Source: Escherichia phage EC150. Taken from it: a stretch of DNA of 64,000 nucleotides. The first letter of the stretch is position 1. Each line of letters opens with the position of its first letter. The stretch is taken from the sequence record ON210137.1. One strand, written 5' to 3'. The position numbers and the translations under genes were made by a program. Shown in pieces: positions 1 to 64,000 of this stretch. The notes beneath the pieces were generated by a model, which worked only from the letters and a program-made list of their open reading frames with translations, was not told the origin of the DNA and searched no databases.

Positions 1-38
1 GCACGATGCTGACCAGACTTTAATTCAATGGGTAAGGT

Positions 39-464
39 TTGATAACACTGGCGGCGGCAAGTATCGCTACTATGGCGATGAGCGATTCACCACTAAATTC
101 TATAAGGTACTCGACCATGGCTCATGTTAAAGACGAAGTGTTGTTTGGCGCAGAGATTAAGAAACGTGTCAGAGAAATGGCAGGAGAAGAAATAATGAAG
201 CCGCTGCGAAAAGGTTTTGATCACATCAATGGCGTATCCGGCACGAAGGAGATGGGCGTGTTGGTAAAAGACATCCGCATTGGCGATGTCATGGTCATCG
301 ACCGACAAGCACGAGTCGTTATCCAGGTGCAACCGAACGATGGTGAAGGTTGCGTCCTATTGAAGCTGAAGAAGCTTTCATCCAGCCCAGCAAAGGCCGT
401 CATCAAGAAGGTATGGCCCGAAGGATTACGCAAACTCATTCGTCGACCTGTGGAGAATGTGTGA
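39..464 (+). CDS. hypothetical early protein (141 aa)
   Basis: Long ORF at window edge, first of a tightly packed same-strand array; stop overlaps next start; no recognisable motif. Confidence 0.45.
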   Translation: MITLAAASIATMAMSDSPLNSIRYSTMAHVKDEVLFGAEIKKRVREMAGEEIMKPLRKGFDHINGVSGTKEMGVLVKDIRIGDVMVIDRQARVVIQVQPNDGEGCVLLKLKKLSSSPAKAVIKKVWPEGLRKLIRRPVENV

Positions 465-700
465 TGGAAGATTATATCAACGCCATGTATATGGCATTCT
501 ATGTCGTGCAACTTCCCAATGGCGCGGTATTCTATGGCGAGTATACCTTTGACGTTCAATATGACGTTTCAGAGCGTACAGTGTTAACAAGGGAGTTGAT
601 TGCGGACCTTAAGGACGACATCAAGCGCGTCGCGCGGCAGCAGTTCAATTTGGATGACACCGTCATCGTTCGAATTACCGGAATAACAGAGGTGCAGTGA
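464..700 (+). CDS. hypothetical protein (78 aa)
   Basis: Start adjusted to internal ATG that overlaps the upstream stop (TGATG); same-strand array. Confidence 0.45.
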   Translation: MEDYINAMYMAFYVVQLPNGAVFYGEYTFDVQYDVSERTVLTRELIADLKDDIKRVARQQFNLDDTVIVRITGITEVQ

Positions 701-1029
701 TGACCCGTGATCAGATACTCGCCGCGCATGAGCGTGAAAAGGTTAAAGAGATTTGGAAAAGGCACAACTACTTTGCCGAATCCTATTATTTCTTAAAGAA
801 GTGCATAAAGGAAAATGCAAAGATGGACAGTACAACATTAACATTTCGTTTATCTCCACATATAGCAAAGCTTAATGCGATATGCGCTTGTCGACTAGCA
901 AGTATGAAGTTCGATAGAGGAAATGACGGAGAGTTGACCATCTATCGATTCTCCCACCGGACCGGAGACACGAAGATAACAAGGACGCGTGAAGAGCTGG
1001 AGATTGACCTACTCCACTATGTAAAATGA
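700..1029 (+). CDS. hypothetical protein (109 aa)
   Basis: ATG 7 nt after GAGGTG, overlapping upstream stop; followed by hairpin plus U-tract. Confidence 0.5.
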   Translation: MTRDQILAAHEREKVKEIWKRHNYFAESYYFLKKCIKENAKMDSTTLTFRLSPHIAKLNAICACRLASMKFDRGNDGELTIYRFSHRTGDTKITRTREELEIDLLHYVK

Positions 1030-1038
1030 ATATCAAAA

Positions 1039-1068
1039 AGGTGAGCTAAATGCTTGCCTTTTCTTTTA
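1039..1068 (+). terminator. rho-independent terminator, copy 1 of a duplicated terminator-promoter element
   Basis: 8-bp stem AGGTGAGC/GCTTGCCT (two G-U pairs, so it folds only in plus-strand RNA), 5-nt loop TAAAT, then TTTCTTTTA. Confidence 0.5.
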
Positions 1069-1114
1069 TCAATACTTATACTCTTTTCATCAAGACTAAC
1101 AAGCGAGGTGAATT

Positions 1115-1363
1115 ATGGAACGTTATATAGATGCAGAGTGCTTGATAAGTGCAGGTTTGAATGAGGCTGTAGAAGGAAGTAAATATGCCATCTGTCAATC
1201 TGATTATCCGTACAAAGATACTTTTTGGATTGAATTTGGATCAAAAGGGAGTAAGCACCACGCCACTTATGACGTTTGGAAAGCACCAAGCGGACTTTTT
1301 TACATTTTAAAACGTCATTGCCAGCCAGAGTCAGGCGTATTGGCTGTCTTCAAGGAGGTGTGA
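1115..1363 (+). CDS. hypothetical protein (82 aa)
   Basis: GAGGTG ribosome-binding site a few nt upstream of ATG. Confidence 0.5.
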   Translation: MERYIDAECLISAGLNEAVEGSKYAICQSDYPYKDTFWIEFGSKGSKHHATYDVWKAPSGLFYILKRHCQPESGVLAVFKEV

Positions 1364-1365
1364 TT

Positions 1366-1683
1366 GTGATTTACTTAGGCATCGACCAGGAACAAGACGA
1401 GCGGTTAGGAAGCGTGTTAAACGTAGACTTGAACACAGCTGTACACATCAAGCCTTGGCCAGAGGACCACGGCGACGTAGTTGTACCCGTTGCGCCTTGG
1501 ACGCGTTACGTTGCCATTGACAATAACGGCCTTGTTCATTGTTACTCAGAAAGGCCAACGTATTTCGAGATGTACCGCGAATGGCTGATGACTAGTTGGG
1601 CAAAGGTGCGCTGTTGCGGCGAAGTCGGCCTGGAGGGGTGGAGCTTCGAGGCTAGTGAATCGTGTGTCGAGGTGAAATTATGA
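1366..1683 (+). CDS. hypothetical protein (105 aa, GTG start)
   Basis: GTG 7 nt downstream of AGGAGG, directly after upstream stop; Trp/Cys-rich product. Confidence 0.4.
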   Translation: MIYLGIDQEQDERLGSVLNVDLNTAVHIKPWPEDHGDVVVPVAPWTRYVAIDNNGLVHCYSERPTYFEMYREWLMTSWAKVRCCGEVGLEGWSFEASESCVEVKL

Positions 1684-1898
1684 ATGCCGTGCTGGGTAAG
1701 CTGTCTTTCAACAAGCGCAATGAGTTGCGCATGGTGTCTCGTTTTCAATTTTTATTAAATGCTATGTCAAGCGTTGCCATAGCAATGCTTCGCGCTGATT
1801 GCCCTGCTGAAAAGCGTGAGACTTTATTCAAGCGTCACCAACAATTACGAAATGCTGCTTATAAACTGCAGCAATATGCTATGGAGTATGCAAAATGA
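1680..1898 (+). CDS. hypothetical protein (72 aa)
   Basis: Start adjusted to internal ATG overlapping upstream stop (ATGA). Confidence 0.45.
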   Translation: MNAVLGKLSFNKRNELRMVSRFQFLLNAMSSVAIAMLRADCPAEKRETLFKRHQQLRNAAYKLQQYAMEYAK

Positions 1899-2287
1899 GA
1901 ATGAAGCGTTGCCCTTACTGCCACGATGTAATGCATCTTCCACATGAAGAGTTTGTGCAGCACATGACTAATTGTGATAAGAATCCTAAGAGCGAAAGCC
2001 AGCTTGAAGAAAGAATGTTTCTGGTGTCGTTTAAAGCTTCTGCCTATGGCGTGAAACTGGCTTATGGCGCGAGCGGCGCACCAAGTGCTATCAACTGCCC
2101 AACGACATTGAGAAGTGAAATCGACTCGATGCAGCTTGCGGCTTGGATTAACGTCAAGGAAGGCCTCACGCCGCACTTCATCGCGCGCATCCAGTCCCAG
2201 ATTCTTCAAATCAAGCGCGAATACAACCGCGACGTTACTGAAGTGAAGGTCTTGTCCATCACGCCGATGAATAAGGAGCTGGCTTGA
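1895..2287 (+). CDS. hypothetical protein, possibly zinc-binding (130 aa)
   Basis: CPYCHD...H...C Cys/His cluster near N-terminus; ATGA overlap with upstream gene. Confidence 0.5.
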   Translation: MRMKRCPYCHDVMHLPHEEFVQHMTNCDKNPKSESQLEERMFLVSFKASAYGVKLAYGASGAPSAINCPTTLRSEIDSMQLAAWINVKEGLTPHFIARIQSQILQIKREYNRDVTEVKVLSITPMNKELA

Positions 2288-2544
2288 ATAAGGGACCGAT
2301 GGCGCCACTGGCCCTTGCCGCGCGGAAGCTTCGACAGGCCGTTAATGGGTCGCGGCCCGTGGTGTTAACACTAGACGATGCAAAGGCACTGGTAGAGCTA
2401 CTCGACGAGAACAACCGACGCAAGAATAGAGAGAACACATTAAAGTACCGCGTCACGCCAGCCGGACGCGAGTGTGAAAAGAAAGCTTACTTGCGGCGTA
2501 AGTTAAGGTCAGTCGGTCTACACGAAGAAGCCGACCAGATTTAA
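2284..2544 (+). CDS. hypothetical protein (86 aa)
   Basis: ORF in same-strand array with start overlapping upstream stop; followed by terminator copy 2. Confidence 0.45.
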   Translation: MNKGPMAPLALAARKLRQAVNGSRPVVLTLDDAKALVELLDENNRRKNRENTLKYRVTPAGRECEKKAYLRRKLRSVGLHEEADQI

Positions 2545-2551
2545 TTCGAAA

Positions 2552-2580
2552 AGGTGAGCTAAATGCTTGCCTTTTTATTT
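2552..2580 (+). terminator. rho-independent terminator, copy 2 of the duplicated element
   Basis: Same stem-loop as 1039-1059 (AGGTGAGC TAAAT GCTTGCCT) followed by TTTTTATTT. Confidence 0.5.
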
Positions 2581-2622
2581 GTCTGTATTATACTTACTTC
2601 ATCAAGCAAAGGAGAGGTTATT

Positions 2623-2928
2623 ATGAGTACCGAAGCTATGAAGAGCAAGTTGTTTGAGGTGATGCAGCCCGCTGTCGAGTGCGGAGCTATTCAGGAGTTC
2701 AAAGAGACGCAAGAAGGCGGTGAGCCAGTATTCTTCTTCAAGAACAAGAAAGGTGCGGCGGCTGCGGTGATGCTCTTGAAGAACAGCGACACGACCTTTA
2801 TCCTTTGCGCAGGCGGTTATGACCTTGTTGCCGATGATGCCTACATCACCTGTGCGACGGGTCTTAATCCTATGTTAACGTTTGAGCGTCGCGGCATTCG
2901 TGTTGCGACGTTTGGAGGCGGTTTATGA
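2623..2928 (+). CDS. hypothetical protein (101 aa)
   Basis: Start adjusted to internal ATG 5 nt after AAGGAGAGG. Confidence 0.5.
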   Translation: MSTEAMKSKLFEVMQPAVECGAIQEFKETQEGGEPVFFFKNKKGAAAAVMLLKNSDTTFILCAGGYDLVADDAYITCATGLNPMLTFERRGIRVATFGGGL

Positions 2929-3110
2929 GCACCGAAGTCCATAACGCATCAGCACTGGTAAGCTTTTACCGAAACAAAGGCGTGTCGCTAGTTAAAACGC
3001 CGCAAGGCATGCTGTTCTTTGGCACGCGATTCCTTAAGGCTTCGGAGCGTGAAACGCTGTCTAAATTCGACCAGAAGACATTACACGCAGTTTGGAGAAG
3101 ACAGCAATGA
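2925..3110 (+). CDS. hypothetical protein (61 aa)
   Basis: Short ORF with start/stop overlaps on both sides. Confidence 0.35.
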   Translation: MSTEVHNASALVSFYRNKGVSLVKTPQGMLFFGTRFLKASERETLSKFDQKTLHAVWRRQQ

Positions 3111-3307
3111 CATCAAATCTTAAGGCCCGTTTATTATTCATCAAGCCGCATGTGCCGTATAAGATTAGTAAGCGCACCTGGATTAACATTTACAACCGCA
3201 GCGGCGACCGTTGTTTGTACAAGGCAAAGCGGCGCAAGAAGGTATATTTAAAGGCTGTGATGTCGCAACCCGTCGATGCATTCAACATCGGCGAAAATGA
3301 ACTGTAA
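3107..3307 (+). CDS. hypothetical basic protein (66 aa)
   Basis: Internal ATG overlapping upstream stop (ATGA); track ORF begins with TTG at 3092. Confidence 0.4.
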   Translation: MTSNLKARLLFIKPHVPYKISKRTWINIYNRSGDRCLYKAKRRKKVYLKAVMSQPVDAFNIGENEL

Positions 3308-3339
3308 ATCGGCTATCAAATTGAACTCGGAGTAAAGAA

Positions 3340-3849
3340 ATGAAAATCGAACAACTCGAAGCAGTATTGGAAATGGCTGTAAAGGCAGGCGCAATCAGAA
3401 GCTATAGCCGCGAGAAGTCGGATGACGCTGCGCACTTTTGTCGCAACTTCTATATCGTCGGCAACCTTAATGACCACTACACCATCGAGTGGTATACTAA
3501 TATGATGGCTCTTAAGTCGCGCACCATGGAGCTTTGGTGTGATGATGTCTGCTTATCCAACACCCATCCATCCTACGACGTTGCGTTAGCATTCTATTAC
3601 GGAAGCCGTCAACCTGTCGCCCACATCGGTGAGAAGTATGAGCACCTTAAGGCGCGACCAGAGGAATCAATGGACGGTTGGATTTATTGGGCTGGCGTCA
3701 ACAATCCTGTTCCTGGTAAGAAGGTCATGTTTAAATTGCGCTTCGGCTATGAATCTAAATCACCTGCTCTTTCAGATGATTTGAGATGGGAGATTGTTGA
3801 CGATGCTTATGCAACTGACATCATTGCTTATCGAGTCATGGAGGAATAA
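3340..3849 (+). CDS. hypothetical protein (169 aa) sharing a C-terminal domain with 5004-5429
   Basis: C-terminal ~58 aa (W.G.NPVPGK.V.F.L..GY.SK...SD.L.W...AYRV) is paralogous to the C-terminus of the 5004-5429 product. Confidence 0.55.
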   Translation: MKIEQLEAVLEMAVKAGAIRSYSREKSDDAAHFCRNFYIVGNLNDHYTIEWYTNMMALKSRTMELWCDDVCLSNTHPSYDVALAFYYGSRQPVAHIGEKYEHLKARPEESMDGWIYWAGVNNPVPGKKVMFKLRFGYESKSPALSDDLRWEIVDDAYATDIIAYRVMEE

Positions 3850-4190
3850 TGGAAGAGCAAGAAGGCCGTGAGCTAACGTTCGACGAGCAAATGCAAGAGC
3901 TTCAGCGCACATCGTCGCTGCGCGGTAAGGTTGTTGACATCGAGGCGAGCGAATCCAACCTCACCCAGTGGCGGCTCAAGTGCACCAGCACAAGCAAGGA
4001 TATGTTAAGCTTCAAAGTCGGTCAGACTTATTTGCTTTATGAGGCAAAAGGACTTATTATTGATGGAAGGCAAATTGTCTTCACGGTAGTCAGCGGAATG
4101 CATTGGTTCGTGAAGCGTGATGTCGAGGGCCGTGACATGTTTGTCGCAGGATTTCCAGAAACAAGATTCCAATTGGAGAAGGTTAAATGA
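3849..4190 (+). CDS. hypothetical protein (113 aa)
   Basis: ORF in same-strand array; start abuts upstream stop. Confidence 0.5.
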   Translation: MEEQEGRELTFDEQMQELQRTSSLRGKVVDIEASESNLTQWRLKCTSTSKDMLSFKVGQTYLLYEAKGLIIDGRQIVFTVVSGMHWFVKRDVEGRDMFVAGFPETRFQLEKVK

Positions 4191-4519
4191 AATTGAAATG
4201 GTACGTGGACCCTGAGACGACAGGCTCATACAGGTCATTCCAACGTCGCGGCTGGCCGATTTGTTACAGCGGCAATCCCGATAAAGAAGACTGCGAGATG
4301 CTCGCCGCGATAGTAAGTCTTAATCATGACGGCTATGAAGGCCACTACGCGAGAGCAACCAACCTTCGGCTCAAGGTGCGCATCCATTTCAAGGTCGCAG
4401 GCGAGGACCGCACCGGACTCTCCAAAGAAGAGTTCAGCAGCATTGCCGAAGCAAAGGCATGGCTAAAGGCGTTCTACAAGGCCAATCCTAAATTTTATCC
4501 AACTAAGGGTGCATCATGA
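4187..4519 (+). CDS. hypothetical protein (110 aa)
   Basis: ORF in same-strand array; ATGA overlap. Confidence 0.5.
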   Translation: MKLKWYVDPETTGSYRSFQRRGWPICYSGNPDKEDCEMLAAIVSLNHDGYEGHYARATNLRLKVRIHFKVAGEDRTGLSKEEFSSIAEAKAWLKAFYKANPKFYPTKGAS

Positions 4520-5007
4520 CTAACAAAACGCAACGCATCAATTTTGAAGGTAAAGAATACGAAATAGACGCTCGTGCAAGATTCGTTGCGCGCGATTCTA
4601 ACGGAACCATCTGGGCGTATGAGGGAAAGCCTGCATGGAACGATTGGTGCGGCCAGTGGGGATATGCAATTGGCGATTCACTTTGGTGTAAGCAAATTGG
4701 TGATGGAAAGATGTTCAAAGAGAATAAACCATCATCACGTGATTCATTGAAGGAAGTCGAATCAATCAAAATCCAAGACCAAGCGCCATCGACAGATAAC
4801 CAATACGCAGTCGGGCAACGTGACATCGAGCAACTCGACGAGGGCGGCTATTATACGCGCCACATCTATGCCATGACGCATGAAGGACTTTGCAGCAAGT
4901 CGGACATCGCCGCTGAACTGGCCCATCGTGACTTACAAATCGACCTTCTCAAGATAGAAGTGCAGAACTTACGAAACACCCTGTTAAATACTTGGAGCTT
5001 AAAATGA
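4516..5007 (+). CDS. hypothetical protein (163 aa)
   Basis: ORF in same-strand array; ATGA overlap. Confidence 0.5.
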   Translation: MTNKTQRINFEGKEYEIDARARFVARDSNGTIWAYEGKPAWNDWCGQWGYAIGDSLWCKQIGDGKMFKENKPSSRDSLKEVESIKIQDQAPSTDNQYAVGQRDIEQLDEGGYYTRHIYAMTHEGLCSKSDIAAELAHRDLQIDLLKIEVQNLRNTLLNTWSLK

Positions 5008-5429
5008 TACAACGTTACGACCTGACATATGATGTGGTATCAGAAGATTGCTCCATCACTCCCGTTCCAGAGAGTCATGAAGGACGTTTTGTTGCATATG
5101 AGGACTATGCCGCGCTGGAAGCGAAATACAGTGAAGCGCAACGCGAGTTGGTTGCATTACGCTCACAGGTCCGTGATGCATCGGTGCTTGTTAAGCAGTT
5201 GCACGACGTTGTTGCTACTATAGGCGTGGATGATGATGCGCCGAAGGAGGAAGCGTGGACCGTGTGGCTTGGTGGCGCGAATCCGGTGCCTGGGAAGATG
5301 GTTGAGTTTGAATTACTCAACGGTTATAAATCAAAAGAGGCCGTCCCTTCGGATAATTTGAACTGGGGTGCAGTGGCAAGCCCGACTGGCGCAAAGATTG
5401 TTGCTTATCGGGTCGTTAAGGAGGGGTGA
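5004..5429 (+). CDS. hypothetical protein (141 aa) sharing a C-terminal domain with 3340-3849
   Basis: Internal ATG overlapping upstream stop, GGAG 6 nt upstream; C-terminal ~58 aa paralogous to 3340-3849 product. Confidence 0.55.
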   Translation: MIQRYDLTYDVVSEDCSITPVPESHEGRFVAYEDYAALEAKYSEAQRELVALRSQVRDASVLVKQLHDVVATIGVDDDAPKEEAWTVWLGGANPVPGKMVEFELLNGYKSKEAVPSDNLNWGAVASPTGAKIVAYRVVKEG

Positions 5430-5962
5430 TGGGCGGCTTTTGGCGTAAAGCTAAATACTCTAAAGACTTGCATTACTTCTTGGATAATGAAGGCATAAGT
5501 ATATGTGGTAGGTACAGAAGGGATAATGAATCAGCGTCGCAAAGTAATAAGGCTGAATGGTTACTCAAGGAAGAATGCAAAGTTTGCCGCAAACGTTTTT
5601 GTGACAAAACTAGCATAACTGATTACATAAAGGAGCTTAGAAAAAGATGTAAAAGCCCGCAAGAGTTTGCCATAGCTCTTTGGGATGATCACCCTGAGTT
5701 GAGAAGCGAATGGTTAAAGACTGATGCAATCAATTATATCTTCAAATCGAAATACAGGACGACAGCAAGATATAAAATGGATGAAGCAGTAATTCAGAAG
5801 GTATTTTCTTATTGGAGGGATACAGTCGATATTGTGAAAATAAAGAAATACCAAAACGAAGTGCTGCTGGAATTGGAGAGGATTGGCTATAAAGTCACCA
5901 ATAAAATGATAAAAGAAGAAATAAAAAGGAGAACGGAAAAGGGACTGATGCCTAAGATATAG
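5426..5962 (+). CDS. hypothetical basic Cys-containing protein (178 aa)
   Basis: AT-rich coding region whose composition differs from neighbours; no recognisable domain. Confidence 0.45.
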   Translation: MMGGFWRKAKYSKDLHYFLDNEGISICGRYRRDNESASQSNKAEWLLKEECKVCRKRFCDKTSITDYIKELRKRCKSPQEFAIALWDDHPELRSEWLKTDAINYIFKSKYRTTARYKMDEAVIQKVFSYWRDTVDIVKIKKYQNEVLLELERIGYKVTNKMIKEEIKRRTEKGLMPKI

Positions 5963-6209
5963 TGAATAAACGAACACTGTTTACGTGTTTTGAAGAATGG
6001 AATGTGTGCAATGGGTCGCTTTATGCGGCCTTTTGTCGTTTGGGTCGTGTTTTGCGATGGAATAATTATGATGAGGTGTTTTATTTATTGATTGTGCGGA
6101 AATATTTAGAAATATATTTCATAGGTCGTGTCTATTGGTCCGTGGTGTTTGTTAGATTATATCTATGGATTGAAATTTTAGTGTCGTGAAACGTGGTGTT
6201 TGAACACAT

Positions 6210-6575
6210 TTGATACGCCTAAAATACGGCTAAAAATTAAGCGTATCATGGCTGCAGGCCGCGTCGTTCCTGGATTCTTCTTTTTAAAATTGGTACACCC
6301 TTACGTCATGATACGTCATGGTTTTTTATCCGTATCAGTGTACAGCCCTTGCCGCGCCTGGCTTGTACATTAATCTTACGGATGATACGGATAAAACTGG
6401 GCATCGTTATATATAAAACTCCAAAAATAAATAAACTCCATTTTAAAAACATTTATATTAATTTTTTTCATATCCTCATACTTATGTTAATTTATATATT
6501 TAACGTATCATCCGTAAGATATAAGTAAAAACAAAGACTTGCGGCAATACGGATGATACGTCATGATACGCTTCA
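6210..6575. repeat. repeat-flanked AT-rich element, copy A
   Basis: Multiple copies in both orientations of CGTATCATCCGTA / TACGGATGATACG (9-mer unit TCATCCGTA) flanking a ~100-bp AT-rich core (6400-6500); homologous to 22190-22460. Confidence 0.6.
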
Positions 6576-6717
6576 ACCAGCCAGCAGCGGCTAAGTCATT
6601 GATTTGCATAACAAGCGGCGAAAGGGATGGATTTCTTTTATACGTATCAAACAGTACACCACGCACCACGGTCCGCTATTCATTCAGTACTATGATTTGT
6701 GTACGTTTACAGCCAAT

Positions 6718-6746
6718 TTGAACATCAATCTGCACTTGAATATAAT
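6718..6746 (+). promoter_or_regulatory. sigma70-type promoter, near consensus
   Basis: TTGAAC, 17-bp spacer, TATAAT, about 50 bp upstream of the ATG at 6799. Confidence 0.55.
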
Positions 6747-6774
6747 GTTCATTCATTGTATAATTCACACTATT

Positions 6775-7981
6775 AATTTGCACTATGGGATTTGCACTAT
6801 GAGTCAAGATTATGTAGCAATGCCTGAAGACTTTGAAGACCCGCGATTTGCAGAGCATAATCAGGCATTATTCGATGAGTTCATTGACCTTGTTATTCAG
6901 GGCCATGACATGCGCGCAGCTTTTGCACTAGTATTTGGCATGGAGGTTGCGACCGATAACTACACTGGCCAGCGAGTCCTCTGCACGCAACGCAATCCGT
7001 ACTACAAGATGCGCTACAAAAAGCGTATGGAAGAGATGCCATTGAAGGAATTGTGGAGCGTAAAGAGTTCCATCCACAATTTAGTGAAGCTTGTGCGTGA
7101 TCCAGAAGTCGCGGCGTCAGCCAAGCTTAATGCCATTCGTGAACTGAATATCATCTACGGCATCACGATGATTGATGAGAATGGCAATAGTAAAATGGGC
7201 CGTTCCATGGACGATTTCTACAAGGATTTTGGAGAGGCAGCCAAAGAGGGTGAGCAATTCTCCCGCCACTAGCCAATTTGCACTATAAAACGGCCCTAGA
7301 ACACATTTTCTCCACTTCTAGGGCCATCGGTAATACGACGGGGAAGGTTACAACCATAAACGCGTTAGAAAGTGTATTATTATAAGTCATCTTTTAGTCA
7401 CTTTACGTAACAATTTACGACCTTCCGCCGTCCAGTCGAACGACTCCACCAGCAGATTTGCACTATAACCTAAGACGATGCGCCCTTTCTCGTTATCGAC
7501 CCGCCAACAAGTCTCGAATAGCATTCGATTTGCACTATTAACTATCGCCGCAACGCGCGCTGGGTAAGCGCAATTTGCACTATGGTCGTAAAGGGATAAG
7601 GTGCGACCACTTCCGATGGACAACGTAGCGATGAGAATAAGCGTATTCATAAGCCACCAATTTGCACTATGAAAAGCGACCCCGAAGGGCCGCCATTCGA
7701 TTAGATGATCTGGAATGTGTATGACTTGTTGCCGAACTCGAAGTTCAAGCGCCCAGCTTCCTTAAGCTTCATGCGGAAGCGAATGTGCTTGCTATCCGGT
7801 AATCCCAGCGCGATGAAAGCTACGCGGACCGATTTGAACTCGCCTACACCCTCGACCATAACGCCGTTACGGGTGAGACGCTTTTGCGCCACTTCCTTAT
7901 TATCCCAACTTTTTGCAATGCCTTCGCTATTCGAACGGCGATGGGAAGAAGTTCCATTTTGCACTACGCAATTTGCACTAT
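6775..7981 (+). repeat. array of 9 same-orientation copies of an AATTTGCACTAT-like 11-12-mer
   Basis: Copies at 6775, 6790, 7275, 7456, 7528, 7572, 7659, 7956 and 7970; irregular spacing; two copies overlap the start of the 6799 gene. Confidence 0.6.
6799..7272 (+). CDS. hypothetical protein (157 aa), possible regulatory or DNA-binding protein
   Basis: ATG embedded in a motif copy and downstream of the near-consensus promoter; function is inference only. Confidence 0.5.
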   Translation: MSQDYVAMPEDFEDPRFAEHNQALFDEFIDLVIQGHDMRAAFALVFGMEVATDNYTGQRVLCTQRNPYYKMRYKKRMEEMPLKELWSVKSSIHNLVKLVRDPEVAASAKLNAIRELNIIYGITMIDENGNSKMGRSMDDFYKDFGEAAKEGEQFSRH

Positions 7982-8327
7982 CGTTTAGGCCGCTCTTAAC
8001 GAAGGCTTCATACTCTTCGTCGGTCATCGCGTCGAGTTCTTCCTGAGTCGGCTCAGACTTTTTAACGACCGCACGCGCCTTATGCGTTTTTACATCGCTG
8101 GGCACTTCCTCGCGCGGCTTCGCGTCGGGAATGGGCGATTCGTTGGACGGCTCATCGAGCGCGTTCAAGGACTCGATTAACGCGATTACGCGAGTCTCGG
8201 CGGTCCGGCGGTCCGCGAACTTTTTAATCGGCTTCGAACCGGAATTTGCGTTGTAAAATGCAACGAGGTCGGCGGTCTTAGTTGCGATAACGTCGCCGCT
8301 AGTCGAGAAGCGATTTAAGCTAACCAT
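7701..8327 (-). CDS. hypothetical protein (208 aa)
   Basis: AGGAG 6-7 nt upstream of start at 8327; 5' half CpG-rich like the adjacent island; 3' part overlaps two motif copies so extent is uncertain. Confidence 0.5.
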   Translation of the reverse strand: MVSLNRFSTSGDVIATKTADLVAFYNANSGSKPIKKFADRRTAETRVIALIESLNALDEPSNESPIPDAKPREEVPSDVKTHKARAVVKKSEPTQEELDAMTDEEYEAFVKSGLNDSANCVVQNGTSSHRRSNSEGIAKSWDNKEVAQKRLTRNGVMVEGVGEFKSVRVAFIALGLPDSKHIRFRMKLKEAGRLNFEFGNKSYTFQII

Positions 8328-8407
8328 AATAAACTCCTATTTGTTAGGGCGCTAAGCGCGAAAGAATTTTATTAAAGCGCCGCGCACGACGCTCTTAAAA
8401 TCCTCTC

Positions 8408-8692
8408 TTACGCTTCGACGAGGGAGAAGGTTTCAAATTCTTCTTCGCCCATAACGAGTAAAATATTCCCGATTTCGACCGCTTCGAAGAAGTATCCGTT
8501 AACGTTTACTTCGAAGGCTTCGCGGTCCGATTCCGGTAACGCCGCGTAAAGTTTAAAAGCCTCGGCGACCGTTACCCCACCCGCTTCGATAGTTTGGTCT
8601 ACGTTCGCGGCGTAGACTTCGGATAAATTTTGTTTTACGCCGTAGTTCTCGACGATAGCGTTACGGATAGAAGAAACGTTAAGAATAGCCAT
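8408..8692 (-). CDS. small acidic protein (94 aa), paralog of 9326-9616
   Basis: N-terminus and V.(V/I)NG(Y/F)...(V/I)EIG block align with the 9326-9616 product; conserved leader CTCCCAACTAGGAG upstream. Confidence 0.55.
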   Translation of the reverse strand: MAILNVSSIRNAIVENYGVKQNLSEVYAANVDQTIEAGGVTVAEAFKLYAALPESDREAFEVNVNGYFFEAVEIGNILLVMGEEEFETFSLVEA

Positions 8693-8832
8693 TTTAAACT
8701 CCTAGTTGGGAGAGGCGTTAACGACCTATTCGTTAACTCATCCCGTCCCGATATGAGTACATTATAATATAGTGTAGAAAAAAGTAAAGCACTTTTTCGA
8801 TAAAAATGCGATAAATTATTTTATCTTTTTCC

Positions 8833-8860
8833 TTTACTTCTTCGTACACTCGCGTATACT
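8833..8860 (+). promoter_or_regulatory. sigma70-like promoter, duplicated element copy 1
   Basis: TTTACT, 16-bp spacer, TATACT; whole ~45-bp unit (CTTTACTTCTTCGTACACT ... TTTATATCGAGA) repeated at 9229-9272. Confidence 0.4.
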
Positions 8861-8915
8861 TGTTTATATCGAGACGGGCGATGGCCTTCCTTCTACTAGC
8901 ATCGGGAGTTTTATT

Positions 8916-9218
8916 ATGACTACTTTAATCTCTTCTATCCTTACTTACGACGAAGACCGTTTAACCGTTCGTTCTCTTATCGCCGCCGTTAACGCGGAAC
9001 TAGAATCCACCATCATTAAGGTCCGCGCGGTCGCTTTCGTCGGCCTTTCCTTCGACGATATTAAGTATGCCGAACGTAGCGCCATCCGCTTCGCGAAGAC
9101 CGACGACGAAGCCGTTACCCTTATCGAGACGGTTACGCCGCGCGGCGAAGCGTTAATTATCGTCGAGTATATCGACGTAGAGGGCGATAAGGCTTATAAA
9201 TATTTTATCGCAAAATAA
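8916..9218 (+). CDS. small acidic protein (100 aa)
   Basis: ORF with its own copy of the duplicated promoter; CpG-rich codon usage unlike the rest of the window. Confidence 0.5.
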   Translation: MTTLISSILTYDEDRLTVRSLIAAVNAELESTIIKVRAVAFVGLSFDDIKYAERSAIRFAKTDDEAVTLIETVTPRGEALIIVEYIDVEGDKAYKYFIAK

Positions 9219-9229
9219 CGAAAAAGTGC

Positions 9230-9258
9230 TTTACTTCTTCGTACACTAAGACTATAAT
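9230..9258 (+). promoter_or_regulatory. sigma70-like promoter, duplicated element copy 2
   Basis: TTTACT, 17-bp spacer, TATAAT; same unit as 8832-8874. Confidence 0.4.
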
Positions 9259-9325
9259 GTTTTATATCGAGAGGGGAGAGGAAGCGAATAGGTCGCCTTC
9301 CCGCCCTCCCAACTAGGAGAATATT

Positions 9326-9616
9326 ATGATTACTTTATCCGCTATCCGTTCCGCTCGCGTCGAGACTTCCGAAAACTCTAACGTATTTGGCGAAACCTTA
9401 GAGAGCGTTTATCTCTCTAACGTCGACGCGACTATCGAATCTATTTATGAGCCGATCAACTTCCTCGACCTTTACAAGTATCGCGACGAGGACATCGTAT
9501 CATCCCGCGTAACTATCAACGGCTTCGTCTATACGATTACCGAAATCGGCGGCGAATATATCGCGGTCCCGCAACTCGGCGGCGAAGTAACTTATTTTAA
9601 AATCGTCTCCTTATAA
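9326..9616 (+). CDS. small acidic protein (96 aa), paralog of 8408-8692
   Basis: Aligns with the 8408-8692 product; AGGAG RBS inside conserved leader CTCCCAACTAGGAG. Confidence 0.55.
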   Translation: MITLSAIRSARVETSENSNVFGETLESVYLSNVDATIESIYEPINFLDLYKYRDEDIVSSRVTINGFVYTITEIGGEYIAVPQLGGEVTYFKIVSL

Positions 9617-9781
9617 TACCCTTCCGTTACTAATAGGCCGCGCTTAGTCGCGGCTTTTCTTCGTCCCTATCCCGATGCGCGTCTACGCGAAAACTCCTTT
9701 ATCCTTCCCTTCGTCGTCGCATAATCTTCTTCGAGATGCTCCTTAGTTCGCATAACAGGTATTACGTTAAATGGAGAACAT

Positions 9782-9854
9782 CGCGTAAGTCCTTGTTTTA
9801 TATAGACACCTATATCGGACCGTTAGGGCGGGTCGCGTAAGTCGTTGTTTTATA
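9782..9854. repeat. 21-bp direct repeat, 2 copies
   Basis: CGCGTAAGTCCTTGTTTTATA at 9782 and CGCGTAAGTCGTTGTTTTATA at 9834. Confidence 0.4.
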
Positions 9855-9979
9855 AAGGCGCAAAACTTTCCCTTCGTTCCGAACTAAAACGAGAAATGTG
9901 CCGACCCTTCGCCCGAAAATAGTACGTATGCGAAATTACATGCATCTCGAATAATCCCTCCCGATATTATCCTACACGC

Positions 9980-10042
9980 AATCATTCGCTTTCGAATCAT
10001 TATGCTTCATATTGTTATGCGTCGAATCATTCGCTTTCGAAT
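9980..10042. repeat. 18-bp direct repeat, 2 copies
   Basis: AATCATTCGCTTTCGAAT at 9980 and 10025. Confidence 0.4.
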
Positions 10043-10131
10043 TGTAACGCTGGAAACTGTAACGGCGATTGATTATTGCGTTCGTGTGGTTTTTATGGCA
10101 TGGGTCTTTTGGTGCGTTTTGGTACTTGATG

Positions 10132-10244
10132 AAATTTGCAGTACACTAATCAAAATACGACACATTTGGTCCACTAACTTTTCAAAGAAAAAGTCCTAGA
10201 CAGTACCGTACTATTTTGTACCCACAGGAAATTTGCAGTACACT
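10132..10244 (+). repeat. 16-bp direct repeat, 2 copies, related to the AATTTGCA motif family
   Basis: AAATTTGCAGTACACT at 10132 and 10229. Confidence 0.4.
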
Positions 10245-10314
10245 CCTGCGCGGCAGGCAAAACAAAGGGCCGCACTAAGCGACCCACGATTCACGGTTAA
10301 ATCAGCAACACCCA

Positions 10315-10695
10315 CTATTCGCTCTTATGGGCATCACCAAAGCCATCCGCAATCTGGCTGATCAATGATTCAATGGACACAGTTTTACCAATTGATCGAG
10401 CGGTAATAGCAAGCATATTATCAATCAAACCATGATTGGATGCGTATGGTTCAGGTTTTGAATCATCTTCAGGACAACCAAAAAGCTGGTCGCGCAAACT
10501 TTCGAGAGAACGCTCAACATTTTCCAACTTCTCTTCTAAATCGGATTGGCGACGTAAAACCCATGTCAAGTCACGGTTGCCAACTTCCAATCCATCAGAA
10601 TAGCAAGGTGGAGCGTCAATTTTGTTGCTGGAACCAAAAGCAGTGCCGCTGCCTTTAGTATAAGTATGGCTCATAGAATCATTTTTATTTGACAT
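10315..10695 (-). CDS. hypothetical protein (126 aa)
   Basis: Minus-strand ORF in accessory block; no recognisable domain. Confidence 0.45.
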   Translation of the reverse strand: MSNKNDSMSHTYTKGSGTAFGSSNKIDAPPCYSDGLEVGNRDLTWVLRRQSDLEEKLENVERSLESLRDQLFGCPEDDSKPEPYASNHGLIDNMLAITARSIGKTVSIESLISQIADGFGDAHKSE

Positions 10696-10769
10696 ATCAT
10701 TACCTTTAATATTTGGTGATTAACAATAACTATAATAAAGCCGCATAGCGCGGCATTCAAATCGATTTA

Positions 10770-11018
10770 TTAATTGTGACGATTGGATTCATCAATCGAT
10801 ACCAATTGTGCAGGGTTGCCGGATACCGTTGCGCCGATGATTCCCATTTGAGAGAAAAATTCTGAATAAACCTCTTTCCAGTACTTGCGCGCTGCTTTCT
10901 GGGCTTGACCTTTGCGCTTATAACTTTTGCCTTGAAAGATGAAGCGGTCTTTTGGAGCGTAATACTCCACCACACCTTCCAGCCATTGTAAGAATGCTAC
11001 TGATTCATTTTTATTCAT
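10770..11018 (-). CDS. hypothetical basic protein (82 aa)
   Basis: Minus-strand ORF in accessory block. Confidence 0.4.
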   Translation of the reverse strand: MNKNESVAFLQWLEGVVEYYAPKDRFIFQGKSYKRKGQAQKAARKYWKEVYSEFFSQMGIIGATVSGNPAQLVSIDESNRHN

Positions 11019-11025
11019 GTTAACC

Positions 11026-11481
11026 TCAATATTTTAATAAGAAAGCGCCCAACCAACTTTCCTCAATCTCGCGGCCAGTAGCCACACGGTCGGTCTTTGA
11101 TATGGGTCTGGATTCGCCACAGGGCAACCCGTCCTGTAGTTGTGTACTATTGCCAATCCTCACCAGAACCTTTCCATCAGGGTCGATATAAGCGCGACAA
11201 CCCATGATTTCGAGTCGTTGTAGACACTGGCGAATCGTTTTCAGCTTCTCACCGGACCTGATAGAGCGCGGTCGCGACCGCTGACCGTTCTTATTCACTT
11301 TGCGCTTTGCAACCGGAATATCATTGATGCGCTGCGACTTGGGTCGATAATAGGCTTCTTCGCCAGGAGTTGCACCTGGCGTCAGTTCGCGTTTGAGATC
11401 CTTTTCAATATCGATGATCATGATTATGCCGCTGCAGCGTAAACAATTGCATAAGCAATTCCAAACAGCGCAGCAATACAT
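11026..11481 (-). CDS. hypothetical basic protein (about 151 aa)
   Basis: Start set at first ATG (11481); track ORF begins with TTG at 11493; Cys-rich N-terminus, Arg/Lys-rich middle. Confidence 0.4.
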   Translation of the reverse strand: MYCCAVWNCLCNCLRCSGIIMIIDIEKDLKRELTPGATPGEEAYYRPKSQRINDIPVAKRKVNKNGQRSRPRSIRSGEKLKTIRQCLQRLEIMGCRAYIDPDGKVLVRIGNSTQLQDGLPCGESRPISKTDRVATGREIEESWLGAFLLKY

Positions 11482-11522
11482 ACCGTGCCCCAAAATGCAA
11501 AGCGTCGTGACTCTTTATCCAT

Positions 11523-11768
11523 TTATTTATCCCCCAACGTCCATGAATTAAACACTAATTTTGCCATTTCATCTTGTGAAACCACATTATAGTGCTTAGG
11601 CAAATCGCTTTCTGATAATACCTTCTGGGCTTCTTCTTTTGTCTCAAAGAGAGGGATGAAAAAGACCAAGCGGTTATCTTCAGGATCAATGCCGCAGATG
11701 ACGTATTTTGGCAATGCTTTTGCTTTTTGAGTCTTATCAATATCTTCAAATTTCATAATACACCTCAC
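11523..11768 (-). CDS. hypothetical protein (81 aa)
   Basis: ORF immediately downstream of the tail-fibre gene on the same strand. Confidence 0.45.
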   Translation of the reverse strand: MRCIMKFEDIDKTQKAKALPKYVICGIDPEDNRLVFFIPLFETKEEAQKVLSESDLPKHYNVVSQDEMAKLVFNSWTLGDK

Positions 11769-11810
11769 TTGTTAACGTATAATGAGTATAACTTAATCGA
11801 GCATAAAGTA

Positions 11811-11830
11811 AAGGCGCTTTTCAGCGCCTT
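11811..11830 (-). terminator. putative terminator after tail-fibre gene
   Basis: Hairpin AAGGCGC/GCGCCTT with 5-nt loop, then a T-rich stretch on the minus-strand transcript. Confidence 0.4.
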
Positions 11831-11837
11831 GAGTGAA

Positions 11838-14153
11838 TTATTTTGCTGATTTCAGCACGGCTATCTCTGCCTTGAGTTCATCAATCTGATCCATCAATGC
11901 GAGAATAGCCTCGTGGTGCAATGCCGCTGCAACGCCGTAAGTGTCAACTGACTTGATATCTTCGACAACAGTCCCATCCTTGAGTTCCGTGTTTGAATAT
12001 TTCAAAGTTTTTACTGCGTCAGGAAATACACCTTCTACATCTTGAGCTATAAATCCGATGCCATTCGGTTTCTCTGACTTATCAAGGCGCTCCCAAGTCA
12101 CACCCTTGATCAATCTCATCTTTCCTAACGGGTCGGAAATCCTTTGAATATTTGTTTTGACCCTCTCATCAGACGTGCTGACCCAGTTCCCTGCAGTAGC
12201 AGTACCATCAGGCATAAATTTGAAATCTGCTGCAGCGCCTTGCCCATTGTTTATGGATATTTGCGCGTGCATCAAATCAGTTCCAGTACCTCGAACGCCT
12301 CCGAATGTATAGCTGCCAGCATACCAATCCCCTGAAAAATATGATACATACCCAGGCGTTGACTGGTTGAAGTTTATCATCCTCATACCGTTGCTTTCAT
12401 ACGCTGAAACGCCTACTGAATTCAACGGTTGCACAACAAGGTCTTTTGGTCTGAGATATGCATTAACATTCAGCGCCCCGTCTGTCCTTTCCGTACTAAT
12501 TTGATTTATGGAGTTAGGGAAATAAAATGTGCCATCTTGCGCAAACTTCCATTCTTGCACCCCATTAGATATCACAGCACCTTGTTCAGACGTTAATCCA
12601 TCAATCTTACCGTATGCTTGCAAGAATGCTTGATACGCAATGTTGGTGCCAATTTTATATTCAGATTTTACACTGCCGCCACTGACAAGCGTTCCGGTTG
12701 CAGGTTTTACTGCGTCACCATTAATAACGCTCCAAGTCGTATTCGCAGCAGCAAATCCACCCGATGCACGAATCACCCAAACGCCTACAAAGTTACGACC
12801 CATTATTTCACTGTTTGAACGGCCATAAACCGGACTTACTCGCGAAGCATCAAAACTCACCCTAATAACACCATTACCAGTTACCGGTTCTGGTGACAAT
12901 GGTGTTTCTACCTGACCCGGTACAATAGCACCCGTCTGCCCGTAGGCGACGACGCCACCAATATCCCCGTAAATGTTTGGTGCAGCTGAATCAAACACAA
13001 CACCATCAGCGTTGGAGTTTGCGGTGCCATTTCCTGCGCCGTCACCTCGTCCATAAAGAGCGGCTAATGAACCGACTTGAACGCCGTTTTTGTCGGGCAC
13101 ACGGAAAGTCGTTGAGCCATTACCAAGAGAATACTTTCCGCGCTTTGTTGGGTCCGCAAGCCAATCCGCATCAGCAATAGGAGTCAGCATTTGAGCATAT
13201 GCCCAAAGCTCAGGCCAGTCTGCGCGGTTAAGCAATTGCCCGTCTGCAACAACTTCATATGGCTGGATGTAAGCACGGCTATCACGAAGATGAAAATCAC
13301 CAACACCATAGTTCATTACACCGTTCATGTTCGGTCCAACGGTGCCAGTGTTGATAAGGTTTTCAACCCAACGTTTAGTCGCAGCATCATAATCATTCAC
13401 AGGGTCACCAGCAAGCGGAGTTGGGCCTGTCGGTCGAATATTCAACCAAGCCTGCGCATTATCCCCTGATCCTGTGCCGCCCATGGAAGTGGGCACGATA
13501 TTTTGATCAGCGACTTGTCCGAATCCAAAAGCAGACTTCATGCCCTGAATAGTACTCTGCCCTGTGCCACCGTTTGCCACTGGTACTACATCAAGTTCGC
13601 TATAAACCTTTTTCCAAGGTGACCAAAAGTCGCCATTAAATACCCTGTTGTATTCAGGGCCAACCGTTGCTGTGTATTTTTGTGAACAAGCATTTGCTGA
13701 AATTTGGATTACTTCCAATACTCCAGACGATAAGGTTGGGTAGTTCAAAGCAGGTGATGCTGATAGACTGTTCGGCTGGTAATATTGGCCAAACCATGAA
13801 CCAGTCAAAGCATTGAGATTTATTCCGTTAGGAATCTCTCCAAAGTTTCGGACAGTACCCGTCAAAGTCGCAGCAGTAGTTCGAATGGAAAGCATGTCGC
13901 CAGCCGCCCATGCACGCGCTGCAGTTCCTTCCTGTGCACGCTGCACGGTCAGGACGTTTCCAACAACGGCTGTTACTGTGACGATTTCGAATTGGAGGCC
14001 TGTCGCAGCGTCTACGATTGTCGCCACTACACGCTCGTTTGCAGCCAAGGTCGGAAATCCCGACCCTGAGCGAATTGTGATTGTGGTGTCTGAAGTCGTC
14101 GTTGGCTGAGCGAGCGCGACCTCAAAGTTGTTTTTGAATATTAGCCTTGGCAT
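11838..14153 (-). CDS. tail fibre/tailspike with C-terminal intramolecular chaperone (peptidase S74-like) domain
   Basis: 771 aa; DAATKRWVE collar-like motif; Gly/Ser/Thr-rich body; C-terminal SDERVKTNI...ISDPLGK...GVTW...GFIAQDVEGVFPDAV typical of auto-cleaving chaperone domains. Confidence 0.85.
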   Translation of the reverse strand: MPRLIFKNNFEVALAQPTTTSDTTITIRSGSGFPTLAANERVVATIVDAATGLQFEIVTVTAVVGNVLTVQRAQEGTAARAWAAGDMLSIRTTAATLTGTVRNFGEIPNGINLNALTGSWFGQYYQPNSLSASPALNYPTLSSGVLEVIQISANACSQKYTATVGPEYNRVFNGDFWSPWKKVYSELDVVPVANGGTGQSTIQGMKSAFGFGQVADQNIVPTSMGGTGSGDNAQAWLNIRPTGPTPLAGDPVNDYDAATKRWVENLINTGTVGPNMNGVMNYGVGDFHLRDSRAYIQPYEVVADGQLLNRADWPELWAYAQMLTPIADADWLADPTKRGKYSLGNGSTTFRVPDKNGVQVGSLAALYGRGDGAGNGTANSNADGVVFDSAAPNIYGDIGGVVAYGQTGAIVPGQVETPLSPEPVTGNGVIRVSFDASRVSPVYGRSNSEIMGRNFVGVWVIRASGGFAAANTTWSVINGDAVKPATGTLVSGGSVKSEYKIGTNIAYQAFLQAYGKIDGLTSEQGAVISNGVQEWKFAQDGTFYFPNSINQISTERTDGALNVNAYLRPKDLVVQPLNSVGVSAYESNGMRMINFNQSTPGYVSYFSGDWYAGSYTFGGVRGTGTDLMHAQISINNGQGAAADFKFMPDGTATAGNWVSTSDERVKTNIQRISDPLGKMRLIKGVTWERLDKSEKPNGIGFIAQDVEGVFPDAVKTLKYSNTELKDGTVVEDIKSVDTYGVAAALHHEAILALMDQIDELKAEIAVLKSAK

Positions 14154-14191
14154 TTTACGGTCCTCGTTTTGTCGACAACCGTATTATAACC

Positions 14192-14533
14192 TTAATTTCT
14201 TTTGAGAGGAATATGGCGGTTGCTGTCATTATTTGGTTTAATAATGAGCATAAAAACGATTAGAAAGATGATGGCTGATATACTTAATTCAATCAGCGCG
14301 GCTTGAGATATAGATTGATCTTCATGATACTGCTTTTGCATTTCTGCTTTCTTCTGAGCGCAAACTTCAGGTGATATGTAATCGCCTTTTGAGTTGCCAT
14401 AATAAATCTCGCCATTCTCAGAAATAAGCCTGCCGCAAATATCCGTGTCAGCCTTTGCGCTTGACATCATAATAACGGTGCCGATGATAGCGGCAATTGT
14501 CCAGATTAGCAGTTGTGATAAGGTATTATTCAT
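14192..14533 (-). CDS. membrane protein (113 aa)
   Basis: Hydrophobic segments at N-terminus and near C-terminus. Confidence 0.5.
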   Translation of the reverse strand: MNNTLSQLLIWTIAAIIGTVIMMSSAKADTDICGRLISENGEIYYGNSKGDYISPEVCAQKKAEMQKQYHEDQSISQAALIELSISAIIFLIVFMLIIKPNNDSNRHIPLKRN

Positions 14534-14728
14534 GATAACCTCTTTAATTCCCTTCCCATATCGGGAAGGGTGAATATTATTTTACGCGAAAGAATAGGCG
14601 CGTGCCACACAGCGAGTCCCAACGGCCCTCACCATCCCATATCGACCCAACACCAGCGGTGATTGGGCCAGCAGAATTGGCGGCATTGGCCCAGGCTAGA
14701 CGTTTCAACTTCCAACTGCACCAACGAT

Positions 14729-14962
14729 TCACATTTCATCTCCAGATTGCAAAACAAGTCCCGCATAGATGATTGCTAAAGCTAAAGGCGCACCACTTCC
14801 CGCCTCTCTGTTCTCTTTAATCTGAAGAGCATCCTTAAGGAATTGCAACTGAACGTTGAATTCATTTTCAATTCCAAGCACTCCAGACAATCCTTTTACA
14901 GAATCTGCATATGCCTTGTCTAGCACTTCTTTTGGTACTGTTAAAGTCAATTCATTTGCCAT
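14729..14962 (-). CDS. hypothetical protein (about 77 aa)
   Basis: Start adjusted to internal ATG (MANELTL); overlaps upstream gene by a few nt. Confidence 0.35.
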   Translation of the reverse strand: MANELTLTVPKEVLDKAYADSVKGLSGVLGIENEFNVQLQFLKDALQIKENREAGSGAPLALAIIYAGLVLQSGDEM

Positions 14963-15173
14963 TTTCTTTCCACTCCACGAATGTACTGCCACTTGTTTCT
15001 CTATTTAGCAGGTATCTGCCGCGCATTCCATGAAGGCTGAACTCAACCGTCGATGGATTAGATTTTGAAAGCCACATCACTTGACCGTCGAATGGTCCGC
15101 CGATGCATGTGTATTTGGCCTTTGGCTCACTCCTTTTGGGTCGCTTTGCCCGCTCTTTGATTGATAGTCTCAT
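14952..15173 (-). CDS. hypothetical basic protein (73 aa)
   Basis: ORF abutting the stop of 15173-15388. Confidence 0.4.
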   Translation of the reverse strand: MRLSIKERAKRPKRSEPKAKYTCIGGPFDGQVMWLSKSNPSTVEFSLHGMRGRYLLNRETSGSTFVEWKENGK

Positions 15174-15388
15174 CAGTCTTCACCTTGAGATTCAAGACAA
15201 GTAAGGACAAGCCACGTCATCGGAAGAATCAAAACCAGAGAAATAAGTGACCAAATGGACCAACACAAGATGACAGACTTGAATGTGTGAACGTCGCCAA
15301 ACGTAGCAGTGAAACAAAATCCCATTACGAAAGCAATCGCTGTGGAGTGATTATCAATGGCTTTGATGGCGCGGTCGATGAGTTTCAT
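15173..15388 (-). CDS. small membrane protein with two predicted transmembrane segments (holin-like)
   Basis: 71 aa; hydrophobic stretches TAIAFVMGFCFTATFG and VILCWSIWSLISLVLILPMTWLVLTCL; holin role is inference. Confidence 0.4.
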   Translation of the reverse strand: MKLIDRAIKAIDNHSTAIAFVMGFCFTATFGDVHTFKSVILCWSIWSLISLVLILPMTWLVLTCLESQGED

Positions 15389-15566
15389 ATTACCTCCGGT
15401 TTTGAGTTAATATGATTATAATGCAGAATTTCAGAAAGGCAAACTTTTTGTGAATTTAAATTAAAAAAATGGCCAGAAATAATCTGGCCAAAAAGATCAC
15501 CCTTTATCCACTACTAAGCTGGAATCATAATTTTACTTGATATAGCTGTCTCAAGCAAACTATAAT

Positions 15567-17027
15567 ATGAATAAAATATTAACACATAATTGGAAAGTCA
15601 TGTACCAGTTGAATCCTGCTTTAAGAGAAGTCTGGAAGACGAAAGCGCGATACAAAGTCATATACGGCGGTCGTGCATCTTCCAAATCGCACGATGCCGC
15701 TGGTTTTGCTATTTATTTGGCGGCAAACTTCAAATTAAAATTCCTTTGCGTTCGACAATTCCAGAACAAGATTTCTGAATCAGTATATACGCTATTAAAA
15801 GACAAAATAGAAATTTCTGATTTCAAAGACGAGTTCAACTTATTAAAGAACTCTATTGAACACAAAAGAACAAAATCTGAATTCTTATTTTACGGTATCG
15901 CACGCAACGTTGATGAAATCAAATCAACAGAAGGCGTTGATGTTCTTTGGCTTGAAGAAGCGCATGCGCTGACTGAAGAGCAGTGGGACATCATTGAGCC
16001 GACAATTCGTAAGGAAGGGTCCGAAATATGGATCATATTTAACCCTGATGAAGAGGCTGATTTTGTCTACCAGAACTTTGTCATGCGACCGCCGAAGAAT
16101 GCCATCGTTAAGAAGATTAACTGGCAAGACAACCCATTCTTGTCGCAAACAATGCTGGATGTTATCGCTGGCATGTATGAGCGCGACCCGAAAAAGGCAG
16201 AACACGTTTATGGCGGAGTACCGAAGACTGGCGGCGACAAGTCGGTAATCAACCGTGCATTCGTCAAGGCCGCGCTAAACCTCCACAAACACCCTACGCT
16301 GGGATGGAGCTTGTCAGGGTCTAACCGTATAGGCTTTGACGTGGCGGACGACGGCGACGACTTAAACGCCACAGCATTTGTCACTGGCAACGTATTGCGC
16401 GGCATCAAGACATGGGAAGGTCTGGAGGATGAATTGCTTAAGTCCGCAAGCGGAGTCTGGAAAGACGCATTGACATTCGGCGCATCAATCACCTATGACG
16501 CCATCGGTGTTGGTGCATTTGCTGGTTCAAAATTTGATGAGCTTAATGAGTGTGCAATCCATGAAAATCCAACATTCCCAAGAATCGAATTTAATGCGTT
16601 CAACGCGCAAGGTGCTGTTGATGATCCTGATGACGTTTTCCTTGAGTTACCACACGTTGAAATACTCAATAAAGACCATTTCGCAAACATAAAAGCGCAA
16701 AAATGGACTGAGATTGCCGAACGATTCAGAAAGACATATGAGTATGCGACAGGGCAAGCCGTATATCCGACCGATGAGTTGATTTCCATCGACACAGACG
16801 GCATCCCAGAACTTGGTATTCCCGCTTGGTCTGCGGAAGAGATTGAGACGTTTCTTTTTGAGATGTCAGCGCCGCGCAAAGATACGTCTGTTCTTGGTAA
16901 GTTCAAAGTTGAATCGAAAAAAGATATGGCAAAGCGTGGAGTCAAATCGCCTAACAAAGCGGACGCAGCAATCATGGCATTGATGAAACCAATTGTTGCA
17001 GCATCCGGCTTCTTCTCTAACCTTTAA
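15567..17027 (+). CDS. terL: terminase large subunit
   Basis: 486 aa; Walker A-like GGRASSKS; LWLEEAH Walker B-like; C-terminal nuclease-like region with acidic residues. Confidence 0.9.
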   Translation: MNKILTHNWKVMYQLNPALREVWKTKARYKVIYGGRASSKSHDAAGFAIYLAANFKLKFLCVRQFQNKISESVYTLLKDKIEISDFKDEFNLLKNSIEHKRTKSEFLFYGIARNVDEIKSTEGVDVLWLEEAHALTEEQWDIIEPTIRKEGSEIWIIFNPDEEADFVYQNFVMRPPKNAIVKKINWQDNPFLSQTMLDVIAGMYERDPKKAEHVYGGVPKTGGDKSVINRAFVKAALNLHKHPTLGWSLSGSNRIGFDVADDGDDLNATAFVTGNVLRGIKTWEGLEDELLKSASGVWKDALTFGASITYDAIGVGAFAGSKFDELNECAIHENPTFPRIEFNAFNAQGAVDDPDDVFLELPHVEILNKDHFANIKAQKWTEIAERFRKTYEYATGQAVYPTDELISIDTDGIPELGIPAWSAEEIETFLFEMSAPRKDTSVLGKFKVESKKDMAKRGVKSPNKADAAIMALMKPIVAASGFFSNL

Positions 17028-17030
17028 CAA

Positions 17031-17270
17031 TTAAATCATTCCGTGCTGAAGGTCGAGCTTTCTTGCGGCAAACGACCTGGCACGGAATCGCTTACCCGCC
17101 CTTACTGCCTGTCGAATTTTCTTTTGCAAACACTTACGGTCAAAATCGTTGCGGTCGACGGCTTCGAGTAAATCGCGACGCAGTGCACCCAGTGTCGACT
17201 TTTCGGAGACTTCAACGCCCAGCGCGGCTGCAACATCTTTCAAAACATCGAGTTCGGTTAAAGTTCTCAT
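17031..17270 (-). CDS. small HeH/SAP-like domain protein with basic tail (79 aa)
   Basis: LTELDVLKDVAAALGV...STLGALRRDLLEAV resembles Rho-N/HeH motif; C-terminus Lys/Arg-rich; 4-nt overlap with upstream gene. Confidence 0.45.
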   Translation of the reverse strand: MRTLTELDVLKDVAAALGVEVSEKSTLGALRRDLLEAVDRNDFDRKCLQKKIRQAVRAGKRFRARSFAARKLDLQHGMI

Positions 17271-17683
17271 TTGATAATCCCCTTGATGTCTGATTCTGCC
17301 ATAAAGATTGGAGTGCCGCCGCCAGGAACAATAGAGCGCGTGACCTTGTCAAACATATCGTTTTCTTCAACTTGAATACGATAAAATTTATTTTTGGATG
17401 AAGATGGGCACAATCCCATAAATTTTCCGATGCCGCGAACGCATTCATCTTCAAAGTATACTGTTTCACCTTGAATGGAGTCGATGTCGTCTACTGGATA
17501 GACCTTGCGACCCAATAGCCACTCATCCAAAGTCGCCTGCAAGACGTTGCGCGCATCTAAAATCCACGGGTCAATAGTAGCACCTTCATATCGCGCAGCA
17601 GTGGCCTTTGCCAGTTCTTCATATTCGCATACGTTAACGACTTCGCCGTTGTGCAAGACGACAAATACAATTGTTGTGCTCAT
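17267..17683 (-). CDS. hypothetical protein (138 aa)
   Basis: First gene of a two-gene minus-strand cassette inserted between terminase and portal. Confidence 0.5.
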   Translation of the reverse strand: MSTTIVFVVLHNGEVVNVCEYEELAKATAARYEGATIDPWILDARNVLQATLDEWLLGRKVYPVDDIDSIQGETVYFEDECVRGIGKFMGLCPSSSKNKFYRIQVEENDMFDKVTRSIVPGGGTPIFMAESDIKGIIK

Positions 17684-17778
17684 TTCAATCTCCTTTCGTT
17701 TGGTTAACTAAAATATAACTCAAAATGATACAAAAGCAAAATATTTTATGAACTATTTATGATCACCATACATATCAT

Positions 17779-17807
17779 TTGCTTACAAACACATGAATAT
17801 TTATAAT
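17779..17807 (+). promoter_or_regulatory. sigma70-type promoter upstream of portal gene
   Basis: TTGCTT, 17-bp spacer, TATAAT in the AT-rich divergent intergenic region. Confidence 0.5.
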
Positions 17808-17845
17808 ATAGATTGATTCCCTTTCACTGTCAGGTGGCGTTAACA

Positions 17846-20221
17846 ATGAAAATTCTTGGCATAAAACTCTGGGAGAAGACGCAACCAGAAGCCGAACCAG
17901 CGGAGATGCCGCCAGGCGACCCATTGGCACCGTTTGAACGCCTTGAAAGGCGCGGCAGCGGTCAACGCTGGGAAAAGACTGAAAGCAATCGACCGACCTT
18001 TAAAACGGTTGATGACTTCCCTTTATATGAGCCTGATATTAATGGCGATGGTGTTGCAATCATAAAAGGTCGTTCAGTCGATTCCGCAACAGTATCCAAA
18101 AAGGTTATGGATAATGCCTTAAAGAACATCAGTTCAGAAGGGCAAGTCAACCCATACACAGTACCTATTCAACTTCAAAACTGGTATTTGTCACAGTCAT
18201 TCATCGGCTATCAAGCTTGTGCCATCATCGCACAGCATTGGCTGGTGAACAAGGCATGTTCCATGGTAGGCCGCGATGCGGTCCGTAAAGGTTGGGAAGT
18301 CAAATCCAGTTCTGAGTCAGAATTGTCAGTACAGGCAAGCGAACGCCTAAAGCAAATTGATAAAGAATTTAATATCAAAGAGCACTTAGTTGAAGCCGAA
18401 CGATTCAAAAATATTTTTGGTATCCGCGTCATCATATTTGATGTGCGTAGTGATGACCCAGAATATTACAGCAAGCCTTTTAACATTGATGGTGTGACAA
18501 AGGGGTCTTATAAGGGAATCATTCAGGTTGACCCTTATTGGATGATGCCGTTTCTGACGTCTGAAAACACAGCAGACCCTGCATCACAGCACTTCTATGA
18601 CCCAGAATATTGGGTAATCAGCGGACAACGTTATCATCGCAGCCACCTCATAATCTTGCGCAACGATGAGCCAGCTGATATTCTCAAGCCGACTTATATT
18701 TACGGCGGCATTCCTCTGACTCAGCAGATTTATGAACGCATCTATGCCGCTGAACGTACCGCCAACGAAGCGCCATTGCTGGCGATGTCCAAGCGTACAA
18801 CGACGCTGCGGACCGACGTTGACAAGGCTATTGCCAATGAGCGGTCTTTTGCAGAACGTCTGATGATGTGGATCAAGTACCGCGACAACTATGCAGTCAA
18901 AGTGCTTGGCCAAAAAGAAGAGATGGACCAGTTTGACATCAACTTGTCAGACTTCGACAGCATCATCATGAACCAGTACCAGCTTGTGGCCGCAATCGCA
19001 AAAGTTCCGTCGACCAAACTGCTTGGGACTTCGCCAAAAGGCTTTAACGCCACTGGTGAATTCGAGATGGTCAGCTATCACGAAGAGTTGGAAACGTGCC
19101 AGCAGCATGACCTGACAAAAATTCTCGACCGCCATTACAAAATCCTTCTCAAATCAGAAGGGGTGGATGTCGATGTTAAGGTTGCATGGGAACCAGTTGG
19201 CTCACTTACTGCTACTCAACTTGCAGAAATCAATGATAAGCGAGCCAACACTGGCAAAACTCTTATTGATGCTGGCGTCATTTCTCCTGATGAAGAGCGC
19301 GACCGCATCAAAGACGACAAAAACAGCGGCTACAACCGTCTGCCGGAAGACGCAGCAGAAGAAACCCCAGGGATGTCTCCAGAGAATATGGCATTGCTTG
19401 GCAAGTCTGCTGGTGAAGTCCTGCAAGGTAAGGCCGATATTGAACAGGCGAAAGCTGATGTCGTTAAGATGGGCGGCCAGTTCTATAGCGAAACAGGTAT
19501 TATGCCAGAGGGTGCCGCGCGCGGTGAGTTGGCGGAAAACCCTGACAAAGCGCCTGTCGAAATCAACATGGACGATACCGATGATGAATCGAGCCATCAC
19601 ATTGATGTCCTAACGCAGTTGAAAGAAGGGCTGGAGGGTATTGCGGATTACTACCTGAAAGAAGGTCAGGATGTGGATTTTGACCCTCAAAAAGATTCAC
19701 GGTCGGTGCAACCGTCTACCCTTCCAAGCGTTAAAGGACACGTAGTCAACTTACGCCACAACGTGGGTAAAATGGACGCAGCATCATTACCTAAGATGAA
19801 GTTGCACGGAATGATTCTTGGCATTGAGAATCCGCGAAACAGCATTCGTAGAGGAAACAGCATTGACGGTGAATGGGCCGTGAAGATGCCGCACCACTAC
19901 GGATTCATCAAGGGCACCAAGGGCGCAGACGGTGATGAAGTCGACTGCTTTGTGGGTCCAAATCTGAAGTCGCCGAAAGTCTTTATTGTGAACCAAAACG
20001 ATAACTACTCTGGCGAGTTTGATGAACACAAGTGTATGCTTGGATTCGATTCAGCAGAAGAAGCGAAAGAAGCTTATCAAGCATCATTTGGTAACGGTTG
20101 GAACGGCTTCGACTCAATCCACGAATTAGATGTGAACTCATTCAAGGAGTGGTTGAAGGGTGATTGCTCTCAAGCATACGGAGCACTCAATAATCCTACT
20201 AATTCACCGAAGCAAGGTTGA
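17846..20221 (+). CDS. portal protein with C-terminal inorganic-pyrophosphatase-like extension
   Basis: 791 aa from ATG after AGGTGG; position after terminase; C-terminal ~150 aa contains HYGFIKGTKGADGDEVDCFV, matching the family I pyrophosphatase signature as recalled. Confidence 0.8.
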   Translation: MKILGIKLWEKTQPEAEPAEMPPGDPLAPFERLERRGSGQRWEKTESNRPTFKTVDDFPLYEPDINGDGVAIIKGRSVDSATVSKKVMDNALKNISSEGQVNPYTVPIQLQNWYLSQSFIGYQACAIIAQHWLVNKACSMVGRDAVRKGWEVKSSSESELSVQASERLKQIDKEFNIKEHLVEAERFKNIFGIRVIIFDVRSDDPEYYSKPFNIDGVTKGSYKGIIQVDPYWMMPFLTSENTADPASQHFYDPEYWVISGQRYHRSHLIILRNDEPADILKPTYIYGGIPLTQQIYERIYAAERTANEAPLLAMSKRTTTLRTDVDKAIANERSFAERLMMWIKYRDNYAVKVLGQKEEMDQFDINLSDFDSIIMNQYQLVAAIAKVPSTKLLGTSPKGFNATGEFEMVSYHEELETCQQHDLTKILDRHYKILLKSEGVDVDVKVAWEPVGSLTATQLAEINDKRANTGKTLIDAGVISPDEERDRIKDDKNSGYNRLPEDAAEETPGMSPENMALLGKSAGEVLQGKADIEQAKADVVKMGGQFYSETGIMPEGAARGELAENPDKAPVEINMDDTDDESSHHIDVLTQLKEGLEGIADYYLKEGQDVDFDPQKDSRSVQPSTLPSVKGHVVNLRHNVGKMDAASLPKMKLHGMILGIENPRNSIRRGNSIDGEWAVKMPHHYGFIKGTKGADGDEVDCFVGPNLKSPKVFIVNQNDNYSGEFDEHKCMLGFDSAEEAKEAYQASFGNGWNGFDSIHELDVNSFKEWLKGDCSQAYGALNNPTNSPKQG

Positions 20222-20222
20222 T

Positions 20223-21074
20223 ATGGCTTTTAAAGCTTCGAAAAAACGTGAACGCCGCTCACCCGATAGAGTCGGGCGCGGCAGTCCGATAATCCCATCC
20301 AACGCTATTGCGATGGCCTATCGTCGTGAGATGAAAGGTCTTTGCTATGCGATGATTGACGACTATCAAGCAGGAATTGCTGAGTGGCTTGAAAAGAAGC
20401 AGGTTAAAAAGTTCTTTGCGCAAGACTCTGCTGATTCAACTTTTCAGACCTTGATGAAGCGACTGCAACTGAAATGGGCAAAAGCTTTCGCCCGTGTCGG
20501 GTCAAAGATTGCCGCAGATTTCATCAAGTCAGTTGAAAAGGGCGCCACTTCTGCTACATTTGCAAGTCTTAAATCTGCAGGAATAGAAGCGCCAAAAGCC
20601 ACATATAATAAATTCGTTGAGAACACTCTTAAAACAAGCGAGACGTTCAACACGACTTTAGTGACTAAGGTTGGCGAAGATATTCACAACAGGGTGTACG
20701 AAGCGGTGATGCTTTCGCTGACTTCGCCAGACCCAGCACAACAAGGCACGTCAGGCATTCAGGCGGCATTGCGAAACGTAAAACACTTCTCTGCAAAGAG
20801 AGTCGACTTGATCGCTAAAGACCAGACAAGCAAGTTGTATTGCGTTCTAAGCGATGAAAGGATGCGCCAGAATGGAGTCGAAGAATTTGAGTGGGCGCAC
20901 TCAGGAGCAGGAAAGGAGCCGCGAATCTCTCATGAACACGTCGACGGAATGAGATTCAAACTTGATGACAAGCGCCTATGGGAAGTTGGCGGCGAATTGA
21001 AGTTCAAAAAGGGTGACATCGGTCCTCCTGGATGGGCAATACACTGCAAGTGCAGAAAAATACCAATCATTTGA
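20223..21074 (+). CDS. head morphogenesis protein (MuF/SPP1 gp7-like)
   Basis: Start adjusted to internal ATG right after portal stop; position and length typical of minor head protein. Confidence 0.7.
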   Translation: MAFKASKKRERRSPDRVGRGSPIIPSNAIAMAYRREMKGLCYAMIDDYQAGIAEWLEKKQVKKFFAQDSADSTFQTLMKRLQLKWAKAFARVGSKIAADFIKSVEKGATSATFASLKSAGIEAPKATYNKFVENTLKTSETFNTTLVTKVGEDIHNRVYEAVMLSLTSPDPAQQGTSGIQAALRNVKHFSAKRVDLIAKDQTSKLYCVLSDERMRQNGVEEFEWAHSGAGKEPRISHEHVDGMRFKLDDKRLWEVGGELKFKKGDIGPPGWAIHCKCRKIPII

Positions 21075-21081
21075 GGTCATT

Positions 21082-22002
21082 ATGACGATACCAATCAGCA
21101 CGTTTCCTCTATCTGGACAAACGCCAGTATTGCCTGCTGTATATGCTAACGGTTTGGCGATTGTTTCAGAATTTACATCCGATAAAAACCTGATTGTTCC
21201 ATTGAGTCCGCCATTGGCATCTGGATACAATTCAGTTGGTCAATTCTTTATGATCGGTAATGATGGCGATTCTACCAGCAAGCCGAATCTGACACTTTCA
21301 GTTCCCAAAATGAACATAACAGACGTGCAGACTGGTTTAACTGCATCTACAATCACCATCGCTTTTGGAGAAGCAGTGATTATAGGCATGGAGTCTGGAG
21401 GGTCCAAGAATGCTGTCGCCGTTAAGGTAGTCAAATCCAGCGGCAACCAATACACGTTACCAGCGGCAACGGCTTCTGTTCTCGGCGGCGTCAAGATAGG
21501 AAGTGGCATAAGTGTTGCAGGTGACGGTACAATTAGTGTTACTCAATACTCGTTACCGATTGCATCAGCATCAACCTTGGGTGGCGTAAAAGTAGGAACG
21601 ACACTATCAATTGATGGTTCTGGAGTTCTTAATGCTGCTGCAAGCAATGTGCAAAACACAAGCAATAGTGTAAGCAATCCTCCGACAACTCTGGTGAATC
21701 TGGCAACATTAAACCTGCCTGCAGGGAAATGGCTTGTGACAGCAAGTCAGTTGACTGTCGCAACAGAAGGAGTTCAAGCGAATACCGGAATTACAGTAAA
21801 ATTGTCAACAAGTAATTCAGATATTACGGATGATGCATTCACGATGTCTGCTGGCATTCGGGCTGCAGGTCGTTTCGGCGGCAATATTCCAACAAAGATA
21901 ATTACTCTTGCCGCGCCTGGCAACGTGTATCTAAACTATCAATGCACAGACGCATTGACATCTACCGTTTACGGACAGATCACCGCAATTAAGTTGAACT
22001 AA
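21082..22002 (+). CDS. structural protein with fibre-like repeats (possible head fibre or decoration)
   Basis: Repeated ...A(T/S)AS(V/T)LGGVK(I/V)G... units; Gly/Ser/Thr-rich; GAGG RBS. Confidence 0.55.
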   Translation: MTIPISTFPLSGQTPVLPAVYANGLAIVSEFTSDKNLIVPLSPPLASGYNSVGQFFMIGNDGDSTSKPNLTLSVPKMNITDVQTGLTASTITIAFGEAVIIGMESGGSKNAVAVKVVKSSGNQYTLPAATASVLGGVKIGSGISVAGDGTISVTQYSLPIASASTLGGVKVGTTLSIDGSGVLNAAASNVQNTSNSVSNPPTTLVNLATLNLPAGKWLVTASQLTVATEGVQANTGITVKLSTSNSDITDDAFTMSAGIRAAGRFGGNIPTKIITLAAPGNVYLNYQCTDALTSTVYGQITAIKLN

Positions 22003-22012
22003 AGAGGAAGTT

Positions 22013-22150
22013 ATGCAAAAGATTATGCAGTCACGTTACGTTAAAGTGCGAAATATTAATTGCAACTCTTTGCTTTCTTGGAAATGGGCTGTTTACGACT
22101 CGATGCTGATTGGCGTTTTAGTTGCTGGAGTGCTTTTTAATATTCACTGA
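22013..22150 (+). CDS. small hydrophobic peptide (45 aa)
   Basis: ATG 5 nt after AAGAGGAAG; product has hydrophobic C-terminal half; below the size cut-off of the ORF track. Confidence 0.3.
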   Translation: MQKIMQSRYVKVRNINCNSLLSWKWAVYDSMLIGVLVAGVLFNIH

Positions 22151-22189
22151 ATCGCCTGGCAATGGATTGCCGCAGGATTTCACGCGTAT

Positions 22190-22460
22190 AATGACGTATC
22201 ATCCGTATCAAGTAAGTAGTTGTTTTCAAAAGAATCTTACGGATGATACGGATGATACGCGTTGCCGCGATACTTTATAGGAATTCAAATAAATTAATTT
22301 AAAATTATATATCTAATTTAATTTTATTTTTTTATAAACTCTTATATATGAAAAGTATCCGTATCATCCGTATCATCCGTAGCACACCAGTGATAGCGCG
22401 GCTTATACACCGATACGGATAAAAATACGCCTCATTTTATCCGTATCATCCGTATCACAC
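22190..22460. repeat. repeat-flanked AT-rich element, copy B
   Basis: Tandem and inverted copies of TCATCCGTA / CGTATCATCCGTA around an AT-rich core (22280-22350); homologous to 6210-6575. Confidence 0.6.
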
Positions 22461-22574
22461 TAATTAAGGCGCGCGGCTATATCGGTTGTTATACATATTC
22501 AAACCATAATTATTGTTTGCCTAAGTTTTTTTCATTAGATATAATACACAATACTTATTTGAGGGTGGATGCGA

Positions 22575-23987
22575 ATGCAAACGGCACGCGAAATTGACAA
22601 AAATGGATTCTTGACGATTGTGGGTTGTCCCATTTCGTCATTTGGCATTTTTGATTATTCTGCAGGTCAGGTTGGACTTGATGGTGATCCGAATCGCATC
22701 GTAAAAGTTTATCGCCCAGAGTCAGCGGTGAAAGACCCCGAAGCGATAGATTCATTCAAAAATATCCCTTTCATCGACAATCACGAAATGCTTTCTGGAT
22801 TCGAAGGTGATGAGGATAACACAGCACCCGAAGAGTATGGCGTTGATGGCGTTCTAACTGGCAATGTTTATTATGACAAGCCATGGATGCGCGGCGACCT
22901 TAAAGTTTTTAGCCGTCGTCTGAAGAAAGCCATCGATTCTGGAAAGGTTGACTTGTCTTTGGGCTATGACTGTGAATTCATCATACAGTCTGGAGAGTTT
23001 GACGGGCAGCCGTATGAAGTGGTACAGACAACTCTTCGCGGCAACCACATTGCTCTCGTGGACGTTGGTCGAGTACCAGGTGCACGGGTGCTGGATGGTC
23101 GTTGCTTTGACCATCTTTGTTTGACGACTGTAACACCATCCAACGAGGATTTAGACATGCCAAAACCGTTAAAAGGTAAAGCGCGTGATAATGCTGTTGA
23201 ACAGCTGAAGTCGCTGATCCCTGCGCTCGAACAATTTCTGAATGAAGAGAGCACCGAAGCTGCTCATCAGGACGAAGTTGAAGTGAAAGCAGAAGAGAAG
23301 GATTCAACCGAAGAACGTGAAGAAGTGATGGTTGATCCAGAAGTCAAAGCAGAAGCTGAAGAGACTCCAGAAGGTGAAGAGAAGTTTGAAGTTGAAACTG
23401 AATCTCACGCTGGCGGCGAGCTTCCGCAACTGATCAGCCAAATCGAAGCACTTATTGCAAAACTGAAAGGTGGCGCGGTAGGTGATGAAGAAGAAGTTGA
23501 AGCCGAAGTCAAAGACGAAGAAGTTGAAGTCAAGGCTGAAGATGTATCACCTTGCGACAAAGCTGAAGATGTGGTTAGCGGCCTGCAAAACAGCAACGTA
23601 AAGGGGGCTTCGGTCGAAAAAGATGACAAACCGACAAAAGCGGCGAAAGCGTCGCCAGGTCCAGCAAAAGGGGAACACTCAATGGCATCTGATTCAGCAG
23701 TTGCTGCTTTCTACGCTGATTCTGCTCGTAAGAATAGCCTCTACCAGCGCCTGTCTAAAGTTGTTGGTGCCTTTGATCATGCAACTATGGACTCCAAGTC
23801 CGTAGCGAAATATGGCGCTAAAAAGTTAGGCTTGAAGTGCGTTGATGGTGCTGAGTTTGACGTGGTGGATAATTATCTGCGCGGCGTTGAACACGGTCAA
23901 AAACAGCGTGTAGTCGCAAAACAAAAGGCTGCTGCGGATTCTGCAGCAACTGACGAAGCGTTTGAAGCTTGGTTGAAAGGGGAATAA
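22575..23987 (+). CDS. scaffolding protein (possibly with prohead-protease-like N-terminal domain)
   Basis: Position between head morphogenesis and capsid genes; highly acidic Glu/Val/Lys-rich central region; start adjusted to ATG 6 nt after GAGGGTGG. Confidence 0.55.
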   Translation: MQTAREIDKNGFLTIVGCPISSFGIFDYSAGQVGLDGDPNRIVKVYRPESAVKDPEAIDSFKNIPFIDNHEMLSGFEGDEDNTAPEEYGVDGVLTGNVYYDKPWMRGDLKVFSRRLKKAIDSGKVDLSLGYDCEFIIQSGEFDGQPYEVVQTTLRGNHIALVDVGRVPGARVLDGRCFDHLCLTTVTPSNEDLDMPKPLKGKARDNAVEQLKSLIPALEQFLNEESTEAAHQDEVEVKAEEKDSTEEREEVMVDPEVKAEAEETPEGEEKFEVETESHAGGELPQLISQIEALIAKLKGGAVGDEEEVEAEVKDEEVEVKAEDVSPCDKAEDVVSGLQNSNVKGASVEKDDKPTKAAKASPGPAKGEHSMASDSAVAAFYADSARKNSLYQRLSKVVGAFDHATMDSKSVAKYGAKKLGLKCVDGAEFDVVDNYLRGVEHGQKQRVVAKQKAAADSAATDEAFEAWLKGE

Positions 23988-23989
23988 AC

Positions 23990-24607
23990 ATGACTTTCCA
24001 AACTAGTGTAGGCCGTCAATATACAACTGGCTTTCCTGGCGACATCGTTCGCGACGGCCCACAGCGTGGGAAGCCAGGCCGAATTGCCAACGCTAACGAA
24101 GGCGCAAACGTAAACGCCATCAGCCGTGTGTTCGGTTTTAAGACTGACGTATCCTTAATGGGTACTGGTCAAACCAAAACTTTGGGCGCGCAGGACTTTG
24201 AAGTTGAGCTGGGCGGCACTAACTACTACGGCATCCTCGGCAATAGCAAGCGTTACGCGCTGTATGGCAACTCTACTGGCCCTTTGGGTGCCAGCATGGT
24301 TCTGCCTCAATATAGCGAAGGCGAGTTCTATGATATGTGCACGGGCCTCGTAGTTGAAGTATTCAACCCAAGCACCAGTCCGCAGACGCTTAACTATGGC
24401 GACCTGCTTGCTTATGTACCTAAAGGCATTTCCAGCGGTAACAACCCGAACAACTTGCCTATTGGTGCAATTATCGCCTATACTGGCTCATTGCCAACTG
24501 GCATGGTTGCCATCCCAGGCGGTATTGTGATTGACCCGACGACTATTGCCCTTTCCGGCCCAAGCGTCCAGTCTTCCACTTATACCATTGTACAATTGAC
24601 TCGTTAA
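23990..24607 (+). CDS. head protein (about 205 aa)
   Basis: Gly-rich ORF between scaffold and major capsid genes; start adjusted to internal ATG. Confidence 0.5.
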   Translation: MTFQTSVGRQYTTGFPGDIVRDGPQRGKPGRIANANEGANVNAISRVFGFKTDVSLMGTGQTKTLGAQDFEVELGGTNYYGILGNSKRYALYGNSTGPLGASMVLPQYSEGEFYDMCTGLVVEVFNPSTSPQTLNYGDLLAYVPKGISSGNNPNNLPIGAIIAYTGSLPTGMVAIPGGIVIDPTTIALSGPSVQSSTYTIVQLTR

Positions 24608-24621
24608 TAGGCAGGTGAATA

Positions 24622-25761
24622 ATGACTCGCATTAGCCAAACACACTCTCGCCTCCCAGCGAGCAAGGTGCGCCCTTTTGATATGCAATCCGTGACCGACG
24701 CGGCTGTTTCCCAGCTTGCGCGTATCGGTATTGTGTTTGATTCCGCGATTGTGCGTGATCAGATTGAGCACTTAAACCGTGCAGGCGCTTTCCGCGTAGG
24801 TGACGCCGCATTTACTGCGCCGCAGACCACGCCATCAATCCCGACCCCGCTGCAGTTCCTGCAACAGTGGCTGCCTGGCTTCGTCAAAATCATGACCGCT
24901 GCCCGTAAAATTGACGAGCTGGTTGGTATTGATACTGTTGGTCAGTGGGAAGATGCAGAAATCGTTCAGGGCATCGTTGAACCAGCTGGCACCGCAGTTG
25001 AATATGGTGATTTCACCTCTATTCCTCTGGCAAGCTGGAACGTGAACTTTGAACGCCGTTCCATCGTTCGCGGTGAAATGGGCATGGCAGTCGGCATGCT
25101 GGAAGAAGGCCGCGCGTCTGCGATGCGTCTGAACTCTGCAGAGACCAAGCGCCAGCAGGCTGCTGTATCTCTGGAAATCATGCGTAACGCAATCGGCTTC
25201 TATGGTTGGTATAACGGGAACAACCGCACGTTCGGCTTCCTGAATGATCCAAACCTGCCAGCGGCAATGACTTCAAACACCACTTCCGGCTGGGCTACTG
25301 CGACCTTCCAACAGGTGACTGCAGACATCCGTTTGATGGTTCGTCAAATCCGTGTCAACTCTCAGGACCAGATTGATCCAGAGAAGGTTGATATGACTCT
25401 GGCGCTGCCGACCAACTCTATTGATTGGCTGTCAAACACCACCGACTTCGGTATTTCTGTACGTGACTGGATCACCCAGACTTATCCGAAGATGAAGATC
25501 AAATCTGCACCGGAACTCAACGGCGCACTTGGCAGTGACCCGACTTTCCTGAACGTGGCATATCTGTACGCTGATCACATCGATTCCTCAATTGATGGCT
25601 CAAGCGATGATGGTTCCGTATTCAGTCAACTGGTCCAGACTAAGTTTATGACTCTGGGCGTTGAGAAACGCGCTAAGAGCTACGTTGAAGACTACGCAAA
25701 CGCAACAGCAGGCGTTCTGCTCAAGCGTCCTTTCGCAGTCGTCCGTATGACTGGTATCTAA
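24622..25761 (+). CDS. major capsid protein
   Basis: 379 aa; position after scaffold; followed by a stem-loop (25787-25816). Confidence 0.7.
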
Positions 25762-25876
25762 TTGCTGTGATTACACAGTAAAACACATGGGGCGTGGTCG
25801 AAAGGCTTCGCCCCATATCAATAGACCTCAAGGGCTGTAGGGGCTTATCTGAGGCTTATATAAATAGGACTACAAA

Positions 25877-26341
25877 ATGCCAAAATACATCGTTTCAACT
25901 ATGTCTATGTCAGTCAACTACACTTTCTATACGGAAGTGAAAGAAAACCCGAATGCAAAAGCTGGTTCAGGCGCTCTTCCAAATATTCGCAAACAGATTC
26001 TGATCAAGGGCGGTGCTGGTCTTACTTCGGCAACTTCCGGCTTTGGTGAAATGGCAAAAGGCGCTGATGGTGCACCTTTGTGGACTCCTGAAGGAATCGT
26101 CACCGTTGTAAGCGATGCTGATTTTGAACATTTAAAAGATCATCACGTATTCAAGCAGCACCTTGAAAAAGGTCTGGTTAAAGTGGTTAACCACGACATC
26201 GTTGGCAATCATAAAGCTGTCGCTAAAGAAGCGCGCGGCATGTCAGATGACCCGTTCGCACCTATGACGCGTGAGACGGCTGACAAGCGCATCAAGGTTA
26301 AATTGAGCGGCGAACAAGAAGATGATTTGTTCCGCGTTTAA
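25877..26341 (+). CDS. hypothetical head/neck protein (154 aa)
   Basis: ORF in structural operon. Confidence 0.5.
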   Translation: MPKYIVSTMSMSVNYTFYTEVKENPNAKAGSGALPNIRKQILIKGGAGLTSATSGFGEMAKGADGAPLWTPEGIVTVVSDADFEHLKDHHVFKQHLEKGLVKVVNHDIVGNHKAVAKEARGMSDDPFAPMTRETADKRIKVKLSGEQEDDLFRV

Positions 26342-26346
26342 ATAAG

Positions 26347-26811
26347 GTGAATGCCATGTCATTAGATTACGAAAAGTTCAGAATAAAATTTCCACAGTTT
26401 GCTGATCAGGTAAAATTCCCTGACACAACGCTTCAAGTATTCTATGACATGGCATGTGAATTTATTGAATCACAAGACAGTCCTTGTCGTGTTTTAAATG
26501 GCAGTAAATTGGAGCTGGCATTGGAATATATGACGGCTCATCTTTTATGCATAGCCACAGACCAACAGGTGTCTGTGTCTTCTGGTGACGGAGTTGAACA
26601 AGGCGGCTTCGTGACTGGTGCAACAATCGGTGACATCACCGTGAATAAGGTAGCGCCGCCTGCAAGTGATGGTTGGGAATACTGGCTTTCAAGCACTCCT
26701 TATGGCATGGCGCTTTGGGCGCTTCTGCAAGCACTGGCTGTCGGCGGCTTGTCGTTTGGCGGTCTTCCAGAGCGCGAAGGATTTCGTAAAATTGGTGGGG
26801 TATTCTGGTGA
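26347..26811 (+). CDS. head-tail adaptor-like protein
   Basis: Position between capsid and tail genes; 154 aa. Confidence 0.45.
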   Translation: MNAMSLDYEKFRIKFPQFADQVKFPDTTLQVFYDMACEFIESQDSPCRVLNGSKLELALEYMTAHLLCIATDQQVSVSSGDGVEQGGFVTGATIGDITVNKVAPPASDGWEYWLSSTPYGMALWALLQALAVGGLSFGGLPEREGFRKIGGVFW

Positions 26812-27194
26812 GGATTCCTGGCGTAAACTTATATCGAGTTGCGACAAAGGTCATCGGTCGCCAACCGATTCAATATTACATGTACAAGGGGCGCACTCTT
26901 GATAAAATGCGCAACTACGTTACCACTTATGAAGAACCAATCACGCTACTTGCTTCGGTGCAGGCTGTTCTTCGAAATCAATACGTCGAGCTTGGATTGG
27001 AGCTTCAAAAGAACTATGTCAAAATCTGGGTAGACAAAGACATTGTTGACCTTGACCGCGACGCTTCCGGCGACTATTTTGTGTTTGGTGGGAAAACGTA
27101 TAAAATGGAAGATGAAACGACATGGTTTGACCAAGATGGTTGGACGACTTGCCTTGCCGTGGAAATAAAACAAAGCTTTCCAGTGTCTACTTGA
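26808..27194 (+). CDS. neck/head-completion protein (128 aa)
   Basis: ORF in structural operon with overlapping start. Confidence 0.5.
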   Translation: MRIPGVNLYRVATKVIGRQPIQYYMYKGRTLDKMRNYVTTYEEPITLLASVQAVLRNQYVELGLELQKNYVKIWVDKDIVDLDRDASGDYFVFGGKTYKMEDETTWFDQDGWTTCLAVEIKQSFPVST

Positions 27195-27195
27195 G

Positions 27196-27777
27196 GTGTA
27201 TATGACAGATGTCGACCTGATTGACATGCTGGCAACGCGAATTGAAGAAGGTCTGGCGGCGTATAGTCGTGCAGACCTTTCTGCTGTTCCGGTCCAGAAA
27301 AAGTATCAACCGACTCAACAGGGTATTCCGACTGGTGACCAAATTTGGTTTAACCTTTTATTCTCAGTTCCGTTTGGATGGTCCATGAGGAAAAGTGAAT
27401 TTGTCAATGATGAGTCTCAATTTGTAAACGGAAAATTCAAAGATATTGAAGATCAAATATACGCTACACGTTTTCAAATCAGCGGCTTATTTCCAGAAGT
27501 TCCTGGCAATCCAGAAAAGCCTACTGCTAATGACGTATTGACTTATTTGGCAAGATTCATAACTCATAAAGCGAATTTGAGGGATTGGTTCAAAAAGCAT
27601 CAGGCATCAGTATATCGAATCGACATGAATAATAATGAAAAGTTTTATGATGACATGTCGCAATTTGAATCATTCCCTTCTTTTGATTTGGTAATACTTC
27701 ACAGAAACGCAATTTCAATTGATACTCCTGCTGTTGCAAGAGCTGTTAATAATGATTTGGGTGATATTCCGGTGTAA
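27196..27777 (+). CDS. neck/tail-completion protein (193 aa)
   Basis: ORF in structural operon. Confidence 0.5.
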   Translation: MYMTDVDLIDMLATRIEEGLAAYSRADLSAVPVQKKYQPTQQGIPTGDQIWFNLLFSVPFGWSMRKSEFVNDESQFVNGKFKDIEDQIYATRFQISGLFPEVPGNPEKPTANDVLTYLARFITHKANLRDWFKKHQASVYRIDMNNNEKFYDDMSQFESFPSFDLVILHRNAISIDTPAVARAVNNDLGDIPV

Positions 27778-27778
27778 T

Positions 27779-28264
27779 ATGACAAAATCAAAAATGATAG
27801 AAAAACAGATTAAGGCGCTTCAGTCTATGAAGGGTCTTACTGTTGAGGCAGGATGGTTTGATTCTACCAGATACCCTTCAGAAACTGGTGGAGAAGGAAT
27901 ACTGGTGTCAGAAGTCGCGCGACTTAACGAGTTTGGTCACATAGCTGTTTTGAACTTTGGACAAGGCCCAGTCAGGGTAGAAGTGCCACCCAGACCATTC
28001 ATGAGATATGCCTATGAATTATTCGTTAGTGAGCGCAGTGAAATAGAGAATAAAATTGCTAAAAAGATTTTTTCCGGTAAAATAGACGCTAGACAGGCAT
28101 TGGGTCAAATTGGGCTTGCGATGGAAGCAAAGATTGTCGAATCAATTAAAAACGGACCGTGGCAACCAAATGCCAGATATACTGTACGTGTGAAGGGATT
28201 CGACAAGCCTTTGATTCACACTAGCCTCATGTGGCAATCTGTCAGCAGCCAAGTCATTAAATAA
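27779..28264 (+). CDS. hypothetical structural protein (about 161 aa)
   Basis: Start adjusted to internal ATG just after upstream stop. Confidence 0.5.
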   Translation: MTKSKMIEKQIKALQSMKGLTVEAGWFDSTRYPSETGGEGILVSEVARLNEFGHIAVLNFGQGPVRVEVPPRPFMRYAYELFVSERSEIENKIAKKIFSGKIDARQALGQIGLAMEAKIVESIKNGPWQPNARYTVRVKGFDKPLIHTSLMWQSVSSQVIK

Positions 28265-28276
28265 GAGGACACCGAC

Positions 28277-29815
28277 GTGATCAGTCAATCTCGTTATATT
28301 AAAATTGTATCAGGGGTCGGAGCAGGCGCGGCTGTTGCAGTTCGCAAACTGTCGCTTCGCGTCATGACTTCTAATACAGTTCTGCCGCCGGGCATTGTAG
28401 CAGAATTTTCAACGGCTGATGCTGTTGGATCATATTTCGGTTATTCTTCCGAAGAATATAAGCGCGCAGCATTATATTTTGGATTCATCAGCAAGCAAAT
28501 TAACTCGCCTGATTCAATCAGCTTCTCGCGTATTGTTTCAACTGCGATTCCAGCAATGGTCATCGGTGATACTGAGCCTAAAGTGCTTGCTACGTTTCAA
28601 GCATTCACTGGCGCTATTTTAAGCATCACTTATGATGGCACAGACTACCTGACTGACGCAATTAACCTTTCAGCGGCAACAAGTCTGGCGAATGTGGCTG
28701 AACTTCTGGAAACGGCAATCAATACTAAATTTGCAGCAGAAGGTGGCACGTCGGTGCCTGCACTTGCTGATGCAGAAGTGTATTGGAACGCTAATACTCA
28801 GCAGTTCACGCTGGAAGCAGCGCCGTCGACCGCTGGCGCAGGCAACCTGTCTATCAACGTCACAGGCCAACCGACCGACCCGTCTCAAGCATTGGGTTGG
28901 ACCACCACTGGCACCGTAACCGTTGCAGGCCAGGGCGTTTCAAGTCCGGTAGAAGCAATCGCAGCATCTGTGGAAATCTCCAACAACTTCGGCTCATTCC
29001 TTTTTGCTGGGGCTGACCGAACTCTGGAAGAAATTACCGCTGTGGCAGCGTGGAATCATTCGCAGAATAATATGTACATGTATTTATTCTCGACTTCGTT
29101 TGCTAATATCGGGTCATACTACACCGCTCTGAAAGGGTACTCAGGCGTTGGCATGATGATTCGCGCAACTAACCTTGCCAACGATTACATCGACCAAGCA
29201 CCTGCTGAAATCCTCGCGGCAACAAACTATAATACTGTGAATGCGACTCAAAACTACATGTATTATCAGTTTGATACTCGCAACGTGACTGTTTCAACTG
29301 ACTCTCGCGCAGATACTGCTGATCAAAACCGTGCGAACTACATCGGCGCTACTCAGCAGGCCGGACAAACCTTGGCATTCTTCCAGCGCGGCGTATTGAT
29401 GGGCGGGTCAACAGCAGCAGTTGATATGAACACTTATGCCAACGAAATGTGGCTCAAGTCTGCTATTACATCTCAGCTGTTCAGCATGTTCTTGAATCTT
29501 GGTCGCGTCCCTGCTAACGAAGAAGGGAAAGCGACTGTGCAAGCCATGATTCAGGTTGCTGTGGATAACGCAAAAGTGAACGGCACCATCTCTGTTGGCA
29601 AGGCGCTGACTGAGATTCAGAAACAATACATCACGCAAACTTCCGGTGACAACACTGCTTGGCGGCAGGTTGAAACTATCGGTTACTGGCTGACTGTAGA
29701 TTTTGATACTGAAACCACTTCCGATGGGCGCACCGAATACTATGCAACATACACGCTAATCTACTCTAAAGATGATGCTGTGCGTCGCGTTGAAGGTCGT
29801 GACGTTCTTATCTAA
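28277..29815 (+). CDS. tail sheath protein
   Basis: 512 aa; immediately upstream of tube genes; Gly/Ala/Thr-rich. Confidence 0.7.
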   Translation: MISQSRYIKIVSGVGAGAAVAVRKLSLRVMTSNTVLPPGIVAEFSTADAVGSYFGYSSEEYKRAALYFGFISKQINSPDSISFSRIVSTAIPAMVIGDTEPKVLATFQAFTGAILSITYDGTDYLTDAINLSAATSLANVAELLETAINTKFAAEGGTSVPALADAEVYWNANTQQFTLEAAPSTAGAGNLSINVTGQPTDPSQALGWTTTGTVTVAGQGVSSPVEAIAASVEISNNFGSFLFAGADRTLEEITAVAAWNHSQNNMYMYLFSTSFANIGSYYTALKGYSGVGMMIRATNLANDYIDQAPAEILAATNYNTVNATQNYMYYQFDTRNVTVSTDSRADTADQNRANYIGATQQAGQTLAFFQRGVLMGGSTAAVDMNTYANEMWLKSAITSQLFSMFLNLGRVPANEEGKATVQAMIQVAVDNAKVNGTISVGKALTEIQKQYITQTSGDNTAWRQVETIGYWLTVDFDTETTSDGRTEYYATYTLIYSKDDAVRRVEGRDVLI

Positions 29816-29862
29816 ATAATTGCCGCCGTAACTGGCGGCCATCTCTCTGAGAGGAATCTGTA

Positions 29863-30330
29863 ATGATTAACGTTTCCGGTTTTGGCGCTTCGATTCGTTT
29901 AGTGGCATCAAACACTTTTCCAAATGGTGTAACCCTTTCTGATTTCGCAGATGATGCTGATCCGATTGACGCGCCTGATCTTCAAATCTCTGAAGCCGCA
30001 ATGGGGCTTAACGGTGACCTGGTAGTCTGGAACCGTGCCAACCCTCTTGAAGTAGGCGTCAACATCATCCCTACTTCTGAAAGCGATGTAAACTTAGATG
30101 TTCTGGCAGCGGCTAACCGTGTAGGCAAGCGCAAGAACTCTGCGAAAGACGTGATCACCCTTATTCTGACCTACCCTTCTGGCATGGTCATTACACTGAA
30201 CAAGGGCACTTTGACGACTGGTTCAGTAATTCCTGGCATCCAGTCTCAGGGTCGTGTAAAAACACGTCAATATCGCTTTAAGTTTGAGAACGTAGTCAAA
30301 ACTGGCGTGAGCAACCAAGAGATTTTATAA
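29863..30330 (+). CDS. tail tube protein
   Basis: 155 aa directly after sheath; N-terminus MINVSGFGASIRLVA; paralog at 31281-31778. Confidence 0.65.
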   Translation: MINVSGFGASIRLVASNTFPNGVTLSDFADDADPIDAPDLQISEAAMGLNGDLVVWNRANPLEVGVNIIPTSESDVNLDVLAAANRVGKRKNSAKDVITLILTYPSGMVITLNKGTLTTGSVIPGIQSQGRVKTRQYRFKFENVVKTGVSNQEIL

Positions 30331-30659
30331 TGTATCAAATACCACTTGACAGCGTACCTAACCAGAATATCAGCTTTAACGTTGACGGGGCTTATTGGCA
30401 GCTGCACATATTCGCCGCAATTGAGCACATGTGCGCAGATGTTTACCGCAATGGCGAATTGTTGATTCAAGGGGTGCGCTGTTTTGGTGGTATACCAATG
30501 GTGCCTTATAAATATCTCATGATTGGGTACGGCAATTTTATTTTTGACAGCACGCCCGATTATGAGAACTTTAATTCTGGCGGCTGTAATTTATATTACA
30601 TGTCAGAATCTGAGTTGGCTGAATTCCAGAAAACTGCTGAAGCGGAGTTTGCAATTTGA
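30330..30659 (+). CDS. hypothetical tail protein (109 aa)
   Basis: ORF in tail operon. Confidence 0.45.
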   Translation: MYQIPLDSVPNQNISFNVDGAYWQLHIFAAIEHMCADVYRNGELLIQGVRCFGGIPMVPYKYLMIGYGNFIFDSTPDYENFNSGGCNLYYMSESELAEFQKTAEAEFAI

Positions 30660-31012
30660 CAACTCTAACGATTGAAGTTAATGATAACAACGACCTGTTT
30701 CTGCCTGATGGAAGAAATTTGAATATTCTGTCAGGAGAAAAGGCCATGGTACAAGTTATCAAGGCAGCGCATCAAATGCGACTTGGTGAAGACTTGTACG
30801 ATGTTGAAAACGGAGTCGATTATTTAGGCACTGTTTTCAAATCGCCCGTTGATGAAGACGGTGCGAGAAAGTCGATTGCAGATGCTATTCTGAAGAAAGC
30901 AGACGTTGCCGGAATCGACTCATTGACTGTCACCATCCAAAACGGTATTCTTGGATTCACCGCTGAAGTGGTGACTATTTATGGCGAACGTATAAAGGTG
31001 AGTAATCAATAA
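30656..31012 (+). CDS. hypothetical tail protein (118 aa)
   Basis: ORF in tail operon. Confidence 0.45.
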   Translation: MTTLTIEVNDNNDLFLPDGRNLNILSGEKAMVQVIKAAHQMRLGEDLYDVENGVDYLGTVFKSPVDEDGARKSIADAILKKADVAGIDSLTVTIQNGILGFTAEVVTIYGERIKVSNQ

Positions 31013-31278
31013 TGGCACAAGTAATTCATTTTGCTAATGGCGTCATGAAATTTGGCGAAAAATTTGAAGACGCATCTGAATTATTTAACAAGACTTCAAA
31101 GCCTGTTGTGGAGAAGAAAGAACAGGTTGAAGAGAAGGCAGTAGAATCGAAAGTTGATTTTGATTCGATGAGCGTCTCTGAATTGAAGGCTTATGCAAAG
31201 GAACATGAGATTGACATCAAAGGTCTTTCTTATAAGGATGAAATTCTTGCAGCAGTTAAATCTGCATCTGCGGAGTAA
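31012..31278 (+). CDS. small protein with C-terminal HeH/SAP-like motif (88 aa)
   Basis: MSVSELKAYAKEHEIDIKGLSYKDEILAAV resembles Rho-N/HeH DNA-binding motif. Confidence 0.45.
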   Translation: MAQVIHFANGVMKFGEKFEDASELFNKTSKPVVEKKEQVEEKAVESKVDFDSMSVSELKAYAKEHEIDIKGLSYKDEILAAVKSASAE

Positions 31279-31280
31279 AC

Positions 31281-31778
31281 ATGGTCAATATTAGTGGATT
31301 TGGCACAAGCATTAGAATTGTCGCTCTCCAATCTTTTCCTGTTGGGCTGAATATCAGTTCTTTGTCTGATGACCAGGATTCGCTAATTATTGAGGAAGTT
31401 GAATCAGTAGGCTATCAACTTACTTATGACGGCGGCATTTGTATTTATGACAAGGCCGCCGTCGTTCGCGTATCCATTGCGGTGATCCCAAACACTGAAG
31501 ATGACATAAACCTAAAGCTTTTGCTTTCCGCTCGTAAAGGCGGATTCAAGTGGCTTCCTATACAGGATGTCACGTCAATGCTTATTACATATCCTGATGG
31601 CGGCAGAGTAGCATTTTCGAACGGGACCATAATCAGCGGTCCGCTTGGCGACTCCATTGAGCAATCCGGTCGTCGCAAGACAAACAGATATACATTCGTG
31701 TTTGCCAGCTACGGCGGCGCACAGAGCACATCGCAAATTGCAAAAGGCGTGGTGCAGAGCATATTGGGGTCAATTTAA
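31281..31778 (+). CDS. tail tube protein paralog
   Basis: N-terminus MVNISGFGTSIRIVA and overall pattern align with the 29863-30330 product. Confidence 0.6.
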   Translation: MVNISGFGTSIRIVALQSFPVGLNISSLSDDQDSLIIEEVESVGYQLTYDGGICIYDKAAVVRVSIAVIPNTEDDINLKLLLSARKGGFKWLPIQDVTSMLITYPDGGRVAFSNGTIISGPLGDSIEQSGRRKTNRYTFVFASYGGAQSTSQIAKGVVQSILGSI

Positions 31779-32311
31779 TGGCTATCGATTTATTGTCATA
31801 TAGTCTTTCAAACAGAAGCTTCAAAATAAGAAGCTTCAACCTTGGGGAAGTGTCAACGCTTGGTTGGGCTATTGTTAACGTAAAAATAAGACTCCAAGCA
31901 AAGATATTCAAAAACCAAAGGGAAGACGGAAGCTATATCGTCGATGGCAGAGTCAAAATGCCTAGAATATTGACTGTGACTGTAATAGCACAGACAAAAA
32001 GCGCGTCCGACGCAATCGCAAAGATGTTGCAGAACAGGTCCACGATATACACAATAAATTCTCGTGGGCTAATCTTTGAACGTATGGTACTGCAAAATAA
32101 CAATTTCAGCCAAGATGCTGACAATATAACCTCACAACCCATACAACTAGTCTTCCATGAGATATTAACACAGCAGGATGTGTCTATTCAAACAGCGCAA
32201 GCAGCCGACTCAACTGTCATTGAGCGCGGCATCGCTTACATAAAAGAGACTACTGCCAGCGTCACTGGCGTTGCAACAAAGGTGATGAATGGCATCAAGG
32301 GGATGTTCTGA
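31778..32311 (+). CDS. hypothetical tail protein (177 aa)
   Basis: ORF in tail operon. Confidence 0.45.
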   Translation: MAIDLLSYSLSNRSFKIRSFNLGEVSTLGWAIVNVKIRLQAKIFKNQREDGSYIVDGRVKMPRILTVTVIAQTKSASDAIAKMLQNRSTIYTINSRGLIFERMVLQNNNFSQDADNITSQPIQLVFHEILTQQDVSIQTAQAADSTVIERGIAYIKETTASVTGVATKVMNGIKGMF

Positions 32312-32871
32312 TGGACTTTGTTTCGATTCTGCTTTCTGGTCAATCTCTGACCATAACGAATGAGTCGACAGGGCTTCCTGTCTGGACAAGGCTTTCTCCA
32401 GTGTCTGCAGAAATAACATCACCAGCAGAAACTACTCAATTTCCACTTGCTGGAACGGCGATGCAGGTGGTGGAAGTATCAAGCACATCCTCAGTAAGCA
32501 ATTTACAGGCGGCAAAAGTAATAATGCCAGCGCACATGGCGCTAAACGTAATTTGCAACGACCAATCGACTATTGAAAACATAATTAATACATTCGACAA
32601 TGATGAAGTCACATTTTCAATAGCTTCTCGAAGCATAATTGCAAGTAAAATGTCGATGTCTGATGTCGAAATAACTCAGTCAGAAGAAAACCTGAATGGA
32701 GTCTCAATTGTAATAACATTTGAACAGACGTCATTTAGTATTCAAGGAAGCTTTGACCCTAAACAGTCCGCAGATGAATCGTCAAATGGCGTGGCTATTA
32801 AAGAGCCAGTCAGTTTGACTACAACTGTGAGTTCGTTATATAATAAAATAAAATCAACAGTAGGAATATAA
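32311..32871 (+). CDS. hypothetical tail protein (186 aa)
   Basis: ORF in tail operon upstream of tape measure. Confidence 0.45.
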   Translation: MDFVSILLSGQSLTITNESTGLPVWTRLSPVSAEITSPAETTQFPLAGTAMQVVEVSSTSSVSNLQAAKVIMPAHMALNVICNDQSTIENIINTFDNDEVTFSIASRSIIASKMSMSDVEITQSEENLNGVSIVITFEQTSFSIQGSFDPKQSADESSNGVAIKEPVSLTTTVSSLYNKIKSTVGI

Positions 32872-32872
32872 A

Positions 32873-33289
32873 ATGAAGATCACCAATAAACAAACTGGTC
32901 GTAAAGTAGAAATTAAAATCAGCAAAATGACTGCGATGGAAGGTTGGAACATACAGCGCCGATTTATCGAATTTGCAATGTCAAAAGACCCTGCATTCCG
33001 TTCAGAATACACAATGGAAGTATTAAGCTTTGCAAAGGTTGAACTTGATGTCGGGCAAGAAATTCCGCTGAGCACTGGCGCACTTATTGACAACCATCTT
33101 GGCGACTGGGAAAACTTGAAATTGGTTTTCGAAGCGGTGTTGATGGAAAACGGAATCAACCCAGAGACTCACGCTGAACGTGAAGGATACTGGGAACAAG
33201 CTGGCGGCGAAATGGCTGCAGCATTTATTGGCGAATCGATGCGATTAATCGCGCCATTCCTCAGCGGCGAGACTCCAAACAAGGGGTAA
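32873..33289 (+). CDS. tail assembly chaperone-like protein
   Basis: 138-aa ORF immediately upstream of tape measure gene. Confidence 0.45.
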   Translation: MKITNKQTGRKVEIKISKMTAMEGWNIQRRFIEFAMSKDPAFRSEYTMEVLSFAKVELDVGQEIPLSTGALIDNHLGDWENLKLVFEAVLMENGINPETHAEREGYWEQAGGEMAAAFIGESMRLIAPFLSGETPNKG

Positions 33290-33292
33290 ACT

Positions 33293-35473
33293 GTGTCTGA
33301 CTCATTAGAAAAATTTGTTCTTCAATATACGGTGGACTTGAAAGAGTCCATCAATCGTCTTGAGCAATTGCAAGATAAGGTTGATCGGTTGATCAGACAA
33401 ATAAAGGCCGCTGGTAAGGACTTCACCGGAGCATTCAAAGATGTGTTTGGTGAGCTGAAGCCTCTCACAGCTGAACTGGGGTCCATTGACGGAATCCTTG
33501 CGCGGCTTACTTATCGCTTTGCCGCGCTCGTTCCTGTTGTCGCAGGATTGGCTGTCGTAGTCAAATCCATTGTTGATGTTCGAAAAGAATACGAAGCGCA
33601 AAGGAAGCTGGGTTTTGAAGCAGGACTTTCACCAATTGGCGTGGAGCAACTACAGCGACAATTGAATGAGAGTTCAGGCGGAGTTCTTGGTGCGCAAGGG
33701 TCAAGGGATTTGATCAGCAAGGCTTCTAATCTCGCATTCAACGCATACACCAACCCAGATGTTATGAACAAGGACAACTTGTTACTTAACAAGATGGGAA
33801 CCAGTCCTTTCAACAGTAACGGCGGCATCAAAGACACAAACCGGCTGCTTGATGAAATTGGCACAAAGCTGAGAAGTGTGAATGAGCAAACCGCTCGTGC
33901 TATTGGTGCTCTGGCAGGTTTTACCGCTGATGAAGTCCGTGCGCTTCGTGAGCGAAATCAATCAGTCAAAGAAAGCACCCGTATAAGCGACGAAGAAACC
34001 GCGAAGCTGCAAAGACAGCAGGTCGCACTTGAAACGATACGAAACAGCATGGGCCAAATTCAAGAAGACTGGCGACGCATTGAACTGGTAATCGGCGAGA
34101 ACGTGATGCCGGCATTCTCGACGCTTGTCAGCAAGACTGCCGATACAGTCGAAGGATTCCAGATGATGTTTCAAAGAATGTCTGATGGATGGTCTGAATT
34201 TGTCGACAATTTCATCGCTGACTTGAAACACCCGTTTGATAAACAGGCGGCTGTCAACGAGCGCCACGAGCGTGCCGTTGATAGATGGATCACTCAGATG
34301 GCTGACGGCGATGTGAAACGCCAGAGGAGTCAGGAGCAAAACGCGGCTGAACAACGTTCTGCGCAAGCACTTTTCACTCGCGATATAAACCTGTTTTCAA
34401 GCGCCGTTTCAACCTTTGCTGGTGTTATTGATGAGCGACAAGCGTGGGCTGCATGGGCTGGTGAGATAGGACGAAGCGCAGGCCAATCCGCAATGCCTGG
34501 CACGCCAGCACTAAGCACTGGTGCGACCGTAGGCAACAACTTGGGGTCAGGAAATCCGACTGCATATGACTCAATCTATGAGGAAGCCTCCAAGCGTTAT
34601 GGAATCCCTGTTGCGATGATGAAGGCCGTCACAGAAGTCGAATCTGGATTCAACCCTAATGCCGTAAGCGGAGCAGGCGCGACCGGACTGATGCAAATAA
34701 TGCCTTCCAACTTCAAGGGACTTGGTATCACAGACGGTAATGACCCAAGACAAAACATTATGGGCGGCGCTCAACTTCTCAAGGAATATTTAACTGCTGC
34801 CAATGGCGATTGGAATCTTGCACTGACTATGTATCACGGCGGATATGACCGCAGCGGATGGGGAAAGAACACCCGTGCATACCCTGGCAAGGTGATGGCC
34901 GCTCTCGAACGACAGGCGAATGGAGAATACGCCACGGGAGCGCCGCAAGGTGCACCAGTTACTCCAGTGCTTAGCGGTAGCGGAGTAGAAGCGTCAAAAG
35001 GCAGCTACGCTCCAGTACAGGGCCAATCCCGCCAAACGGTGCAATACAGACAGTTGCAAGAAGCCATTGCAGGATACCTAAACGTGCCAGTTGAGCAGCT
35101 GATGCAAGGACAAGTCAACAAAGGTGATATTGACTTTGCTCAAACTTACCTTAAACTTGGAACGCAAAGGGATTATATTAAAAACATGCAGCTGGCTTCA
35201 ACTCCAGGTGTAAGGCCGAACATTCAGGCCGAAGCCATGAAGAATGCTCGTCTCGCGGCATTCCAGCTTGAAGCATTCCAGAAATACGGCGGCGACCTTT
35301 CCGCGAATAGTCGACCTGGTGGGCGTGATATTACTATGGGTCAGAAAAACGTTGTCATCAACGTCAACGGCGCTCAAGACCCAAGAAGCACGGCGATTGA
35401 GACTAAGCGTGTGCTTGAACAAGATGATATAAACGACATAAACAACCTTACTGCTACACCTTTGAAGTGGTGA
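33293..35473 (+). CDS. tape measure protein with lytic transglycosylase (SLT) domain
   Basis: 726 aa; coiled-coil-rich N-terminus; TEVESGFNPNAVSGAGATGLMQIMPSNF ... YHGG matches SLT catalytic region. Confidence 0.85.
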   Translation: MSDSLEKFVLQYTVDLKESINRLEQLQDKVDRLIRQIKAAGKDFTGAFKDVFGELKPLTAELGSIDGILARLTYRFAALVPVVAGLAVVVKSIVDVRKEYEAQRKLGFEAGLSPIGVEQLQRQLNESSGGVLGAQGSRDLISKASNLAFNAYTNPDVMNKDNLLLNKMGTSPFNSNGGIKDTNRLLDEIGTKLRSVNEQTARAIGALAGFTADEVRALRERNQSVKESTRISDEETAKLQRQQVALETIRNSMGQIQEDWRRIELVIGENVMPAFSTLVSKTADTVEGFQMMFQRMSDGWSEFVDNFIADLKHPFDKQAAVNERHERAVDRWITQMADGDVKRQRSQEQNAAEQRSAQALFTRDINLFSSAVSTFAGVIDERQAWAAWAGEIGRSAGQSAMPGTPALSTGATVGNNLGSGNPTAYDSIYEEASKRYGIPVAMMKAVTEVESGFNPNAVSGAGATGLMQIMPSNFKGLGITDGNDPRQNIMGGAQLLKEYLTAANGDWNLALTMYHGGYDRSGWGKNTRAYPGKVMAALERQANGEYATGAPQGAPVTPVLSGSGVEASKGSYAPVQGQSRQTVQYRQLQEAIAGYLNVPVEQLMQGQVNKGDIDFAQTYLKLGTQRDYIKNMQLASTPGVRPNIQAEAMKNARLAAFQLEAFQKYGGDLSANSRPGGRDITMGQKNVVINVNGAQDPRSTAIETKRVLEQDDINDINNLTATPLKW

Positions 35474-35477
35474 TAAT

Positions 35478-36350
35478 TTGAAAAAGAGAATCCTTAAGGT
35501 CACCTTATCTATGCCGGATGGCACAAGCCAAGTTCTTGATGAAGGATTGATGCTCAGATGCCGAATCAAAAAGGCAGCACTTTCCGTTCAGAATAAGGCC
35601 ACGATTGAAGTCGCAGGATTAACAGGGTACTTGAGAGAGTACCTGCTTTCCAACTTCACGGCATTCAACAAACGTCTGCGTGATCAAGGTCAGTTGGCGG
35701 CGAACTACGTTAATGTGACTATTGAAGCTGGATACAGAGAAGGGAGCGTAATCAGCAGCAACTTGGTATACAAGGGACAGGTGACTACGGTGGAGATAAC
35801 AGCGCCGCCGCCGAATATCGTCATCAGAATCACGTGTTATACAAACCAAATAAACAGAACGAAGTTCATAACTCAAGCCGCGCCATCCAACCCGACTTTC
35901 AAAGAGTTTGTGGAATGGTCTGCAAAGCAAATGGACATTGATACTGTTATTTGCGACACGTCGATTAACAATCAGCGCCTTGTAAACCCAGGAAGAACGA
36001 CATATGTTGCTGCTGCGCTGCTGCTTGAGATCCAGAACTATCAACGCAACTCCATCGCGGCATACATTGATGACGATACGTTAATTGTTAAGGATAAAGA
36101 CAAAATTCTAAATCCAGACCAGATTACGGTCATTGAGGAATTTGTCGGAATACCGATGTGGAACGAGTGGGGTGCAGACTTCACTTGTATGTATAACGCA
36201 GATTTGAAGCTTGCACAAGGTGTTAAATTCAAATCAGTCTTAAACCCAAGCTTGAACGACACCACATTTGTCATCATGCAACTTGAATATGATTTAGCGA
36301 GTCGTGATGACATATTTACGGTGACGGGCGGCGTTGCACCATCGGCATAA
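35478..36350 (+). CDS. baseplate hub-like protein
   Basis: 290 aa directly after tape measure. Confidence 0.45.
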   Translation: MKKRILKVTLSMPDGTSQVLDEGLMLRCRIKKAALSVQNKATIEVAGLTGYLREYLLSNFTAFNKRLRDQGQLAANYVNVTIEAGYREGSVISSNLVYKGQVTTVEITAPPPNIVIRITCYTNQINRTKFITQAAPSNPTFKEFVEWSAKQMDIDTVICDTSINNQRLVNPGRTTYVAAALLLEIQNYQRNSIAAYIDDDTLIVKDKDKILNPDQITVIEEFVGIPMWNEWGADFTCMYNADLKLAQGVKFKSVLNPSLNDTTFVIMQLEYDLASRDDIFTVTGGVAPSA

Positions 36351-36352
36351 AT

Positions 36353-36874
36353 ATGAGAAAGAATAAAATAATCGACTTGTTTGGCGTAACTTATGAAATT
36401 CATCAATTCAGCGCAATAGATGCATTTGAAATGGTCGATGACATAAGTATATTAACCCCACTTGAATTATTGAGTGAATGTTATGTAATAAAATACGACG
36501 GGTCCAAAGTAAGGCTTAATTCTGAAAAAGTAATTAGTGAAGAAGTGAAAAGTATTCCTAATCACTTGCCGCCTAATCTTGTGTTGAAAGTGTTAATGGA
36601 AGCCGTTAAAAAGCACAACTTTGGATTCCTTAGCGATTGGAAAAGCACCAAAATTCCAAATAGATTCTTGGCGGATGCACCGACAGTAGAGCCTAATTAT
36701 CTTGAGCCAATGGTTGCAAGTCTAATAAATAACGGCCTTGCATCTTTAAAGGAGTTGGAAGAATACTATTCACTGCGTGATGCATTTGCTATGTTTGATG
36801 GTTTAATAGCAAAATCACTTAATGAAGCCTACTCAAACGAAGCTGCCATTAAAGAATCAAAGTCAAATCGCTAA
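36353..36874 (+). CDS. hypothetical protein (173 aa)
   Basis: AT-rich ORF inserted between baseplate genes. Confidence 0.45.
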   Translation: MRKNKIIDLFGVTYEIHQFSAIDAFEMVDDISILTPLELLSECYVIKYDGSKVRLNSEKVISEEVKSIPNHLPPNLVLKVLMEAVKKHNFGFLSDWKSTKIPNRFLADAPTVEPNYLEPMVASLINNGLASLKELEEYYSLRDAFAMFDGLIAKSLNEAYSNEAAIKESKSNR

Positions 36875-36934
36875 AATATTGCTTATAGACTCCTTATAGA
36901 TTATAATTTGTTGATCAGATATAAGGAGTCTATG

Positions 36935-37660
36935 ATGGCAGAAAAGTTAACCCAACTTACAAGCCCCAACCAAACTGACAAATCAAGTATGTTTGCCGCG
37001 CTTCAGGGAATGCTGGACCGTGGCAAGTATACCACTGATGGCATGATTCCTGCGCAAGTAATATCTTATGACCGCAAGAAAAATTTAGCAGTCATAAAAC
37101 CTGTTATTCATTTCGTAAGTCTTGATGATAAGCCAGTGGAGCGTCAACCTTTGGTGTCAATTCCGGTACTGGCAATCGGCGGCGGCGGATTCGTGATCAA
37201 CTTCCCTTTGAAGGAAGGCGACTTGGGCTGGATATTCGCTGGCGACCGCGAGTTGTCGACATTCCTTGAAGAATTGAAGCCGGCCGCGCCTACCAATGGC
37301 CGTGTAAAAACTTTCGCTGATGGACTGTTCATACCGGATGTATTCCGAAAATACACCATAAGCGGAGAGGATGCAGGGTCAATGGTAATTCAATCCCTCA
37401 GCGGCGCTGTGAGAATTGCACTAAGCGATGACTCAATAAACATAATTGCGTCTGCTGGAGTAAACGTCAAGACCCCGATAACCACTATCGATCAACAATT
37501 GATAGTAAATGGAAAGGCAACATTCAATGGTGGGATAGAAGGCAAAGAAGGAACGACGGCAACGCTTCCGACTGGCACAACGGTCGGTGGCATTGATGTA
37601 TCCACTCACGGGCATATCGGTAACGGGCCTGGAAACAGAACTGGGAATATGATAGAATGA
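36935..37660 (+). CDS. baseplate spike/central-spike-like protein
   Basis: ATG 6 nt after AAGGAG; Gly-rich VLAIGGGGFVINFPLKEGDLGWIFAGDRE segment. Confidence 0.45.
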   Translation: MAEKLTQLTSPNQTDKSSMFAALQGMLDRGKYTTDGMIPAQVISYDRKKNLAVIKPVIHFVSLDDKPVERQPLVSIPVLAIGGGGFVINFPLKEGDLGWIFAGDRELSTFLEELKPAAPTNGRVKTFADGLFIPDVFRKYTISGEDAGSMVIQSLSGAVRIALSDDSINIIASAGVNVKTPITTIDQQLIVNGKATFNGGIEGKEGTTATLPTGTTVGGIDVSTHGHIGNGPGNRTGNMIE

Positions 37661-38928
37661 GTGCACAATATTCTTACATAGTAAGCACTGGTGTGATCAC
37701 CATTGACACGGCAGATTTATTGGCTGATATTCAAGGTGAATGGATTGAGTCTTTAGGGGTCGGGCTTGATGTTGATGCTTCGACGCCGCAAGGCACGCTA
37801 ATCGCAACAGAGACGTTGGCAAGAACTTCAGTGATGAAGAATAATGCCGAATTGGGAAGTCTCATCAACCCTAACTACTCATATGGAGTATACCTTGATG
37901 CAATAGCGGCGCTTCTTGGCATCGAGCGCACAAAGAATGTAAGCACAATGTTGAAAGGTGTGACTGCAGAGGGAACGCCGCTGCTGGAAATTCCTGCTGG
38001 AAGTCTTCTTACTGATTCAAATGGTACATACTGGTATGTGCTGGAAGACGTTCAAATCACTTCGACTGGCAAGACAAGCAATATGACTCTTGCTTCAAAA
38101 GAGTATGGCTCATTCACTGTTGCGCCTGATGAAGAGTTTACAGTTGTGCAAGGTTATGACGTCATCGGATGGTCAAGAACTTATTCAACATCATCAACGA
38201 CGACCGTGCCAGGCACGCAATACATGGGCGACGGAGCATTAAAGGCCGCTCGCGTTAAGCGTCTTTACCAGCAGGGAATCGCATCGCTTGGTGCCATTCG
38301 CGCTCGCGCCATGTCGGTCGACGGTGTAGAATCTGTGATGGTCGTGGAGAATGACACGGGAGTCCCTGGAACGGTGCGCGGCATTACGTTCTCAACGCCT
38401 AACGGTGTTTGGGTATGTGCAAGCGGAACATTTGACAAGCAGGTGTTTGCGGAGACGATATTCAAGGCGAAGATGGGCGGTCAACCTTGGGACTTTGGTG
38501 CTACTAATCAAGGGAATCCGGTAAACTCGCCTGATGGAATCGAAGTGGTCGATGCAGAATCACAGTTGTCTTATTTCGTCAAATTTAACACTGCAGTGAT
38601 ATATGATTTGTATGTTGACATAACCGTTTCAAGAGGAACGGCGACCGCTGATGCAGAGTCCATTATTGCCGCTGTACTAAATTACGGAAATGGCAATTTT
38701 AACGGTGAGCAGGGATATACAGTAGGCCAATCTCAATCTTCTTTTGAAATTGCTTCGGCAGTATCCTGCGAATATCCAGGACTTTATATCAAAGATTGCA
38801 AAATTGCAGCAGTTAAAAGCGGACAGGCAGCGCCAACTTATCCTTCCGATTATGGCAGCGAGTGGATTGCCAATCCTTGGGACAAGGCCAATACTATGCG
38901 CGGCTTCATCAACGTTAAATTTGTGTGA
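37657..38928 (+). CDS. baseplate J-like protein
   Basis: 423 aa; position after spike and before wedge/fibre genes. Confidence 0.5.
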   Translation: MSAQYSYIVSTGVITIDTADLLADIQGEWIESLGVGLDVDASTPQGTLIATETLARTSVMKNNAELGSLINPNYSYGVYLDAIAALLGIERTKNVSTMLKGVTAEGTPLLEIPAGSLLTDSNGTYWYVLEDVQITSTGKTSNMTLASKEYGSFTVAPDEEFTVVQGYDVIGWSRTYSTSSTTTVPGTQYMGDGALKAARVKRLYQQGIASLGAIRARAMSVDGVESVMVVENDTGVPGTVRGITFSTPNGVWVCASGTFDKQVFAETIFKAKMGGQPWDFGATNQGNPVNSPDGIEVVDAESQLSYFVKFNTAVIYDLYVDITVSRGTATADAESIIAAVLNYGNGNFNGEQGYTVGQSQSSFEIASAVSCEYPGLYIKDCKIAAVKSGQAAPTYPSDYGSEWIANPWDKANTMRGFINVKFV

Positions 38929-38934
38929 GGAACT

Positions 38935-41673
38935 ATGCAAAAGTTTGACACAAACCTGTTGCAAAACCTTAAGTGGATGCAGAACAACGCGCCAAACATC
39001 ACATCTTTGGTTCAGAAGAAGAGTGATTGGTATGAGCGATATCAAGATCAGTTTTGGATTGACTGGTACAAAAACATATTCAACATTGATACTTGTGATG
39101 CAATGGGCATCTATATTTGGTGCGACATCCTATGCATACCAAGAGACTTTGTTGACTTAAGTAACTATGAGCACAACTGGGCATTCGGGCCAACACGCGA
39201 CAACTTTGAAGGGCCGGACAATATCGGCGGCAACTTCTTTGGTGCTGGCGGAAAGGTTGTGAAAAACATTGAAGAAGCGCGCATCCTTCTGAAGCTTCGT
39301 TATCTGACGCTTACAAGTGATGGCCGCATCGAAAGCATCAACCGTATGCTTAAGTGGATTTTTAACCGTGGGGAAGCTTGGGATTACTCTTCATCCCGAT
39401 ACGCATATGTGACAGACAATACTCAAGGCGCGGTGTCTTCTTCTGAATCAACAAACGGTTCATTCCTTCTGTATGACTGGCAGGGGTCGACTGAGATTCA
39501 GCACGATTATAAACAAATTCTTTTGAGTCACGGCAACAACGCAGGACTTACCATAAGTGGGGTGGCAGGGACTGTTTCGCGAATGGCACACCCAGACTGG
39601 TATTCATGGGGTAATGGGTCCGGCGCTGGTATTGTCGGCGGTGATACACGCCAATATGGCGGCCCTGACTATTACGGCCAACTGTGCGGTGATTACCCAG
39701 GAGAGGCCATAGAGAATTTCGCCAACGCAGTACGGGTCATCAAGACTGCTTCCAGCGGCGAGCCTGTGTATTCTTTGGCCAGTAATCCAAGTGCCCAATC
39801 TATTGCGCTTCCTTCTCAGGCTGGTGTCAACGTTTGCTATAGCTTCTACATAAAAGTGCTTTCTGAAAACGTGGCTTCTGTTTCCGTAACAGAGAACAGT
39901 GATGCATCGAGTAATGGAAAACTTTTCGACCCAGTGACTGGGCAGTTCAACCTTGACTCTTCTTTGAGTTATTTCATCACAGGCAAGTTCGACGGTGTGA
40001 GAAGGGAATCAAACCGTGGTGGCATCAAGGCAATCGGCGGCGATTGGTACAGAATCTGGATTGTAGAACAAACTGCGAACGCGACAGCTGGGGTAAACAC
40101 AAGCTTTTCAATTGAGTTGAAAGCAACTGCCGCTGGATCAACCCAGACTCGCGAATTGCCTGAAGGGTCTGATGCACTTCTTTTTGGATACTCCATTTGC
40201 GTTTGCGACCCTGTTCAGAATCCTAATGGGCCTGAGCCTTATTTCTATGGGACTCAAAATCCGCCTGCAGATGGAACAGCAATTTTGTCTGTCACGGCAG
40301 GAACGCTCAACAGCATTTCTTGCGCAAACGGTCCGTTGACGACAAGAAATGGCGTGGTGGGCGAGTCATTTATGCAGCCTGGGTCATCACTTGCGTACTC
40401 TGGTTCAATCGGCGGCTACCCGTACCCAGGAAACGCCACTCTAATCGCAGAAACAGACGGAATCAGACGCTCATGGAACGTTAGCCGATTGGACGGAGTA
40501 CCGCCGCCGCCGACCGCTGACTATTACATGGAATACGTCATCGGGCCTTATTTCGCCAACAACTTGTCTGATAACTTTAAGACGCTAGTTGGTGACAGGA
40601 ATGAAGGATTCTTGCCAGCAAATGCCGGAATACGTTGGCAGCTTTACCAAGAAGTCGCAGACTTATCTGATATTGATTTGACTGTCAGCAACATAACAGA
40701 CACGCGAGTAGGATTCGAAACGGAAGGTGTCGCATGGATTAACACTGACGGCATCATCAGAGTTGGCGGCATTAACGAGTGGCCGTTGAACAACTTCAAA
40801 GGTGTTATACGACAGCTTGAGTCTTTGAAAGGTGTGAACCAAGTTATCGACGGCGCACTTGTCAACGACTATTCAATCTCAAAAGCATCAAGAGATGACT
40901 TTGGTCGTGAAATCCCACGTGCCGCGATCACAAACTACTGGCGATACACACAGCCCAATGACGGCACATCTTTTGGCAACATCGTCAAGGACGGAGACAA
41001 CACGGTAACGGCAACGCCAATAAGCGGTGTGCCCAACCAGTTTCCATCATTCAAGCTTTCCGCTACAATAGGGACTGTGCCAGCGTCCGGCTATGCACGC
41101 GCTGTACTTGCTACTAAATACACTGGCAGCCTGACTGGTCCTTTGTCATTTATCGCAATAGTTAAAAACAACACGGTAAACGGTCAAAAACTTTTCGTAA
41201 CCGTACCGGATGGTATGGGCGGCTATATCCCTAAATTCTACAGCATAGGCGCAGGTGATTTGCAACGTATCGAAATTGACCTTGCCGCTGAGATTGTTGC
41301 AGGAACGACTTGGGATGGTTCGACGGGTGGAGTCAGTATTGGTTTGATATCAGGGAAAGACTTGCCGACCGAAGTTGGTACGACTCTTGAACTTGATATT
41401 TTAAGCTTGATGCTTGTTTCTGGTAATACGATGAATGCGCTTGCGATTTCAACAAGCGAAGATTTTGCAAAGAAAACTGCAACTTCTATATACATCAAAA
41501 ACCCAGGGTCACTGGCGACTGGAGTGCAATTGATAGCTTCGAATGGGGATGTTGTAGCGACAGTAAACTTTCCAAGAAGTGCTGCTGGCGGTTATGTTTC
41601 AAGCATGAATATAACTGACTTAACTGGTGATTGGGCATCAACCCTTTTATCAAAAATTAAATACATCGTGTAG
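38935..41673 (+). CDS. baseplate wedge / tail-fibre-associated structural protein (912 aa)
   Basis: Large Gly/Ser/Thr/Asn-rich protein downstream of baseplate J-like gene. Confidence 0.55.
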   Translation: MQKFDTNLLQNLKWMQNNAPNITSLVQKKSDWYERYQDQFWIDWYKNIFNIDTCDAMGIYIWCDILCIPRDFVDLSNYEHNWAFGPTRDNFEGPDNIGGNFFGAGGKVVKNIEEARILLKLRYLTLTSDGRIESINRMLKWIFNRGEAWDYSSSRYAYVTDNTQGAVSSSESTNGSFLLYDWQGSTEIQHDYKQILLSHGNNAGLTISGVAGTVSRMAHPDWYSWGNGSGAGIVGGDTRQYGGPDYYGQLCGDYPGEAIENFANAVRVIKTASSGEPVYSLASNPSAQSIALPSQAGVNVCYSFYIKVLSENVASVSVTENSDASSNGKLFDPVTGQFNLDSSLSYFITGKFDGVRRESNRGGIKAIGGDWYRIWIVEQTANATAGVNTSFSIELKATAAGSTQTRELPEGSDALLFGYSICVCDPVQNPNGPEPYFYGTQNPPADGTAILSVTAGTLNSISCANGPLTTRNGVVGESFMQPGSSLAYSGSIGGYPYPGNATLIAETDGIRRSWNVSRLDGVPPPPTADYYMEYVIGPYFANNLSDNFKTLVGDRNEGFLPANAGIRWQLYQEVADLSDIDLTVSNITDTRVGFETEGVAWINTDGIIRVGGINEWPLNNFKGVIRQLESLKGVNQVIDGALVNDYSISKASRDDFGREIPRAAITNYWRYTQPNDGTSFGNIVKDGDNTVTATPISGVPNQFPSFKLSATIGTVPASGYARAVLATKYTGSLTGPLSFIAIVKNNTVNGQKLFVTVPDGMGGYIPKFYSIGAGDLQRIEIDLAAEIVAGTTWDGSTGGVSIGLISGKDLPTEVGTTLELDILSLMLVSGNTMNALAISTSEDFAKKTATSIYIKNPGSLATGVQLIASNGDVVATVNFPRSAAGGYVSSMNITDLTGDWASTLLSKIKYIV

Positions 41674-41683
41674 AGGAACGGCA

Positions 41684-43471
41684 ATGCCAACACTTATTAA
41701 CAGACCTTTCGCGCAAAGCGGTGATGTATCCGTGGTGCCGGATGCAAGCCCAAGCGGTTATGTGAACTTCCAGCGCGGCTACACCCCTGACTATGCACTT
41801 GCCCTGGAGGCTGGAAACGTCGCCGCGAAAGCTGTTGAGCGCGAATCAATGAACTGGTTGCTGAATTTGATTACAGACAACCTTATGTTTATTCAAGATC
41901 ATGGCGCTCAACAATATTTCTCTTCTGACTTGAAGCCGGATGGATACCCGAAAAACGCCATCGTAGTAAGCAACTCTGGAACGCCTTCAGCGCCTGAGTG
42001 GCGCATCTTTCAAAGCGTGGTCGACGGCAACACAAGCGCCGTACCAGCTAACGGAGAAACGGAATCTTGGCAGGAATTAACGTTGCCCAGCGAAGCGCGA
42101 AAATACATTCCGATGCCTGCTGGCGGCGATGCGCAAAACCCGTACTTTGTTCGCGGATTGATTTCAAGTTTTGTGGACTTCGATAATATTACGACTTCCA
42201 CCACTATTGTAATTCAATCCGATTCCGTCGCTGCTCTGTGCTCTAACATCCCGAATGCGGTTGGCGCAACGAAGGTTGCAGGTCGGCTGCAGGTCTGCGC
42301 TTGGCAGGTCGATGCACAAACATTTGCCTTGCAGCAATATACATCAATGAATGGCTATTTGTTTACTCGCTCTTACACTTCTGGTGCTTGGAGTGCTTGG
42401 ATTCAAAATGCCACTGTTCAAGACGTGCAAATCGGAACTCCAAACCTTGCATCTGGTAAAGGCGCGCAAGATATAATCCTCACCGTTCCAGCAGGGTATT
42501 CATGGCCACCTTCTGCGGGTAGTCGTTTGACCATCGTCAATGACGTGACTACTACCGGACCTGTCACCGTGACCATTGGTGTAAACAAAGTTGCCGTTCT
42601 TGGATTCGACGGCGGCGAGTTACCAGCTGGCGCTATCGTAGGCTTGTTGCCATTCACCATCATTTATGACGGCGCTGTTTGGCGTCTCCTTCAGGCATTT
42701 GGCGCGGCGCAAATCGGCGTTGATGCTACTGAGCCGCAACAGTTTGTTACAAAGCGCCAACTCGATGCTTTGGCTGCGAAGTTGATCACTATGGGTGATG
42801 TATTCGAAGTAGGTGAGACTCGATTCCTCACCAACGGGACCAACCCAAACACTAAACTGGGCGCTTACGGTCAGGTATGGACACGACTTCCTGATAACAT
42901 GGTCATCAGAACATCTGGCACGGCGCGAAACGGTCTTGCCACTGGCGGCGCGGACTCTGTTACTCTTACCGCCGCCATGCTTCCTCTCCACAATCACAGC
43001 GTCAACATAACAACGCGCCAGAGCGGACCATGGTCCAATACAACTGGAGACGCAGGTAACCATAACCACACAGGCGATACAAGCCAAAACGGCGCTCACG
43101 TCCACGGTATGGATGCAGCAGGGAATCACCATCACGACAGCGGTTGGGGAGAGTCAAACGTTCAAGATGCAAGGTACGGCGTTTATGATGGAACGCAAAA
43201 CAACTTCGGAAGTCGAAAGGGCGGCGACTGGGATAACTACAAATACAATACTTCAACTAATGGCAACCATGTCCATAATATTCAATCTTCTGGATCACAC
43301 ACCCATGGTTTGAATATAAATTACGCTGGTAATCATAGCCATGGCTATACACTTCCCGCTCACACTCACGATGTGGTCGGGAATACTGGCGATGCAGGAC
43401 AGTTGGTGCCAACGGCTGTTGCGACTTTGCCGCGATACGTTGTTTTGAATGGCTGGTACAGAAGCGCATAA
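41684..43471 (+). CDS. tail fibre with His-rich repeated C-terminal region
   Basis: 595 aa from ATG after GAGGAA; C-terminal HNH...NHNHTGD...HVHG...NHHHD...NHVHN...SHTHG...NHSHG...HTHD repeats. Confidence 0.7.
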   Translation: MPTLINRPFAQSGDVSVVPDASPSGYVNFQRGYTPDYALALEAGNVAAKAVERESMNWLLNLITDNLMFIQDHGAQQYFSSDLKPDGYPKNAIVVSNSGTPSAPEWRIFQSVVDGNTSAVPANGETESWQELTLPSEARKYIPMPAGGDAQNPYFVRGLISSFVDFDNITTSTTIVIQSDSVAALCSNIPNAVGATKVAGRLQVCAWQVDAQTFALQQYTSMNGYLFTRSYTSGAWSAWIQNATVQDVQIGTPNLASGKGAQDIILTVPAGYSWPPSAGSRLTIVNDVTTTGPVTVTIGVNKVAVLGFDGGELPAGAIVGLLPFTIIYDGAVWRLLQAFGAAQIGVDATEPQQFVTKRQLDALAAKLITMGDVFEVGETRFLTNGTNPNTKLGAYGQVWTRLPDNMVIRTSGTARNGLATGGADSVTLTAAMLPLHNHSVNITTRQSGPWSNTTGDAGNHNHTGDTSQNGAHVHGMDAAGNHHHDSGWGESNVQDARYGVYDGTQNNFGSRKGGDWDNYKYNTSTNGNHVHNIQSSGSHTHGLNINYAGNHSHGYTLPAHTHDVVGNTGDAGQLVPTAVATLPRYVVLNGWYRSA

Positions 43472-43479
43472 GGTGATTT

Positions 43480-44124
43480 ATGATTAATGCAAACGTAATA
43501 TCTAAAGGGACCGGATGCAGCATGGATGTTGCAGAGAAATGGGTGGACCCTTTCAAGCAGGCTTGTGAGCACTACGGAATCAAAAGCAAGAATGCCATCG
43601 CGGCATTCCTTGCAAACGTAGGAGTAGAGACGGGCAGCTTGAAGACCTTTGTGGAAAATCTCAACTACTCTGCTCAAGGTCTTGCCAATACATGGCCTAG
43701 TCGTTACAGCGTCAGCGGTCGCTCTGGAAGTGCCCCGAACTCATTGGCCCTGTCGATTGCCCGTAAACCTGTGGAAATCGCCAATAATACATATGCAAAC
43801 CGCATGGGCAACGGTTCAGTAGCATCTGGCGACGGTTGGAAGTACCGTGGCCGTGGTGCCATTCAGCTGACTGGAAAGGCCAACTATGCGGAATATACGC
43901 GTCAATCAGGCTATGATGCATTGAACAATCCTGATATTCTGACTGAACCAAAATACATTGCTGACAGCGCGGCATGGTTCTTTAAGAATAGCGGCTGTAT
44001 TCCTCTTGCGGATGCAGGAAATTTTGATTCAACCGTTAAGCGGATTAACGGGGCCGCGCCGAACGCAGCAAACCACGGTGAGTTGCGAAGAAAGCGTTAC
44101 AAAGATGCACTAGCAGTTATGTAA
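43480..44124 (+). CDS. endolysin, glycoside hydrolase family 19-like
   Basis: AIAAFLANVGVETG and GDGWKYRGRGAIQLTGKANY motifs typical of GH19 lysins; no signal peptide. Confidence 0.8.
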   Translation: MINANVISKGTGCSMDVAEKWVDPFKQACEHYGIKSKNAIAAFLANVGVETGSLKTFVENLNYSAQGLANTWPSRYSVSGRSGSAPNSLALSIARKPVEIANNTYANRMGNGSVASGDGWKYRGRGAIQLTGKANYAEYTRQSGYDALNNPDILTEPKYIADSAAWFFKNSGCIPLADAGNFDSTVKRINGAAPNAANHGELRRKRYKDALAVM

Positions 44125-44150
44125 GAAAAAGGCCCATATGGGCCTTTGTT
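44125..44150. terminator. bidirectional rho-independent terminator
   Basis: Palindrome GGCCCATATGGGCC flanked by an A-run upstream and T-run downstream, between convergent endolysin and minus-strand genes. Confidence 0.6.
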
Positions 44151-44380
44151 TATTTTACGGCTTCAACTTGGACGGGCGGAGCGGAACTTGTATCAATGTC
44201 TGGTAAGTCGAAATAATACCCCGCCATACCAATTGCACCCACAATCGCGGCCCGTGCCACCTTGCTGCTAATTGACTCCCCAATAAGCTTTACCAACAGG
44301 GATAAGATTTGAGACATCAAAGCCTTTTTCAGCCTTTTGTTTTCTTCCAAATCTTTCTGCATAACTACCACCCATGTCAA
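44150..44380 (-). CDS. hypothetical protein (76 aa)
   Basis: Last gene of the minus-strand block; contains hydrophobic AAIVGAIGMAGYYF segment. Confidence 0.35.
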   Translation of the reverse strand: MTWVVVMQKDLEENKRLKKALMSQILSLLVKLIGESISSKVARAAIVGAIGMAGYYFDLPDIDTSSAPPVQVEAVK

Positions 44381-44919
44381 CGCACTTCCTGTGTCTTAAC
44401 ATTACCTGAAGCATCTCTCAAGGGCAGTGGATAGTAGGCCATTTGGTAGTCTGATACGCCTTCAATGTGATAAAACACGATTACGTCTTTGCTGTTGATG
44501 AGCATGTTAACGATATCTGATTTATCTTCTGGAGTGAGTATTAGTGCGCCGCCTGTCCTGCTGTCTACTGCAACAGGGTATGTCTTGTCGACAAGGCCGC
44601 TGTCCAATGTATTATACCTGACAACGATTTCAGGGGCATCAACTTTTTCCATTGACATTCCGAACACAAACGACACGACCTGCCGACCGCGATCATTCAT
44701 TACGCACATCTTTTCTTTGTCAAATCTTTCTTTTATTGCGTCGTATTTATTCCAGCAAAACTCAAATGACTGCCCATTGTTGAAATATCTTGTCAAAACT
44801 TTTGCACTTCCATTCGGCGGCGTAAACATATTTTCAGCCGATGCAGTCTTGGTGAAGAATATAACTGTCAGCACAGCCATGATGATGATCAAAACAATCT
44901 TTAACTTGTTCGCTTTCAT
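44377..44919 (-). CDS. secreted/periplasmic protein (180 aa)
   Basis: N-terminal signal-peptide-like sequence MKANKLKIVLIIIMAVLTVIFFTKTASA. Confidence 0.5.
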   Translation of the reverse strand: MKANKLKIVLIIIMAVLTVIFFTKTASAENMFTPPNGSAKVLTRYFNNGQSFEFCWNKYDAIKERFDKEKMCVMNDRGRQVVSFVFGMSMEKVDAPEIVVRYNTLDSGLVDKTYPVAVDSRTGGALILTPEDKSDIVNMLINSKDVIVFYHIEGVSDYQMAYYPLPLRDASGNVKTQEVR

Positions 44920-45003
44920 TATAATTCACCTTTTGATTATGAATATTAATAGTATAGGCTCAAGGTTTTGAAAGTAAATACGCCGAAAGTAAATAAAAGA
45001 AAA

Positions 45004-45022
45004 GCCGGAAATTTCCGGCTTT
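45004..45022 (-). terminator. rho-independent terminator after ligase gene
   Basis: Palindrome GCCGGAAATTTCCGGC flanked by A- and T-runs. Confidence 0.55.
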
Positions 45023-45094
45023 ATGTATACACTGTATATTAAATTCTAGAAAACGGCGCGATAGATTATACGCACCAATTATTTATCCAGTGTG

Positions 45095-46072
45095 TTAAAA
45101 ATACTCCATATCGGTAATATCACGGAAGCATTTATACAAGGCAGAGCGCGGCACGTCAACGATGCCAAAGTTGAAGAATTTATATGTCAGATACTTGTTG
45201 CGATAATTCTCGCGATTCTCCCAAAGCATTTTTCTCTCTGCCATAGGCATTGAACCAGCGGATACGCGGAAAGGAATCATTTCACCTTTCTCATCAACAT
45301 ATTTTGGATTGACAACCACAAATGATCCAAGGTATCCTTTTGCAACTAAGCCTTCAGCCTCTTTCGAACGCTTAGTGCGACCCAACTCATCAATGAATGC
45401 TTCGTTGTTATTCTCCATCATCTCAACGAAGTCTATGATCAGACCTTCTTCATCGGTCCACGGCTTGTCCTTCCACACATCACGTGACTTTGGCGTCGCG
45501 CGGCCATGCTTGTATTTGCCCGTCCAAGACTTGCCATACAAGCCTTCATAGCCAAGCTGGTCTGCTTCGATTTGCATCGCCGCGTACTGTTCCATATTTT
45601 CGATGTTTCGATATTCGAGAGCGCGAAGGAATGGGCGTCGACCATGGTTGAGGAGGTGCTGATTGACTTCAGCAACTCTAGCGCGATAGTTTGCATAACG
45701 CTTTTCAAAAGGCAAATCAGGGTCGCTGAAGTCATCAAACACCCACCATGTAAAGTTAGTGATTGCATCAGTGTTCATGCATGCAGTATAGGCCTGTTGC
45801 ATGACGTTCTTGTCGTTCGGATTACCGTCAATTAGCTCTCCATCAAGTCCGTGAATCAATTCACCCAAGAATAGGAACTCTTTTTTGATTTGAATATTGC
45901 GCAGCGCCATGCCGGACGTGCCCATTGGCAAGTTGTCATACGCCATCGCGCGTATGCCATCGACCTTGAAGGATAATCCGCAAGGCAGCGGCACATCTTC
46001 GCCGCGCTCGATGATTTGTTTACGCTGACAGCCTTTCATTGGTTTTAATGCTTTGATTTCTCCTGCCATCAC
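45095..46072 (-). CDS. ATP-dependent DNA ligase (nucleotidyltransferase superfamily)
   Basis: 325 aa; adenylation motif I KxDGxR present as SFKVDGIRA. Confidence 0.65.
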   Translation of the reverse strand: MMAGEIKALKPMKGCQRKQIIERGEDVPLPCGLSFKVDGIRAMAYDNLPMGTSGMALRNIQIKKEFLFLGELIHGLDGELIDGNPNDKNVMQQAYTACMNTDAITNFTWWVFDDFSDPDLPFEKRYANYRARVAEVNQHLLNHGRRPFLRALEYRNIENMEQYAAMQIEADQLGYEGLYGKSWTGKYKHGRATPKSRDVWKDKPWTDEEGLIIDFVEMMENNNEAFIDELGRTKRSKEAEGLVAKGYLGSFVVVNPKYVDEKGEMIPFRVSAGSMPMAERKMLWENRENYRNKYLTYKFFNFGIVDVPRSALYKCFRDITDMEYF

Positions 46073-46662
46073 TCAAACTCCTTATTCATCACTTGTTCCA
46101 GCGCATAGGCATAAGCCTGATCAGTCGATTTGATAAACGTTCCGTTGTACATCACACCTTTACGGTCCTTGATGTCTTCATAGGCGGCTTGAGCGCAATC
46201 AGACAGTCGAAGTCCATAATCATGTGCTACGCCGGAAAGATAATCGACTGCGCCCATGATGGTGACATCAATATCCATACTTTGATTTTTAGCAATGGCG
46301 TCACCAAGCCGTCCAAGAGTCTTTGCCAAGCGAAGGATAAACGAGTGAGGGTGAGCGCCTTTGTCAGCGCAACCGCCGCCGTTGATGTCTTCGATTTTTG
46401 CACCGTTTTGCGCGGCAAGAATAGTTAACACAACAAGGCAATCGCCGATGTCATCCTTGATTGCGGATTGTAAATCACAGATGGCCTGCTCTGTATATCC
46501 GATTTCAGGGTCAAAGAACACAAGGTCATGTAATTGATCAACGTGGTCGGTCAACTCCCCAAACTCGCTAATAAGCTTCGGGTATTGGTCCTTAAGGTCG
46601 CAGCCTTGGATGATGTTACGTTCAGAAGCCCACTGGCGAATGTTTGCATAAATCTGGTTCAT
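46069..46662 (-). CDS. mazG: MazG-like nucleoside triphosphate pyrophosphohydrolase
   Basis: KLISEFGELTDHV and DIGDCLVVL motifs of the all-alpha NTP-PPase fold. Confidence 0.7.
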   Translation of the reverse strand: MNQIYANIRQWASERNIIQGCDLKDQYPKLISEFGELTDHVDQLHDLVFFDPEIGYTEQAICDLQSAIKDDIGDCLVVLTILAAQNGAKIEDINGGGCADKGAHPHSFILRLAKTLGRLGDAIAKNQSMDIDVTIMGAVDYLSGVAHDYGLRLSDCAQAAYEDIKDRKGVMYNGTFIKSTDQAYAYALEQVMNKEFE

Positions 46663-47177
46663 TTATTTTCCTTTGATGCGTTGAATTGATCGATTTTAAT
46701 TTTAGCCTGATTATAAGTATCAATCAAGCTATTAACCTTCTCTTTTAATCGGTTTGTTTCTGCGGCGAACTGAACAAGAAATCTGACATCGTCTTCTGAT
46801 AGTCCACAGTTTCCTTCTGGGATAGAGAGGCGTCCAGTGGTCGCAGAGTCGGGCACACTCCTGAGTAACTCACGGGAGCAGCTGAGTTGCTCGCGCAGCT
46901 TGATATTCCCAGACTTGTAACGAGCAATAGTGTCATCAGCAACCAGTTGCGCTTCCTGGCGACCCTTCTCATATGCCGATGCCGATTCAACCTGTAAAGA
47001 TGCAATTTGCTCTTCGAGTGCATTTATCTTGTCCTTACGCTCATTAAGCGATGTCAGATATTGATTATCCTTTGCCAGTGATGCGTTGGTTTGCTGCAGG
47101 TCTTCAACGTATGATCCAGCGGCAAACGCGCCAACAAGGGCAAGAATCTTCAGGAGCGGTACAATTCTTTCTATCAT
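46659..47177 (-). CDS. Rz-like inner-membrane spanin (i-spanin) candidate
   Basis: 172 aa; N-terminal transmembrane segment IVPLLKILALVGAFAAGSYV then coiled-coil-like domain with Cys residues; o-spanin-like ORF embedded in +1 frame. Confidence 0.45.
   Translation of the reverse strand: MIERIVPLLKILALVGAFAAGSYVEDLQQTNASLAKDNQYLTSLNERKDKINALEEQIASLQVESASAYEKGRQEAQLVADDTIARYKSGNIKLREQLSCSRELLRSVPDSATTGRLSIPEGNCGLSEDDVRFLVQFAAETNRLKEKVNSLIDTYNQAKIKIDQFNASKENK
46745..46972 (-). CDS. embedded Rz1-like outer-membrane lipoprotein spanin (o-spanin) candidate
   Basis: Alternative frame inside 46659-47177; MRRVARKRNWLLMTLLLVTSLGISSC gives basic n-region, hydrophobic core and lipobox-like ISSC; short Pro/Cys-containing mature part. 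Confidence 0.35.
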   Translation of the reverse strand: MRRVARKRNWLLMTLLLVTSLGISSCASNSAAPVSYSGVCPTLRPLDASLSQKETVDYQKTMSDFLFSSPQKQTD

Positions 47178-47234
47178 GATGCACCAGATAAATAAAAGGC
47201 CGCCAATCGGCAGCCTTGTTGATTTGATTGTCGA

Positions 47235-48095
47235 TTAAAACTCTTCTGCGTCGGTCGGAGTTTCATTGACAGGACCAGCGGCACCGCTTGCTTCTTCCTG
47301 CTTGCTGCGGTCAATGTTAACGTTGCCGCCAACTACGTCGTTGTGGAATGCTTTGGCGACTTCGTACAAACCTTTGTCCTGCACCAGACCTTCCAGCTCA
47401 AACTTCAGAACTGACCATGTGTTGCCGTCTTTGGACTGGGATGCAGTACCCATGCGAACGATGTTCATAAAGGTCGGCGGCGTTTTCAGACCCTGCGGAG
47501 TCTGAACTTTCTTCTGCTGCAGAGCGGTCATCAGCATGCGAGACGGCTTGATCATGGAAGAAGTCAGAGACAGCATTGCGCTACCAAATTCACCAGTTTC
47601 TTCGTTCAACAGAATCACAAAGTGGTTGCGTGTATCTGCGTAGTAAGGCGATTTCTTCTCGTGCACCTTGCCGTTTTCGTCCGGCACGAATACCTTACCG
47701 TTGATCTCAACAGCGCGGCCTGCCGCGACTTCTGCATCAACGTGCTCTTTGGTGAATTCACCTTTAAAGCCTTTATCGTCGGACTCGCGACCGCCCCAAA
47801 GGATGAAGGTGCGTTTGAATGCGCAAGGGATGATCTGCACGCCTTTCTTACCGTCATACAACTCACCAGTAACGGTGTTGTAAAGCATTCCGGCTTTTGC
47901 GCCAGGAACGTGTTTTGGATCATCTTCGTCGACCATAGGAGACATCTTCTGCAGGACGACGATAAAAGGAATGGCATACGCATCGGCATCGGCACCTTCA
48001 AAACCAGCGCCAAAATCGGTCATGTCGACAAAATCAGCCATAGCGGACATCTGGGTGTTTTTCACTGCAACTTCGGTAGTTTCTTTCTTAGACAT
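47235..48095 (-). CDS. hypothetical protein with acidic C-terminal tail, possible ssDNA-binding protein
   Basis: 286-aa ORF is solid; C-terminus ...TDAEEF is an acidic tail ending in Phe as in some phage SSBs; function is inference. Confidence 0.35.
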   Translation of the reverse strand: MSKKETTEVAVKNTQMSAMADFVDMTDFGAGFEGADADAYAIPFIVVLQKMSPMVDEDDPKHVPGAKAGMLYNTVTGELYDGKKGVQIIPCAFKRTFILWGGRESDDKGFKGEFTKEHVDAEVAAGRAVEINGKVFVPDENGKVHEKKSPYYADTRNHFVILLNEETGEFGSAMLSLTSSMIKPSRMLMTALQQKKVQTPQGLKTPPTFMNIVRMGTASQSKDGNTWSVLKFELEGLVQDKGLYEVAKAFHNDVVGGNVNIDRSKQEEASGAAGPVNETPTDAEEF

Positions 48096-48154
48096 TTGAT
48101 ATTTTCCTATAGTATCAAGTTTCGTGGCAACCTGATTTCAAGATAAAGGTTAAA

Positions 48155-48712
48155 TTACTTTTTGCTTTTAGGCAAGGTTATTTTAGCTTCTTTGTATTCA
48201 AAAACGCTAATATCTTCACTAACTGGATTGCCTGCTTCCAGCTGTTCTTTTACAAATGACTTCAGTGTAGCAGAATGAACGCCTTGTTTCAAGGTGGCTT
48301 CAACACCATCTTCACGCAGCGCGGCAACAATCTCTTGCGCCTGTTCGATTTCTTCGCGACCAAACTCAGCCGTGACGCTGGACTTGATCAGGCCGCCGTA
48401 ACCGTTGTTTACAAGCCAATCGAAAACTTTTAATTCGTTTTCTTTCTTGATTGAAGCGTTCACCTTGGACTCGACCTTGATTTTGGTCTTGTCCTCAAGC
48501 TTGATTTCGGACACGCCAAGCTCATCCATAACGCCAGGAAGCAAAACAGTTTTGATTTCACTGATACGCTGCTTTTGCATATCAGCTTCATCTTCAAGCT
48601 CTGTCAAAGCTTCTTGGCGTTCTGCCAGTTCAGATACTAAGCGCGCAAGGCGCTCTTGAATGCTCTCAGGAGCAACCTGCGGCAAATCATCTTCCCAATT
48701 AATATTGCTCAT
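48155..48712 (-). CDS. hypothetical acidic protein (185 aa)
   Basis: ORF in replication block; coiled-coil-like N-terminus. Confidence 0.5.
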   Translation of the reverse strand: MSNINWEDDLPQVAPESIQERLARLVSELAERQEALTELEDEADMQKQRISEIKTVLLPGVMDELGVSEIKLEDKTKIKVESKVNASIKKENELKVFDWLVNNGYGGLIKSSVTAEFGREEIEQAQEIVAALREDGVEATLKQGVHSATLKSFVKEQLEAGNPVSEDISVFEYKEAKITLPKSKK

Positions 48713-48972
48713 ATTTTACCTTCTTGCATTAGCCCTTCAACACGGGTCATTTGATAACGTTCAGGTTTCCAAGCCGCCAAAGCCTTCTCAGCGCCTTTTA
48801 AGGTTTTATACGCCTTGATGCCAGGCGTGATAACAGTATTCACCCCAGCACCGTTGCCATAATCAAACTCTTTAACAACGCGAAACATTCCGTCAATTTC
48901 TTTGACCAAAAGACGTTTGAAAGCGATTGCGCCAGTAGCTTCATTTTTGTAACGTTCAAGGATGCGTACCAT
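48709..48972 (-). CDS. hypothetical protein (87 aa)
   Basis: ORF with 4-nt overlap to downstream gene. Confidence 0.45.
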   Translation of the reverse strand: MVRILERYKNEATGAIAFKRLLVKEIDGMFRVVKEFDYGNGAGVNTVITPGIKAYKTLKGAEKALAAWKPERYQMTRVEGLMQEGKI

Positions 48973-49046
48973 TTTGTATTCCTCTGTTTCGTTTCGATGA
49001 AGTAATTATGACTCATCTTCCATGACAAGTCAAATTATTTTTGATA

Positions 49047-50570
49047 TTAATTCATCTTTTTGCCGTCGAGGATGTGATCAGCAAGCATAGATTTCATGCT
49101 CAGTGAACGCTGAATTTCTTCGTCGATGGTATCAACGCCAATAAAATCAACATACAACACGCTTGATTTGGTGCCGATGCGGTGATTTCGGTCTTCGGAT
49201 TGTTTGCGCAGCTCGTTGTCGTAGTTGCAAGAATAATAAATTGCCAAGTCAGCGGCGGTAAGCGTGATTCCGATGCCTGCCGCTGCAGCGTGACAAACCA
49301 AGACTTGCGTTCCACCGTTCTCGACTGTGTTTTTCTGGAAGTCATCAATCAAGAACTCGCGCTGCTCTTTTGACGTCTCACCGTTATATACACCAGTGAC
49401 CACGCCTTCAGACTCAAGCCAATCCTTAATCTGGTTCATCTCTTCCTTAAAGATGGCCCAAACGATGAATTTGCGCTCTGGGTCGTCTTCCAGCACCCCT
49501 TCCACATAATCCTTAAAGGCCGTGAATCGTGGGTTGTCTTCCATGTAAACCATCTCATCATACACCTTAACAAAGCCTGATGTCACCTGCTTCATCTTAG
49601 TGCGCGACGCGATCATCTCAAACTTGACGTTTTCTTCTTCGCCCTTGTATTCCATCAAATAGTTGTACTCATTCTTGAGTTCATCGTAAACATCACGTTG
49701 TTTAGGCGACAACTCGAAGTCAATAAACTTGTACACCTTCTCTGGAAGGTCAGGCAAGTATTCTGCTTTTGTTGCACGAAAATAGTGCGGTTCCATCAGC
49801 CGGATAAGCTTGTCAAGGTTTTTGTACATCGGTCGGCCAAACTGGTCTTTGCGCGGCACTTGCGGAATCCCATAGCCATTGCCGCCGATTTTCTTGAGGA
49901 TGGCTTGCATCTCTGGGTCGTGCGCTTCAAGCAGCACTGTAAATTCAGAGTTAAAGGCACGGAATGATTTAGTGCCGAGCAATCCTGCTTCAAGGAAGTG
50001 GTATTGCATGTAAATATCCGCAGGCGAGCGCGGCAACGGCGTGCCAGAAAGGATTCGACGGGCCTTTGCCAGCCGTCCCAATTCCACAACCTTGATGGAG
50101 CGTTTGGCTGTGTTATTCTTGATGCGCGTTGATTCGTCGATGATCATCAGGCAGCGGTACTTCTTCAAGACCGACTCGATGTGTTGATAACCGACTGGTG
50201 TGTTGACAGTGTCGATGTTGAATGAGAAGATGCGCGCAGGCACTTCGCCTTCGGGGTAGTGATCAGCAAACATCTTCTCCCAAAGCGCCTTGCCCTTTTT
50301 AGTTTTCATCTTATCGTTGCCGCGCCAGTAGTGTCCAATCCACTTGATGGAAAGGTGCTCTGGTGCTTCACGACGAATCCAGTTTGAGTGGACACCGTTT
50401 GGAGCGATGACGACCATGGCATCGAACGCGCCAGCGGCGAAGTGCTTTTCAAACTCTGCCAAAGCGGTCCAAGTTTTACCAAGACCCTGTTCCATGAAAT
50501 AGGCAAAGTATTTTCTGCGGCCTGCTTTATCAAGCGCCAGAAGCTGGTGGCGCATCCCTTGTGTTTTCAT
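49047..50570 (-). CDS. SNF2/RAD54-family helicase
   Basis: Walker A GLGKT, DExx box IIDESTRIKN, C-terminal helicase domain. Confidence 0.8.
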   Translation of the reverse strand: MKTQGMRHQLLALDKAGRRKYFAYFMEQGLGKTWTALAEFEKHFAAGAFDAMVVIAPNGVHSNWIRREAPEHLSIKWIGHYWRGNDKMKTKKGKALWEKMFADHYPEGEVPARIFSFNIDTVNTPVGYQHIESVLKKYRCLMIIDESTRIKNNTAKRSIKVVELGRLAKARRILSGTPLPRSPADIYMQYHFLEAGLLGTKSFRAFNSEFTVLLEAHDPEMQAILKKIGGNGYGIPQVPRKDQFGRPMYKNLDKLIRLMEPHYFRATKAEYLPDLPEKVYKFIDFELSPKQRDVYDELKNEYNYLMEYKGEEENVKFEMIASRTKMKQVTSGFVKVYDEMVYMEDNPRFTAFKDYVEGVLEDDPERKFIVWAIFKEEMNQIKDWLESEGVVTGVYNGETSKEQREFLIDDFQKNTVENGGTQVLVCHAAAAGIGITLTAADLAIYYSCNYDNELRKQSEDRNHRIGTKSSVLYVDFIGVDTIDEEIQRSLSMKSMLADHILDGKKMN

Positions 50571-50989
50571 GACAATTCCTCTAAATACTTGATGATGTGG
50601 TGAATAGTTCCCTTCACGATTATCTCACGTTGAACGTCTGCAATATTATAACGCTTTAATTCAATCGAAGGGTGGACTAAATAAAACATCTTCTCAGAAT
50701 CGACTTTAAGCAAAACAAATGATGGGTATTTCCAATCATTCCACGAAGAAAGAAAGCTGCACTGACCTTTCTCAAATGCATTTCTGAAAGGTGCAGTGGT
50801 GGCCCTTGCAGGCCACGATTCAAAGAACTTCATTTCAAGCCAAAAGCCGCGCCCTTTCCGGTTGGTGCCGATTACATCCGGCACACCATCACCCGTCATG
50901 GATTCGATTCTTTGAAGCTTCAATGCTGATTCTGAATGCTTCTTCAGGGGCACAAAAATGTATTTTTGTTCACGGTTGTTTGTTGCCAT
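50567..50989 (-). CDS. VRR-NUC domain nuclease
   Basis: GVPDVIG...GFWLEMK matches PD-(D/E)xK VRR-NUC pattern; start adjusted to internal ATG (MATNN). Confidence 0.6.
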   Translation of the reverse strand: MATNNREQKYIFVPLKKHSESALKLQRIESMTGDGVPDVIGTNRKGRGFWLEMKFFESWPARATTAPFRNAFEKGQCSFLSSWNDWKYPSFVLLKVDSEKMFYLVHPSIELKRYNIADVQREIIVKGTIHHIIKYLEELS

Positions 50990-53873
50990 CTGGATACACC
51001 TGTTTGATAACGTCGACGATGAACATATCAATGCCTTCAAGCTTGCGGCCTTTCATCAGGAAGAATGCACCGTTCCCGACGTACTCTGCAATGTACTTCC
51101 CGTATTTCTGGAACTTCTCTGGGCGAATCCTGAAGCGCATTGGCGAGTCGGTCGAATCGTCCTTGCACATAAGGTCGATGAATTGAGTTTCAAGCTTGTT
51201 TCCATACTGGTCAAATTCTGCGTAGCGGCCATCGGCCTGAAGACCCTTTTTAAGCTTGCCGTGCTTTGTATAAATGCCGCGCTCAAGACGTTTACGGATG
51301 CGTGTTGCTTCGTTCTCGTCTGCCAGCACTTTCTTGGTCAGCTTGCCGATTACTATTGCACGCTCATCATCGCCTACTTCCTTCATCTGGCGTATTGAAG
51401 CGCCGGAAGTGACGCCAATCAGATATGGGTCATTATATGCCCAGCCGAACTTGGTGTGCATCTCTGTAAGGTCGCCGTATTTAACTTCAGCATTGGCCAA
51501 TGCATCCTTCTGCTTTTGCGTTAAGGTTCCGGCTTCACGTGCTTCGATGTACTTCATCGCCTTCACCATTCCGTACCCTTTAGCGTTCATGATGCCGCCG
51601 ATTAGCTTTCCGTTAGCGATGGTCCAGTTCATTGAAGAGTGATCAGGGTCGATTGGCACATAATCCACGCCTTCCTTCGCAAGTTCACGTAATATCGCAA
51701 TCGTCTGGTCTTCGTCCTTAGCAGCGCGTAAGCAAGCAGCGGCAAATTCCAACGGGTAGTGTCGTTTAAGCCACAAGGTCCAGTAGGTTACGACCGCGTA
51801 TGACACGGAGTGTGACTTGTTAAAGCCCCATGACCCGAACGTCGCCATCGCCTGCCAAAGCTTTCTTGCATCCGCTTCCGGTACGCCGTTATTTATTGCG
51901 CCTGCAACGAAGTCTTCGCCAAGCTTGTTAAAGTATTCCTCGCCCTTACGACCTGACATCGCCTTACGCACGGCTGATGTTTTCGCCCAGTCGAATGAAC
52001 CAATCTCTTTAACCACGGCCATGATTTGCTCTTGGTAAAGAAACACGCCGTAAGTCTCTTTTAAGTACGGCTCAAGCTGCGGCACGTCGTACTCAATCGG
52101 CGCACGCCCTGCCGCGCGTTCAATGTATTTCTGGGCCATACCGGATGACAACGGGCCAGGTCGACCAAGTGCTGTCAGGTTATCGATTTTGTTGAAGTTG
52201 TCAACGTGCACAAAGTTGGTTACTGAGCGCACAGCGTCACCTTCAAACTGAAAGATTCCTGACATCTTGTTTTCGTTAAGGATATCAAGGACGCTTTGGT
52301 CATCAAGCTTGATTCCGTATAGCGTTTCAGCATCTATCACGCCAGTATCAGAAATGATTCCGAGGGTGCGAAGACCCAACGCATCAAGCTTCAAAAGGTT
52401 AAGGTATTCGCTGTCAGGCTTATCAATTTGCGCAATCCCTTCCGCCGTTACCGTACAGTAATCAGAGATTGGGTCATTACACACGATGATTCCCGCTGCG
52501 TGAACGCCAGTGTGGGAAGGGTGAATCTCAAGGTCACCCATGCATCGCGCGGCGTCAGGATATTTCGCCACGAACTCTTGGCCCGTGGTCGTTGTTGCAA
52601 AAGTATCCTCCAGGCCGTGACCATAACGGGCGTCACCGGATGAGTATTCAAGCAATGCGTTTTTAATGTTGGCCGTTTCGTGATATCCAATGTTGAACTT
52701 CTTACCAACCTGAGCCATTACTGAGTTGGCCTTAAGCGTGTTGATGTTGCCAAGCTTTGCAACGTTCATTTCGCCATATTTTTCTTTAAGGTAATCAAAC
52801 ACCATATAACGTTTGGTGTCCTCAAAGTCAATATCAATATCAGGGAGGTCGGCGCGGCTTACGTCGATGAATCGGGCAAATAGCAGCTTATACGGGATTG
52901 GGTCAACTTCCGTGATGCCGAGGCAATAACAAACCAGTGAACCAGCCGATGAGCCGCGTGCAGGACCGACAAGCATTTTTGTTTTTGCGAATCGTACAAG
53001 GTCCGCTACTACCAGAAAGTATGAGTCGAAATCTTTCAACTGAATCTGGTGAATTTCTTCGTTGAAGCGGTCCTCATATTCCTGAGTCCATTCTTTGATG
53101 TGACCTGCTTTGAGACGGTACTCCATCCCCTCACGCGCAAGCTTTACCATATCACCAGCAAGGTGAATAATCGGTGCCTTGCGTAATTTCAGGTCAAGTC
53201 CGACTATGCCGTTTGCTATGTCAACAGCATTGGCCGTTGCCTGATTCAGCTCATCTTCCGTCAAGATGCCTTTAAGCTGTTTGCGCAAGTCTTCCGCGTC
53301 AACGATGCAGTGCGGCTTGACCGTGTCGCGCACTTCCCAAGCATAAGCAAAGTCAACGTGCTCAGGTGAAGGCATGTGGTTGTATCCGGTTAAAACCAGC
53401 GGCCTTCCGTTGCTGCGGTGAGCCAACACCTGGCGCTTAGCCAAAAGGAACGATGATGGGTTGACGTCTATATAATCGTAGTCCTCTGGCCGCAGCAGCT
53501 CAACGGCACCGCCACAGAATTTAACGACGCCATCAAGCGCACCGAACTCTTCACGGGTAAGCCCACCGCGCTGCGTTGAAAGTGTTGTAGCGTTGTAAAA
53601 AGATTTTAAGTCAAGGGACAGTATCCAAGCCTTCGGTTTGAATCCCTTTTTCGGGTCCGCATCAGGGTCGATGATTGGAATCTCCATCCCAAACATAGGC
53701 TTAATATCATTTTTCTGGCATTCCTTTTCCCAGCGGACGTGACCCCATGTGTTGTTATCAACTAATGCCGCGACTTCGCAGCCCAACTCTTTGAGCCGTG
53801 CTATAATTTCAGGATGCCGTCCATAAACTTCTTTGAACGTGTAACCGCTGCGAACTCTCAATTGTGGAAACAT
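50970..53873 (-). CDS. dnaE: DNA polymerase III alpha-type (DnaE-like) replicative polymerase
   Basis: 967 aa; GPARGSSAGSLVCYCLGIT, PDIDIDF and YQEQIM motifs; N-terminal PHP-like region lacks the usual His pairs (LRVRS). Confidence 0.9.
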   Translation of the reverse strand: MFPQLRVRSGYTFKEVYGRHPEIIARLKELGCEVAALVDNNTWGHVRWEKECQKNDIKPMFGMEIPIIDPDADPKKGFKPKAWILSLDLKSFYNATTLSTQRGGLTREEFGALDGVVKFCGGAVELLRPEDYDYIDVNPSSFLLAKRQVLAHRSNGRPLVLTGYNHMPSPEHVDFAYAWEVRDTVKPHCIVDAEDLRKQLKGILTEDELNQATANAVDIANGIVGLDLKLRKAPIIHLAGDMVKLAREGMEYRLKAGHIKEWTQEYEDRFNEEIHQIQLKDFDSYFLVVADLVRFAKTKMLVGPARGSSAGSLVCYCLGITEVDPIPYKLLFARFIDVSRADLPDIDIDFEDTKRYMVFDYLKEKYGEMNVAKLGNINTLKANSVMAQVGKKFNIGYHETANIKNALLEYSSGDARYGHGLEDTFATTTTGQEFVAKYPDAARCMGDLEIHPSHTGVHAAGIIVCNDPISDYCTVTAEGIAQIDKPDSEYLNLLKLDALGLRTLGIISDTGVIDAETLYGIKLDDQSVLDILNENKMSGIFQFEGDAVRSVTNFVHVDNFNKIDNLTALGRPGPLSSGMAQKYIERAAGRAPIEYDVPQLEPYLKETYGVFLYQEQIMAVVKEIGSFDWAKTSAVRKAMSGRKGEEYFNKLGEDFVAGAINNGVPEADARKLWQAMATFGSWGFNKSHSVSYAVVTYWTLWLKRHYPLEFAAACLRAAKDEDQTIAILRELAKEGVDYVPIDPDHSSMNWTIANGKLIGGIMNAKGYGMVKAMKYIEAREAGTLTQKQKDALANAEVKYGDLTEMHTKFGWAYNDPYLIGVTSGASIRQMKEVGDDERAIVIGKLTKKVLADENEATRIRKRLERGIYTKHGKLKKGLQADGRYAEFDQYGNKLETQFIDLMCKDDSTDSPMRFRIRPEKFQKYGKYIAEYVGNGAFFLMKGRKLEGIDMFIVDVIKQVYPDGNKQP

Positions 53874-54415
53874 TATTTACTCCAGATGTCATATACGCCA
53901 ATTTGTTGGCAGACTTTGTGCAGTAATATTACGTCGTCTAATGCACGGTGCTTCTGTTCATATTTTCCGAAATATAATTCATACAGCTCTTGAAGCTTAA
54001 CTCTTCGGCCAAAAATAGGCAAGGTTTGCTCAACTGTACATATGTTTATTTCTGGAAAATTAACATCATCAAGCGTAAGTCCTTCGCGCTGTAGTGCATA
54101 ATCAAGAATGTTTTTATCGAACGCATGGTTGTGCGCGATAGTTGCATCAGTCTTCTTGAAGATTTCTTTTAGCTGCGGGACGAAATTGATGAACGGTGGA
54201 TTGCACTCAAGGTCTTCATTAGTTAATCCGGTAATCTTTGTGATGATTTCTTCAATCACAATTTCAGGATTAATTATGAATTCAAACGTTTCAAGAATCT
54301 CTTTGCCGTCTGTCAACAGACCTGCAAATTCAATAGGACGCGGCTGCATCCCAAGCGGCGCTTTCGGGTGCACGGTCAATCCGGTTGTTTCGAAGTCATA
54401 AGGGAGAAATAACAC
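53873..54415 (-). CDS. DnaQ-like 3'-5' exonuclease (DEDDh)
   Basis: Exo motifs YDFETTGL, AHNHAFD and HRALDD. Confidence 0.8.
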   Translation of the reverse strand: MLFLPYDFETTGLTVHPKAPLGMQPRPIEFAGLLTDGKEILETFEFIINPEIVIEEIITKITGLTNEDLECNPPFINFVPQLKEIFKKTDATIAHNHAFDKNILDYALQREGLTLDDVNFPEINICTVEQTLPIFGRRVKLQELYELYFGKYEQKHRALDDVILLHKVCQQIGVYDIWSK

Positions 54416-54426
54416 ATTAGCCTCCT

Positions 54427-54453
54427 ACAAAAAGGCCGCCCATTAGGACGGCC
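54427..54453 (-). terminator. putative terminator after accessory operon
   Basis: Imperfect hairpin GGCCGCC/GGACGGCC preceded on the plus strand by an A-run (U-run in the minus transcript). Confidence 0.35.
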
Positions 54454-54469
54454 ACAGATTCACGATTCG

Positions 54470-55021
54470 TTATACGGTGTACGGAGTACCGTCTTGATTC
54501 AAGCGCACGATAAACTTAAGGTCGACGCCAATAATATCACGCGTGTCAAAGATCACATAGTTGTAGCGACGTTGACCAGCAATGTTAGGATTGGTGTGGG
54601 AGTCGGTGATGACTTCCTGCGCAACCTGAATATGTTCGTTCTTAAAGAACTCACGCCATTCGGCAAGTTCTGCGGCAGTCACGTGCATGCCAAGGTGGCT
54701 AACCTGATTATCGTGCGCATCGATGTATTCAATGTTTTCGTTAATCCAGTTGCAGCCCTTTGTGTAGTCAAGGATTTCAAGCTCAAGAGGCTTACCAGCG
54801 CTGCCATCAGTTCCGTTTCCAGCTTGATAGTTGAAGCGTAAATCAGCTTCGTTGGTGCAATCGCCGCGCTGGCCTTTAAAGTCATCAGATTCAAATACGC
54901 GACCAGTAGCAACAACGTGATCATGGAACCATTCTGTCAGGCCGATTTTAGCCAGGAAATTCTGTGCGCGCTGAGCACCTGGGATTGACAGGGCGATTTG
55001 TTCAATTTTAAAATGTGGCAT
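54470..55021 (-). CDS. VOC/glyoxalase-fold protein
   Basis: FKIEQIALSIPGAQRAQNFLAKIGL and VSHLGMHV fit the two-module pattern of glyoxalase-like proteins. Confidence 0.4.
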   Translation of the reverse strand: MPHFKIEQIALSIPGAQRAQNFLAKIGLTEWFHDHVVATGRVFESDDFKGQRGDCTNEADLRFNYQAGNGTDGSAGKPLELEILDYTKGCNWINENIEYIDAHDNQVSHLGMHVTAAELAEWREFFKNEHIQVAQEVITDSHTNPNIAGQRRYNYVIFDTRDIIGVDLKFIVRLNQDGTPYTV

Positions 55022-55117
55022 TTTGTTTCCTTAATTAAATATTATTGATTAATTACTGTGTTATCTTCGTCCTGTTTCTTTTCAGGAGCGGGTGTGACAA
55101 CTTCAAATGTTCGTGAT

Positions 55118-55801
55118 TTATTTCCCAAATGGAATATCAGTACCAGACATAAAGCGCCATGCGCCCGTAATTAAGATATGGCGAATGAAGTCAGCAATTA
55201 CTTGCGGCTCAGTCTCCAATCCATTCATCAGTGCCTTTTTCTGGTATTCAGCAGCATACTCAGGAGTCCAGCCGCGAGTCGCGCAAACAGCATCTTCAAT
55301 CTGTTTGGACATGCCAGTACCACGTAGCTTGTTAGGACTAATAGAGAATACCGTGATGCCGTATTTAGGCGTAAGCTCGTGAGCCATCTGCTTGCTAATC
55401 ATAAGCGCAGCAGCCTTGGATGCATTATAACACAAGCTGGACGTCATAGGAATGTGCGCAGCGTTAGAAACGATATTGATCACAAAACCTTTGTTGTCGA
55501 TAAGACTTTTCAGCGCGGCTTGAGTCGTGTTAACGAAAGAGAATGCGTTGGTGTGCATAACGCGATTGAACTCTTCGTAGTTAACATCTTCGAACCAGTT
55601 GTTGGAGTTGACGCCAGCGCAGTTGATCAAGCCTTCTACATCATATGGGCTTAAAATTTCTTTCATCTGTTTAGCGTCGCGGACGTCATATCCGTATGCT
55701 GAATCGATGCCAAGCACGTTATGACCGTAAGCGCCAAGGGTGTCAAAAATAGATTTACCAAGACCGGAATTGGAACCTGTTACAACAATTACTTTTTTCA
55801 T
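55118..55801 (-). CDS. short-chain dehydrogenase/reductase (classical SDR)
   Basis: TGSNSGLGK cofactor-binding motif, NCAG, catalytic YNASK. Confidence 0.8.
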   Translation of the reverse strand: MKKVIVVTGSNSGLGKSIFDTLGAYGHNVLGIDSAYGYDVRDAKQMKEILSPYDVEGLINCAGVNSNNWFEDVNYEEFNRVMHTNAFSFVNTTQAALKSLIDNKGFVINIVSNAAHIPMTSSLCYNASKAAALMISKQMAHELTPKYGITVFSISPNKLRGTGMSKQIEDAVCATRGWTPEYAAEYQKKALMNGLETEPQVIADFIRHILITGAWRFMSGTDIPFGK

Positions 55802-55866
55802 TTATTTATCCTTTTTGGACTTCGTTTCGATGAGATAAATATAACTCATCGAAACGCACAAGTAAA

Positions 55867-56739
55867 CTATTTATTGAAATTAATATTATGGGTGTTGACA
55901 AGACGTTCACACATGGCGCTGTAAACACCATCGTCGTGTATTGAGTCTTCGTGCTTCAGGCCGCTGATTGCGAAGCGTGTAAGCTTGACAATCTTAAGCT
56001 CGAACAGATGCCACATGTGGTAGTCTTCCGGCGTTTTCAACGTTACGCCATTAGGGAAAAGCACCTGCATAACCTGGCCTACCATCACAGCGTTATCGCC
56101 ATAGACAGCGTTGCGCTCACGAAAGGTTGCTGCCATTGCATCAAGAATATCGGCGGCAGTTGCCGGAGATTGTTCAACTTCCACAGCCTTAGTCTCTTCT
56201 TGCCCTGTTGCGCTTGGATCAATTGCTAATTGTTGCACCACTTCACCTGCCTTGCAAAGATTAAATGTAAAAGCGATTTTATTTTGAGCAACGGAATTAT
56301 AATACAATGCTTCATCTTGCATCCGCGCGAGTACGTCTTGTCGGTCGTCGAATACGTTGATGATTCGATAATCGCCGTGGCGCAATGCGTGCGATAGCCA
56401 TGCAGATTTCATAATAGTTGATGGACGTTTGTCGCCATAGTCTCTCATCTTGATTGTAAATTCATCAAAAGGAAAAACATTGTCCAGACGTTCAAAAGTC
56501 ACTTGTCTGTATTTTTCTGGCCTTGCAGTCCAATATTCAACCGCCTCACCGCGAAGAGATGCCGACTCTACTGCTGATGCAATGTGAGGATAGAACTGAT
56601 CATAACCAATACCGCTATGATAGTCATCATAGTCTGACAACGGACCTGCCACCTTGATGCGGTCTAAGCGCCAACGGTCATCAAACAGCGTTCCGTCAAG
56701 GTCGAATACGTTTAAGATTTCGCTGTTTTTAATGCTCAT
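55867..56739 (-). CDS. HAD-superfamily phosphatase (T4 Pnk phosphatase-like) fused to an uncharacterised C-terminal domain
   Basis: VFDLDGTLF motif I; later DDRQDVLARM resembles the Pnk phosphatase domain; C-terminal ~140 aa unassigned; 4-nt overlap with upstream ThyX-like gene. Confidence 0.65.
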   Translation of the reverse strand: MSIKNSEILNVFDLDGTLFDDRWRLDRIKVAGPLSDYDDYHSGIGYDQFYPHIASAVESASLRGEAVEYWTARPEKYRQVTFERLDNVFPFDEFTIKMRDYGDKRPSTIMKSAWLSHALRHGDYRIINVFDDRQDVLARMQDEALYYNSVAQNKIAFTFNLCKAGEVVQQLAIDPSATGQEETKAVEVEQSPATAADILDAMAATFRERNAVYGDNAVMVGQVMQVLFPNGVTLKTPEDYHMWHLFELKIVKLTRFAISGLKHEDSIHDDGVYSAMCERLVNTHNINFNK

Positions 56740-57539
56740 CCTTTTGATACTCCATCTTTAGCAACTGGATTGTTGGTGATTGGCATCGCACTCCAAAACT
56801 GGATGCGCAACTCTTCTTGCTGTGACGTGGTATCCATCCAATCACGATACCAAGGGCAATGGGCTTTGCCATGACGAGGAAACGCGCATTTACCCATACC
56901 GATGCATTGCGGCTGTAATAATGGATTTGCCCACGGGTGCACCTTGAGGACTTCCGCAACCATTGCGCGGAATACTTCTTGATACTCGCCTTGAGTGCGC
57001 GTGCACAAGCGGTTTGACGCCATCTGCTGCAGCGTGCGCAAGTTGAACTTTGCCATGATATGCGTTTGCATATTAGAAGGCAACACGGCACGTGCATCTT
57101 GAATCTCTGCGCCAGCCGCGCGAAGCTCTTGATACAAAGCATCGATAGTCGCCATCGCATCATCCCACTTCTCTGCCAGTTCAGCGGCCTTCTCGTCATG
57201 ACGAGTCCATCCCTTTGGATCATCCTCTGGGTAAGTGAATTTAGCAGGACGAATCGCATCAAATGCAGACGACTCCTGAGCGCGGCTGGTGCGTTCTTGA
57301 TATGCGCCTGTGCGTGTGCGTACCATCTGATGGGTCATGTTCTTTGATACATCTGTGATATCAAAGATATAGTCCACAAAGTCAAAAGGCGACTTGATTG
57401 TATCAAGCATGTAGCGCCAATGCTCTTGCTTCTCTGATTCCGTCATCTCAGAGACAGGCTTACCAGTCATGCGCGTGTTCTTTGTTTCCAGCAAAAGGTC
57501 AAGTGCATCTTGGGTGTATCGAATTAATTCAACTTTCAT
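56736..57539 (-). CDS. thyX: flavin-dependent thymidylate synthase (ThyX)-like protein, divergent
   Basis: 267 aa; QMVRTRTGAYQERTSR aligns with the ThyX signature region but His of RHR is Thr; C-terminal TRTQGEYQ...HPW resembles the ThyX SHAQ.E...CPW region. Confidence 0.65.
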   Translation of the reverse strand: MKVELIRYTQDALDLLLETKNTRMTGKPVSEMTESEKQEHWRYMLDTIKSPFDFVDYIFDITDVSKNMTHQMVRTRTGAYQERTSRAQESSAFDAIRPAKFTYPEDDPKGWTRHDEKAAELAEKWDDAMATIDALYQELRAAGAEIQDARAVLPSNMQTHIMAKFNLRTLQQMASNRLCTRTQGEYQEVFRAMVAEVLKVHPWANPLLQPQCIGMGKCAFPRHGKAHCPWYRDWMDTTSQQEELRIQFWSAMPITNNPVAKDGVSKG

Positions 57540-57552
57540 TTTAATTATCCTA

Positions 57553-57999
57553 TTAACGGTAATTCACTAGTTGCTGATCACCAGAGAAGGTGCAATGATA
57601 AACGAATTGTGCGTTATAAAGCAACTGAAAACTTTTCTTTGGTTCATTATTAGAACTCATCGATGTAAAGATTTCTGCACCAGAACGGTTTTCACCAATC
57701 AGATTAATAAAGCCGCCAGTTGAACGAGGCTGGACGAAAGTGAAACGTTGCATCCACGGAGTACGGTTGGCACCTTTCCCTGTGAATCCCTGAATCTGAA
57801 TATTCAGACCTTCTTGCTCGTTCACACCGATGTAAGTGGTAATCTTCGCACCAGTCGTTGCTGCGGTCTTACCGTCCATCGCTTCGCAATCGTAAACAGC
57901 GATTGAATCGGAAGTACGGATGGCAGCTTCAGTCGCTTCCATATACATGGTGCCGAGAATAGCAGTTGCGGCAAGCGCGATTCCAGTGATTCGTTTCAT
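57553..57999 (-). CDS. secreted protein of unknown function (148 aa)
   Basis: Signal-peptide-like N-terminus MKRITGIALAATAILGTMYMEATEA; two Cys in mature part. Confidence 0.5.
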   Translation of the reverse strand: MKRITGIALAATAILGTMYMEATEAAIRTSDSIAVYDCEAMDGKTAATTGAKITTYIGVNEQEGLNIQIQGFTGKGANRTPWMQRFTFVQPRSTGGFINLIGENRSGAEIFTSMSSNNEPKKSFQLLYNAQFVYHCTFSGDQQLVNYR

Positions 58000-58064
58000 T
58001 TCCGTTTCCTCTATGAGTTCTGCTTCAATGATTAAAGTATACGCCCATTGAAGCAGAAAGCAAA

Positions 58065-59060
58065 TTATTTATTAGCAATATAAGCAAATTTTTGATAGTT
58101 ATTTGCTTTGATGAGTTTTTCAACTTCAACAAGGTCATGAGCGACGTCATCAAGCAAAATGTTGCGCCAGGTAGCAAATCGACCGACACTAAACACGTTC
58201 AAATCCATGGTCAGCTGCAGGAGTAGGGCGTGTCGCAAGTCTTTCGGAATGTCGACAATCTTGCCATATTTCTGGTCGACCTTTTCAACTTCTTCAAGAG
58301 CAATGTCACTCCATGAGAGGCCAAAAGCTGTCAACACTTCGTCGACTTCTGCGCGCAGCTTGATGTCACGGTAACGAGTGATGCCGCCAGCGGCTTCAAC
58401 TGCAGCTTCACTCACGCTGACCAAAGGAATTGTTTCAATGATCAGTGTGTCGCCAGTGATTGATGCGCGGTAAGTTCTGACGGAGTAGTCAGGGAAGTAA
58501 ATTGTTTGATACAAATCACACTTACGTTTAATCTTAAAGCGGTAAACGCGAATGTTTGCTTTATCAAATGAGAAATCAAGCTTTTGATCAATCCCAGCCA
58601 GCTTCATCATGACTGGCAGCGGCGACGTGTTGATGATTGGCGTCTCGCTATAGCCGCAAAGAGTATCAACCGGAGTATTAAAGAATATGCGGTCACCCAG
58701 TTTGTCGACAAGCTGATCATAAAAGTCATCAGGCGCAATATAACGTGTTGCAGTCTTAAGCTTCATGATTGAACGGCTGCCAAACTGATTGGTGACCTTC
58801 ATGGAATACATATTGGCAAGGTTGATTGGGCAATGGTCGTGGTAGTAGTTGCCGCGAAAATACACAGCCTTGTCAACTGTCACGGCCTTGAAAGGGATTC
58901 CGGTAATACGGCTTACTTCTTCGCCGCGAAAGCGTAGAAGCGCCTTGTGCTGTTGCGCTCGTTCCCCTGCTTCGTACACAATAGAGTTCGGGAAGTGACA
59001 CGCTGTGATAAGTCCTGCCAGTCCGCCGCCGATAATCATTACAGGTTGTTTCATGTTCAT
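58065..59060 (-). CDS. FAD/NAD(P)-binding oxidoreductase
   Basis: N-terminal Rossmann dinucleotide-binding motif VMIIGGGLAGL; 331 aa. Confidence 0.65.
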   Translation of the reverse strand: MNMKQPVMIIGGGLAGLITACHFPNSIVYEAGERAQQHKALLRFRGEEVSRITGIPFKAVTVDKAVYFRGNYYHDHCPINLANMYSMKVTNQFGSRSIMKLKTATRYIAPDDFYDQLVDKLGDRIFFNTPVDTLCGYSETPIINTSPLPVMMKLAGIDQKLDFSFDKANIRVYRFKIKRKCDLYQTIYFPDYSVRTYRASITGDTLIIETIPLVSVSEAAVEAAGGITRYRDIKLRAEVDEVLTAFGLSWSDIALEEVEKVDQKYGKIVDIPKDLRHALLLQLTMDLNVFSVGRFATWRNILLDDVAHDLVEVEKLIKANNYQKFAYIANK

Positions 59061-59137
59061 TTGTCCTTTGTGGGTGATATGAGAAGTATAATAGCTAAAT
59101 TATTTTACAGCAACAAGTCATTTTATTTAGTACAGAT

Positions 59138-59165
59138 GAAAAAAGACCCACAACAAGTGTGGGTC
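59138..59165 (-). terminator. rho-independent terminator after Lys/Ala/Glu-rich gene
   Basis: 8-bp stem GACCCACA/TGTGGGTC, 5-nt loop, U-run in the minus-strand transcript. Confidence 0.5.
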
Positions 59166-59192
59166 AATTACCGCTGCATAACCGTCCTAAGG

Positions 59193-60038
59193 TTATTCCG
59201 CTTGATCACCGTCTTCGGCATCTTCGTTGGATTCAACATCGACAAACTCGATGTGACCCATCTCTTCCAGCTTGCTCAGGTAGGAGCGAACTGAAGCGCC
59301 AAACAGTTGATCTTTAACTTTTTCGCCCAGCTCATCGATAGACTGTGCCACGCCAACTTCGCCTTCTTTGATCGCCGCCAGAACGCGTCCACGGGTGGAA
59401 TGCTCTTGCGGCTGACTCAGGCCATTGCCAGTGTAGATGAAGTGAGTAGCTTTTGCACGACGCTGACCATTGGCCTTTTTGGCAGCCTTACGTTCTGCGA
59501 TGGCTTTGCGACGTTCTTCAGCTTCTTGCTTACGCTGTTCTTTCTGCTGTTCTGCAGCTTCTTTCGCCGCAATCTTAGCAGCTTCACGCTCTGCCTTGCG
59601 TTTCGCTTTGGCTTCTTCTTTGGCCTTCTCTTTTTCGGCCTTCGCTGCAGCACGGGCTTGATCACGCTCTGCTTTCTTAGCAGCAGCTTGTTCAGCTTTC
59701 AGGCGCTTGGCTTCTTCTTTAGCCTTTGCCTTTTCGATTTCTTTCGCTGCTTTAGCGGCTTCACGCTCTGCTTTCTTAGCAGCAGCCTTTTCTGCACGCT
59801 CTTTGGCCTTCTTGGCTGCTTCTTCAGCACGCTTCTGAGCCTTCTCATCAGCAGCCTGCTTGCGTTTCAGGGCAGCTTCTTCACGCTTGGCTTGTTTTTC
59901 CTGCTCACGCTTCTGGCGTTTTTCTTCGGCTTCTTTCTTTTTAGCCAGACGTTTTTCTTCAGCCACGCGACGACGTTCTGCTGCAGCTGCTTGTTTTTCT
60001 TCTTTAGATAATACTTTGATTGCTTCGGCCATGTTCAC
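59193..60038 (-). CDS. Lys/Ala/Glu-rich low-complexity protein with acidic C-terminal domain
   Basis: About 190 aa of charged helical repeat (EEKR..KAK.EA...) then a ~90-aa C-terminal domain ending in an acidic tail. Confidence 0.6.
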   Translation of the reverse strand: MNMAEAIKVLSKEEKQAAAAERRRVAEEKRLAKKKEAEEKRQKREQEKQAKREEAALKRKQAADEKAQKRAEEAAKKAKERAEKAAAKKAEREAAKAAKEIEKAKAKEEAKRLKAEQAAAKKAERDQARAAAKAEKEKAKEEAKAKRKAEREAAKIAAKEAAEQQKEQRKQEAEERRKAIAERKAAKKANGQRRAKATHFIYTGNGLSQPQEHSTRGRVLAAIKEGEVGVAQSIDELGEKVKDQLFGASVRSYLSKLEEMGHIEFVDVESNEDAEDGDQAE

Positions 60039-60191
60039 AGTCCTTAAATAAATTAGTTTATTTTATATTCCCCGTTTGGGATAACTTAATTATGCCTTCA
60101 GTCGCCGCCAGTAGCAACTAAAAACTCTGGCAGCAATGCCACTTTAATTAAACTGATTTTCAGTTTTATTTTTCGTAAATTTACGTCAACA

Positions 60192-61376
60192 TTAACGCGC
60201 TTTCAAATCACGGTACACGGTCAGATTCTTTTTAGCGCGGGTAATAGCGGTGTACATCATCTTTGCATACGGAACGCCGCGCAGGATTTCTTCCAACACG
60301 CACACATTGTCCCACTCGCTGCCTTGCGATTTGTGCACCGTTATGACATAGCCATAGTCCATGCCTCCAACGGCTCGTTGGGCCTCTTTGCGCACTTCCT
60401 GATCAGTAGAGAAGGAAAGAGGATTTATCTTCACCTTTATATCTTTGCCATCGGTAAGCGAGCGCAAGTTGACATACATGATTTCATTAGACTCGTCTTC
60501 ATCCCTTTCAAAGTCCGGCACTGGCTCATAACTAATAACAATCCCTTGCTCGCCATTACAGAATCCTGGACCGTGTTGGTTGAATGTGCAAATAACTTTC
60601 TCTCCGATTCCTGGCATCGGCGTTATACGTCCGCTCACTTGCCGCAATAATGAATTCCATTTATCTTTGGTGCTATTATATGAGCAAATAATTTGATCAT
60701 CTTCGCCCATGAATTTCTTCAACGCAGTAACGCGCGGCGATTCAGCCAACACCTTGACATCATCGTATTCACGCGGAGGAAGTCGGTTGCCCTGTCGCAC
60801 GAAGAAGGAAGCGCGGATGATGTTGGACTCTTTCCCTTGCCGCATGATTTCGGTTAACAGTACGTCAACGGCATCTTCAGTAAAGTAGGCGGCGGCTTTT
60901 ACCGGAGGGACTTGTCCAATGTCGCCTAATGCCAGAACAGGGATGCGGTGATCAAGAAGGCGCTCTGCGTCCCACTCGCCAACCATTGAAGCTTCATCAA
61001 GGACGACAAGATGCGGCCTTTCATCAAGCGTTGACTTCCTTGCAAAGATTGGTTCATTGTCATCGTTAACGCCGCGCACGTTATAGATGAACTGGTGAAG
61101 GGTCTTAGCGCCACGACACCCTTTCTGCTTCAATCGGCTGGCGGCCTTTCCGGTCGGCGCAATATAAATGGCACCGTACTCACCGACACAACGGCGCACA
61201 ATCTCACGCGCAATAGAGGTTTTACCTGTTCCTGCATAGCCAGCGATGAAAAACACGCGCTTCGTTGTTTTGCCGTCCTGCAATCGCTTGTACCATGCAA
61301 CGGCCTTTTCGATGGCGTCAATCTGTTGCGCGTTAAACTGAATCACTGGCTCATCATTAAATTCTGGAATGTTCAT
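60192..61376 (-). CDS. SF1 helicase (Dda/RecD-like)
   Basis: Walker A GYAGTGKTS, Walker B VVLDEASMV, C-terminal HKSQGSEWD motif. Confidence 0.8.
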   Translation of the reverse strand: MNIPEFNDEPVIQFNAQQIDAIEKAVAWYKRLQDGKTTKRVFFIAGYAGTGKTSIAREIVRRCVGEYGAIYIAPTGKAASRLKQKGCRGAKTLHQFIYNVRGVNDDNEPIFARKSTLDERPHLVVLDEASMVGEWDAERLLDHRIPVLALGDIGQVPPVKAAAYFTEDAVDVLLTEIMRQGKESNIIRASFFVRQGNRLPPREYDDVKVLAESPRVTALKKFMGEDDQIICSYNSTKDKWNSLLRQVSGRITPMPGIGEKVICTFNQHGPGFCNGEQGIVISYEPVPDFERDEDESNEIMYVNLRSLTDGKDIKVKINPLSFSTDQEVRKEAQRAVGGMDYGYVITVHKSQGSEWDNVCVLEEILRGVPYAKMMYTAITRAKKNLTVYRDLKAR

Positions 61377-61702
61377 TATAACTCCACTACGCTTTCAAGG
61401 TCCAGATATACTGGAATAAAATGGCAATCTTCTTTTCGTTCAAACATCTCACCGTCAACATGACTGAAGAAAACAGTTGTGTTTGGTATCTTCCACCCTT
61501 GCTCGCCGCGCACTAGGTATGCCATGGATTCAACAGGGATGTAAAGCGATACCGGATTTGCGGCAAAGATGAATTTGATTCTGTCTGGTTGACCAAGGAA
61601 TCGCATAATTGTAAGACTTGAATTCAGTCTTGTATTAAGGAAGGACTCAACGATGCCGACGTGTGTTGCACGTTCGCGTTGCTTCGTATCTTTTTCGTTC
61701 AT
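61376..61702 (-). CDS. hypothetical protein (108 aa)
   Basis: First gene of the minus-strand replication block. Confidence 0.45.
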   Translation of the reverse strand: MNEKDTKQRERATHVGIVESFLNTRLNSSLTIMRFLGQPDRIKFIFAANPVSLYIPVESMAYLVRGEQGWKIPNTTVFFSHVDGEMFERKEDCHFIPVYLDLESVVEL

Positions 61703-61862
61703 TTCAGGCGACCTTTGTTAGTGCGGAAATATTTTCTGATAGTATAATTGCAGATATAGTATAAAGCAAAGTAAATCGAAATTGTGAACTAAATGGTAAA
61801 TATTGTTGACTTTGTATCACTCAATATTATACTGCAGGTATTGATCACCGAAGGAAAGAAAG

Positions 61863-62945
61863 ATGGCTAGTTTAAGAGAAGAAGCAAAAATAATCGAAGA
61901 GTTTTTGACAGAACTCCAAAGAGGCATTCCAGAAGATGAACGCGTCATGACCGTGTTTGCGCCTGAAGCAACGGTGCAGACCGACGAGCGCGGCAAAAAG
62001 ATTAACAGCAGCTTCTGGCCTAAGCCTTGGAAGCTTGGCAAGCCGCTGATGCAACATCAGAACGGTTACGCCTGCATAAGTTCAATGCGTAAGTCTCCCA
62101 ACCCAAAGACAGGCGAGATGCGATACTGGCGCACGGAATCGGCTTTCGGTCATGGCATGGCGATGATGGTCGACGACATCGGTCACGGTAAAGGGTCCAA
62201 AGGCGATTTAGATTTAGAGTTCTTTTTCGAGCGTCTGAAGCCAACCGTCATTGTTGAGACTTCACCGAACAACCACCAGCTGTGGTATTTCTTTAAAGAC
62301 CCGATTGACCATCTTATCCAGTTCAAAGCATTCCTTGGGTCTTTCGTAAACATGGTACTCAAGAAGGGCGGCGACAACACGATTAAAGACGTGACGCGCG
62401 TGGGCCGTGTTCCTGGTTGCATCAACAACAAGCGTGTGACTCACGACGGCCCTTACAAATATGTCGATGAGAACGGCGACCCGTTCCGCTGCCGACTTGT
62501 CCATGCAGACTATTCTTTGCGATACACAATCGAAGAGATTTGCCAAGCCTTCGGTTTCCACGTCGTTATGCCGCAAAAGCGTGAAATTCAAATTGACGTT
62601 GACGAATACAAATATGATGCTGTTTGGTATAAAATAGCCCAGCAAATCCTTTCGCGCAATAAGATGGGTGAAGGGTCCGATGGCGATGTTGTTGAAAACA
62701 TGTCAGGTAAATGCCGCATCATCTGCCCTTGGGGTGAAGAGCACACCAACGGCGACCCATATGGCGCTTACTTTCGCGGCCCAATCCCTGGCGCTGAACA
62801 TGAATTCGTTTTCGGTTGCGCTCACGACTGTCACCGGAAAGGTGAAGGTAAGAAAGGCTGGACAGCTTTTGTTGAAGCAGTAGTCATGCCTTATATTGAG
62901 AATCAACTTGATATGATAAATCGTCGCGCAGGTGGCATAAAATAG
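61863..62945 (+). CDS. primase-like / replication initiation protein with zinc-binding region
   Basis: 360 aa; MMVDDIGHG acidic motif; Cys/His cluster CRIICPWGEEH...FGCAHDCH; assignment is tentative. Confidence 0.4.
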   Translation: MASLREEAKIIEEFLTELQRGIPEDERVMTVFAPEATVQTDERGKKINSSFWPKPWKLGKPLMQHQNGYACISSMRKSPNPKTGEMRYWRTESAFGHGMAMMVDDIGHGKGSKGDLDLEFFFERLKPTVIVETSPNNHQLWYFFKDPIDHLIQFKAFLGSFVNMVLKKGGDNTIKDVTRVGRVPGCINNKRVTHDGPYKYVDENGDPFRCRLVHADYSLRYTIEEICQAFGFHVVMPQKREIQIDVDEYKYDAVWYKIAQQILSRNKMGEGSDGDVVENMSGKCRIICPWGEEHTNGDPYGAYFRGPIPGAEHEFVFGCAHDCHRKGEGKKGWTAFVEAVVMPYIENQLDMINRRAGGIK

Positions 62946-63003
62946 TTTGCTTTTATTTTTCTAGCAACTATAATCATTTTATGAACTGAAGCAGAGGTGA
63001 TTT

Positions 63004-63150
63004 ATGAAAAGCGAAGAATTGAATATCGAGCTTGAAGGTCTGTTAAAGTCGTTAGAACCTAAGCCCGTAGAGCTTCCCACCCTTGAAGGTGTCATGGCTC
63101 ACCACCAATCGGCTGCGGCCAAACACTACTATGAATTTATTAAGGAATAA
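63004..63150 (+). CDS. small protein (48 aa)
   Basis: ATG after GAGGTGA; stop 2 nt before the next gene; below ORF-track size cut-off. Confidence 0.3.
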   Translation: MKSEELNIELEGLLKSLEPKPVELPTLEGVMAHHQSAAAKHYYEFIKE

Positions 63151-63152
63151 AA

Positions 63153-63443
63153 ATGAACGAACCAAAAATGATGACTGTTGAAGAAGCGCAAAAGCTTCGT
63201 GTTGAAAACGAGCTTAAGCTTGTCAACCAGATTCTTCCCTTGTTTGCAGGCTACGCAGTTGAGGAAGTTGTTGGTGCAATCCTTAACGTATCCACGCACG
63301 TAGCGATGAATCTTCAGGCCGAGCGATTCAACACGCTGCTGACTATTAAAAATCTTACGGTCAGTGCAACGTTCACCGTTGAGCCAGTCAATTTTGACGA
63401 AGCTTCAGCCGCGATTCAACAGCAAAGAGATCAAGAGGTGTAG
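63153..63443 (+). CDS. hypothetical protein (96 aa)
   Basis: ORF with AAGGAATAA upstream. Confidence 0.45.
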   Translation: MNEPKMMTVEEAQKLRVENELKLVNQILPLFAGYAVEEVVGAILNVSTHVAMNLQAERFNTLLTIKNLTVSATFTVEPVNFDEASAAIQQQRDQEV

Positions 63444-63444
63444 C

Positions 63445-63708
63445 ATGGGCGCTTTCCGTAACGAGTTCATCTGGAACGTTACTAGCAATCTCTCGACTTG
63501 TCCTAACTGTGCGAGCGATGTGATCAAGGTGCGGCAGCATCGCAACGCAGAGGAAGGTGCCTGGGAGGACGGCGACCTTGTAGAGTGCCAGTGCTGCTCT
63601 CACGAAGGCGTGGTGGAGCTTTACGCAGGAGAAGGTTGTCCACCAGCAGAACGTTCAGCACGCGTTGAATGGGATGCGACAGACTCCATCGGTGATCCTC
63701 AACAGTAA
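63445..63708 (+). CDS. small zinc-ribbon protein (87 aa)
   Basis: CPNC...CQCC Cys pairs; start adjusted to internal ATG right after upstream stop. Confidence 0.45.
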   Translation: MGAFRNEFIWNVTSNLSTCPNCASDVIKVRQHRNAEEGAWEDGDLVECQCCSHEGVVELYAGEGCPPAERSARVEWDATDSIGDPQQ

Positions 63709-63726
63709 ATTTAGGTATAGATACAT

Positions 63727-63831
63727 ATGAAAGCCGTAAAGAAATACACATTAATCATTTCCCTTGTTATCATCCTGGGGCTATTATATGTATTGGATAT
63801 GGCATATTATTTGGCAGGGGTGAGTAAGTGA
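63727..63831 (+). CDS. small hydrophobic peptide (34 aa)
   Basis: Single hydrophobic segment; overlaps the start of the next ORF. Confidence 0.25.
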   Translation: MKAVKKYTLIISLVIILGLLYVLDMAYYLAGVSK

Positions 63832-64000
63832 ATATTGTAATTCTTTATGGTGAGAATATCAGCGATGACGACATCGAAGTTGCCGTTGATGTTTACGGTA
63901 TCGATGAGGTGAAACGTGTTGAAGAAATTAATGGCGCAAATCTTAACGAGATTGTCAAAGAAGCTGGTTGCCCTTCGGAAGAGATTCTGGTGGTTACTAA
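63828..64000 (+). CDS. hypothetical protein, 5' part only (runs off window)
   Basis: Open frame from GTG 63828 to window end. Confidence 0.3.
   Translation, partial: MNIVILYGENISDDDIEVAVDVYGIDEVKRVEEINGANLNEIVKEAGCPSEEILVVT

What the first reader, a model, noticed from the sequence alone, without database searches (positions are those of the whole stretch)
11838..14153. Tail fibre with auto-cleaving chaperone domain encoded away from the tail module, on the opposite strand
This 771-aa fibre has the C-terminal chaperone/peptidase S74-type signature (about nt 11841-12230) and its own terminator, yet sits 25 kb from the main tail genes, which already include a His-rich fibre. A separately encoded, independently transcribed receptor-binding protein suggests a horizontally exchanged host-range module or a second adhesin.
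Basis: partly seen in the sequence, partly recalled or inferred. Interest (0 to 1): 0.5.

Follow-up and report, generated by a model that had tools for sequence, protein, structure and literature searches.

The report
Known variable Wifcevirus side tail fibre
This gene encodes the well-conserved-in-position but highly variable second tail fibre of an E. coli phage of the genus Wifcevirus (phage EC150), a host-recognition protein with a self-cleaving folding domain that was already described for this genus in 2025, so the finding is correct but ordinary.

Summary
In detail: a 771-aa ORF (11838-14153, minus strand) with a C-terminal Peptidase_S74 chaperone domain, a hairpin after the stop codon, and a separate His-rich fibre 27 kb away in the tail module. 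The window is Escherichia phage EC150 (Wifcevirus); the protein is 100% identical to its deposited 'hypothetical protein'. It is the orthologue of the 'T-shaped' dual-receptor-binding fibre described for Wifcevirus by Humolli et al. 2025 (PMC11990801). All 16 relatives examined carry the gene at the same locus between terL and the terminal-repeat region, with near-identical flanks; Pbunavirus PB1 and Kylevirus PA1 lack it. Across 118 orthologues the anchor (aa 1-100) and RBD1 base are one allele each. The knob, RBD1 tip, RBD2 and chaperone have 22, 30, 17 and 13 alleles, giving 70 combinations of the first three; RBD2 and chaperone are co-inherited. Ser661 and Lys666 are invariant. Orthologues were detected by mass spectrometry, and vB_Eco4M-7n needs O157 O-antigen. 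So this is a second adhesin whose internal domains, not the whole gene, are exchanged horizontally. It is already known; interest is low. The allele counts, the variable knob and the host/module pattern are small additions.

The parts
11838..14153 (-). Complete gene for the variable ('T-shaped') lateral tail fibre, 771 aa, 81.8 kDa precursor
   Evidence: 100% identical to Escherichia phage EC150 protein P0001
13854..14153 (-). N-terminal anchor domain, aa 1-100 (baseplate attachment, inferred)
   Evidence: 93-100% identical in all 118 orthologues, one allele. Matches the N-terminus of the 8jov_1 tail fibre at E=1e-6 alone and 6e-11 with a profile. Found at 35-55% identity in podophage fibres, none in Pbunavirus
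13524..13853 (-). Pyocin-knob-like domain, aa 101-210; hypervariable (22 alleles)
   Evidence: phmmer hit to R2 pyocin fibre 6ct8 at E=8e-8. It is the only confident part of the AF2 model, and the top Foldseek hits are R1/R2 pyocin fibres at E=1e-4. Allele count
13074..13523 (-). Conserved base of receptor-binding domain 1, aa 211-360
   Evidence: 89-99% identical across orthologues, one allele. About 80% identical to DT57C LtfA and 84% to FFH1
12804..13073 (-). Variable tip of receptor-binding domain 1, aa 361-450 (30 alleles; the EC150 allele is rare, 4 of 118)
   Evidence: closest named relatives are podophage Bas89 (76%) and WFH (73%)
12648..12803 (-). Semi-conserved connector, aa 451-502
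   Evidence: 8 alleles
12174..12647 (-). Receptor-binding domain 2 (distal tip), aa 503-660; 17 alleles; the EC150 allele is 98% identical to FEC19
11841..12173 (-). Intramolecular chaperone / Peptidase S74 domain, aa 661-771 (12.2 kDa). Predicted nucleophile Ser661 (12171-12173) and base Lys666 (12156-12158)
   Evidence: Pfam PF13884 E=7e-13. Profile hits to the S16 fibre IMC 6f45 and the MYRF domain 7dc3. Ser and Lys invariant in 118/118. Co-inherited with RBD2, AMI 0.84
11811..11830 (-). Terminator-like hairpin directly after the stop codon
   Evidence: annotated as a terminator in the WFC record
11785..11812 (-). Promoter-like element (TTTACT-16-TATACT) for the downstream small genes. Together with the hairpin it forms the conserved 3' flank of the variable cassette
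14192..15388 (-). Upstream small genes of the same leftward cluster (71, 73, 87 and 113 aa ORFs listed, plus a ~51-aa ORF annotated in relatives), probably co-transcribed with the fibre gene
   Evidence: tight or overlapping spacing, same order in all relatives; no family matches
15415..15442 (-). Sigma70-like promoter candidate (TTGCCT-16-TATAAT, 10/12) at the head of the leftward cluster, in the gap divergent from terL
41684..43471 (+). The other, conserved fibre of the tail module (595 aa, 8 HxH motifs), for comparison

Best explanation
The gene encodes the variable lateral ('T-shaped') tail fibre of a Wifcevirus myophage (Escherichia phage EC150). The proposed mechanism has five steps. (1) A 771-aa precursor trimerises. 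(2) The C-terminal S74 intramolecular chaperone (aa 661-771) templates folding of the distal tip. It then cuts itself off before Ser661 using a Ser661-Lys666 dyad, leaving a ~70-kDa mature fibre and a 12-kDa fragment. (3) The invariant N-terminal anchor (aa 1-100) plugs the fibre into the baseplate. (4) The two receptor-binding domains (RBD1, with its tip at aa 361-450, and RBD2 at aa 503-660), and possibly the variable knob (aa 121-210), bind host surface glycans, chiefly O-antigen, and set the host range. (5) The conserved HxH fibre of the tail module serves a more constant role. The gene sits at a fixed, genus-specific locus inside a leftward cluster of small genes next to terL. Host-range change happens by homologous recombination that swaps internal domain cassettes between the conserved anchor/5' flank and the conserved 3' flank (terminator plus promoter), with donors in unrelated phage families. 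Shown here: gene, domains, synteny, mosaicism, invariant dyad. Shown by others for orthologues: presence in phage preparations and O-antigen dependence. Inferred: cleavage, trimer shape, which domain binds what, and transcription.
For: Identity and domains. Prior description for the genus, including a conserved N-terminus, variable RBDs and IMC, and a second HxH fibre: PMC11990801. Synteny: same locus in 16 Wifcevirus genomes. Flanks: 70 nt upstream and ~80 nt downstream are near-identical. DNA identity to relatives is 0.91-1.0 in the flanks and falls to 0.45-0.6 inside the gene. Modules in 118 orthologues: anchor and RBD1 base one allele each; knob 22, RBD1 tip 30, RBD2 17 and IMC 13 alleles; 70 knob/tip/RBD2 combinations; RBD2-IMC AMI 0.84 against 0.22-0.40 for other pairs; Ser661 and Lys666 invariant. 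Cross-family sharing: DT57C LtfA aligns over profile positions 235-775; FFH1, EP335 and Bas89 are 55-84% identical per module. Genus-specific locus: no large ORF at the equivalent place in PB1 or Pantoea PA1, and no anchor homologue in Pbunavirus. Experiments on orthologues: vB_Eco4M-7 gp27 gave 34 peptides and 80% coverage, the highest score among the table rows read, and ECML-117 gp24 gave 18 peptides (PMC7048862). vB_Eco4M-7n requires the O157 antigen, tested with rfbE mutants (PMC11074155). The four BASEL Wifceviruses require the O16 antigen.
Against: Autocleavage is not shown. All six tryptic peptides of the chaperone domain were found in the Eco4M-7 MS data. That fits either an uncleaved protein or a released fragment left in a preparation that also held non-structural proteins. 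The trimeric T-shape and the 'gp12-like' and 'T5-like' folds could not be checked, because the AF2 monomer model failed with mean pLDDT 37. Pfam Collar was only a weak hit (E=0.28). No receptor data exist for EC150 itself. Assigning O-antigen types to single modules fails for Bas89. The transcription unit and its timing are inferred from consensus scans only.
Confidence: 0.88

Rival explanations
1. The whole gene is a recently acquired mobile cassette (a moron with its own promoter and terminator) peculiar to this phage, rather than a fixed part of the genus genome.
For: It sits on the opposite strand, away from the tail module, and a terminator-like hairpin follows it. The locus is absent from PB1 and Pantoea PA1, so it was acquired once in the past.
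Against: The gene is at the same position with the same neighbours in all 16 Wifcevirus genomes examined. The anchor is one allele in 118 orthologues, many of them on contigs of ~68 kb. Flanks are near-identical. No integrase, transposase or repeat was sought or seen at the borders. The acquisition is old (at the root of the genus) and only the internal domains move now.
Confidence: 0.04
2. It is an enzymatic tailspike (an endosialidase or other depolymerase), as the SP13 record's name 'endo-N-acetylneuraminidase' implies.
For: The SP13 orthologue is annotated as endo-N-acetylneuraminidase. The S74 domain was first described in endosialidases.
Against: The only Pfam family above threshold is the chaperone domain; no sialidase, pectate-lyase or other catalytic domain was found. 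All 25 listed PHROG hits are fibre, tail or baseplate families or have no assigned function. PDB relatives are fibres: DT57C LtfA, pyocin fibres and a fibre in entry 8jov. The name is an annotation carried over from the chaperone domain.
Confidence: 0.04
3. It is a structural fibre with a constant mechanical role, and host range is set by the HxH fibre of the tail module instead.
For: Both are fibres, and no receptor-binding assay exists for EC150.
Against: This fibre is the divergence hot-spot of an otherwise 91-100% identical region, with 17-30 alleles per binding module. The HxH fibre is reported as highly conserved across the genus (PMC11990801, S9B Fig). Phages isolated on O157 or O16 hosts share modules of this fibre.
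Confidence: 0.04

Closest known systems
T-shaped tail fibre of Wifcevirus phages (Gp114 of ManiWeber/Bas99; Humolli et al. 2025, PMC11990801)
   Same: Orthologue. It has the same locus, the same start (MPRLIFKNNFEV), an anchor 96% identical and an RBD1 base 91% identical. The domain order is the same: anchor, RBD1, RBD2, C-terminal chaperone.
   Different: The alleles of the variable modules differ: knob 53%, RBD1 tip 42%, RBD2 16-17% and chaperone 30-32% identity. ManiWeber depends on the O16 antigen; the EC150 receptor is unknown.
Tail fibre of Escherichia phage FEC19 (host E. coli O157:H7)
   Same: Best full-length match in the phage collection, 84% overall. RBD2 and chaperone are 98% identical and the anchor 98%.
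   Different: Knob 54% and RBD1 tip 43% identical. The FEC19 RBD1 tip is the allele shared by the four O16-dependent BASEL phages.
LtfA of T5-like phage DT57C (PDB 8hqz chain d) and fibres of FFH1, EP335 and Bas89
   Same: Homologous over the whole RBD1-RBD2-chaperone part (profile positions 235-775 against LtfA 541-1067, E=1.5e-150). Identity per module is 55-84%. These fibres mediate O-antigen-dependent infection (PMC10713586; EP335 as cited in PMC11990801).
   Different: The N-terminal attachment is entirely different. LtfA anchors by a lasso and coiled coil to the LtfC ring of a siphophage, and EP335 and Bas89 attach to a proximal fibre of a podophage. The homologous part of LtfA was not resolved in 8HQZ.
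Peptidase S74 intramolecular chaperones of endosialidase endoNF, T5 pb1 and S16 gp37 (established knowledge; 6f45 hit)
   Same: A C-terminal domain with Ser and Lys five residues apart at its start, placed after a trimeric tip. The Pfam match is above threshold.
   Different: Cleavage is not demonstrated for any Wifcevirus fibre, and the upstream tip is a different domain.
R1/R2 pyocin fibres (6ct8, 6cl5, 6cl6)
   Same: Residues 101-188 match the pyocin knob by sequence (E=8e-8) and by fold search (E=1e-4).
   Different: Here the knob lies near the N-terminus and is hypervariable (22 alleles). The rest of the protein is unrelated to pyocin fibres.

Membership tests
Peptidase S74 / intramolecular chaperone auto-cleaving domain (PF13884) | Significant match to the family model above its curated threshold | tested here: met
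   aa 661-715, E=7.1e-13, 49.1 bits against a cutoff of 22. The profile also hits the 6f45 fibre IMC (E=3e-7) and the MYRF domain 7dc3.
Peptidase S74 / intramolecular chaperone auto-cleaving domain (PF13884) | Domain at the extreme C-terminus, directly after the fibre tip | tested here: met
   It starts at Ser661 and runs to residue 771 of 771.
Peptidase S74 / intramolecular chaperone auto-cleaving domain (PF13884) | Catalytic Ser with Lys five residues downstream at the cleavage site (as in endoNF and T5 pb1; recalled knowledge) | tested here: met
   S661-D-E-R-V-K666. Ser and Lys are invariant in 118/118 orthologues although the domain falls to 25-30% identity.
Peptidase S74 / intramolecular chaperone auto-cleaving domain (PF13884) | Actual autoproteolytic release of the domain after trimer folding | not testable with these tools
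   Published MS of the Eco4M-7 orthologue contains all six tryptic peptides of the domain. The sample also held non-structural proteins, and the site-spanning peptide is too short to see. This is uninformative either way.
Wifcevirus T-shaped dual-RBD tail fibre (PMC11990801) | Orthology and conserved genomic position between terL and the terminal-repeat region, opposite strand | tested here: met
   Same neighbours and spacing in 16 genomes. Flanks are near-identical.
Wifcevirus T-shaped dual-RBD tail fibre (PMC11990801) | Highly conserved N-terminal anchor with variable RBD1, RBD2 and IMC | tested here: met
Wifcevirus T-shaped dual-RBD tail fibre (PMC11990801) | RBD1 homologous to T4 gp12 distal domain (SSF88874) | tested here: inconclusive
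   No direct hit to T4 gp12 in the PDB searches. Pfam Collar reached only E=0.28. The Mansfield record notes SSF88874 for its orthologue. The region is ~80% identical to DT57C LtfA.
Wifcevirus T-shaped dual-RBD tail fibre (PMC11990801) | T5 pb1-like fold of RBD2 and the T-shaped trimer | not testable with these tools
   Only monomer AF2 is available, and the model failed (mean pLDDT 37). The paper itself says RBD2 is not recognisable from sequence.
R-type pyocin fibre knob domain | Sequence and fold similarity to the knob of R1/R2 pyocin fibres | tested here: met
   6ct8 E=8.4e-8 for aa 101-188. Foldseek 6cl5/6cl6 E=1-2e-4, from the only confident segment of the model. NCBI names relatives 'pyocin knob domain-containing S74 family peptidase'. 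The NCBIfam scan itself gave no hit.
Endosialidase / depolymerase tailspike | A catalytic glycosidase or lyase domain | tested here: not met
   No such Pfam domain and no such PDB relative.

The most novel reading that the evidence does not exclude
The fibre is a combinatorial multi-specificity adhesin in which up to three modules (knob, RBD1 tip, RBD2) each recognise a different surface glycan. A single fibre could then open two or more O-serotypes. Within Wifcevirus the RBD1-tip allele tracks O16 dependence and the RBD2 family tracks O157 hosts. On that reading FEC19 should use both antigens, and EC150 (RBD2 98% identical to FEC19, with a rare RBD1 tip and knob) should infect O157 plus an unknown second serotype. 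The hypervariable pyocin-like knob, not singled out in the passages of the 2025 paper that I read, would be a third specificity determinant.
Probability: 0.25. Interest if true: 0.45.

Novelty: already known. Interest (0 to 1): 0.2.

Why it matters
Wifceviruses are candidate biocontrol and detection agents for E. coli O157. Their host range is largely set by this fibre's O-antigen recognition. Knowing that the fibre is built from independently swappable modules between two conserved recombination handles makes host-range prediction and engineering straightforward: swap the RBD1 tip, or swap RBD2 together with its cognate chaperone. For the scan itself, the value is negative. The unusual placement of a fibre gene is the normal, published architecture of this genus, not a new system.

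Tried and rejected
(1) AF2 monomer prediction of the whole fibre with a 26-sequence alignment failed, with mean pLDDT 37 and pTM 0.23. It was unusable except for the knob, so the T-shape and the gp12-like and T5-like folds could not be tested. A second job was not spent, because the failure is expected for an intertwined trimer. (2) The Foldseek search of that model gave only the pyocin-fibre hits as significant; the rest is noise. (3) The NCBIfam scan gave no hits for either fibre. (4) Pfam and PHROG scans of the small neighbouring genes gave nothing. (5) I looked for a recurring promoter motif matching the conserved TTAAGGYTATAATAC upstream of the fibre. There were 5 matches at 3 or fewer mismatches against 2.4 expected, so no evidence of a shared late promoter. 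(6) I tried to use the published MS peptides to decide whether the chaperone is cleaved off. Its peptides are present, but the sample was not a clean virion preparation and the diagnostic peptides are too short. (7) I tried to map O-antigen type to single modules. The pattern is suggestive within Wifcevirus, but the O16-dependent podophage Bas89 carries an RBD2 of the 'O157' family at 55% identity. (8) No tRNA genes were found in the window. (9) I considered and rejected the endosialidase, recent-moron and constant-mechanical-fibre readings (see rival explanations).
Full report
OBSERVATION. The window carries an intact ORF at 11838..14153 on the minus strand (ATG start, 771 aa), with a GAGGA ribosome-binding site 8 nt upstream. 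Pfam finds one family above threshold: Peptidase_S74, 'chaperone of endosialidase', at aa 661-715 (E=7e-13, 49 bits against a cutoff of 22). PHROG 6921 'tail fiber protein' matches end to end (E=6e-216). An 8-bp GC-rich hairpin with a GAAA loop lies 7 nt after the stop codon (11830..11811; dG -13.6 kcal/mol, z=-3.2). The tail module lies on the plus strand from about 28 kb to 43.5 kb: sheath, lytic tail/tape-measure protein, hub and wedge. It ends with a fibre (41684..43471, 595 aa) that has 8 HxH motifs and 17 histidines in its last 160 residues. The N-terminal half of that fibre matches the gp47 tail fibre of Pseudomonas phage Pa193 (9b45_2, E=3e-32).

WHAT THE WINDOW IS. The region is ~93% identical in DNA to Wifcevirus myophages such as FEC19, Ro157lw, ECML-117, WFH and Mansfield. 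The fibre protein is 100% identical to 'hypothetical protein [Escherichia phage EC150]' on a 68,034-bp contig. EC150 (ON210137) is an ICTV-ratified species, Wifcevirus EC150, in the family Lindbergviridae.

ALREADY DESCRIBED. Humolli et al. 2025 (PMC11990801) report that Wifcevirus phages carry two fibre sets. One is conserved, lies in the tail locus and has HxH motifs (Gp32 of ManiWeber). The other is a 'T-shaped' fibre (Gp114 of ManiWeber) with an N-terminal baseplate anchor, a gp12-like RBD1, a T5-like RBD2 and a C-terminal intramolecular chaperone. They also report that the N-terminus is highly conserved while the RBDs and, to a lesser extent, the chaperone vary and are transferred horizontally. 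The finding is the EC150 orthologue of that fibre.

ANATOMY, TESTED HERE. PDB sequence searches split the protein into modules.
- aa 4-97 match the N-terminus of a 439-aa 'putative tail fiber protein' in entry 8jov. From memory this is Ralstonia podophage GP4, which is consistent with the tblastn hit to GP4.
- aa 101-188 match R2/R1 pyocin fibres (E=8e-8).
- aa 229-502 are ~80% identical to LtfA of the T5-like phage DT57C (8hqz_d).
- With a 26-sequence profile, the LtfA match extends over positions 235-775 (E=1.5e-150).
- The chaperone part also hits the S16 long-tail-fibre chaperone (6f45) and the MYRF auto-cleaving domain (7dc3).

The part of LtfA that is homologous to this fibre was not resolved in 8HQZ, so no experimental structure covers it. 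A monomer AF2 model failed (mean pLDDT 37). Only the knob reached pLDDT 70-80, and its only significant fold matches are the pyocin fibres. The chaperone begins S661-D-E-R-V-K666, with the Ser-x4-Lys spacing of the catalytic dyad known from endoNF and T5 pb1 (recalled knowledge). Cleavage there would give a 69.6-kDa mature fibre and a 12.2-kDa fragment.

SYNTENY AND ORIGIN. In 16 Wifcevirus genomes the gene order is the same: terL on one strand and, diverging from it, five or six small genes, a 113-aa putative membrane protein, the fibre, then more small genes. The 70 nt upstream and ~80 nt downstream of the fibre gene are essentially identical in 13 phages. Two phages have a different hairpin loop with the stem intact. 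DNA identity to seven relatives is 0.91-1.0 in the flanks and falls to 0.45-0.6 between about 13800 and 12000. The equivalent leftward small-gene cluster next to terL holds no large ORF in Pseudomonas phage PB1 (Pbunavirus) or Pantoea phage PA1 (Kylevirus). The anchor domain has no Pbunavirus homologue. Outside Wifcevirus it occurs only at 35-55% identity, mostly in podophage fibres. So the gene was inserted once, at or before the root of the genus, and has stayed in place since.

MODULE SHUFFLING. I aligned 118 full-length orthologues from the large protein database, many of them on ~68-kb contigs, and clustered each module at 80% identity.
- Anchor (aa 1-100) and RBD1 base (aa 211-360): one allele each.
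- Knob (aa 121-210): 22 alleles.
- RBD1 tip (aa 361-450): 30 alleles.
- RBD2 (aa 503-655): 17 alleles.
- Chaperone: 13 alleles.

There are 70 knob/tip/RBD2 combinations among the 118. RBD2 and the chaperone are co-inherited (adjusted mutual information 0.84), whereas all other pairs are loosely linked (0.22-0.40). Ser661 and Lys666 are invariant in all 118. As an example, FEC19, ManiWeber and HansTraber share one RBD1-tip allele (96-97%) but have three unrelated RBD2 types (10-17%). EC150's own four-module combination is unique in this set. Its RBD2 and chaperone are 98% identical to FEC19. Its RBD1 base is 98% identical to WFH. Its RBD1-tip allele occurs in 4 of the 118 and its knob allele in 10. 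The tip's closest named relatives are the podophage Bas89 (76%) and WFH (73%). The tight RBD2-chaperone linkage fits a chaperone that must match the tip it folds. The conserved anchor with its 5' flank, and the conserved 3' flank, are the obvious recombination handles.

FUNCTION: EVIDENCE FROM ORTHOLOGUES. Mass spectrometry of vB_Eco4M-7 found its orthologue gp27 with 34 peptides and 80% coverage, the highest score among the table rows I read, and ECML-117 gp24 with 18 peptides (PMC7048862). The samples also contained helicase and endolysin, so they are not strict virion proteomes. All six tryptic peptides of the chaperone domain are in the supplementary table, and the diagnostic peptides across the cleavage site are too short to detect, so processing remains untested. 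vB_Eco4M-7n needs the O157 antigen, as shown with rfbE mutants and complementation, and tolerates a C-terminal tag on gp27, which gave the strongest signal of the tagged proteins (PMC11074155). On my reading that tag sits on the fragment that is cut off. The four BASEL Wifceviruses need the O16 antigen.

HOST/MODULE PATTERN. The four O16-dependent phages share the RBD1-tip allele (96-99%) but carry two unrelated RBD2 types. The four phages isolated on O157 share one RBD2 family (56-78% to each other, 9-18% to the rest) but have four different RBD1 tips. FEC19 carries both, and EC150 carries the FEC19 RBD2. Fibres of FFH1 (O157:H7 host) and EP335 (reported to bind O157 antigen) belong to the same RBD2 family at 57-59%. 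However, so does the O16-dependent podophage Bas89 at 55%. The mapping is suggestive only, based on few and related phages.

TRANSCRIPTION. The gene cannot be co-transcribed with the tail module, because it is on the other strand. The best σ70-like promoter on its strand (TTGCCT-16-TATAAT, 10 of 12) lies at 15442-15415, in the gap divergent from terL. The genes from 15388 to the fibre are tightly packed, and the hairpin follows the fibre. The most likely unit is therefore a ~3.6-kb leftward operon ending with the fibre, not a monocistronic gene. A conserved TATAAT lies 30 nt before the fibre start, but that motif does not recur elsewhere in the genome. None of this was measured.

VERDICT. The feature is the published, genus-typical second fibre of Wifcevirus, and the protein is already in GenBank, so novelty is 'already known' and interest is low. 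The modest additions here are the allele counts from 118 orthologues, the hypervariability of the pyocin-like knob, the near-identical flanks, the absence of the locus from sister genera, and the host/module pattern.

Noticed in passing
window 38935-41673 (+): The 912-aa baseplate protein matches Pa193 gp46 'baseplate wedge 2' (504 aa) and E217 gp45 (500 aa) only over aa 4-185 (DUF2612 at aa 10-146). The Wifcevirus protein is ~400 aa longer than its Pbunavirus counterparts. Since the extra fibre is also genus-specific, this extension is a candidate docking site for it.
   Followed up: no
window 14192-14533 (-): A 113-aa ORF lies directly upstream of the fibre gene (38-nt gap). It has hydrophobic stretches at both ends, and the Eco4M-7 record notes a signal peptide and transmembrane domain. 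It is conserved in most relatives but matches no Pfam or PHROG family, and its function is unknown.
   Followed up: partly
window ~6800-7270 (+) versus 15567-17027 (+): By synteny with phage Mansfield, the small terminase gene lies about 8 kb from the large terminase gene. The leftward cluster containing the fibre sits between them, and in Mansfield the small terminase gene is inside the predicted 3.7-kb direct terminal repeat.
   Followed up: no
window 10800-11800 (-): The small genes just downstream of the fibre form a second plastic zone. DNA identity to relatives dips to 0.56-0.71, and ECML-117 and RCIP0319 carry a different first downstream gene (MEIKLLSDF... instead of MKFEDIDK...).
   Followed up: partly
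window 41627-41683 (+): The mechanical ORF call for the HxH fibre starts at a GTG at 41627 and overlaps the preceding gene by 47 nt. The likely true start is the ATG at 41684 (MPTLINRPF...), where the match to Pa193 gp47 begins.
   Followed up: partly
L008 (vB_Eco4M-7) fibre C-terminus; PMC11074155: The published HiBiT tag that gave the best O157 detection signal was fused to the C-terminus of the fibre orthologue. That places it on the S74 chaperone fragment predicted to be cleaved off, which may explain why the phage stayed viable and the signal was strong.
   Followed up: no
L002, L003, L010, L016, L017 (fibre genes of FEC19 and Bas98-101): FEC19, isolated on O157:H7, carries the same RBD1-tip allele (96-97%) as all four O16-dependent BASEL Wifceviruses, together with the RBD2 family shared by O157 phages. 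This predicts that FEC19 may use both antigens.
   Followed up: partly
protein database hits P0002-P0120: Many of the 120 listed orthologues lie on ~68-kb contigs from public read-archive assemblies, although the 2025 literature counts fewer than 20 sequenced Wifcevirus isolates. The genus is much more common in sequence data than in culture collections.
   Followed up: no

Follow-up and report, generated by a model that had tools for sequence, protein, structure and literature searches.

Enzymes that are carried in phage heads and used upon entry into the host include the ADP-ribosyltransferase Alt of phage T4, the DarA and DarB proteins of phage P1, and fusions of MuF proteins with effectors, as cited by Iyer et al. 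2017 (PMC5512222). In the same computational study, the InPase domain was named, and its fusion to a portal protein was reported for the Burkholderia phage BcepF1. Literature searches for experiments on phage InPase domains or portal pyrophosphatases retrieved only this work, and no report on the enzymatic activity of any InPase domain was found; a paper on QatABCD mentioning a pyrophosphatase and Pbunavirus proved to be unrelated. Structural data are available for the portals (gp19) of the Pbunavirus members Pa193 and E217, the genera Wifcevirus and Pbunavirus being recognised as distant relatives (BASEL paper). In both of these portals, which were modelled to residue 528, the C-terminal barrel projects into the head. 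The corresponding cryo-EM maps (3.2–3.3 Å) show no density for residues 529–765, and a pyrophosphatase domain is not mentioned in either paper.

The window analyzed here, representing a stretch of 64,000 nucleotides from Escherichia phage EC150 (ON210137.1), belongs to a Wifcevirus and is 99.6% identical to phage Bas99. Its head module is arranged in the order terminase, portal, MuF, DUF2213, and major head protein, and includes the following genes:

15567..17027, plus strand: large terminase gene, upstream of the portal gene (PF04466, E 3e-37)
17846..20221, plus strand: portal gene, 791 aa plus stop codon, orthologous over its full length to Pa193 gp19 (PDB 9b41)
20223..21074, plus strand: MuF-like head morphogenesis gene, beginning 2 nt past the portal stop codon (PF04233, 31.1 bits vs. 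29.6; phrog_324)
22569..23987, plus strand: DUF2213/Pa193_gp24-type gene (head maturation protease according to PHROGs; putative scaffold in Pa193)

Scans of positions 17000–22700 for promoters and terminators remained at chance level, and neither Rfam families nor tRNAs were found in the window.

The stop-free open reading frame extends from a TTG at 17813, representing a mechanical start, to 20221. Judged from the sequence, the portal gene likely starts with the ATG at 17846, which follows AGGTGG and corresponds to the start annotated in Bas99, giving a product of 791 aa and 88.6 kDa. The fusion described below could be an artefact in which two genes were joined by a frameshift in the reads or an overlooked stop codon, as distant phages carry the InPase domain as a gene of its own right after the portal gene. 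However, the continuity check proposed with the original prediction revealed an uninterrupted coding sequence of equal length in independently sequenced phage genomes: 28 out of 30 phage records covered at least 80% of the portal gene, and the annotated portal coding sequence comprises 2376 nt in Bas99, ECO71P1, and RCIP0319. Furthermore, PF06381 and PF18823 were found on one chain in all of the best 120 homologues obtained by the full-length search, the Pa193 and E217 portals comprise 765 aa, and virion peptides originate from core, linker, and domain alike. A frameshift or misassembly was rejected on these grounds and is given practically no credence. A split portal, as suggested by '(x2)' annotations in two GenBank records, was likewise dismissed; these annotations represent the portal coding sequence plus an overlapping long MuF start.

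The gene product is a PB1-type portal, as deduced from its profile match and from its orthology, over the full length, to a portal solved as a dodecamer. The match to Pa193 gp19 (PDB 9b41; E 8e-251) connects aa 14–779 with residues 22–763, and that to the E217 portal (PDB 8fvh) reaches E 9e-190. The following regions were distinguished:

17846..18160, plus strand: variable N-terminal region (aa 1–105), predicted to be disordered (conservation 0.33–0.38; pLDDT <50)
18209..19249, plus strand: portal core, PF06381 Phage_portal_3 (aa 122–468; E 3.3e-88; 296 bits vs. cutoff 33.8)
19379..19495, plus strand: long predicted helix (aa 512–550; pLDDT ~60), overlapping the position of the E217/Pa193 C-terminal barrel helix
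19496..19789, plus strand: linker (aa 551–648), poorly conserved (0.27–0.40) and largely predicted to be disordered
19790..20158, plus strand: InPase domain, PF18823 (aa 649–771), with a predicted minimal pyrophosphatase-like OB fold (E 3e-46; pLDDT 87.8)
19928..19948, plus strand: DGDEVDC, presumed family I pyrophosphatase signature (aa 695–701), exact pattern match
20159..20218, plus strand: unconserved C-terminal tail (aa 772–791; conservation 0.18; gaps 0.47)

The estimate that this portal exceeds typical ones by about 250 aa agrees with the PF06381 match stopping at aa 468 and with the solved part of the Pa193 portal stopping at residue 528 of 765. Within the linker, one helix (aa 580–602) and two disordered segments (552–579 and 619–635) were predicted. 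The stretch aa 500–640 is acidic (D+E = 0.21), and the length of the segment aa 515–650 ranges between 116 and 165 aa in relatives.

It is virtually certain that an InPase-family domain is fused to this portal. PF18823 was matched over profile positions 12–135 of 135 with 157.0 bits (160.1 bits for the isolated C-terminus), compared to a gathering cutoff of 26.8, and the top of both fold searches carried out with the predicted domain consisted of family I pyrophosphatases only. The pyrophosphatase-like fold originally predicted for the extension was recovered for the C-terminal approximately 125 aa by profile and predicted structure alike. As predicted, DGDEVDC is located exactly at nt 19928–19948 and fits the pattern D-[SGDN]-D-[PE]-[LIVMF]-D-[LIVMGAC], which we take to be the family I pyrophosphatase signature. 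It is the only match across all six reading frames of the 64 kb window, where 0.0066 matches are expected from composition. The two peptides quoted earlier were located at aa 681–705 (MPHHYGFIKGTKGADGDEVDCFVGP) and aa 723–734 (GEFDEHKCMLGF).

Among 52 fused portals, residues E661, R668, Y685, D695, D700, Q717, D726, E727, K729, and Y744 were invariant, and D697 was conserved in at least 90%. The same columns were invariant in 20 mostly stand-alone homologues, so that these residues are kept across portals being only about 50% identical as well as across stand-alone genes, both sharing the invariant series E, R, Y, DxDxxD, DE-K, Y. The acidic residues that would coordinate metal ions according to the criterion of Iyer et al. 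2017 are conserved (E661, D695, D700, D726, E727, and D697). The domain would be capable of hydrolysing a P-O-P bond with the aid of divalent metal ions, and we regard it as probable that it is indeed active.

For comparison, the E. coli Ppa sequence was used as checked against PDB 1faj/1ino. The OB-fold core is common to Ppa and the InPase domain. Both hhalign and HMMER aligned MPHHYGFIKGTKGADGDEVDCFVG to Ppa Y51–P74, including Y55, D65, D67, and D70, which bears out the proposed resemblance of the residues flanking DGDEVDC to the Ppa core; the segment YG(Y/F)I...DGD(P/E)VD shares 46% identity over 24 residues. The Ppa active site presumably comprises about 14 residues (E20, K29, E31, R43, Y51, Y55, D65, D67, D70, D97, D102, K104, Y141, and K142). 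Since only 24 columns align confidently, firm equivalences are limited to Y55, D65, D67, and D70, and most others are deduced indirectly: from the order of structural elements alone, E661 may correspond to E20, R668 to K29, D726-E727/K729 to D102/K104, and Y744 to Y141, and Q717 is placed near the position of D97. Spacings are shorter than in Ppa, with 24 residues between E661 and Y685 (35 for E20–Y55) and 15 between K729 and Y744 (37 for K104–Y141). The supposed correspondence between GEFDEHK and the GEDAK region is in line with the order of secondary-structure elements, but was confirmed by no sequence method. Longer hhalign alignments (mact 0.05, mact 0, global) were rejected, as their additional columns had near-zero confidence and FDEHK was set against EYDHIK (116–121), contradicting the strand order.

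The domain is thus pyrophosphatase-like in structure, as originally proposed, but it is not a canonical Ppa or family I enzyme. PF00719 was matched with 18.0 and 20.4 bits over 25 residues (gathering threshold 23.5), and the NCBIfam Ppa equivalogs scored 13.9–17.6 bits (NF002578; threshold 246) and 12.3–15.1 bits (NF002317; threshold 200). With approximately 125 aa compared to 175 aa in Ppa, i.e., about 50 aa fewer, it is a pared-down relative of family I. InPase members of PF18823 are defined as lacking a beta-hairpin insert that is present in family I enzymes of known structure. The corresponding region is shorter here than in Ppa, yet the AF2 model contains a short hairpin at model residues 39–52.

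Conserved counterparts of the phosphate- or metal-binding Ppa residues E31, R43, and K142 were not found in the domain alignments; because of this, the substrate may be either inorganic PPi or a pyrophosphate-containing nucleotide. The latter, e.g., an alarmone, an immune signal or its precursor, or NAD/ADP-ribose derivatives, would turn the protein into a counter-defence enzyme, and the shorter domain could leave room in the site for a larger leaving group. On the other hand, family I pyrophosphatases are highly specific for PPi, and the argument for a nucleotide is wholly inferential. For related InPase domains, linkage to genes of the NUDIX, GNAT, and TmrB types was reported and nucleotide-like substrates were proposed (Iyer et al. 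2017), but literature searches yielded no experiment connecting the domain with any defence system. We consider a nucleotide substrate unlikely; it concerns the substrate, overlaps with the explanation favoured below, and is not exclusive.

In the original prediction, no portal-pyrophosphatase fusion was thought to have been described. However, the fusion has been known since 2017, when it was reported for the full-length orthologue in BcepF1 (Iyer et al. 2017), and it is common in related phages. BcepF1 gp124 (YP_001039808.1; P0052) originates from a phage of another host and is longer (862 aa vs. 791 aa), but shares 53% identity over 97% of the query and likewise features PF06381 followed by PF18823. 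The Pbunavirus gp19 portals (Pa193 and E217) possess the same core, barrel, linker, and InPase domain, the latter being 57% identical. Some portal relatives extend past the InPase domain into an ADP-ribosyltransferase exoenzyme domain at the extreme C-terminus, as deduced from Pfam coordinates.

An exhaustive profile search yielded 12,078 representative clusters at 50% identity for the PF18823 family. Most of the best-scoring matches reside within proteins of 1000–6650 aa, and matches of the domain in BFVD were polyvalent 'mega' proteins. These polyvalent members combine many domains, whereas the portal is the sole partner in EC150; two domains represent the lower limit of the definition of polyvalent proteins given by Iyer et al. 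2017, the packaging into virions being supported. A word-index search with the domain alone returned 22 short proteins and no portal fusion, which reflects a limitation of the index and not biology. In four out of six stand-alone cases examined (L002, L004, L007, and L008), the InPase gene is located directly downstream of the portal gene, and in three of these (L002, L004, and L008, but not L007), MuF follows next or after one small open reading frame. At these split loci, InPase is encoded by a separate gene of 142–148 aa in another frame (with an ATGA overlap in L004), and the portals of 474–545 aa are only about 20% identical to the EC150 portal, whereas the invariant InPase residues are kept. 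The adjacency of portal and InPase genes points to a functional link to the head module.

One stand-alone InPase copy adjoins DarA_N genes. Such an effector-type context, consisting of polyvalent proteins, the DarA_N neighbour, and ADP-ribosyltransferase extensions, would support a role in delivery, and the same effector inference was drawn by Iyer et al. 2017.

Published mass spectrometry data of CsCl-purified virions from two Wifcevirus phages (supplement of Necel et al. 2020) include domain peptides covering aa 653–664, 681–689 (172–174 PSMs), 693–708, 712–729, and 730–741, and a C-terminal peptide (aa 772–789) was detected in ECML-117 virions. Linker peptides (aa 499–520, 550–568, and 606–616) are compatible with an intact chain, although shotgun data do not distinguish it from a chain that was cleaved but retained. 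The virion mass spectrometry proposed with the original prediction is hence already available for two Wifcevirus phages, and with peptides from core, linker, domain, and C-terminal end, it shows that the purified particles contain the entire polypeptide down to the domain and the final residues. By analogy with the solved orthologues, the portal C-terminus would be the end pointing into the capsid, and up to 12 copies of the domain per virion would be tethered inside the head beside the portal.

This location also suits a non-enzymatic structural or assembly module that might bind Mg2+ or DNA phosphates near the portal, act as a plug or an anchor for the DNA end, or aid procapsid assembly. The domain would be covalently fixed in up to 12 copies at the interior portal end, next to the barrel contacting the DNA in E217, and the order portal-InPase-MuF is conserved, MuF/gp7-type proteins being portal-associated head proteins. 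However, the putative metal-binding and catalytic Asp, Glu, Lys, and Tyr residues are invariant between very divergent fused, stand-alone, and polyvalent members, which would hardly be expected of a domain without a chemical function. Furthermore, the domain has no fixed position in the two maps mentioned above, and most family members belong to large multidomain proteins instead of portals. A purely structural function is hence considered very unlikely.

Alternatively, the domain could serve as an active pyrophosphatase in the producing cell, where it would be made late, either free or on procapsids open to small molecules, and clear the PPi arising as phage DNA and RNA are synthesised very rapidly; virions would then contain it as a by-product of portal attachment. 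The covalent link to a portal that remains with the particle throughout and the lack of any sign of cleavage are in favour of this, and late expression would be expected anyway for stand-alone InPase genes located in the head module. An abundant and essential Ppa is, however, already provided by E. coli, and it is not obvious what a soluble housekeeping enzyme would gain from being fused to a portal. PPi clearance is among the options named by Iyer et al. 2017, and unusually fast replication was reported for Wifcevirus phages (BASEL paper). Against it, members of the family cluster in giant polyvalent proteins associated with virions and beside genes for internal head proteins, and relatives append an ADP-ribosyltransferase, i.e., a typical injected effector. 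Overall, a role in the producing cell appears rather unlikely, if somewhat less so than the nucleotide substrate.

The best overall explanation, held tentatively and at somewhat less than even chance, is a portal-tethered, virion-carried InPase hydrolase that is used at the start of infection. As a pre-made enzyme, it would act at the very beginning of infection, like the internal head proteins and polyvalent proteins that account for most occurrences of this domain. T4 Alt, DarA/DarB, and MuF-effector proteins are free or released in the head, whereas the EC150 domain forms one covalent chain with the portal, and its delivery would require proteolytic release. Even when fully extended, the linker measures at most about 400 Å and is too short to span a tail of 1300–1500 Å. 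The DUF2213 product is the only candidate protease for freeing the domain. Contrary to delivery, the portal stays in the particle, the linker peptides fit an uncleaved chain, and the lumen of the Pa193 tail tube (~37 Å) is tight for a folded domain of 15 kDa. Release and delivery into the host may occur, but are held to be somewhat doubtful. A more specific version, namely an InPase domain released by a DUF2213-type protease or upon ejection, acting on a non-PPi substrate such as a nucleotide signal or alarmone, and contributing to counter-defence or host takeover within the first seconds, is regarded as decidedly improbable.

As a discovery, the fusion adds little: the domain has a Pfam entry, its attachment to a portal has been in the literature since 2017, and sequenced Wifcevirus phages include near-duplicates of this genome. 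Its relevance results from the size of the InPase family (~12,000 clusters), from its being part of the virions of Pbunavirus therapy phages, and from a third of the portal having been left unmodelled and unmentioned in two high-resolution virion atlases (Pa193 and E217). If the reading as a released effector with a non-PPi substrate were true, a function would be assigned to the whole family, and the 237 unresolved residues of the therapeutic Pbunavirus portals would be explained. Presence in virions, invariant catalytic-type residues, split and fused forms, and relatives extended by an ADP-ribosyltransferase facilitate direct experiments in a K-12-compatible phage such as Bas99, which propagates on E. 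coli K-12 devoid of cryptic prophages.

The SCUT-S1 orthologue was covered to 59% by mass spectrometry and is weakly informative regarding the C-terminus. At the opposite end of the protein, residues 1–93 of the Pa193 portal are unseen in the map and absent from its LC-MS data, whereas the Wifcevirus virions contain N-terminal portal peptides (aa 12–32 and 45–53).

The analyzed DNA belongs to Wifcevirus, a genus of Escherichia/Shigella myoviruses of ~68 kb. A single ORF at 17813-20221 (+) encodes both the portal and its C-terminal domain, and the DNA of this gene shows 99.6% identity to phage ManiWeber_Bas99 (Bas99) and 91-99% to 27 other records. Its true start is probably ATG 17846, preceded by AGGTGG at a distance of 8 nt and annotated likewise in Bas99, resulting in a product of 791 aa. 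The peptides quoted in the original prediction and DGDEVDC, encoded at 19928-19948, were confirmed in the translated window, the latter being the sole match to the pyrophosphatase signature in its six-frame translation (0.0066 expected).

Features of the portal protein (+ strand, aa numbered from ATG 17846)
aa 108-490, portal core (full-length model)
aa 122-468, Phage_portal_3, PF06381 (Pfam, E 3e-88)
aa 512-550, helix (full-length model)
aa 552-579, disorder (full-length model)
aa 580-602, helix (full-length model)
roughly aa 603-648, disorder (full-length model)
aa 649-771, InPase, PF18823, the pyrophosphatase domain of phage polyvalent proteins (Pfam, 157 bits, cutoff 26.8)
aa 650-771, compact InPase domain (full-length model)

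That an InPase domain is fused to the portal can be regarded as practically certain, and reading the extension as pyrophosphatase-like was correct at the level of the fold. The domain is not a canonical Ppa (the E. coli family I enzyme): with 18-20 bits across 25 residues, the classical model PF00719 stayed under its cutoff (23.5), and the NCBIfam Ppa equivalogs scored 12-18 bits versus cutoffs of 200-246. PHROG 4660 spans the window protein end to end; therefore, the fusion as such counts as an established family of phage proteins.

The InPase domain of polyvalent proteins was defined by Iyer, Burroughs, Anand, de Souza, and Aravind (J Bacteriol 2017, PMC5512222) as a type I family member without a beta-hairpin. 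Their portal-InPase fusion, from Burkholderia phage BcepF1, resembles the window protein over its full length and is its orthologue (53% identity, 97% of the query). Furthermore, PF06381 and PF18823 occurred together in 120/120 of the best homologues, and the homologue of Luteibacter phage Pluto is labelled 'inorganic pyrophosphatase' in GenBank. Given this earlier description and wide occurrence, the assumption that no such fusion had been described was wrong. Phage records carrying the domain number 470 (Pseudomonas 294, Vibrio 70, Escherichia 26), and representative clusters (50% identity) number 12,078. Most of the best-scoring matches lay within proteins of 1000-6650 aa. The portal of a Serratia phage was among the BFVD matches, as were several proteins of the 'mega' or polyvalent type. 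The feature is thus widespread and already known as a computational annotation, leaving the predicted function of the domain as the only point of interest.

Within the domain, MPHHYGFIKGTKGADGDEVDCFVG was aligned to Y51-P74 of E. coli Ppa with 46% identity (HMMER, hhalign; the Ppa query was identical to PDB 1faj/1ino), equating Y685, D695, D697, and D700 with Y55, D65, D67, and D70. Among 52 portal fusions (~50% identity), E661, N662, R668, W677, Y685, G686, D695, D700, Q717, D726, E727, K729, and Y744 were invariant and D697 was kept in at least 90%; the same columns were invariant in 20 mostly stand-alone homologues. Forced long alignments to Ppa proved unreliable. From the order of secondary-structure elements, we infer that E661 (IENP) corresponds to E20 (IEIP), R668 to K29, D726-E727 and K729 to E101-D102 and K104, and Y744 to Y141. 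The catalytic residues of Ppa are taken as given in the family I literature; no conserved counterpart of E31, R43, or K142 was seen in the domain. Compared to Ppa, it is ~50 residues shorter, with 24 instead of 35 residues between E661 and Y685 and 15 instead of 37 between K729 and Y744. The domain is a putative metal-dependent hydrolase of a P-O-P bond, and its predicted catalytic activity appears rather probable.

Mass spectrometry of virions, proposed as a check, is available for vB_Eco4M-7 and ECML-117, which share the genus of the window phage and were studied by LC-MS/MS after CsCl purification (Necel et al. 2020, PMC7048862). Mapped to the window protein, the published peptide lists include LHGMILGIENPR (aa 653-664), MPHHYGFIK (aa 681-689; 172-174 spectra), GADGDEVDCFVGPNLK (aa 693-708), VFIVNQNDNYSGEFDEHK (aa 712-729), CMLGFDSAEEAK (aa 730-741), and GDCSQAYGALNNPTNSPK (aa 772-789). 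Linker peptides (aa 499-520, 550-568, and 606-616) and N-terminal peptides (aa 12-32 and 45-53) were also present. It follows that the domain is translated and accompanies virions; the shotgun data fit an attached or a detached state. Unlike the N-terminal peptides above, the equivalent 93 residues of Pseudomonas phage Pa193 were missing from LC-MS and may be cleaved (PMC11456595). N-terminal processing may vary between the two genera. In the window portal, the first ~100 aa (17846-18160, aa 1-105) are unconserved and predicted to be disordered.

The window protein is orthologous over its full length to the gp19 portals of Pa193 (PDB 9b41, E 8e-251) and E217 (8fvh). Both cryo-EM studies modelled the portal only to residue 528 of 765, ending as a helical barrel that extends into the head, while residues 529-765 'had no discernable density'; neither mentions a pyrophosphatase domain (PMC11456595; PMC10329688). 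The predicted full-length model of the window protein agrees with a beads-on-a-string layout. Residues 500-640 are acidic (D+E 21%), linker conservation is low (0.27-0.40), and the segment aa 515-650 measures 116-165 residues across relatives. Our results show that every portal subunit bears, at its end inside the capsid, a domain of pyrophosphatase fold whose catalytic-type residues are invariant, and that this domain is carried in virions.

Of six stand-alone InPase genes placed on contigs, four are the next gene downstream of a PF06381 portal gene, whose product measures 474-545 aa:

L002:4298-7402, portal + InPase locus
L004:4367-7316, portal + InPase locus
L007:2376-4429, portal + InPase locus
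L008:2575-5527, portal + InPase locus

In these distant phages, the separate InPase gene encodes 142-148 aa and the portal genes are shorter. The two reading frames differ in L002 and L004 (tblastn on both loci), with an ATGA stop-start overlap in L004; an 89-aa ORF lies between the two genes in L002. MuF follows closely in three of the four loci (L002, L004, and L008). The gene order portal-InPase, in most cases with MuF shortly after it, is thus old, and the fusion is a trait specific to PB1-like phages. At a fifth locus (L003:2549-6726), a 241-aa stand-alone gene is the next one downstream of genes that encode DarA_N domains (P1-type internal head/antirestriction proteins), with a LydB-like gene nearby; the sixth had uninformative neighbours. 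Five relatives (P0037, P0044, P0096, P0109, and P0124; 1191-1321 aa, ~52% identity) were flagged for PF03496. According to the Pfam coordinates of P0037, P0044, and P0124, at least these three consist of portal, InPase, and a C-terminal ADP-ribosyltransferase (ART) exoenzyme domain, the latter two separated by 250-370 unassigned residues. It seems that effector-type enzymes can be appended to the portal tail as to an extendable slot.

The domain may represent a pre-made enzyme for use upon host entry, as proposed by Iyer et al. (PMC5512222). This reading is favoured by the other settings of the family, namely polyvalent proteins, proximity to DarA genes, and portals extended by an ART. Alternatively, the domain could be a hydrolase directed at nucleotides to counter host defences, an enzyme clearing PPi late in the producing cell, or an internal module without catalysis. 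The ~110 linker residues can bridge no more than roughly 400 A, compared with a tail length of 1300-1500 A and a lumen of ~37 A (PMC11456595; PMC10329688). Delivery of the pre-made enzyme into the host would therefore take proteolytic release and probably unfolding, both hypothetical, and we consider release and delivery possible, though somewhat less likely than not. In the head module, only the DUF2213/Pa193_gp24-type gene (22569-23987) is a protease candidate; it is labelled head maturation protease in PHROGs and read as a scaffold by the Pa193 authors (PMC11456595).

Further features were observed around the portal gene. Two small overlapping ORFs of 79 and 138 aa (17031-17683, -) lie between the terminase and portal genes on the strand opposite to the flanking head module; they are hypothetical in Bas99, with a single marginal PHROG match. 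The start of the MuF-like gene is annotated variably within the genus: the mechanical ORF begins at GTG 20160, overlapping the portal gene end by 62 nt, and this long form is annotated in ECO71P1 and RCIP0319, while Bas99 has ATG 20223, 2 nt past the portal stop. The head-module ORF at 21013-22002 (+), 'tail fiber protein' in Bas99, contains a motif in two copies (LPAATASVLGGVKIG and LPIASASTLGGVKVG) and weakly matches tail, tail-fiber, and head-fiber PHROGs; its product may belong to the head, as a fiber or decoration protein, and not to the tail fibers. Between the fiber-like and DUF2213 genes, ~560 nt (22003-22568) carry a 45-aa ORF as the only feature annotated in Bas99, a + strand terminator-like hairpin (22112-22134), and a promoter-like site (22517-22545); counts of such sites over 17000-22700 were at chance level. 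Across 1-64000, tRNA/tmRNA genes were absent according to ARAGORN, and every Rfam family stayed below its gathering score. Finally, PHROG 30637 (1119 positions) matches the core of the portal (gene at 17846-20218) with positions 2-260 and the DUF2213 protein (22569-23984) with positions 776-899, a single profile implying that in some phages one polypeptide comprises both the portal and the DUF2213 protease or scaffold.

Follow-up and report, generated by a model that had tools for sequence, protein, structure and literature searches.

In the 64,000-nucleotide stretch of Escherichia phage EC150 DNA analysed here (ON210137.1; the window), a gene of 306 codons plus stop extends on the plus strand from an ATG at position 21082 to position 22002. 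The encoded protein, which we refer to as the fibre protein, has a mass of 30.8 kDa and is rich in threonine (11.8%), serine (11.1%), and glycine (10.5%), which together account for 33.4% of its residues; the coordinates, the size of 306 aa, and the Gly/Ser/Thr richness given in the initial annotation are thus borne out by the list of open reading frames and by direct reading of the sequence. Upstream lie the gene for the terminase large subunit (terL; 15567–17027; PF04466), a fusion of portal and InPase domain that ends at 20221 (PF06381 plus PF18823), and a Mu-F-like head morphogenesis gene (MuF-like gene; PF04233, phrog_324) that ends at 21074 with a TGA stop at 21072–21074. Downstream follow a 45-aa ORF (22013–22150), a 418-nt non-coding gap for which Rfam gave no significant match, a scaffold/protease gene of the DUF2213/Pa193_gp24 type (22569–23987), a gene for a cement protein of the E217-gp24 type (PF22758), and the gene for the major capsid protein (24622–25761; PF09950). 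Of the position previously given for the fibre gene, between the head morphogenesis and scaffold genes, the first half holds, as the gene directly follows the MuF-like gene, but the scaffold gene does not adjoin it because the 45-aa ORF and the non-coding gap lie between the two. As read from the sequence, a GAGG ribosome-binding site (21073–21076, plus strand) lies 5 nt ahead of the ATG of the fibre gene and overlaps the TGA stop of the MuF-like gene, and because of this overlap the fibre gene is probably transcribed and translated jointly with the portal and MuF-like genes. As a separate observation on gene order, the Wifcevirus tail-fibre gene at 11838–14153 is placed outside the baseplate module.

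Conservation, naming, and presence in virions

The fibre protein is highly conserved in Wifcevirus, a genus of 66–72 kb E. coli/Shigella myoviruses. It is 100% identical to AFO10469.1 (PI34_gp36) of phage ECML-117 and to the FEC19 orthologue ('hypothetical protein'), and identity over 28 Wifcevirus records is 95–100% (95–99.7% in 24 records beyond ECML-117 and FEC19), with recorded hosts that include O157:H7, K-12-derived (BASEL), and Shigella flexneri strains. The substitutions are mostly in the C-terminal domain (10 of the 14 relative to the vB_Eco4M-7 orthologue, vB_Eco4M-7_38). GenBank carries the same protein as 'head fiber protein' (WFH, CWP003), 'tail fiber protein' (Bas98-101), 'tail protein' (F13), 'tail connector protein' (AV128), and 'hypothetical'; the label 'head fiber protein' is therefore already present in two records, on the strength of a Pfam match that we analyse below.

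The initial annotation had pointed to virion proteomics as a check and had allowed for a protein that is absent from virions. This is not what published data show: in mass spectrometry on CsCl-purified phage (Necel et al. 2020; PMC7048862), in which the locus tags of the detected proteins match the fibre gene, the protein was found in virions of both vB_Eco4M-7 and ECML-117. Specifically, vB_Eco4M-7_38 (30.9 kDa) was identified by 8 peptides with 72.9% coverage, a score of 3354, 775 PSMs, and an area of 3.6e10, and PI34_gp36 of ECML-117 (30.8 kDa) by 3 peptides (PMC7048862). Among the nine proteins compared from that dataset, the area of vB_Eco4M-7_38 is second after the cement protein (1.06e11) and larger than those of the T-shaped tail fibre (1.1e10), sheath (2.4e9), portal (2.0e9), and major capsid protein (4.4e8); a few non-structural proteins were also detected in the same preparation (PMC7048862). 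We rejected estimates of copy number from areas or PSMs, as the area of the capsid protein, which has 535 copies in E217, is smaller than that of the portal, which has 12 copies, and vB_Eco4M-7 and ECML-117 give conflicting values. Because the capsid protein area is low and non-structural proteins were detected, we take these data as evidence for presence only and not for copy number.

Three-part architecture and the Pfam head-fibre match

The middle of the protein consists of two adjacent shaft repeats, unit 1 (21448–21543, plus strand; aa 123–154; QYTLPAATASVLGGVKIGSGISVAGDGTISVT) and unit 2 (21544–21639, plus strand; aa 155–186; QYSLPIASASTLGGVKVGTTLSIDGSGVLNAA), each a 32-aa unit of the type 'YxLPxAxxxLGGVKxG'. 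The protein contains exactly two copies of the motif, ATASVLGGVKIG at aa 129 and ASASTLGGVKVG at aa 161. The two units are identical at 16/32 residues, and their local alignment score of 91 compares with 20 ± 4.7 for shuffles (z = 15), confirming the repeated LGGVK-type motif noticed earlier. The description of the protein as one 'built from' such repeats is refuted: the two units comprise 64 of the 306 residues, about a fifth, and the other ~240 residues form two globular beta domains. The motif is widespread, with 1048 proteins matched, nearly all of them over ~60 repeat residues only, that contain 2–8 units and include annotated tail fibres of Ralstonia phage phiRSL1 and Synechococcus phages. 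Three full-length metagenomic relatives (51–57% identity) have the same N- and C-terminal regions and 2, 3, and 4–5 units, respectively; because the number of units differs among orthologues, the length of the shaft is variable.

We generated a full-length AlphaFold2 monomer model from six sequences. Structure prediction, another check that had been suggested, was successful in part, giving a confident N-terminal beta domain and a C-terminal domain with nine beta strands but leaving the repeat shaft unmodelled (pLDDT 31–45). Such low values are expected for the repeats because a monomer was modelled and the shaft is presumably trimeric.

The C-terminal domain (21640–21999, plus strand; aa 187–306) has a pLDDT of 70–86 in the full model (aa 190–306). 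In a Foldseek search of this model against the PDB, the N-domain of Burkholderia BC2L-C was matched with E 4.4e-5 and a TM score of 0.57–0.60 on the target, and further matches included Photorhabdus PLTL, the carbohydrate-binding domain of the short tail fibre of cyanophage A-1(L), and ExsFA; the lectin-type folds as a group have E values of 4e-5 to 3e-4 and TM scores of 0.54–0.60 on the target, with probability 1.0 for BC2L-C and PLTL. Because the lectin matches were absent with the N-terminal domain alone, we assigned them by elimination to the C-terminal domain, which is accordingly predicted from the model to be a TNF-like jelly-roll lectin knob and presumed to be a glycan-binding tip. The N-domain of BC2L-C, PLTL, and the A-1(L) domain are small jelly-rolls that bind sugars as trimers; however, sequence identity is 16–21% to BC2L-C/PLTL and 14% to the A-1(L) domain, and the match rests on the fold of the monomer model. 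The C-terminal domain had no Pfam match at E values up to 10, and among cultured phages, in tblastn against 50,697 phage records, it was found in Wifcevirus only.

The whole fibre protein passes the gathering threshold of PF11133 (Phage_head_fibr) with 31.3 bits against a cut-off of 24.6. The match spans aa 108–146 and covers profile positions 213–251, i.e. 39 of 277 positions, with no alignment of the fibre protein to positions 1–212. When the three parts of the protein were scanned separately, the repeats alone matched PF11133 (positions 228–252, falling on unit 1), and the N-terminal domain alone had no match. Similarly, in a phmmer search of the whole protein against PDB sequences the repeat motif was the sole matching part, aligning with residues 200–254 of the phi29 head fibre gp8.5 around 'YSLPAATTTTLGGVKKG' (E 7e-4). 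The gp8.5 residues after ~200 were reportedly described by Xiang and Rossmann in 2011 as a distal neck/head. This protein (PDB 3QC7, 6QVK) has one copy of the 'YSLPAATTTTLGGVKKG' motif, at residues ~225–254, and both it and the fibre protein are virion proteins of about 280–306 aa. The capsid-binding base of gp8.5 comprises residues 1–110, two small beta-barrels (beta-tulip) that form a pseudo-hexagonal trimer on the capsid (PMC6542822), and residues 117–280 project from it as the fibre, the stem of which is a helix-turn-helix supercoil; gp8.5 is trimeric, dispensable, and thought to help attachment (PMC6542822; PMC7602432). Trimers of gp8.5 occupy quasi-3-fold sites on the phi29 capsid. Neither the base nor the supercoil stem has a counterpart in the fibre protein, the AlphaFold model of which contains no helix of at least 4 residues and hence no helical stem, and gp8.5 structures are missing from the fold matches of the N-terminal domain; moreover, phi29 is a prolate podovirus, whereas the phage described here is a T=9 myovirus with cement. 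Because the shared stretch belongs to the distal part of gp8.5 and not to its capsid-binding base, we rejected membership of the fibre protein in the gp8.5 family. The Pfam head-fibre match says nothing about the attachment site; that it concerns a generic fibre motif only also accounts for the contradictory GenBank names. What the widespread phage-fibre motif, of which the phi29 head fibre has one distal copy, does bear out is the earlier identification of a fibre-type structural protein.

The N-terminal domain and the slot behind the MuF-like gene

The N-terminal domain (21082–21447, plus strand; aa 1–122) is all-beta and presumably the particle-binding anchor. It matches no Pfam family even at E values up to 10, and its profile returned noise only from all PDB sequences (best E 0.11, UvrB). 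Searching 1.84 billion representative proteins with the profile gave 29 matches. Besides the family's own P0001, P0004, and P0074, we retrieved and aligned 12 single-stretch homologues, in which the domain is located at or near the N-terminus and followed by unrelated distal sequence of 143–746 aa. The conserved motifs are LPxxY(H)N, E(F/Y)YxIxNxGD..KPxLT, and GE(T), and the alignment is without any conserved 7–10-column stretch. In hmmsearch with the profile, the fibre protein, as the founding member, has an E value of 1e-37, and gp122 of Burkholderia phage BcepF1 (BcepF1.122) has an E value of 1e-20 with a profile from which gp122 was excluded (BLASTP E 6e-5). In BcepF1.122 the domain is followed by a collagen triple-helix segment (PF01391), and P0074 consists of the domain and repeats only. 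None of the other ORFs of the window, tail fibres included, contains the domain as judged by hmmsearch, and tblastn of two other N-terminal domains of the family against the 50,697 phage records detected it, among cultured phages, only in Wifcevirus and BcepF1. Particle anchors with a swappable binding part are typically laid out in this way, as a conserved N-terminal module followed by exchanged distal sequences.

The genes of the homologues P0002, P0133, P0129, P0122, and P0137 lie directly behind a MuF-like gene in E217/PB1-like phages, with the scaffold/protease, cement, and capsid genes following, and the gene of BcepF1.122 occupies the same slot. Thus, in six of the seven informative contexts the homologue directly follows a MuF-like gene, the exception being P0074, the gene of which lies just upstream of terL. 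The post-MuF loci are the window, L006, L010/L011, L013, L014, L015/L016, and BcepF1; P0123 was left out of the count because its 1.8-kb contig is too short to show the position of the gene. Locus L014 has two consecutive genes that both start with the N-terminal domain, and L010 has three fibre-like genes in the slot. In PB1 and in Xanthomonas phage FoX6 the slot holds only tiny ORFs, from which it follows that the fibre protein is accessory to this type of virion. We conclude that the fibre protein is an accessory fibre of the virion. The N-terminal domain is 42% identical to that of the L006 homologue, compared to 76% for the capsid protein, and about 18% identical to the L015 occupant; judged by these alignments, it diverges far faster than the capsid protein. 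By sequence and gene order, the domain founds a small family that is found almost only directly after MuF-like genes in PB1/E217-like phages.

Re-modelling of the N-terminal domain with 17 homologues gave a pLDDT of 87.9 and a pTM of 0.80 (aa 1–117 in the full model, pLDDT 77–94). Its best fold matches are anchor domains of tailspikes and tail fibres and also part of the capsid spike of Pseudomonas phage Pa223. Specifically, the fold resembles T4 gp9/gp10-like domains, the N-terminal region of CBA120 TSP4, and the N-terminus of Acinetobacter phage Solidus gp83. However, these tailspike and tail-fibre anchors have 4–16% identity and no sequence similarity to the N-terminal domain, are parts of tails or baseplates, and are encoded in tail modules, whereas genes of the N-terminal domain family lie mostly in the head operon and in none of the seven informative contexts in a tail module.

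Position on the particle and possible function

We suggest, at what we regard as even chances, that the fibre is attached to the head. According to this proposal, the Wifcevirus virion would carry the protein as a short, presumably homotrimeric accessory fibre, in which the N-terminal beta domain of ~120 aa would be the anchor to the particle, the two 32-aa 'LGGVK' beta repeats would form a very short shaft with a number of units that varies among orthologues, and the C-terminal TNF-like jelly-roll would be the kind of knob that trimeric lectins and fibre tips use. The fibre would be mounted on the T=9 head, either atop the cement protein, a trimeric beta-tulip, or in the middle of capsomers, and would project about 10 nm from it, serving as an auxiliary low-specificity glycan adhesin that keeps the phage near the cell surface as its tail fibres seek out the O-antigen receptor. 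The trimeric state, attachment to the head rather than to neck or tail, and the role as an adhesin are inferred, as is glycan binding, which we deduce from the modelled fold of the knob. In the related E217 capsid, which is also T=9, 180 protruding trimeric cement proteins occupy all 3-fold and quasi-3-fold axes, and cement trimers of this type on these axes would provide a symmetry-matched docking platform for a trimeric fibre.

Head attachment is made plausible by the head-operon context in six of seven cases, the coupling to the MuF-like gene, the likeness to the Pa223 spike, and the collagen-like variant in BcepF1. The capsid spike gp52 of Pa223 (PDB 9NY6), a proposed adsorption aid, is a trimeric protein of 295 aa and about 100 Å with a C-terminal TNF-fold knob; it differs from the fibre protein in that sequence identity is about 10%, the anchor is a 40-residue N-terminal arm on the icosahedral 3-fold axes of a T=7 podovirus capsid that bears no decoration, and the middle part is a triple beta-helix instead of LGGVK repeats. 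SPP1 gp12, T4 Hoc, and Bas63 Hex-Dec are dispensable head decorations of the adhesin type that combine a conserved capsid-binding module with a variable projecting part, and SPP1 gp12 is a collagen-like trimeric head decoration, as the BcepF1 slot occupant is also collagen-like; yet all three are without relation to the fibre protein in sequence or fold, and Hoc and Hex-Dec are monomeric strings of Ig domains. Of the head proteins, cement is the least conserved in comparison with relatives (54–56%, against 76% for the capsid protein), and that both it and the N-terminal domain appear fast-evolving in these sequence comparisons is a weak hint at mounting on the head. Against the head stand the nearest folds of the modelled N-terminal domain, which are tail-fibre and tailspike anchors, the divergence of this domain at a pace far above that of the capsid protein, the fact that PB1, E217, and FoX6 virions are complete without the fibre gene, and the finding that in Bas63 the neck-whisker gene is also located within the head module. 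Gene position is, moreover, a weak guide because one Wifcevirus tail-fibre gene lies outside the baseplate module.

The pattern of conservation bears on function. The receptor-binding domains of the Wifcevirus T-shaped tail fibre vary widely, and Bas98-101 depend fully on the O16 O-antigen, which has been attributed to the tail fibres (PMC11990801). Because the fibre protein is conserved across hosts while the receptor-binding domains of the tail fibre are variable, it fits an auxiliary binder rather than a determinant of host range. By analogy, the role of an auxiliary, broadly specific adhesin would fit what has been proposed for phi29 gp8.5, T4 Hoc, SPP1 gp12, and Pa223 gp52.

We also considered a third, short fibre of the tail or baseplate, docked by its N-terminal domain to the baseplate or to a different tail fibre, for which the position of the gene in the head module would be incidental. 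T4 gp9/gp10-type domains and tailspike XD/anchor domains dock in this way, and the Foldseek list for the N-terminal domain also contains chains of T4 gp9, T4 gp10, and the KP1 baseplate. In addition, tail-fibre proteins often contain the repeat motif, such as those of phiRSL1 and Synechococcus phages, the PHROG matches include tail families, and the gene for the Wifcevirus T-shaped tail fibre itself lies away from the baseplate genes. The records for Bas98-101 and F13 name the protein as a tail fibre or tail protein, but GenBank names are automatic and mutually contradictory. The gene contexts weigh against a tail fibre, as in none of the seven informative contexts is the N-terminal domain encoded in a baseplate or tail-fibre module, six being post-MuF and one before terL; moreover, the baseplates of E217 and PB1 are complete without the fibre protein, and the study of Wifcevirus host recognition describes two sets of tail fibres only, with no discussion of the fibre protein (PMC11990801). 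On balance, we regard a tail or baseplate location as unlikely, though deserving of serious consideration.

Still less probable, in our assessment, is a neck or collar whisker at the portal/adaptor region, comparable to T4 Wac or to the whiskers of Bas63/Sf14, that would be added during or after completion of the head and would bind cell-surface glycans or stabilise the head-tail joint. Such a whisker would be in keeping with the operon that the fibre gene shares with the genes for the portal and for the MuF-like protein, itself associated with the portal, with the name 'tail connector protein' in one GenBank record, and with the situation in Bas63, where the fibre-like whisker protein gp5 is numbered near the decoration protein gp7 and the capsid protein gp8. 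However, no collar or Ig-like adaptor gene lies alongside the fibre gene, the neck of E217 is fully assigned to proteins that are conserved here and that leave no room for an additional partner, and neither Wac nor Bas63 gp5 nor GP4 Fiber-1 is among the top fold matches of the N-terminal domain. The mass spectrometry signal, taken at face value and relative to the portal, is above that expected for 12–36 copies, although this is a weak measure. A non-exposed protein, which might be internal to the head, serve in ejection, or accompany MuF as an assembly factor, would suit a gene that adjoins, and is probably expressed together with, the portal-InPase fusion and the MuF-like gene, the products of which reside inside the particle or at the portal in other phages, but is highly improbable given that an anchor, fibre repeats, and a TNF-like knob are typical of external trimeric fibres, that same-slot homologues carry collagen-like and other long fibrous parts, and that the variation in repeat number and the bias of substitutions to the C-terminal domain fit an exposed protein.

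Extending the proposal of head attachment to the family, we tentatively consider, at somewhat less than even chances, that the post-MuF position in PB1/E217-like myoviruses is a cassette site at which capsid-mounted adhesin fibres are exchanged, with an anchor of ~120 aa docking on the cemented T=9 head. The anchor, with its gp10-like fold, would possibly dock on the trimeric beta-tulip cement protein, and the distal modules may differ between phages: Wifcevirus would have a TNF-like lectin knob, BcepF1 a collagen-like part, and the metagenomic relatives other long fibrous segments; some phages may have two such fibres in tandem. If so, the head would be a second evolvable surface for adhesion to hosts or mucus in a group of phages used for therapy, and mounting on the capsid by the N-terminal anchor, if true, would be a new mode of attachment.

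Accessory virion fibres, including head fibres, are a known kind of structure. What is new here is the three-module anatomy, the previously undescribed family of anchor domains, the link to published proteomics, and the recognition that the Pfam hit is uninformative on location. Both Wifceviruses and the related Pbunavirus phages are candidate agents for therapy and biocontrol, and accounts of how Wifceviruses recognise their hosts have so far dealt with two sets of tail fibres. If our proposal is correct, a conserved lectin-tipped fibre at another site of the virion would represent an adhesion factor overlooked until now that could affect adsorption kinetics, retention by mucus or lipopolysaccharide, immunogenicity, and purification, and that would offer a natural display site for engineering.

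Region between the fibre gene and the scaffold/protease gene

Directly after the fibre gene, the window carries an ORF (22013-22150, + strand) for a 45-aa product whose C-terminus is hydrophobic. Because ORFs of 46-51 aa lie at the same position in phages PB1 and BcepF1 and in the related phage loci L013 and L015, conservation of this ORF does not depend on the fibre. It is followed, upstream of the scaffold/protease gene, by a non-coding gap of 418 nt (window 22151-22568), and PB1, L015 and a further related locus (L006) also have a gap at the equivalent position. The gap is strongly structured, with a predicted RNA fold of -118 kcal/mol (z = -7.7), and is composed of inverted tandem TCCGTATCA 9-mers flanking a nearly pure A+T core of ~70 nt. 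This 9-mer occurs eight times in the window compared to an expectation of 0.35; six of the eight copies are in the gap and the other two form an inverted pair at 6329-6391. An Rfam search of the gap returned nothing significant; the best match (E = 0.095) scored far under the gathering scores. The arrangement resembles an iteron array, an operator array or an origin. A sigma70-like promoter (22517-22545) is also located inside the gap.

Portal, scaffold and capsid proteins

The portal protein (PF06381; 17813-20221, + strand) is fused at its C-terminus to an InPase domain (PF18823, E = 3e-46; aa ~660-782), and this fusion also occurs in metagenomic relatives. In published MS data for CsCl-purified virions of vB_Eco4M-7 (Necel et al. 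2020, PMC7048862, Supplementary Table S2), the scaffold/protease, gp40, gave one of the strongest signals with 1574 PSMs and an area of 3.2e10, whereas the major capsid protein was among the weakest with an area of 4.4e8. This implies that mature heads retain all or a fragment of the scaffold, or else that digestion or ionisation of the capsid protein is poor.

Fibre genes within and outside the post-MuF slot

Upstream of the terminase, the window encodes a tail fibre of 771 aa (11838-14153, - strand) that has an S74 intramolecular chaperone (PF13884, phrog_6921) at its C-terminus. This protein is the counterpart of the 'T-shaped' dual-RBD fibre described in the BASEL paper (PMC11990801). Its gene is remote from the baseplate genes, which shows that in Wifcevirus the place of a protein in the virion is only poorly predicted by where its gene lies.

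Four metagenomic homologues of the N-terminal domain of the fibre protein (P0122, P0124, P0128 and P0130) have a hydrophobic extension of 20-30 aa preceding this domain, which is signal-peptide-like or lipoprotein-like. Such an extension is odd in a virion fibre, and the start codons may have been miscalled or these proteins may have a different biology.

Other phages fill the slot after the MuF-like head gene differently. In BcepF1 (locus L008), it is occupied by the 'hypothetical protein' gp122 (583 aa; 5593-7344), in which the N-terminal domain is followed by a collagen-like G-X-Y segment (PF01391, aa ~414-468) and a further C-terminal domain. The metagenomic relative L014 has two consecutive genes after MuF (7948-9840 and 9816-10871), both of which start with the N-terminal domain (E = 6e-44 and 1e-16), and in the metagenomic relative L010 three fibre-like genes occupy the slot (3716-9388), encoding products of 1073 aa (with a weak YadA_head match), 405 aa and 402 aa. 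Given the tandem genes in L014 and the trio in L010, a single virion type may bear several distinct accessory fibres.
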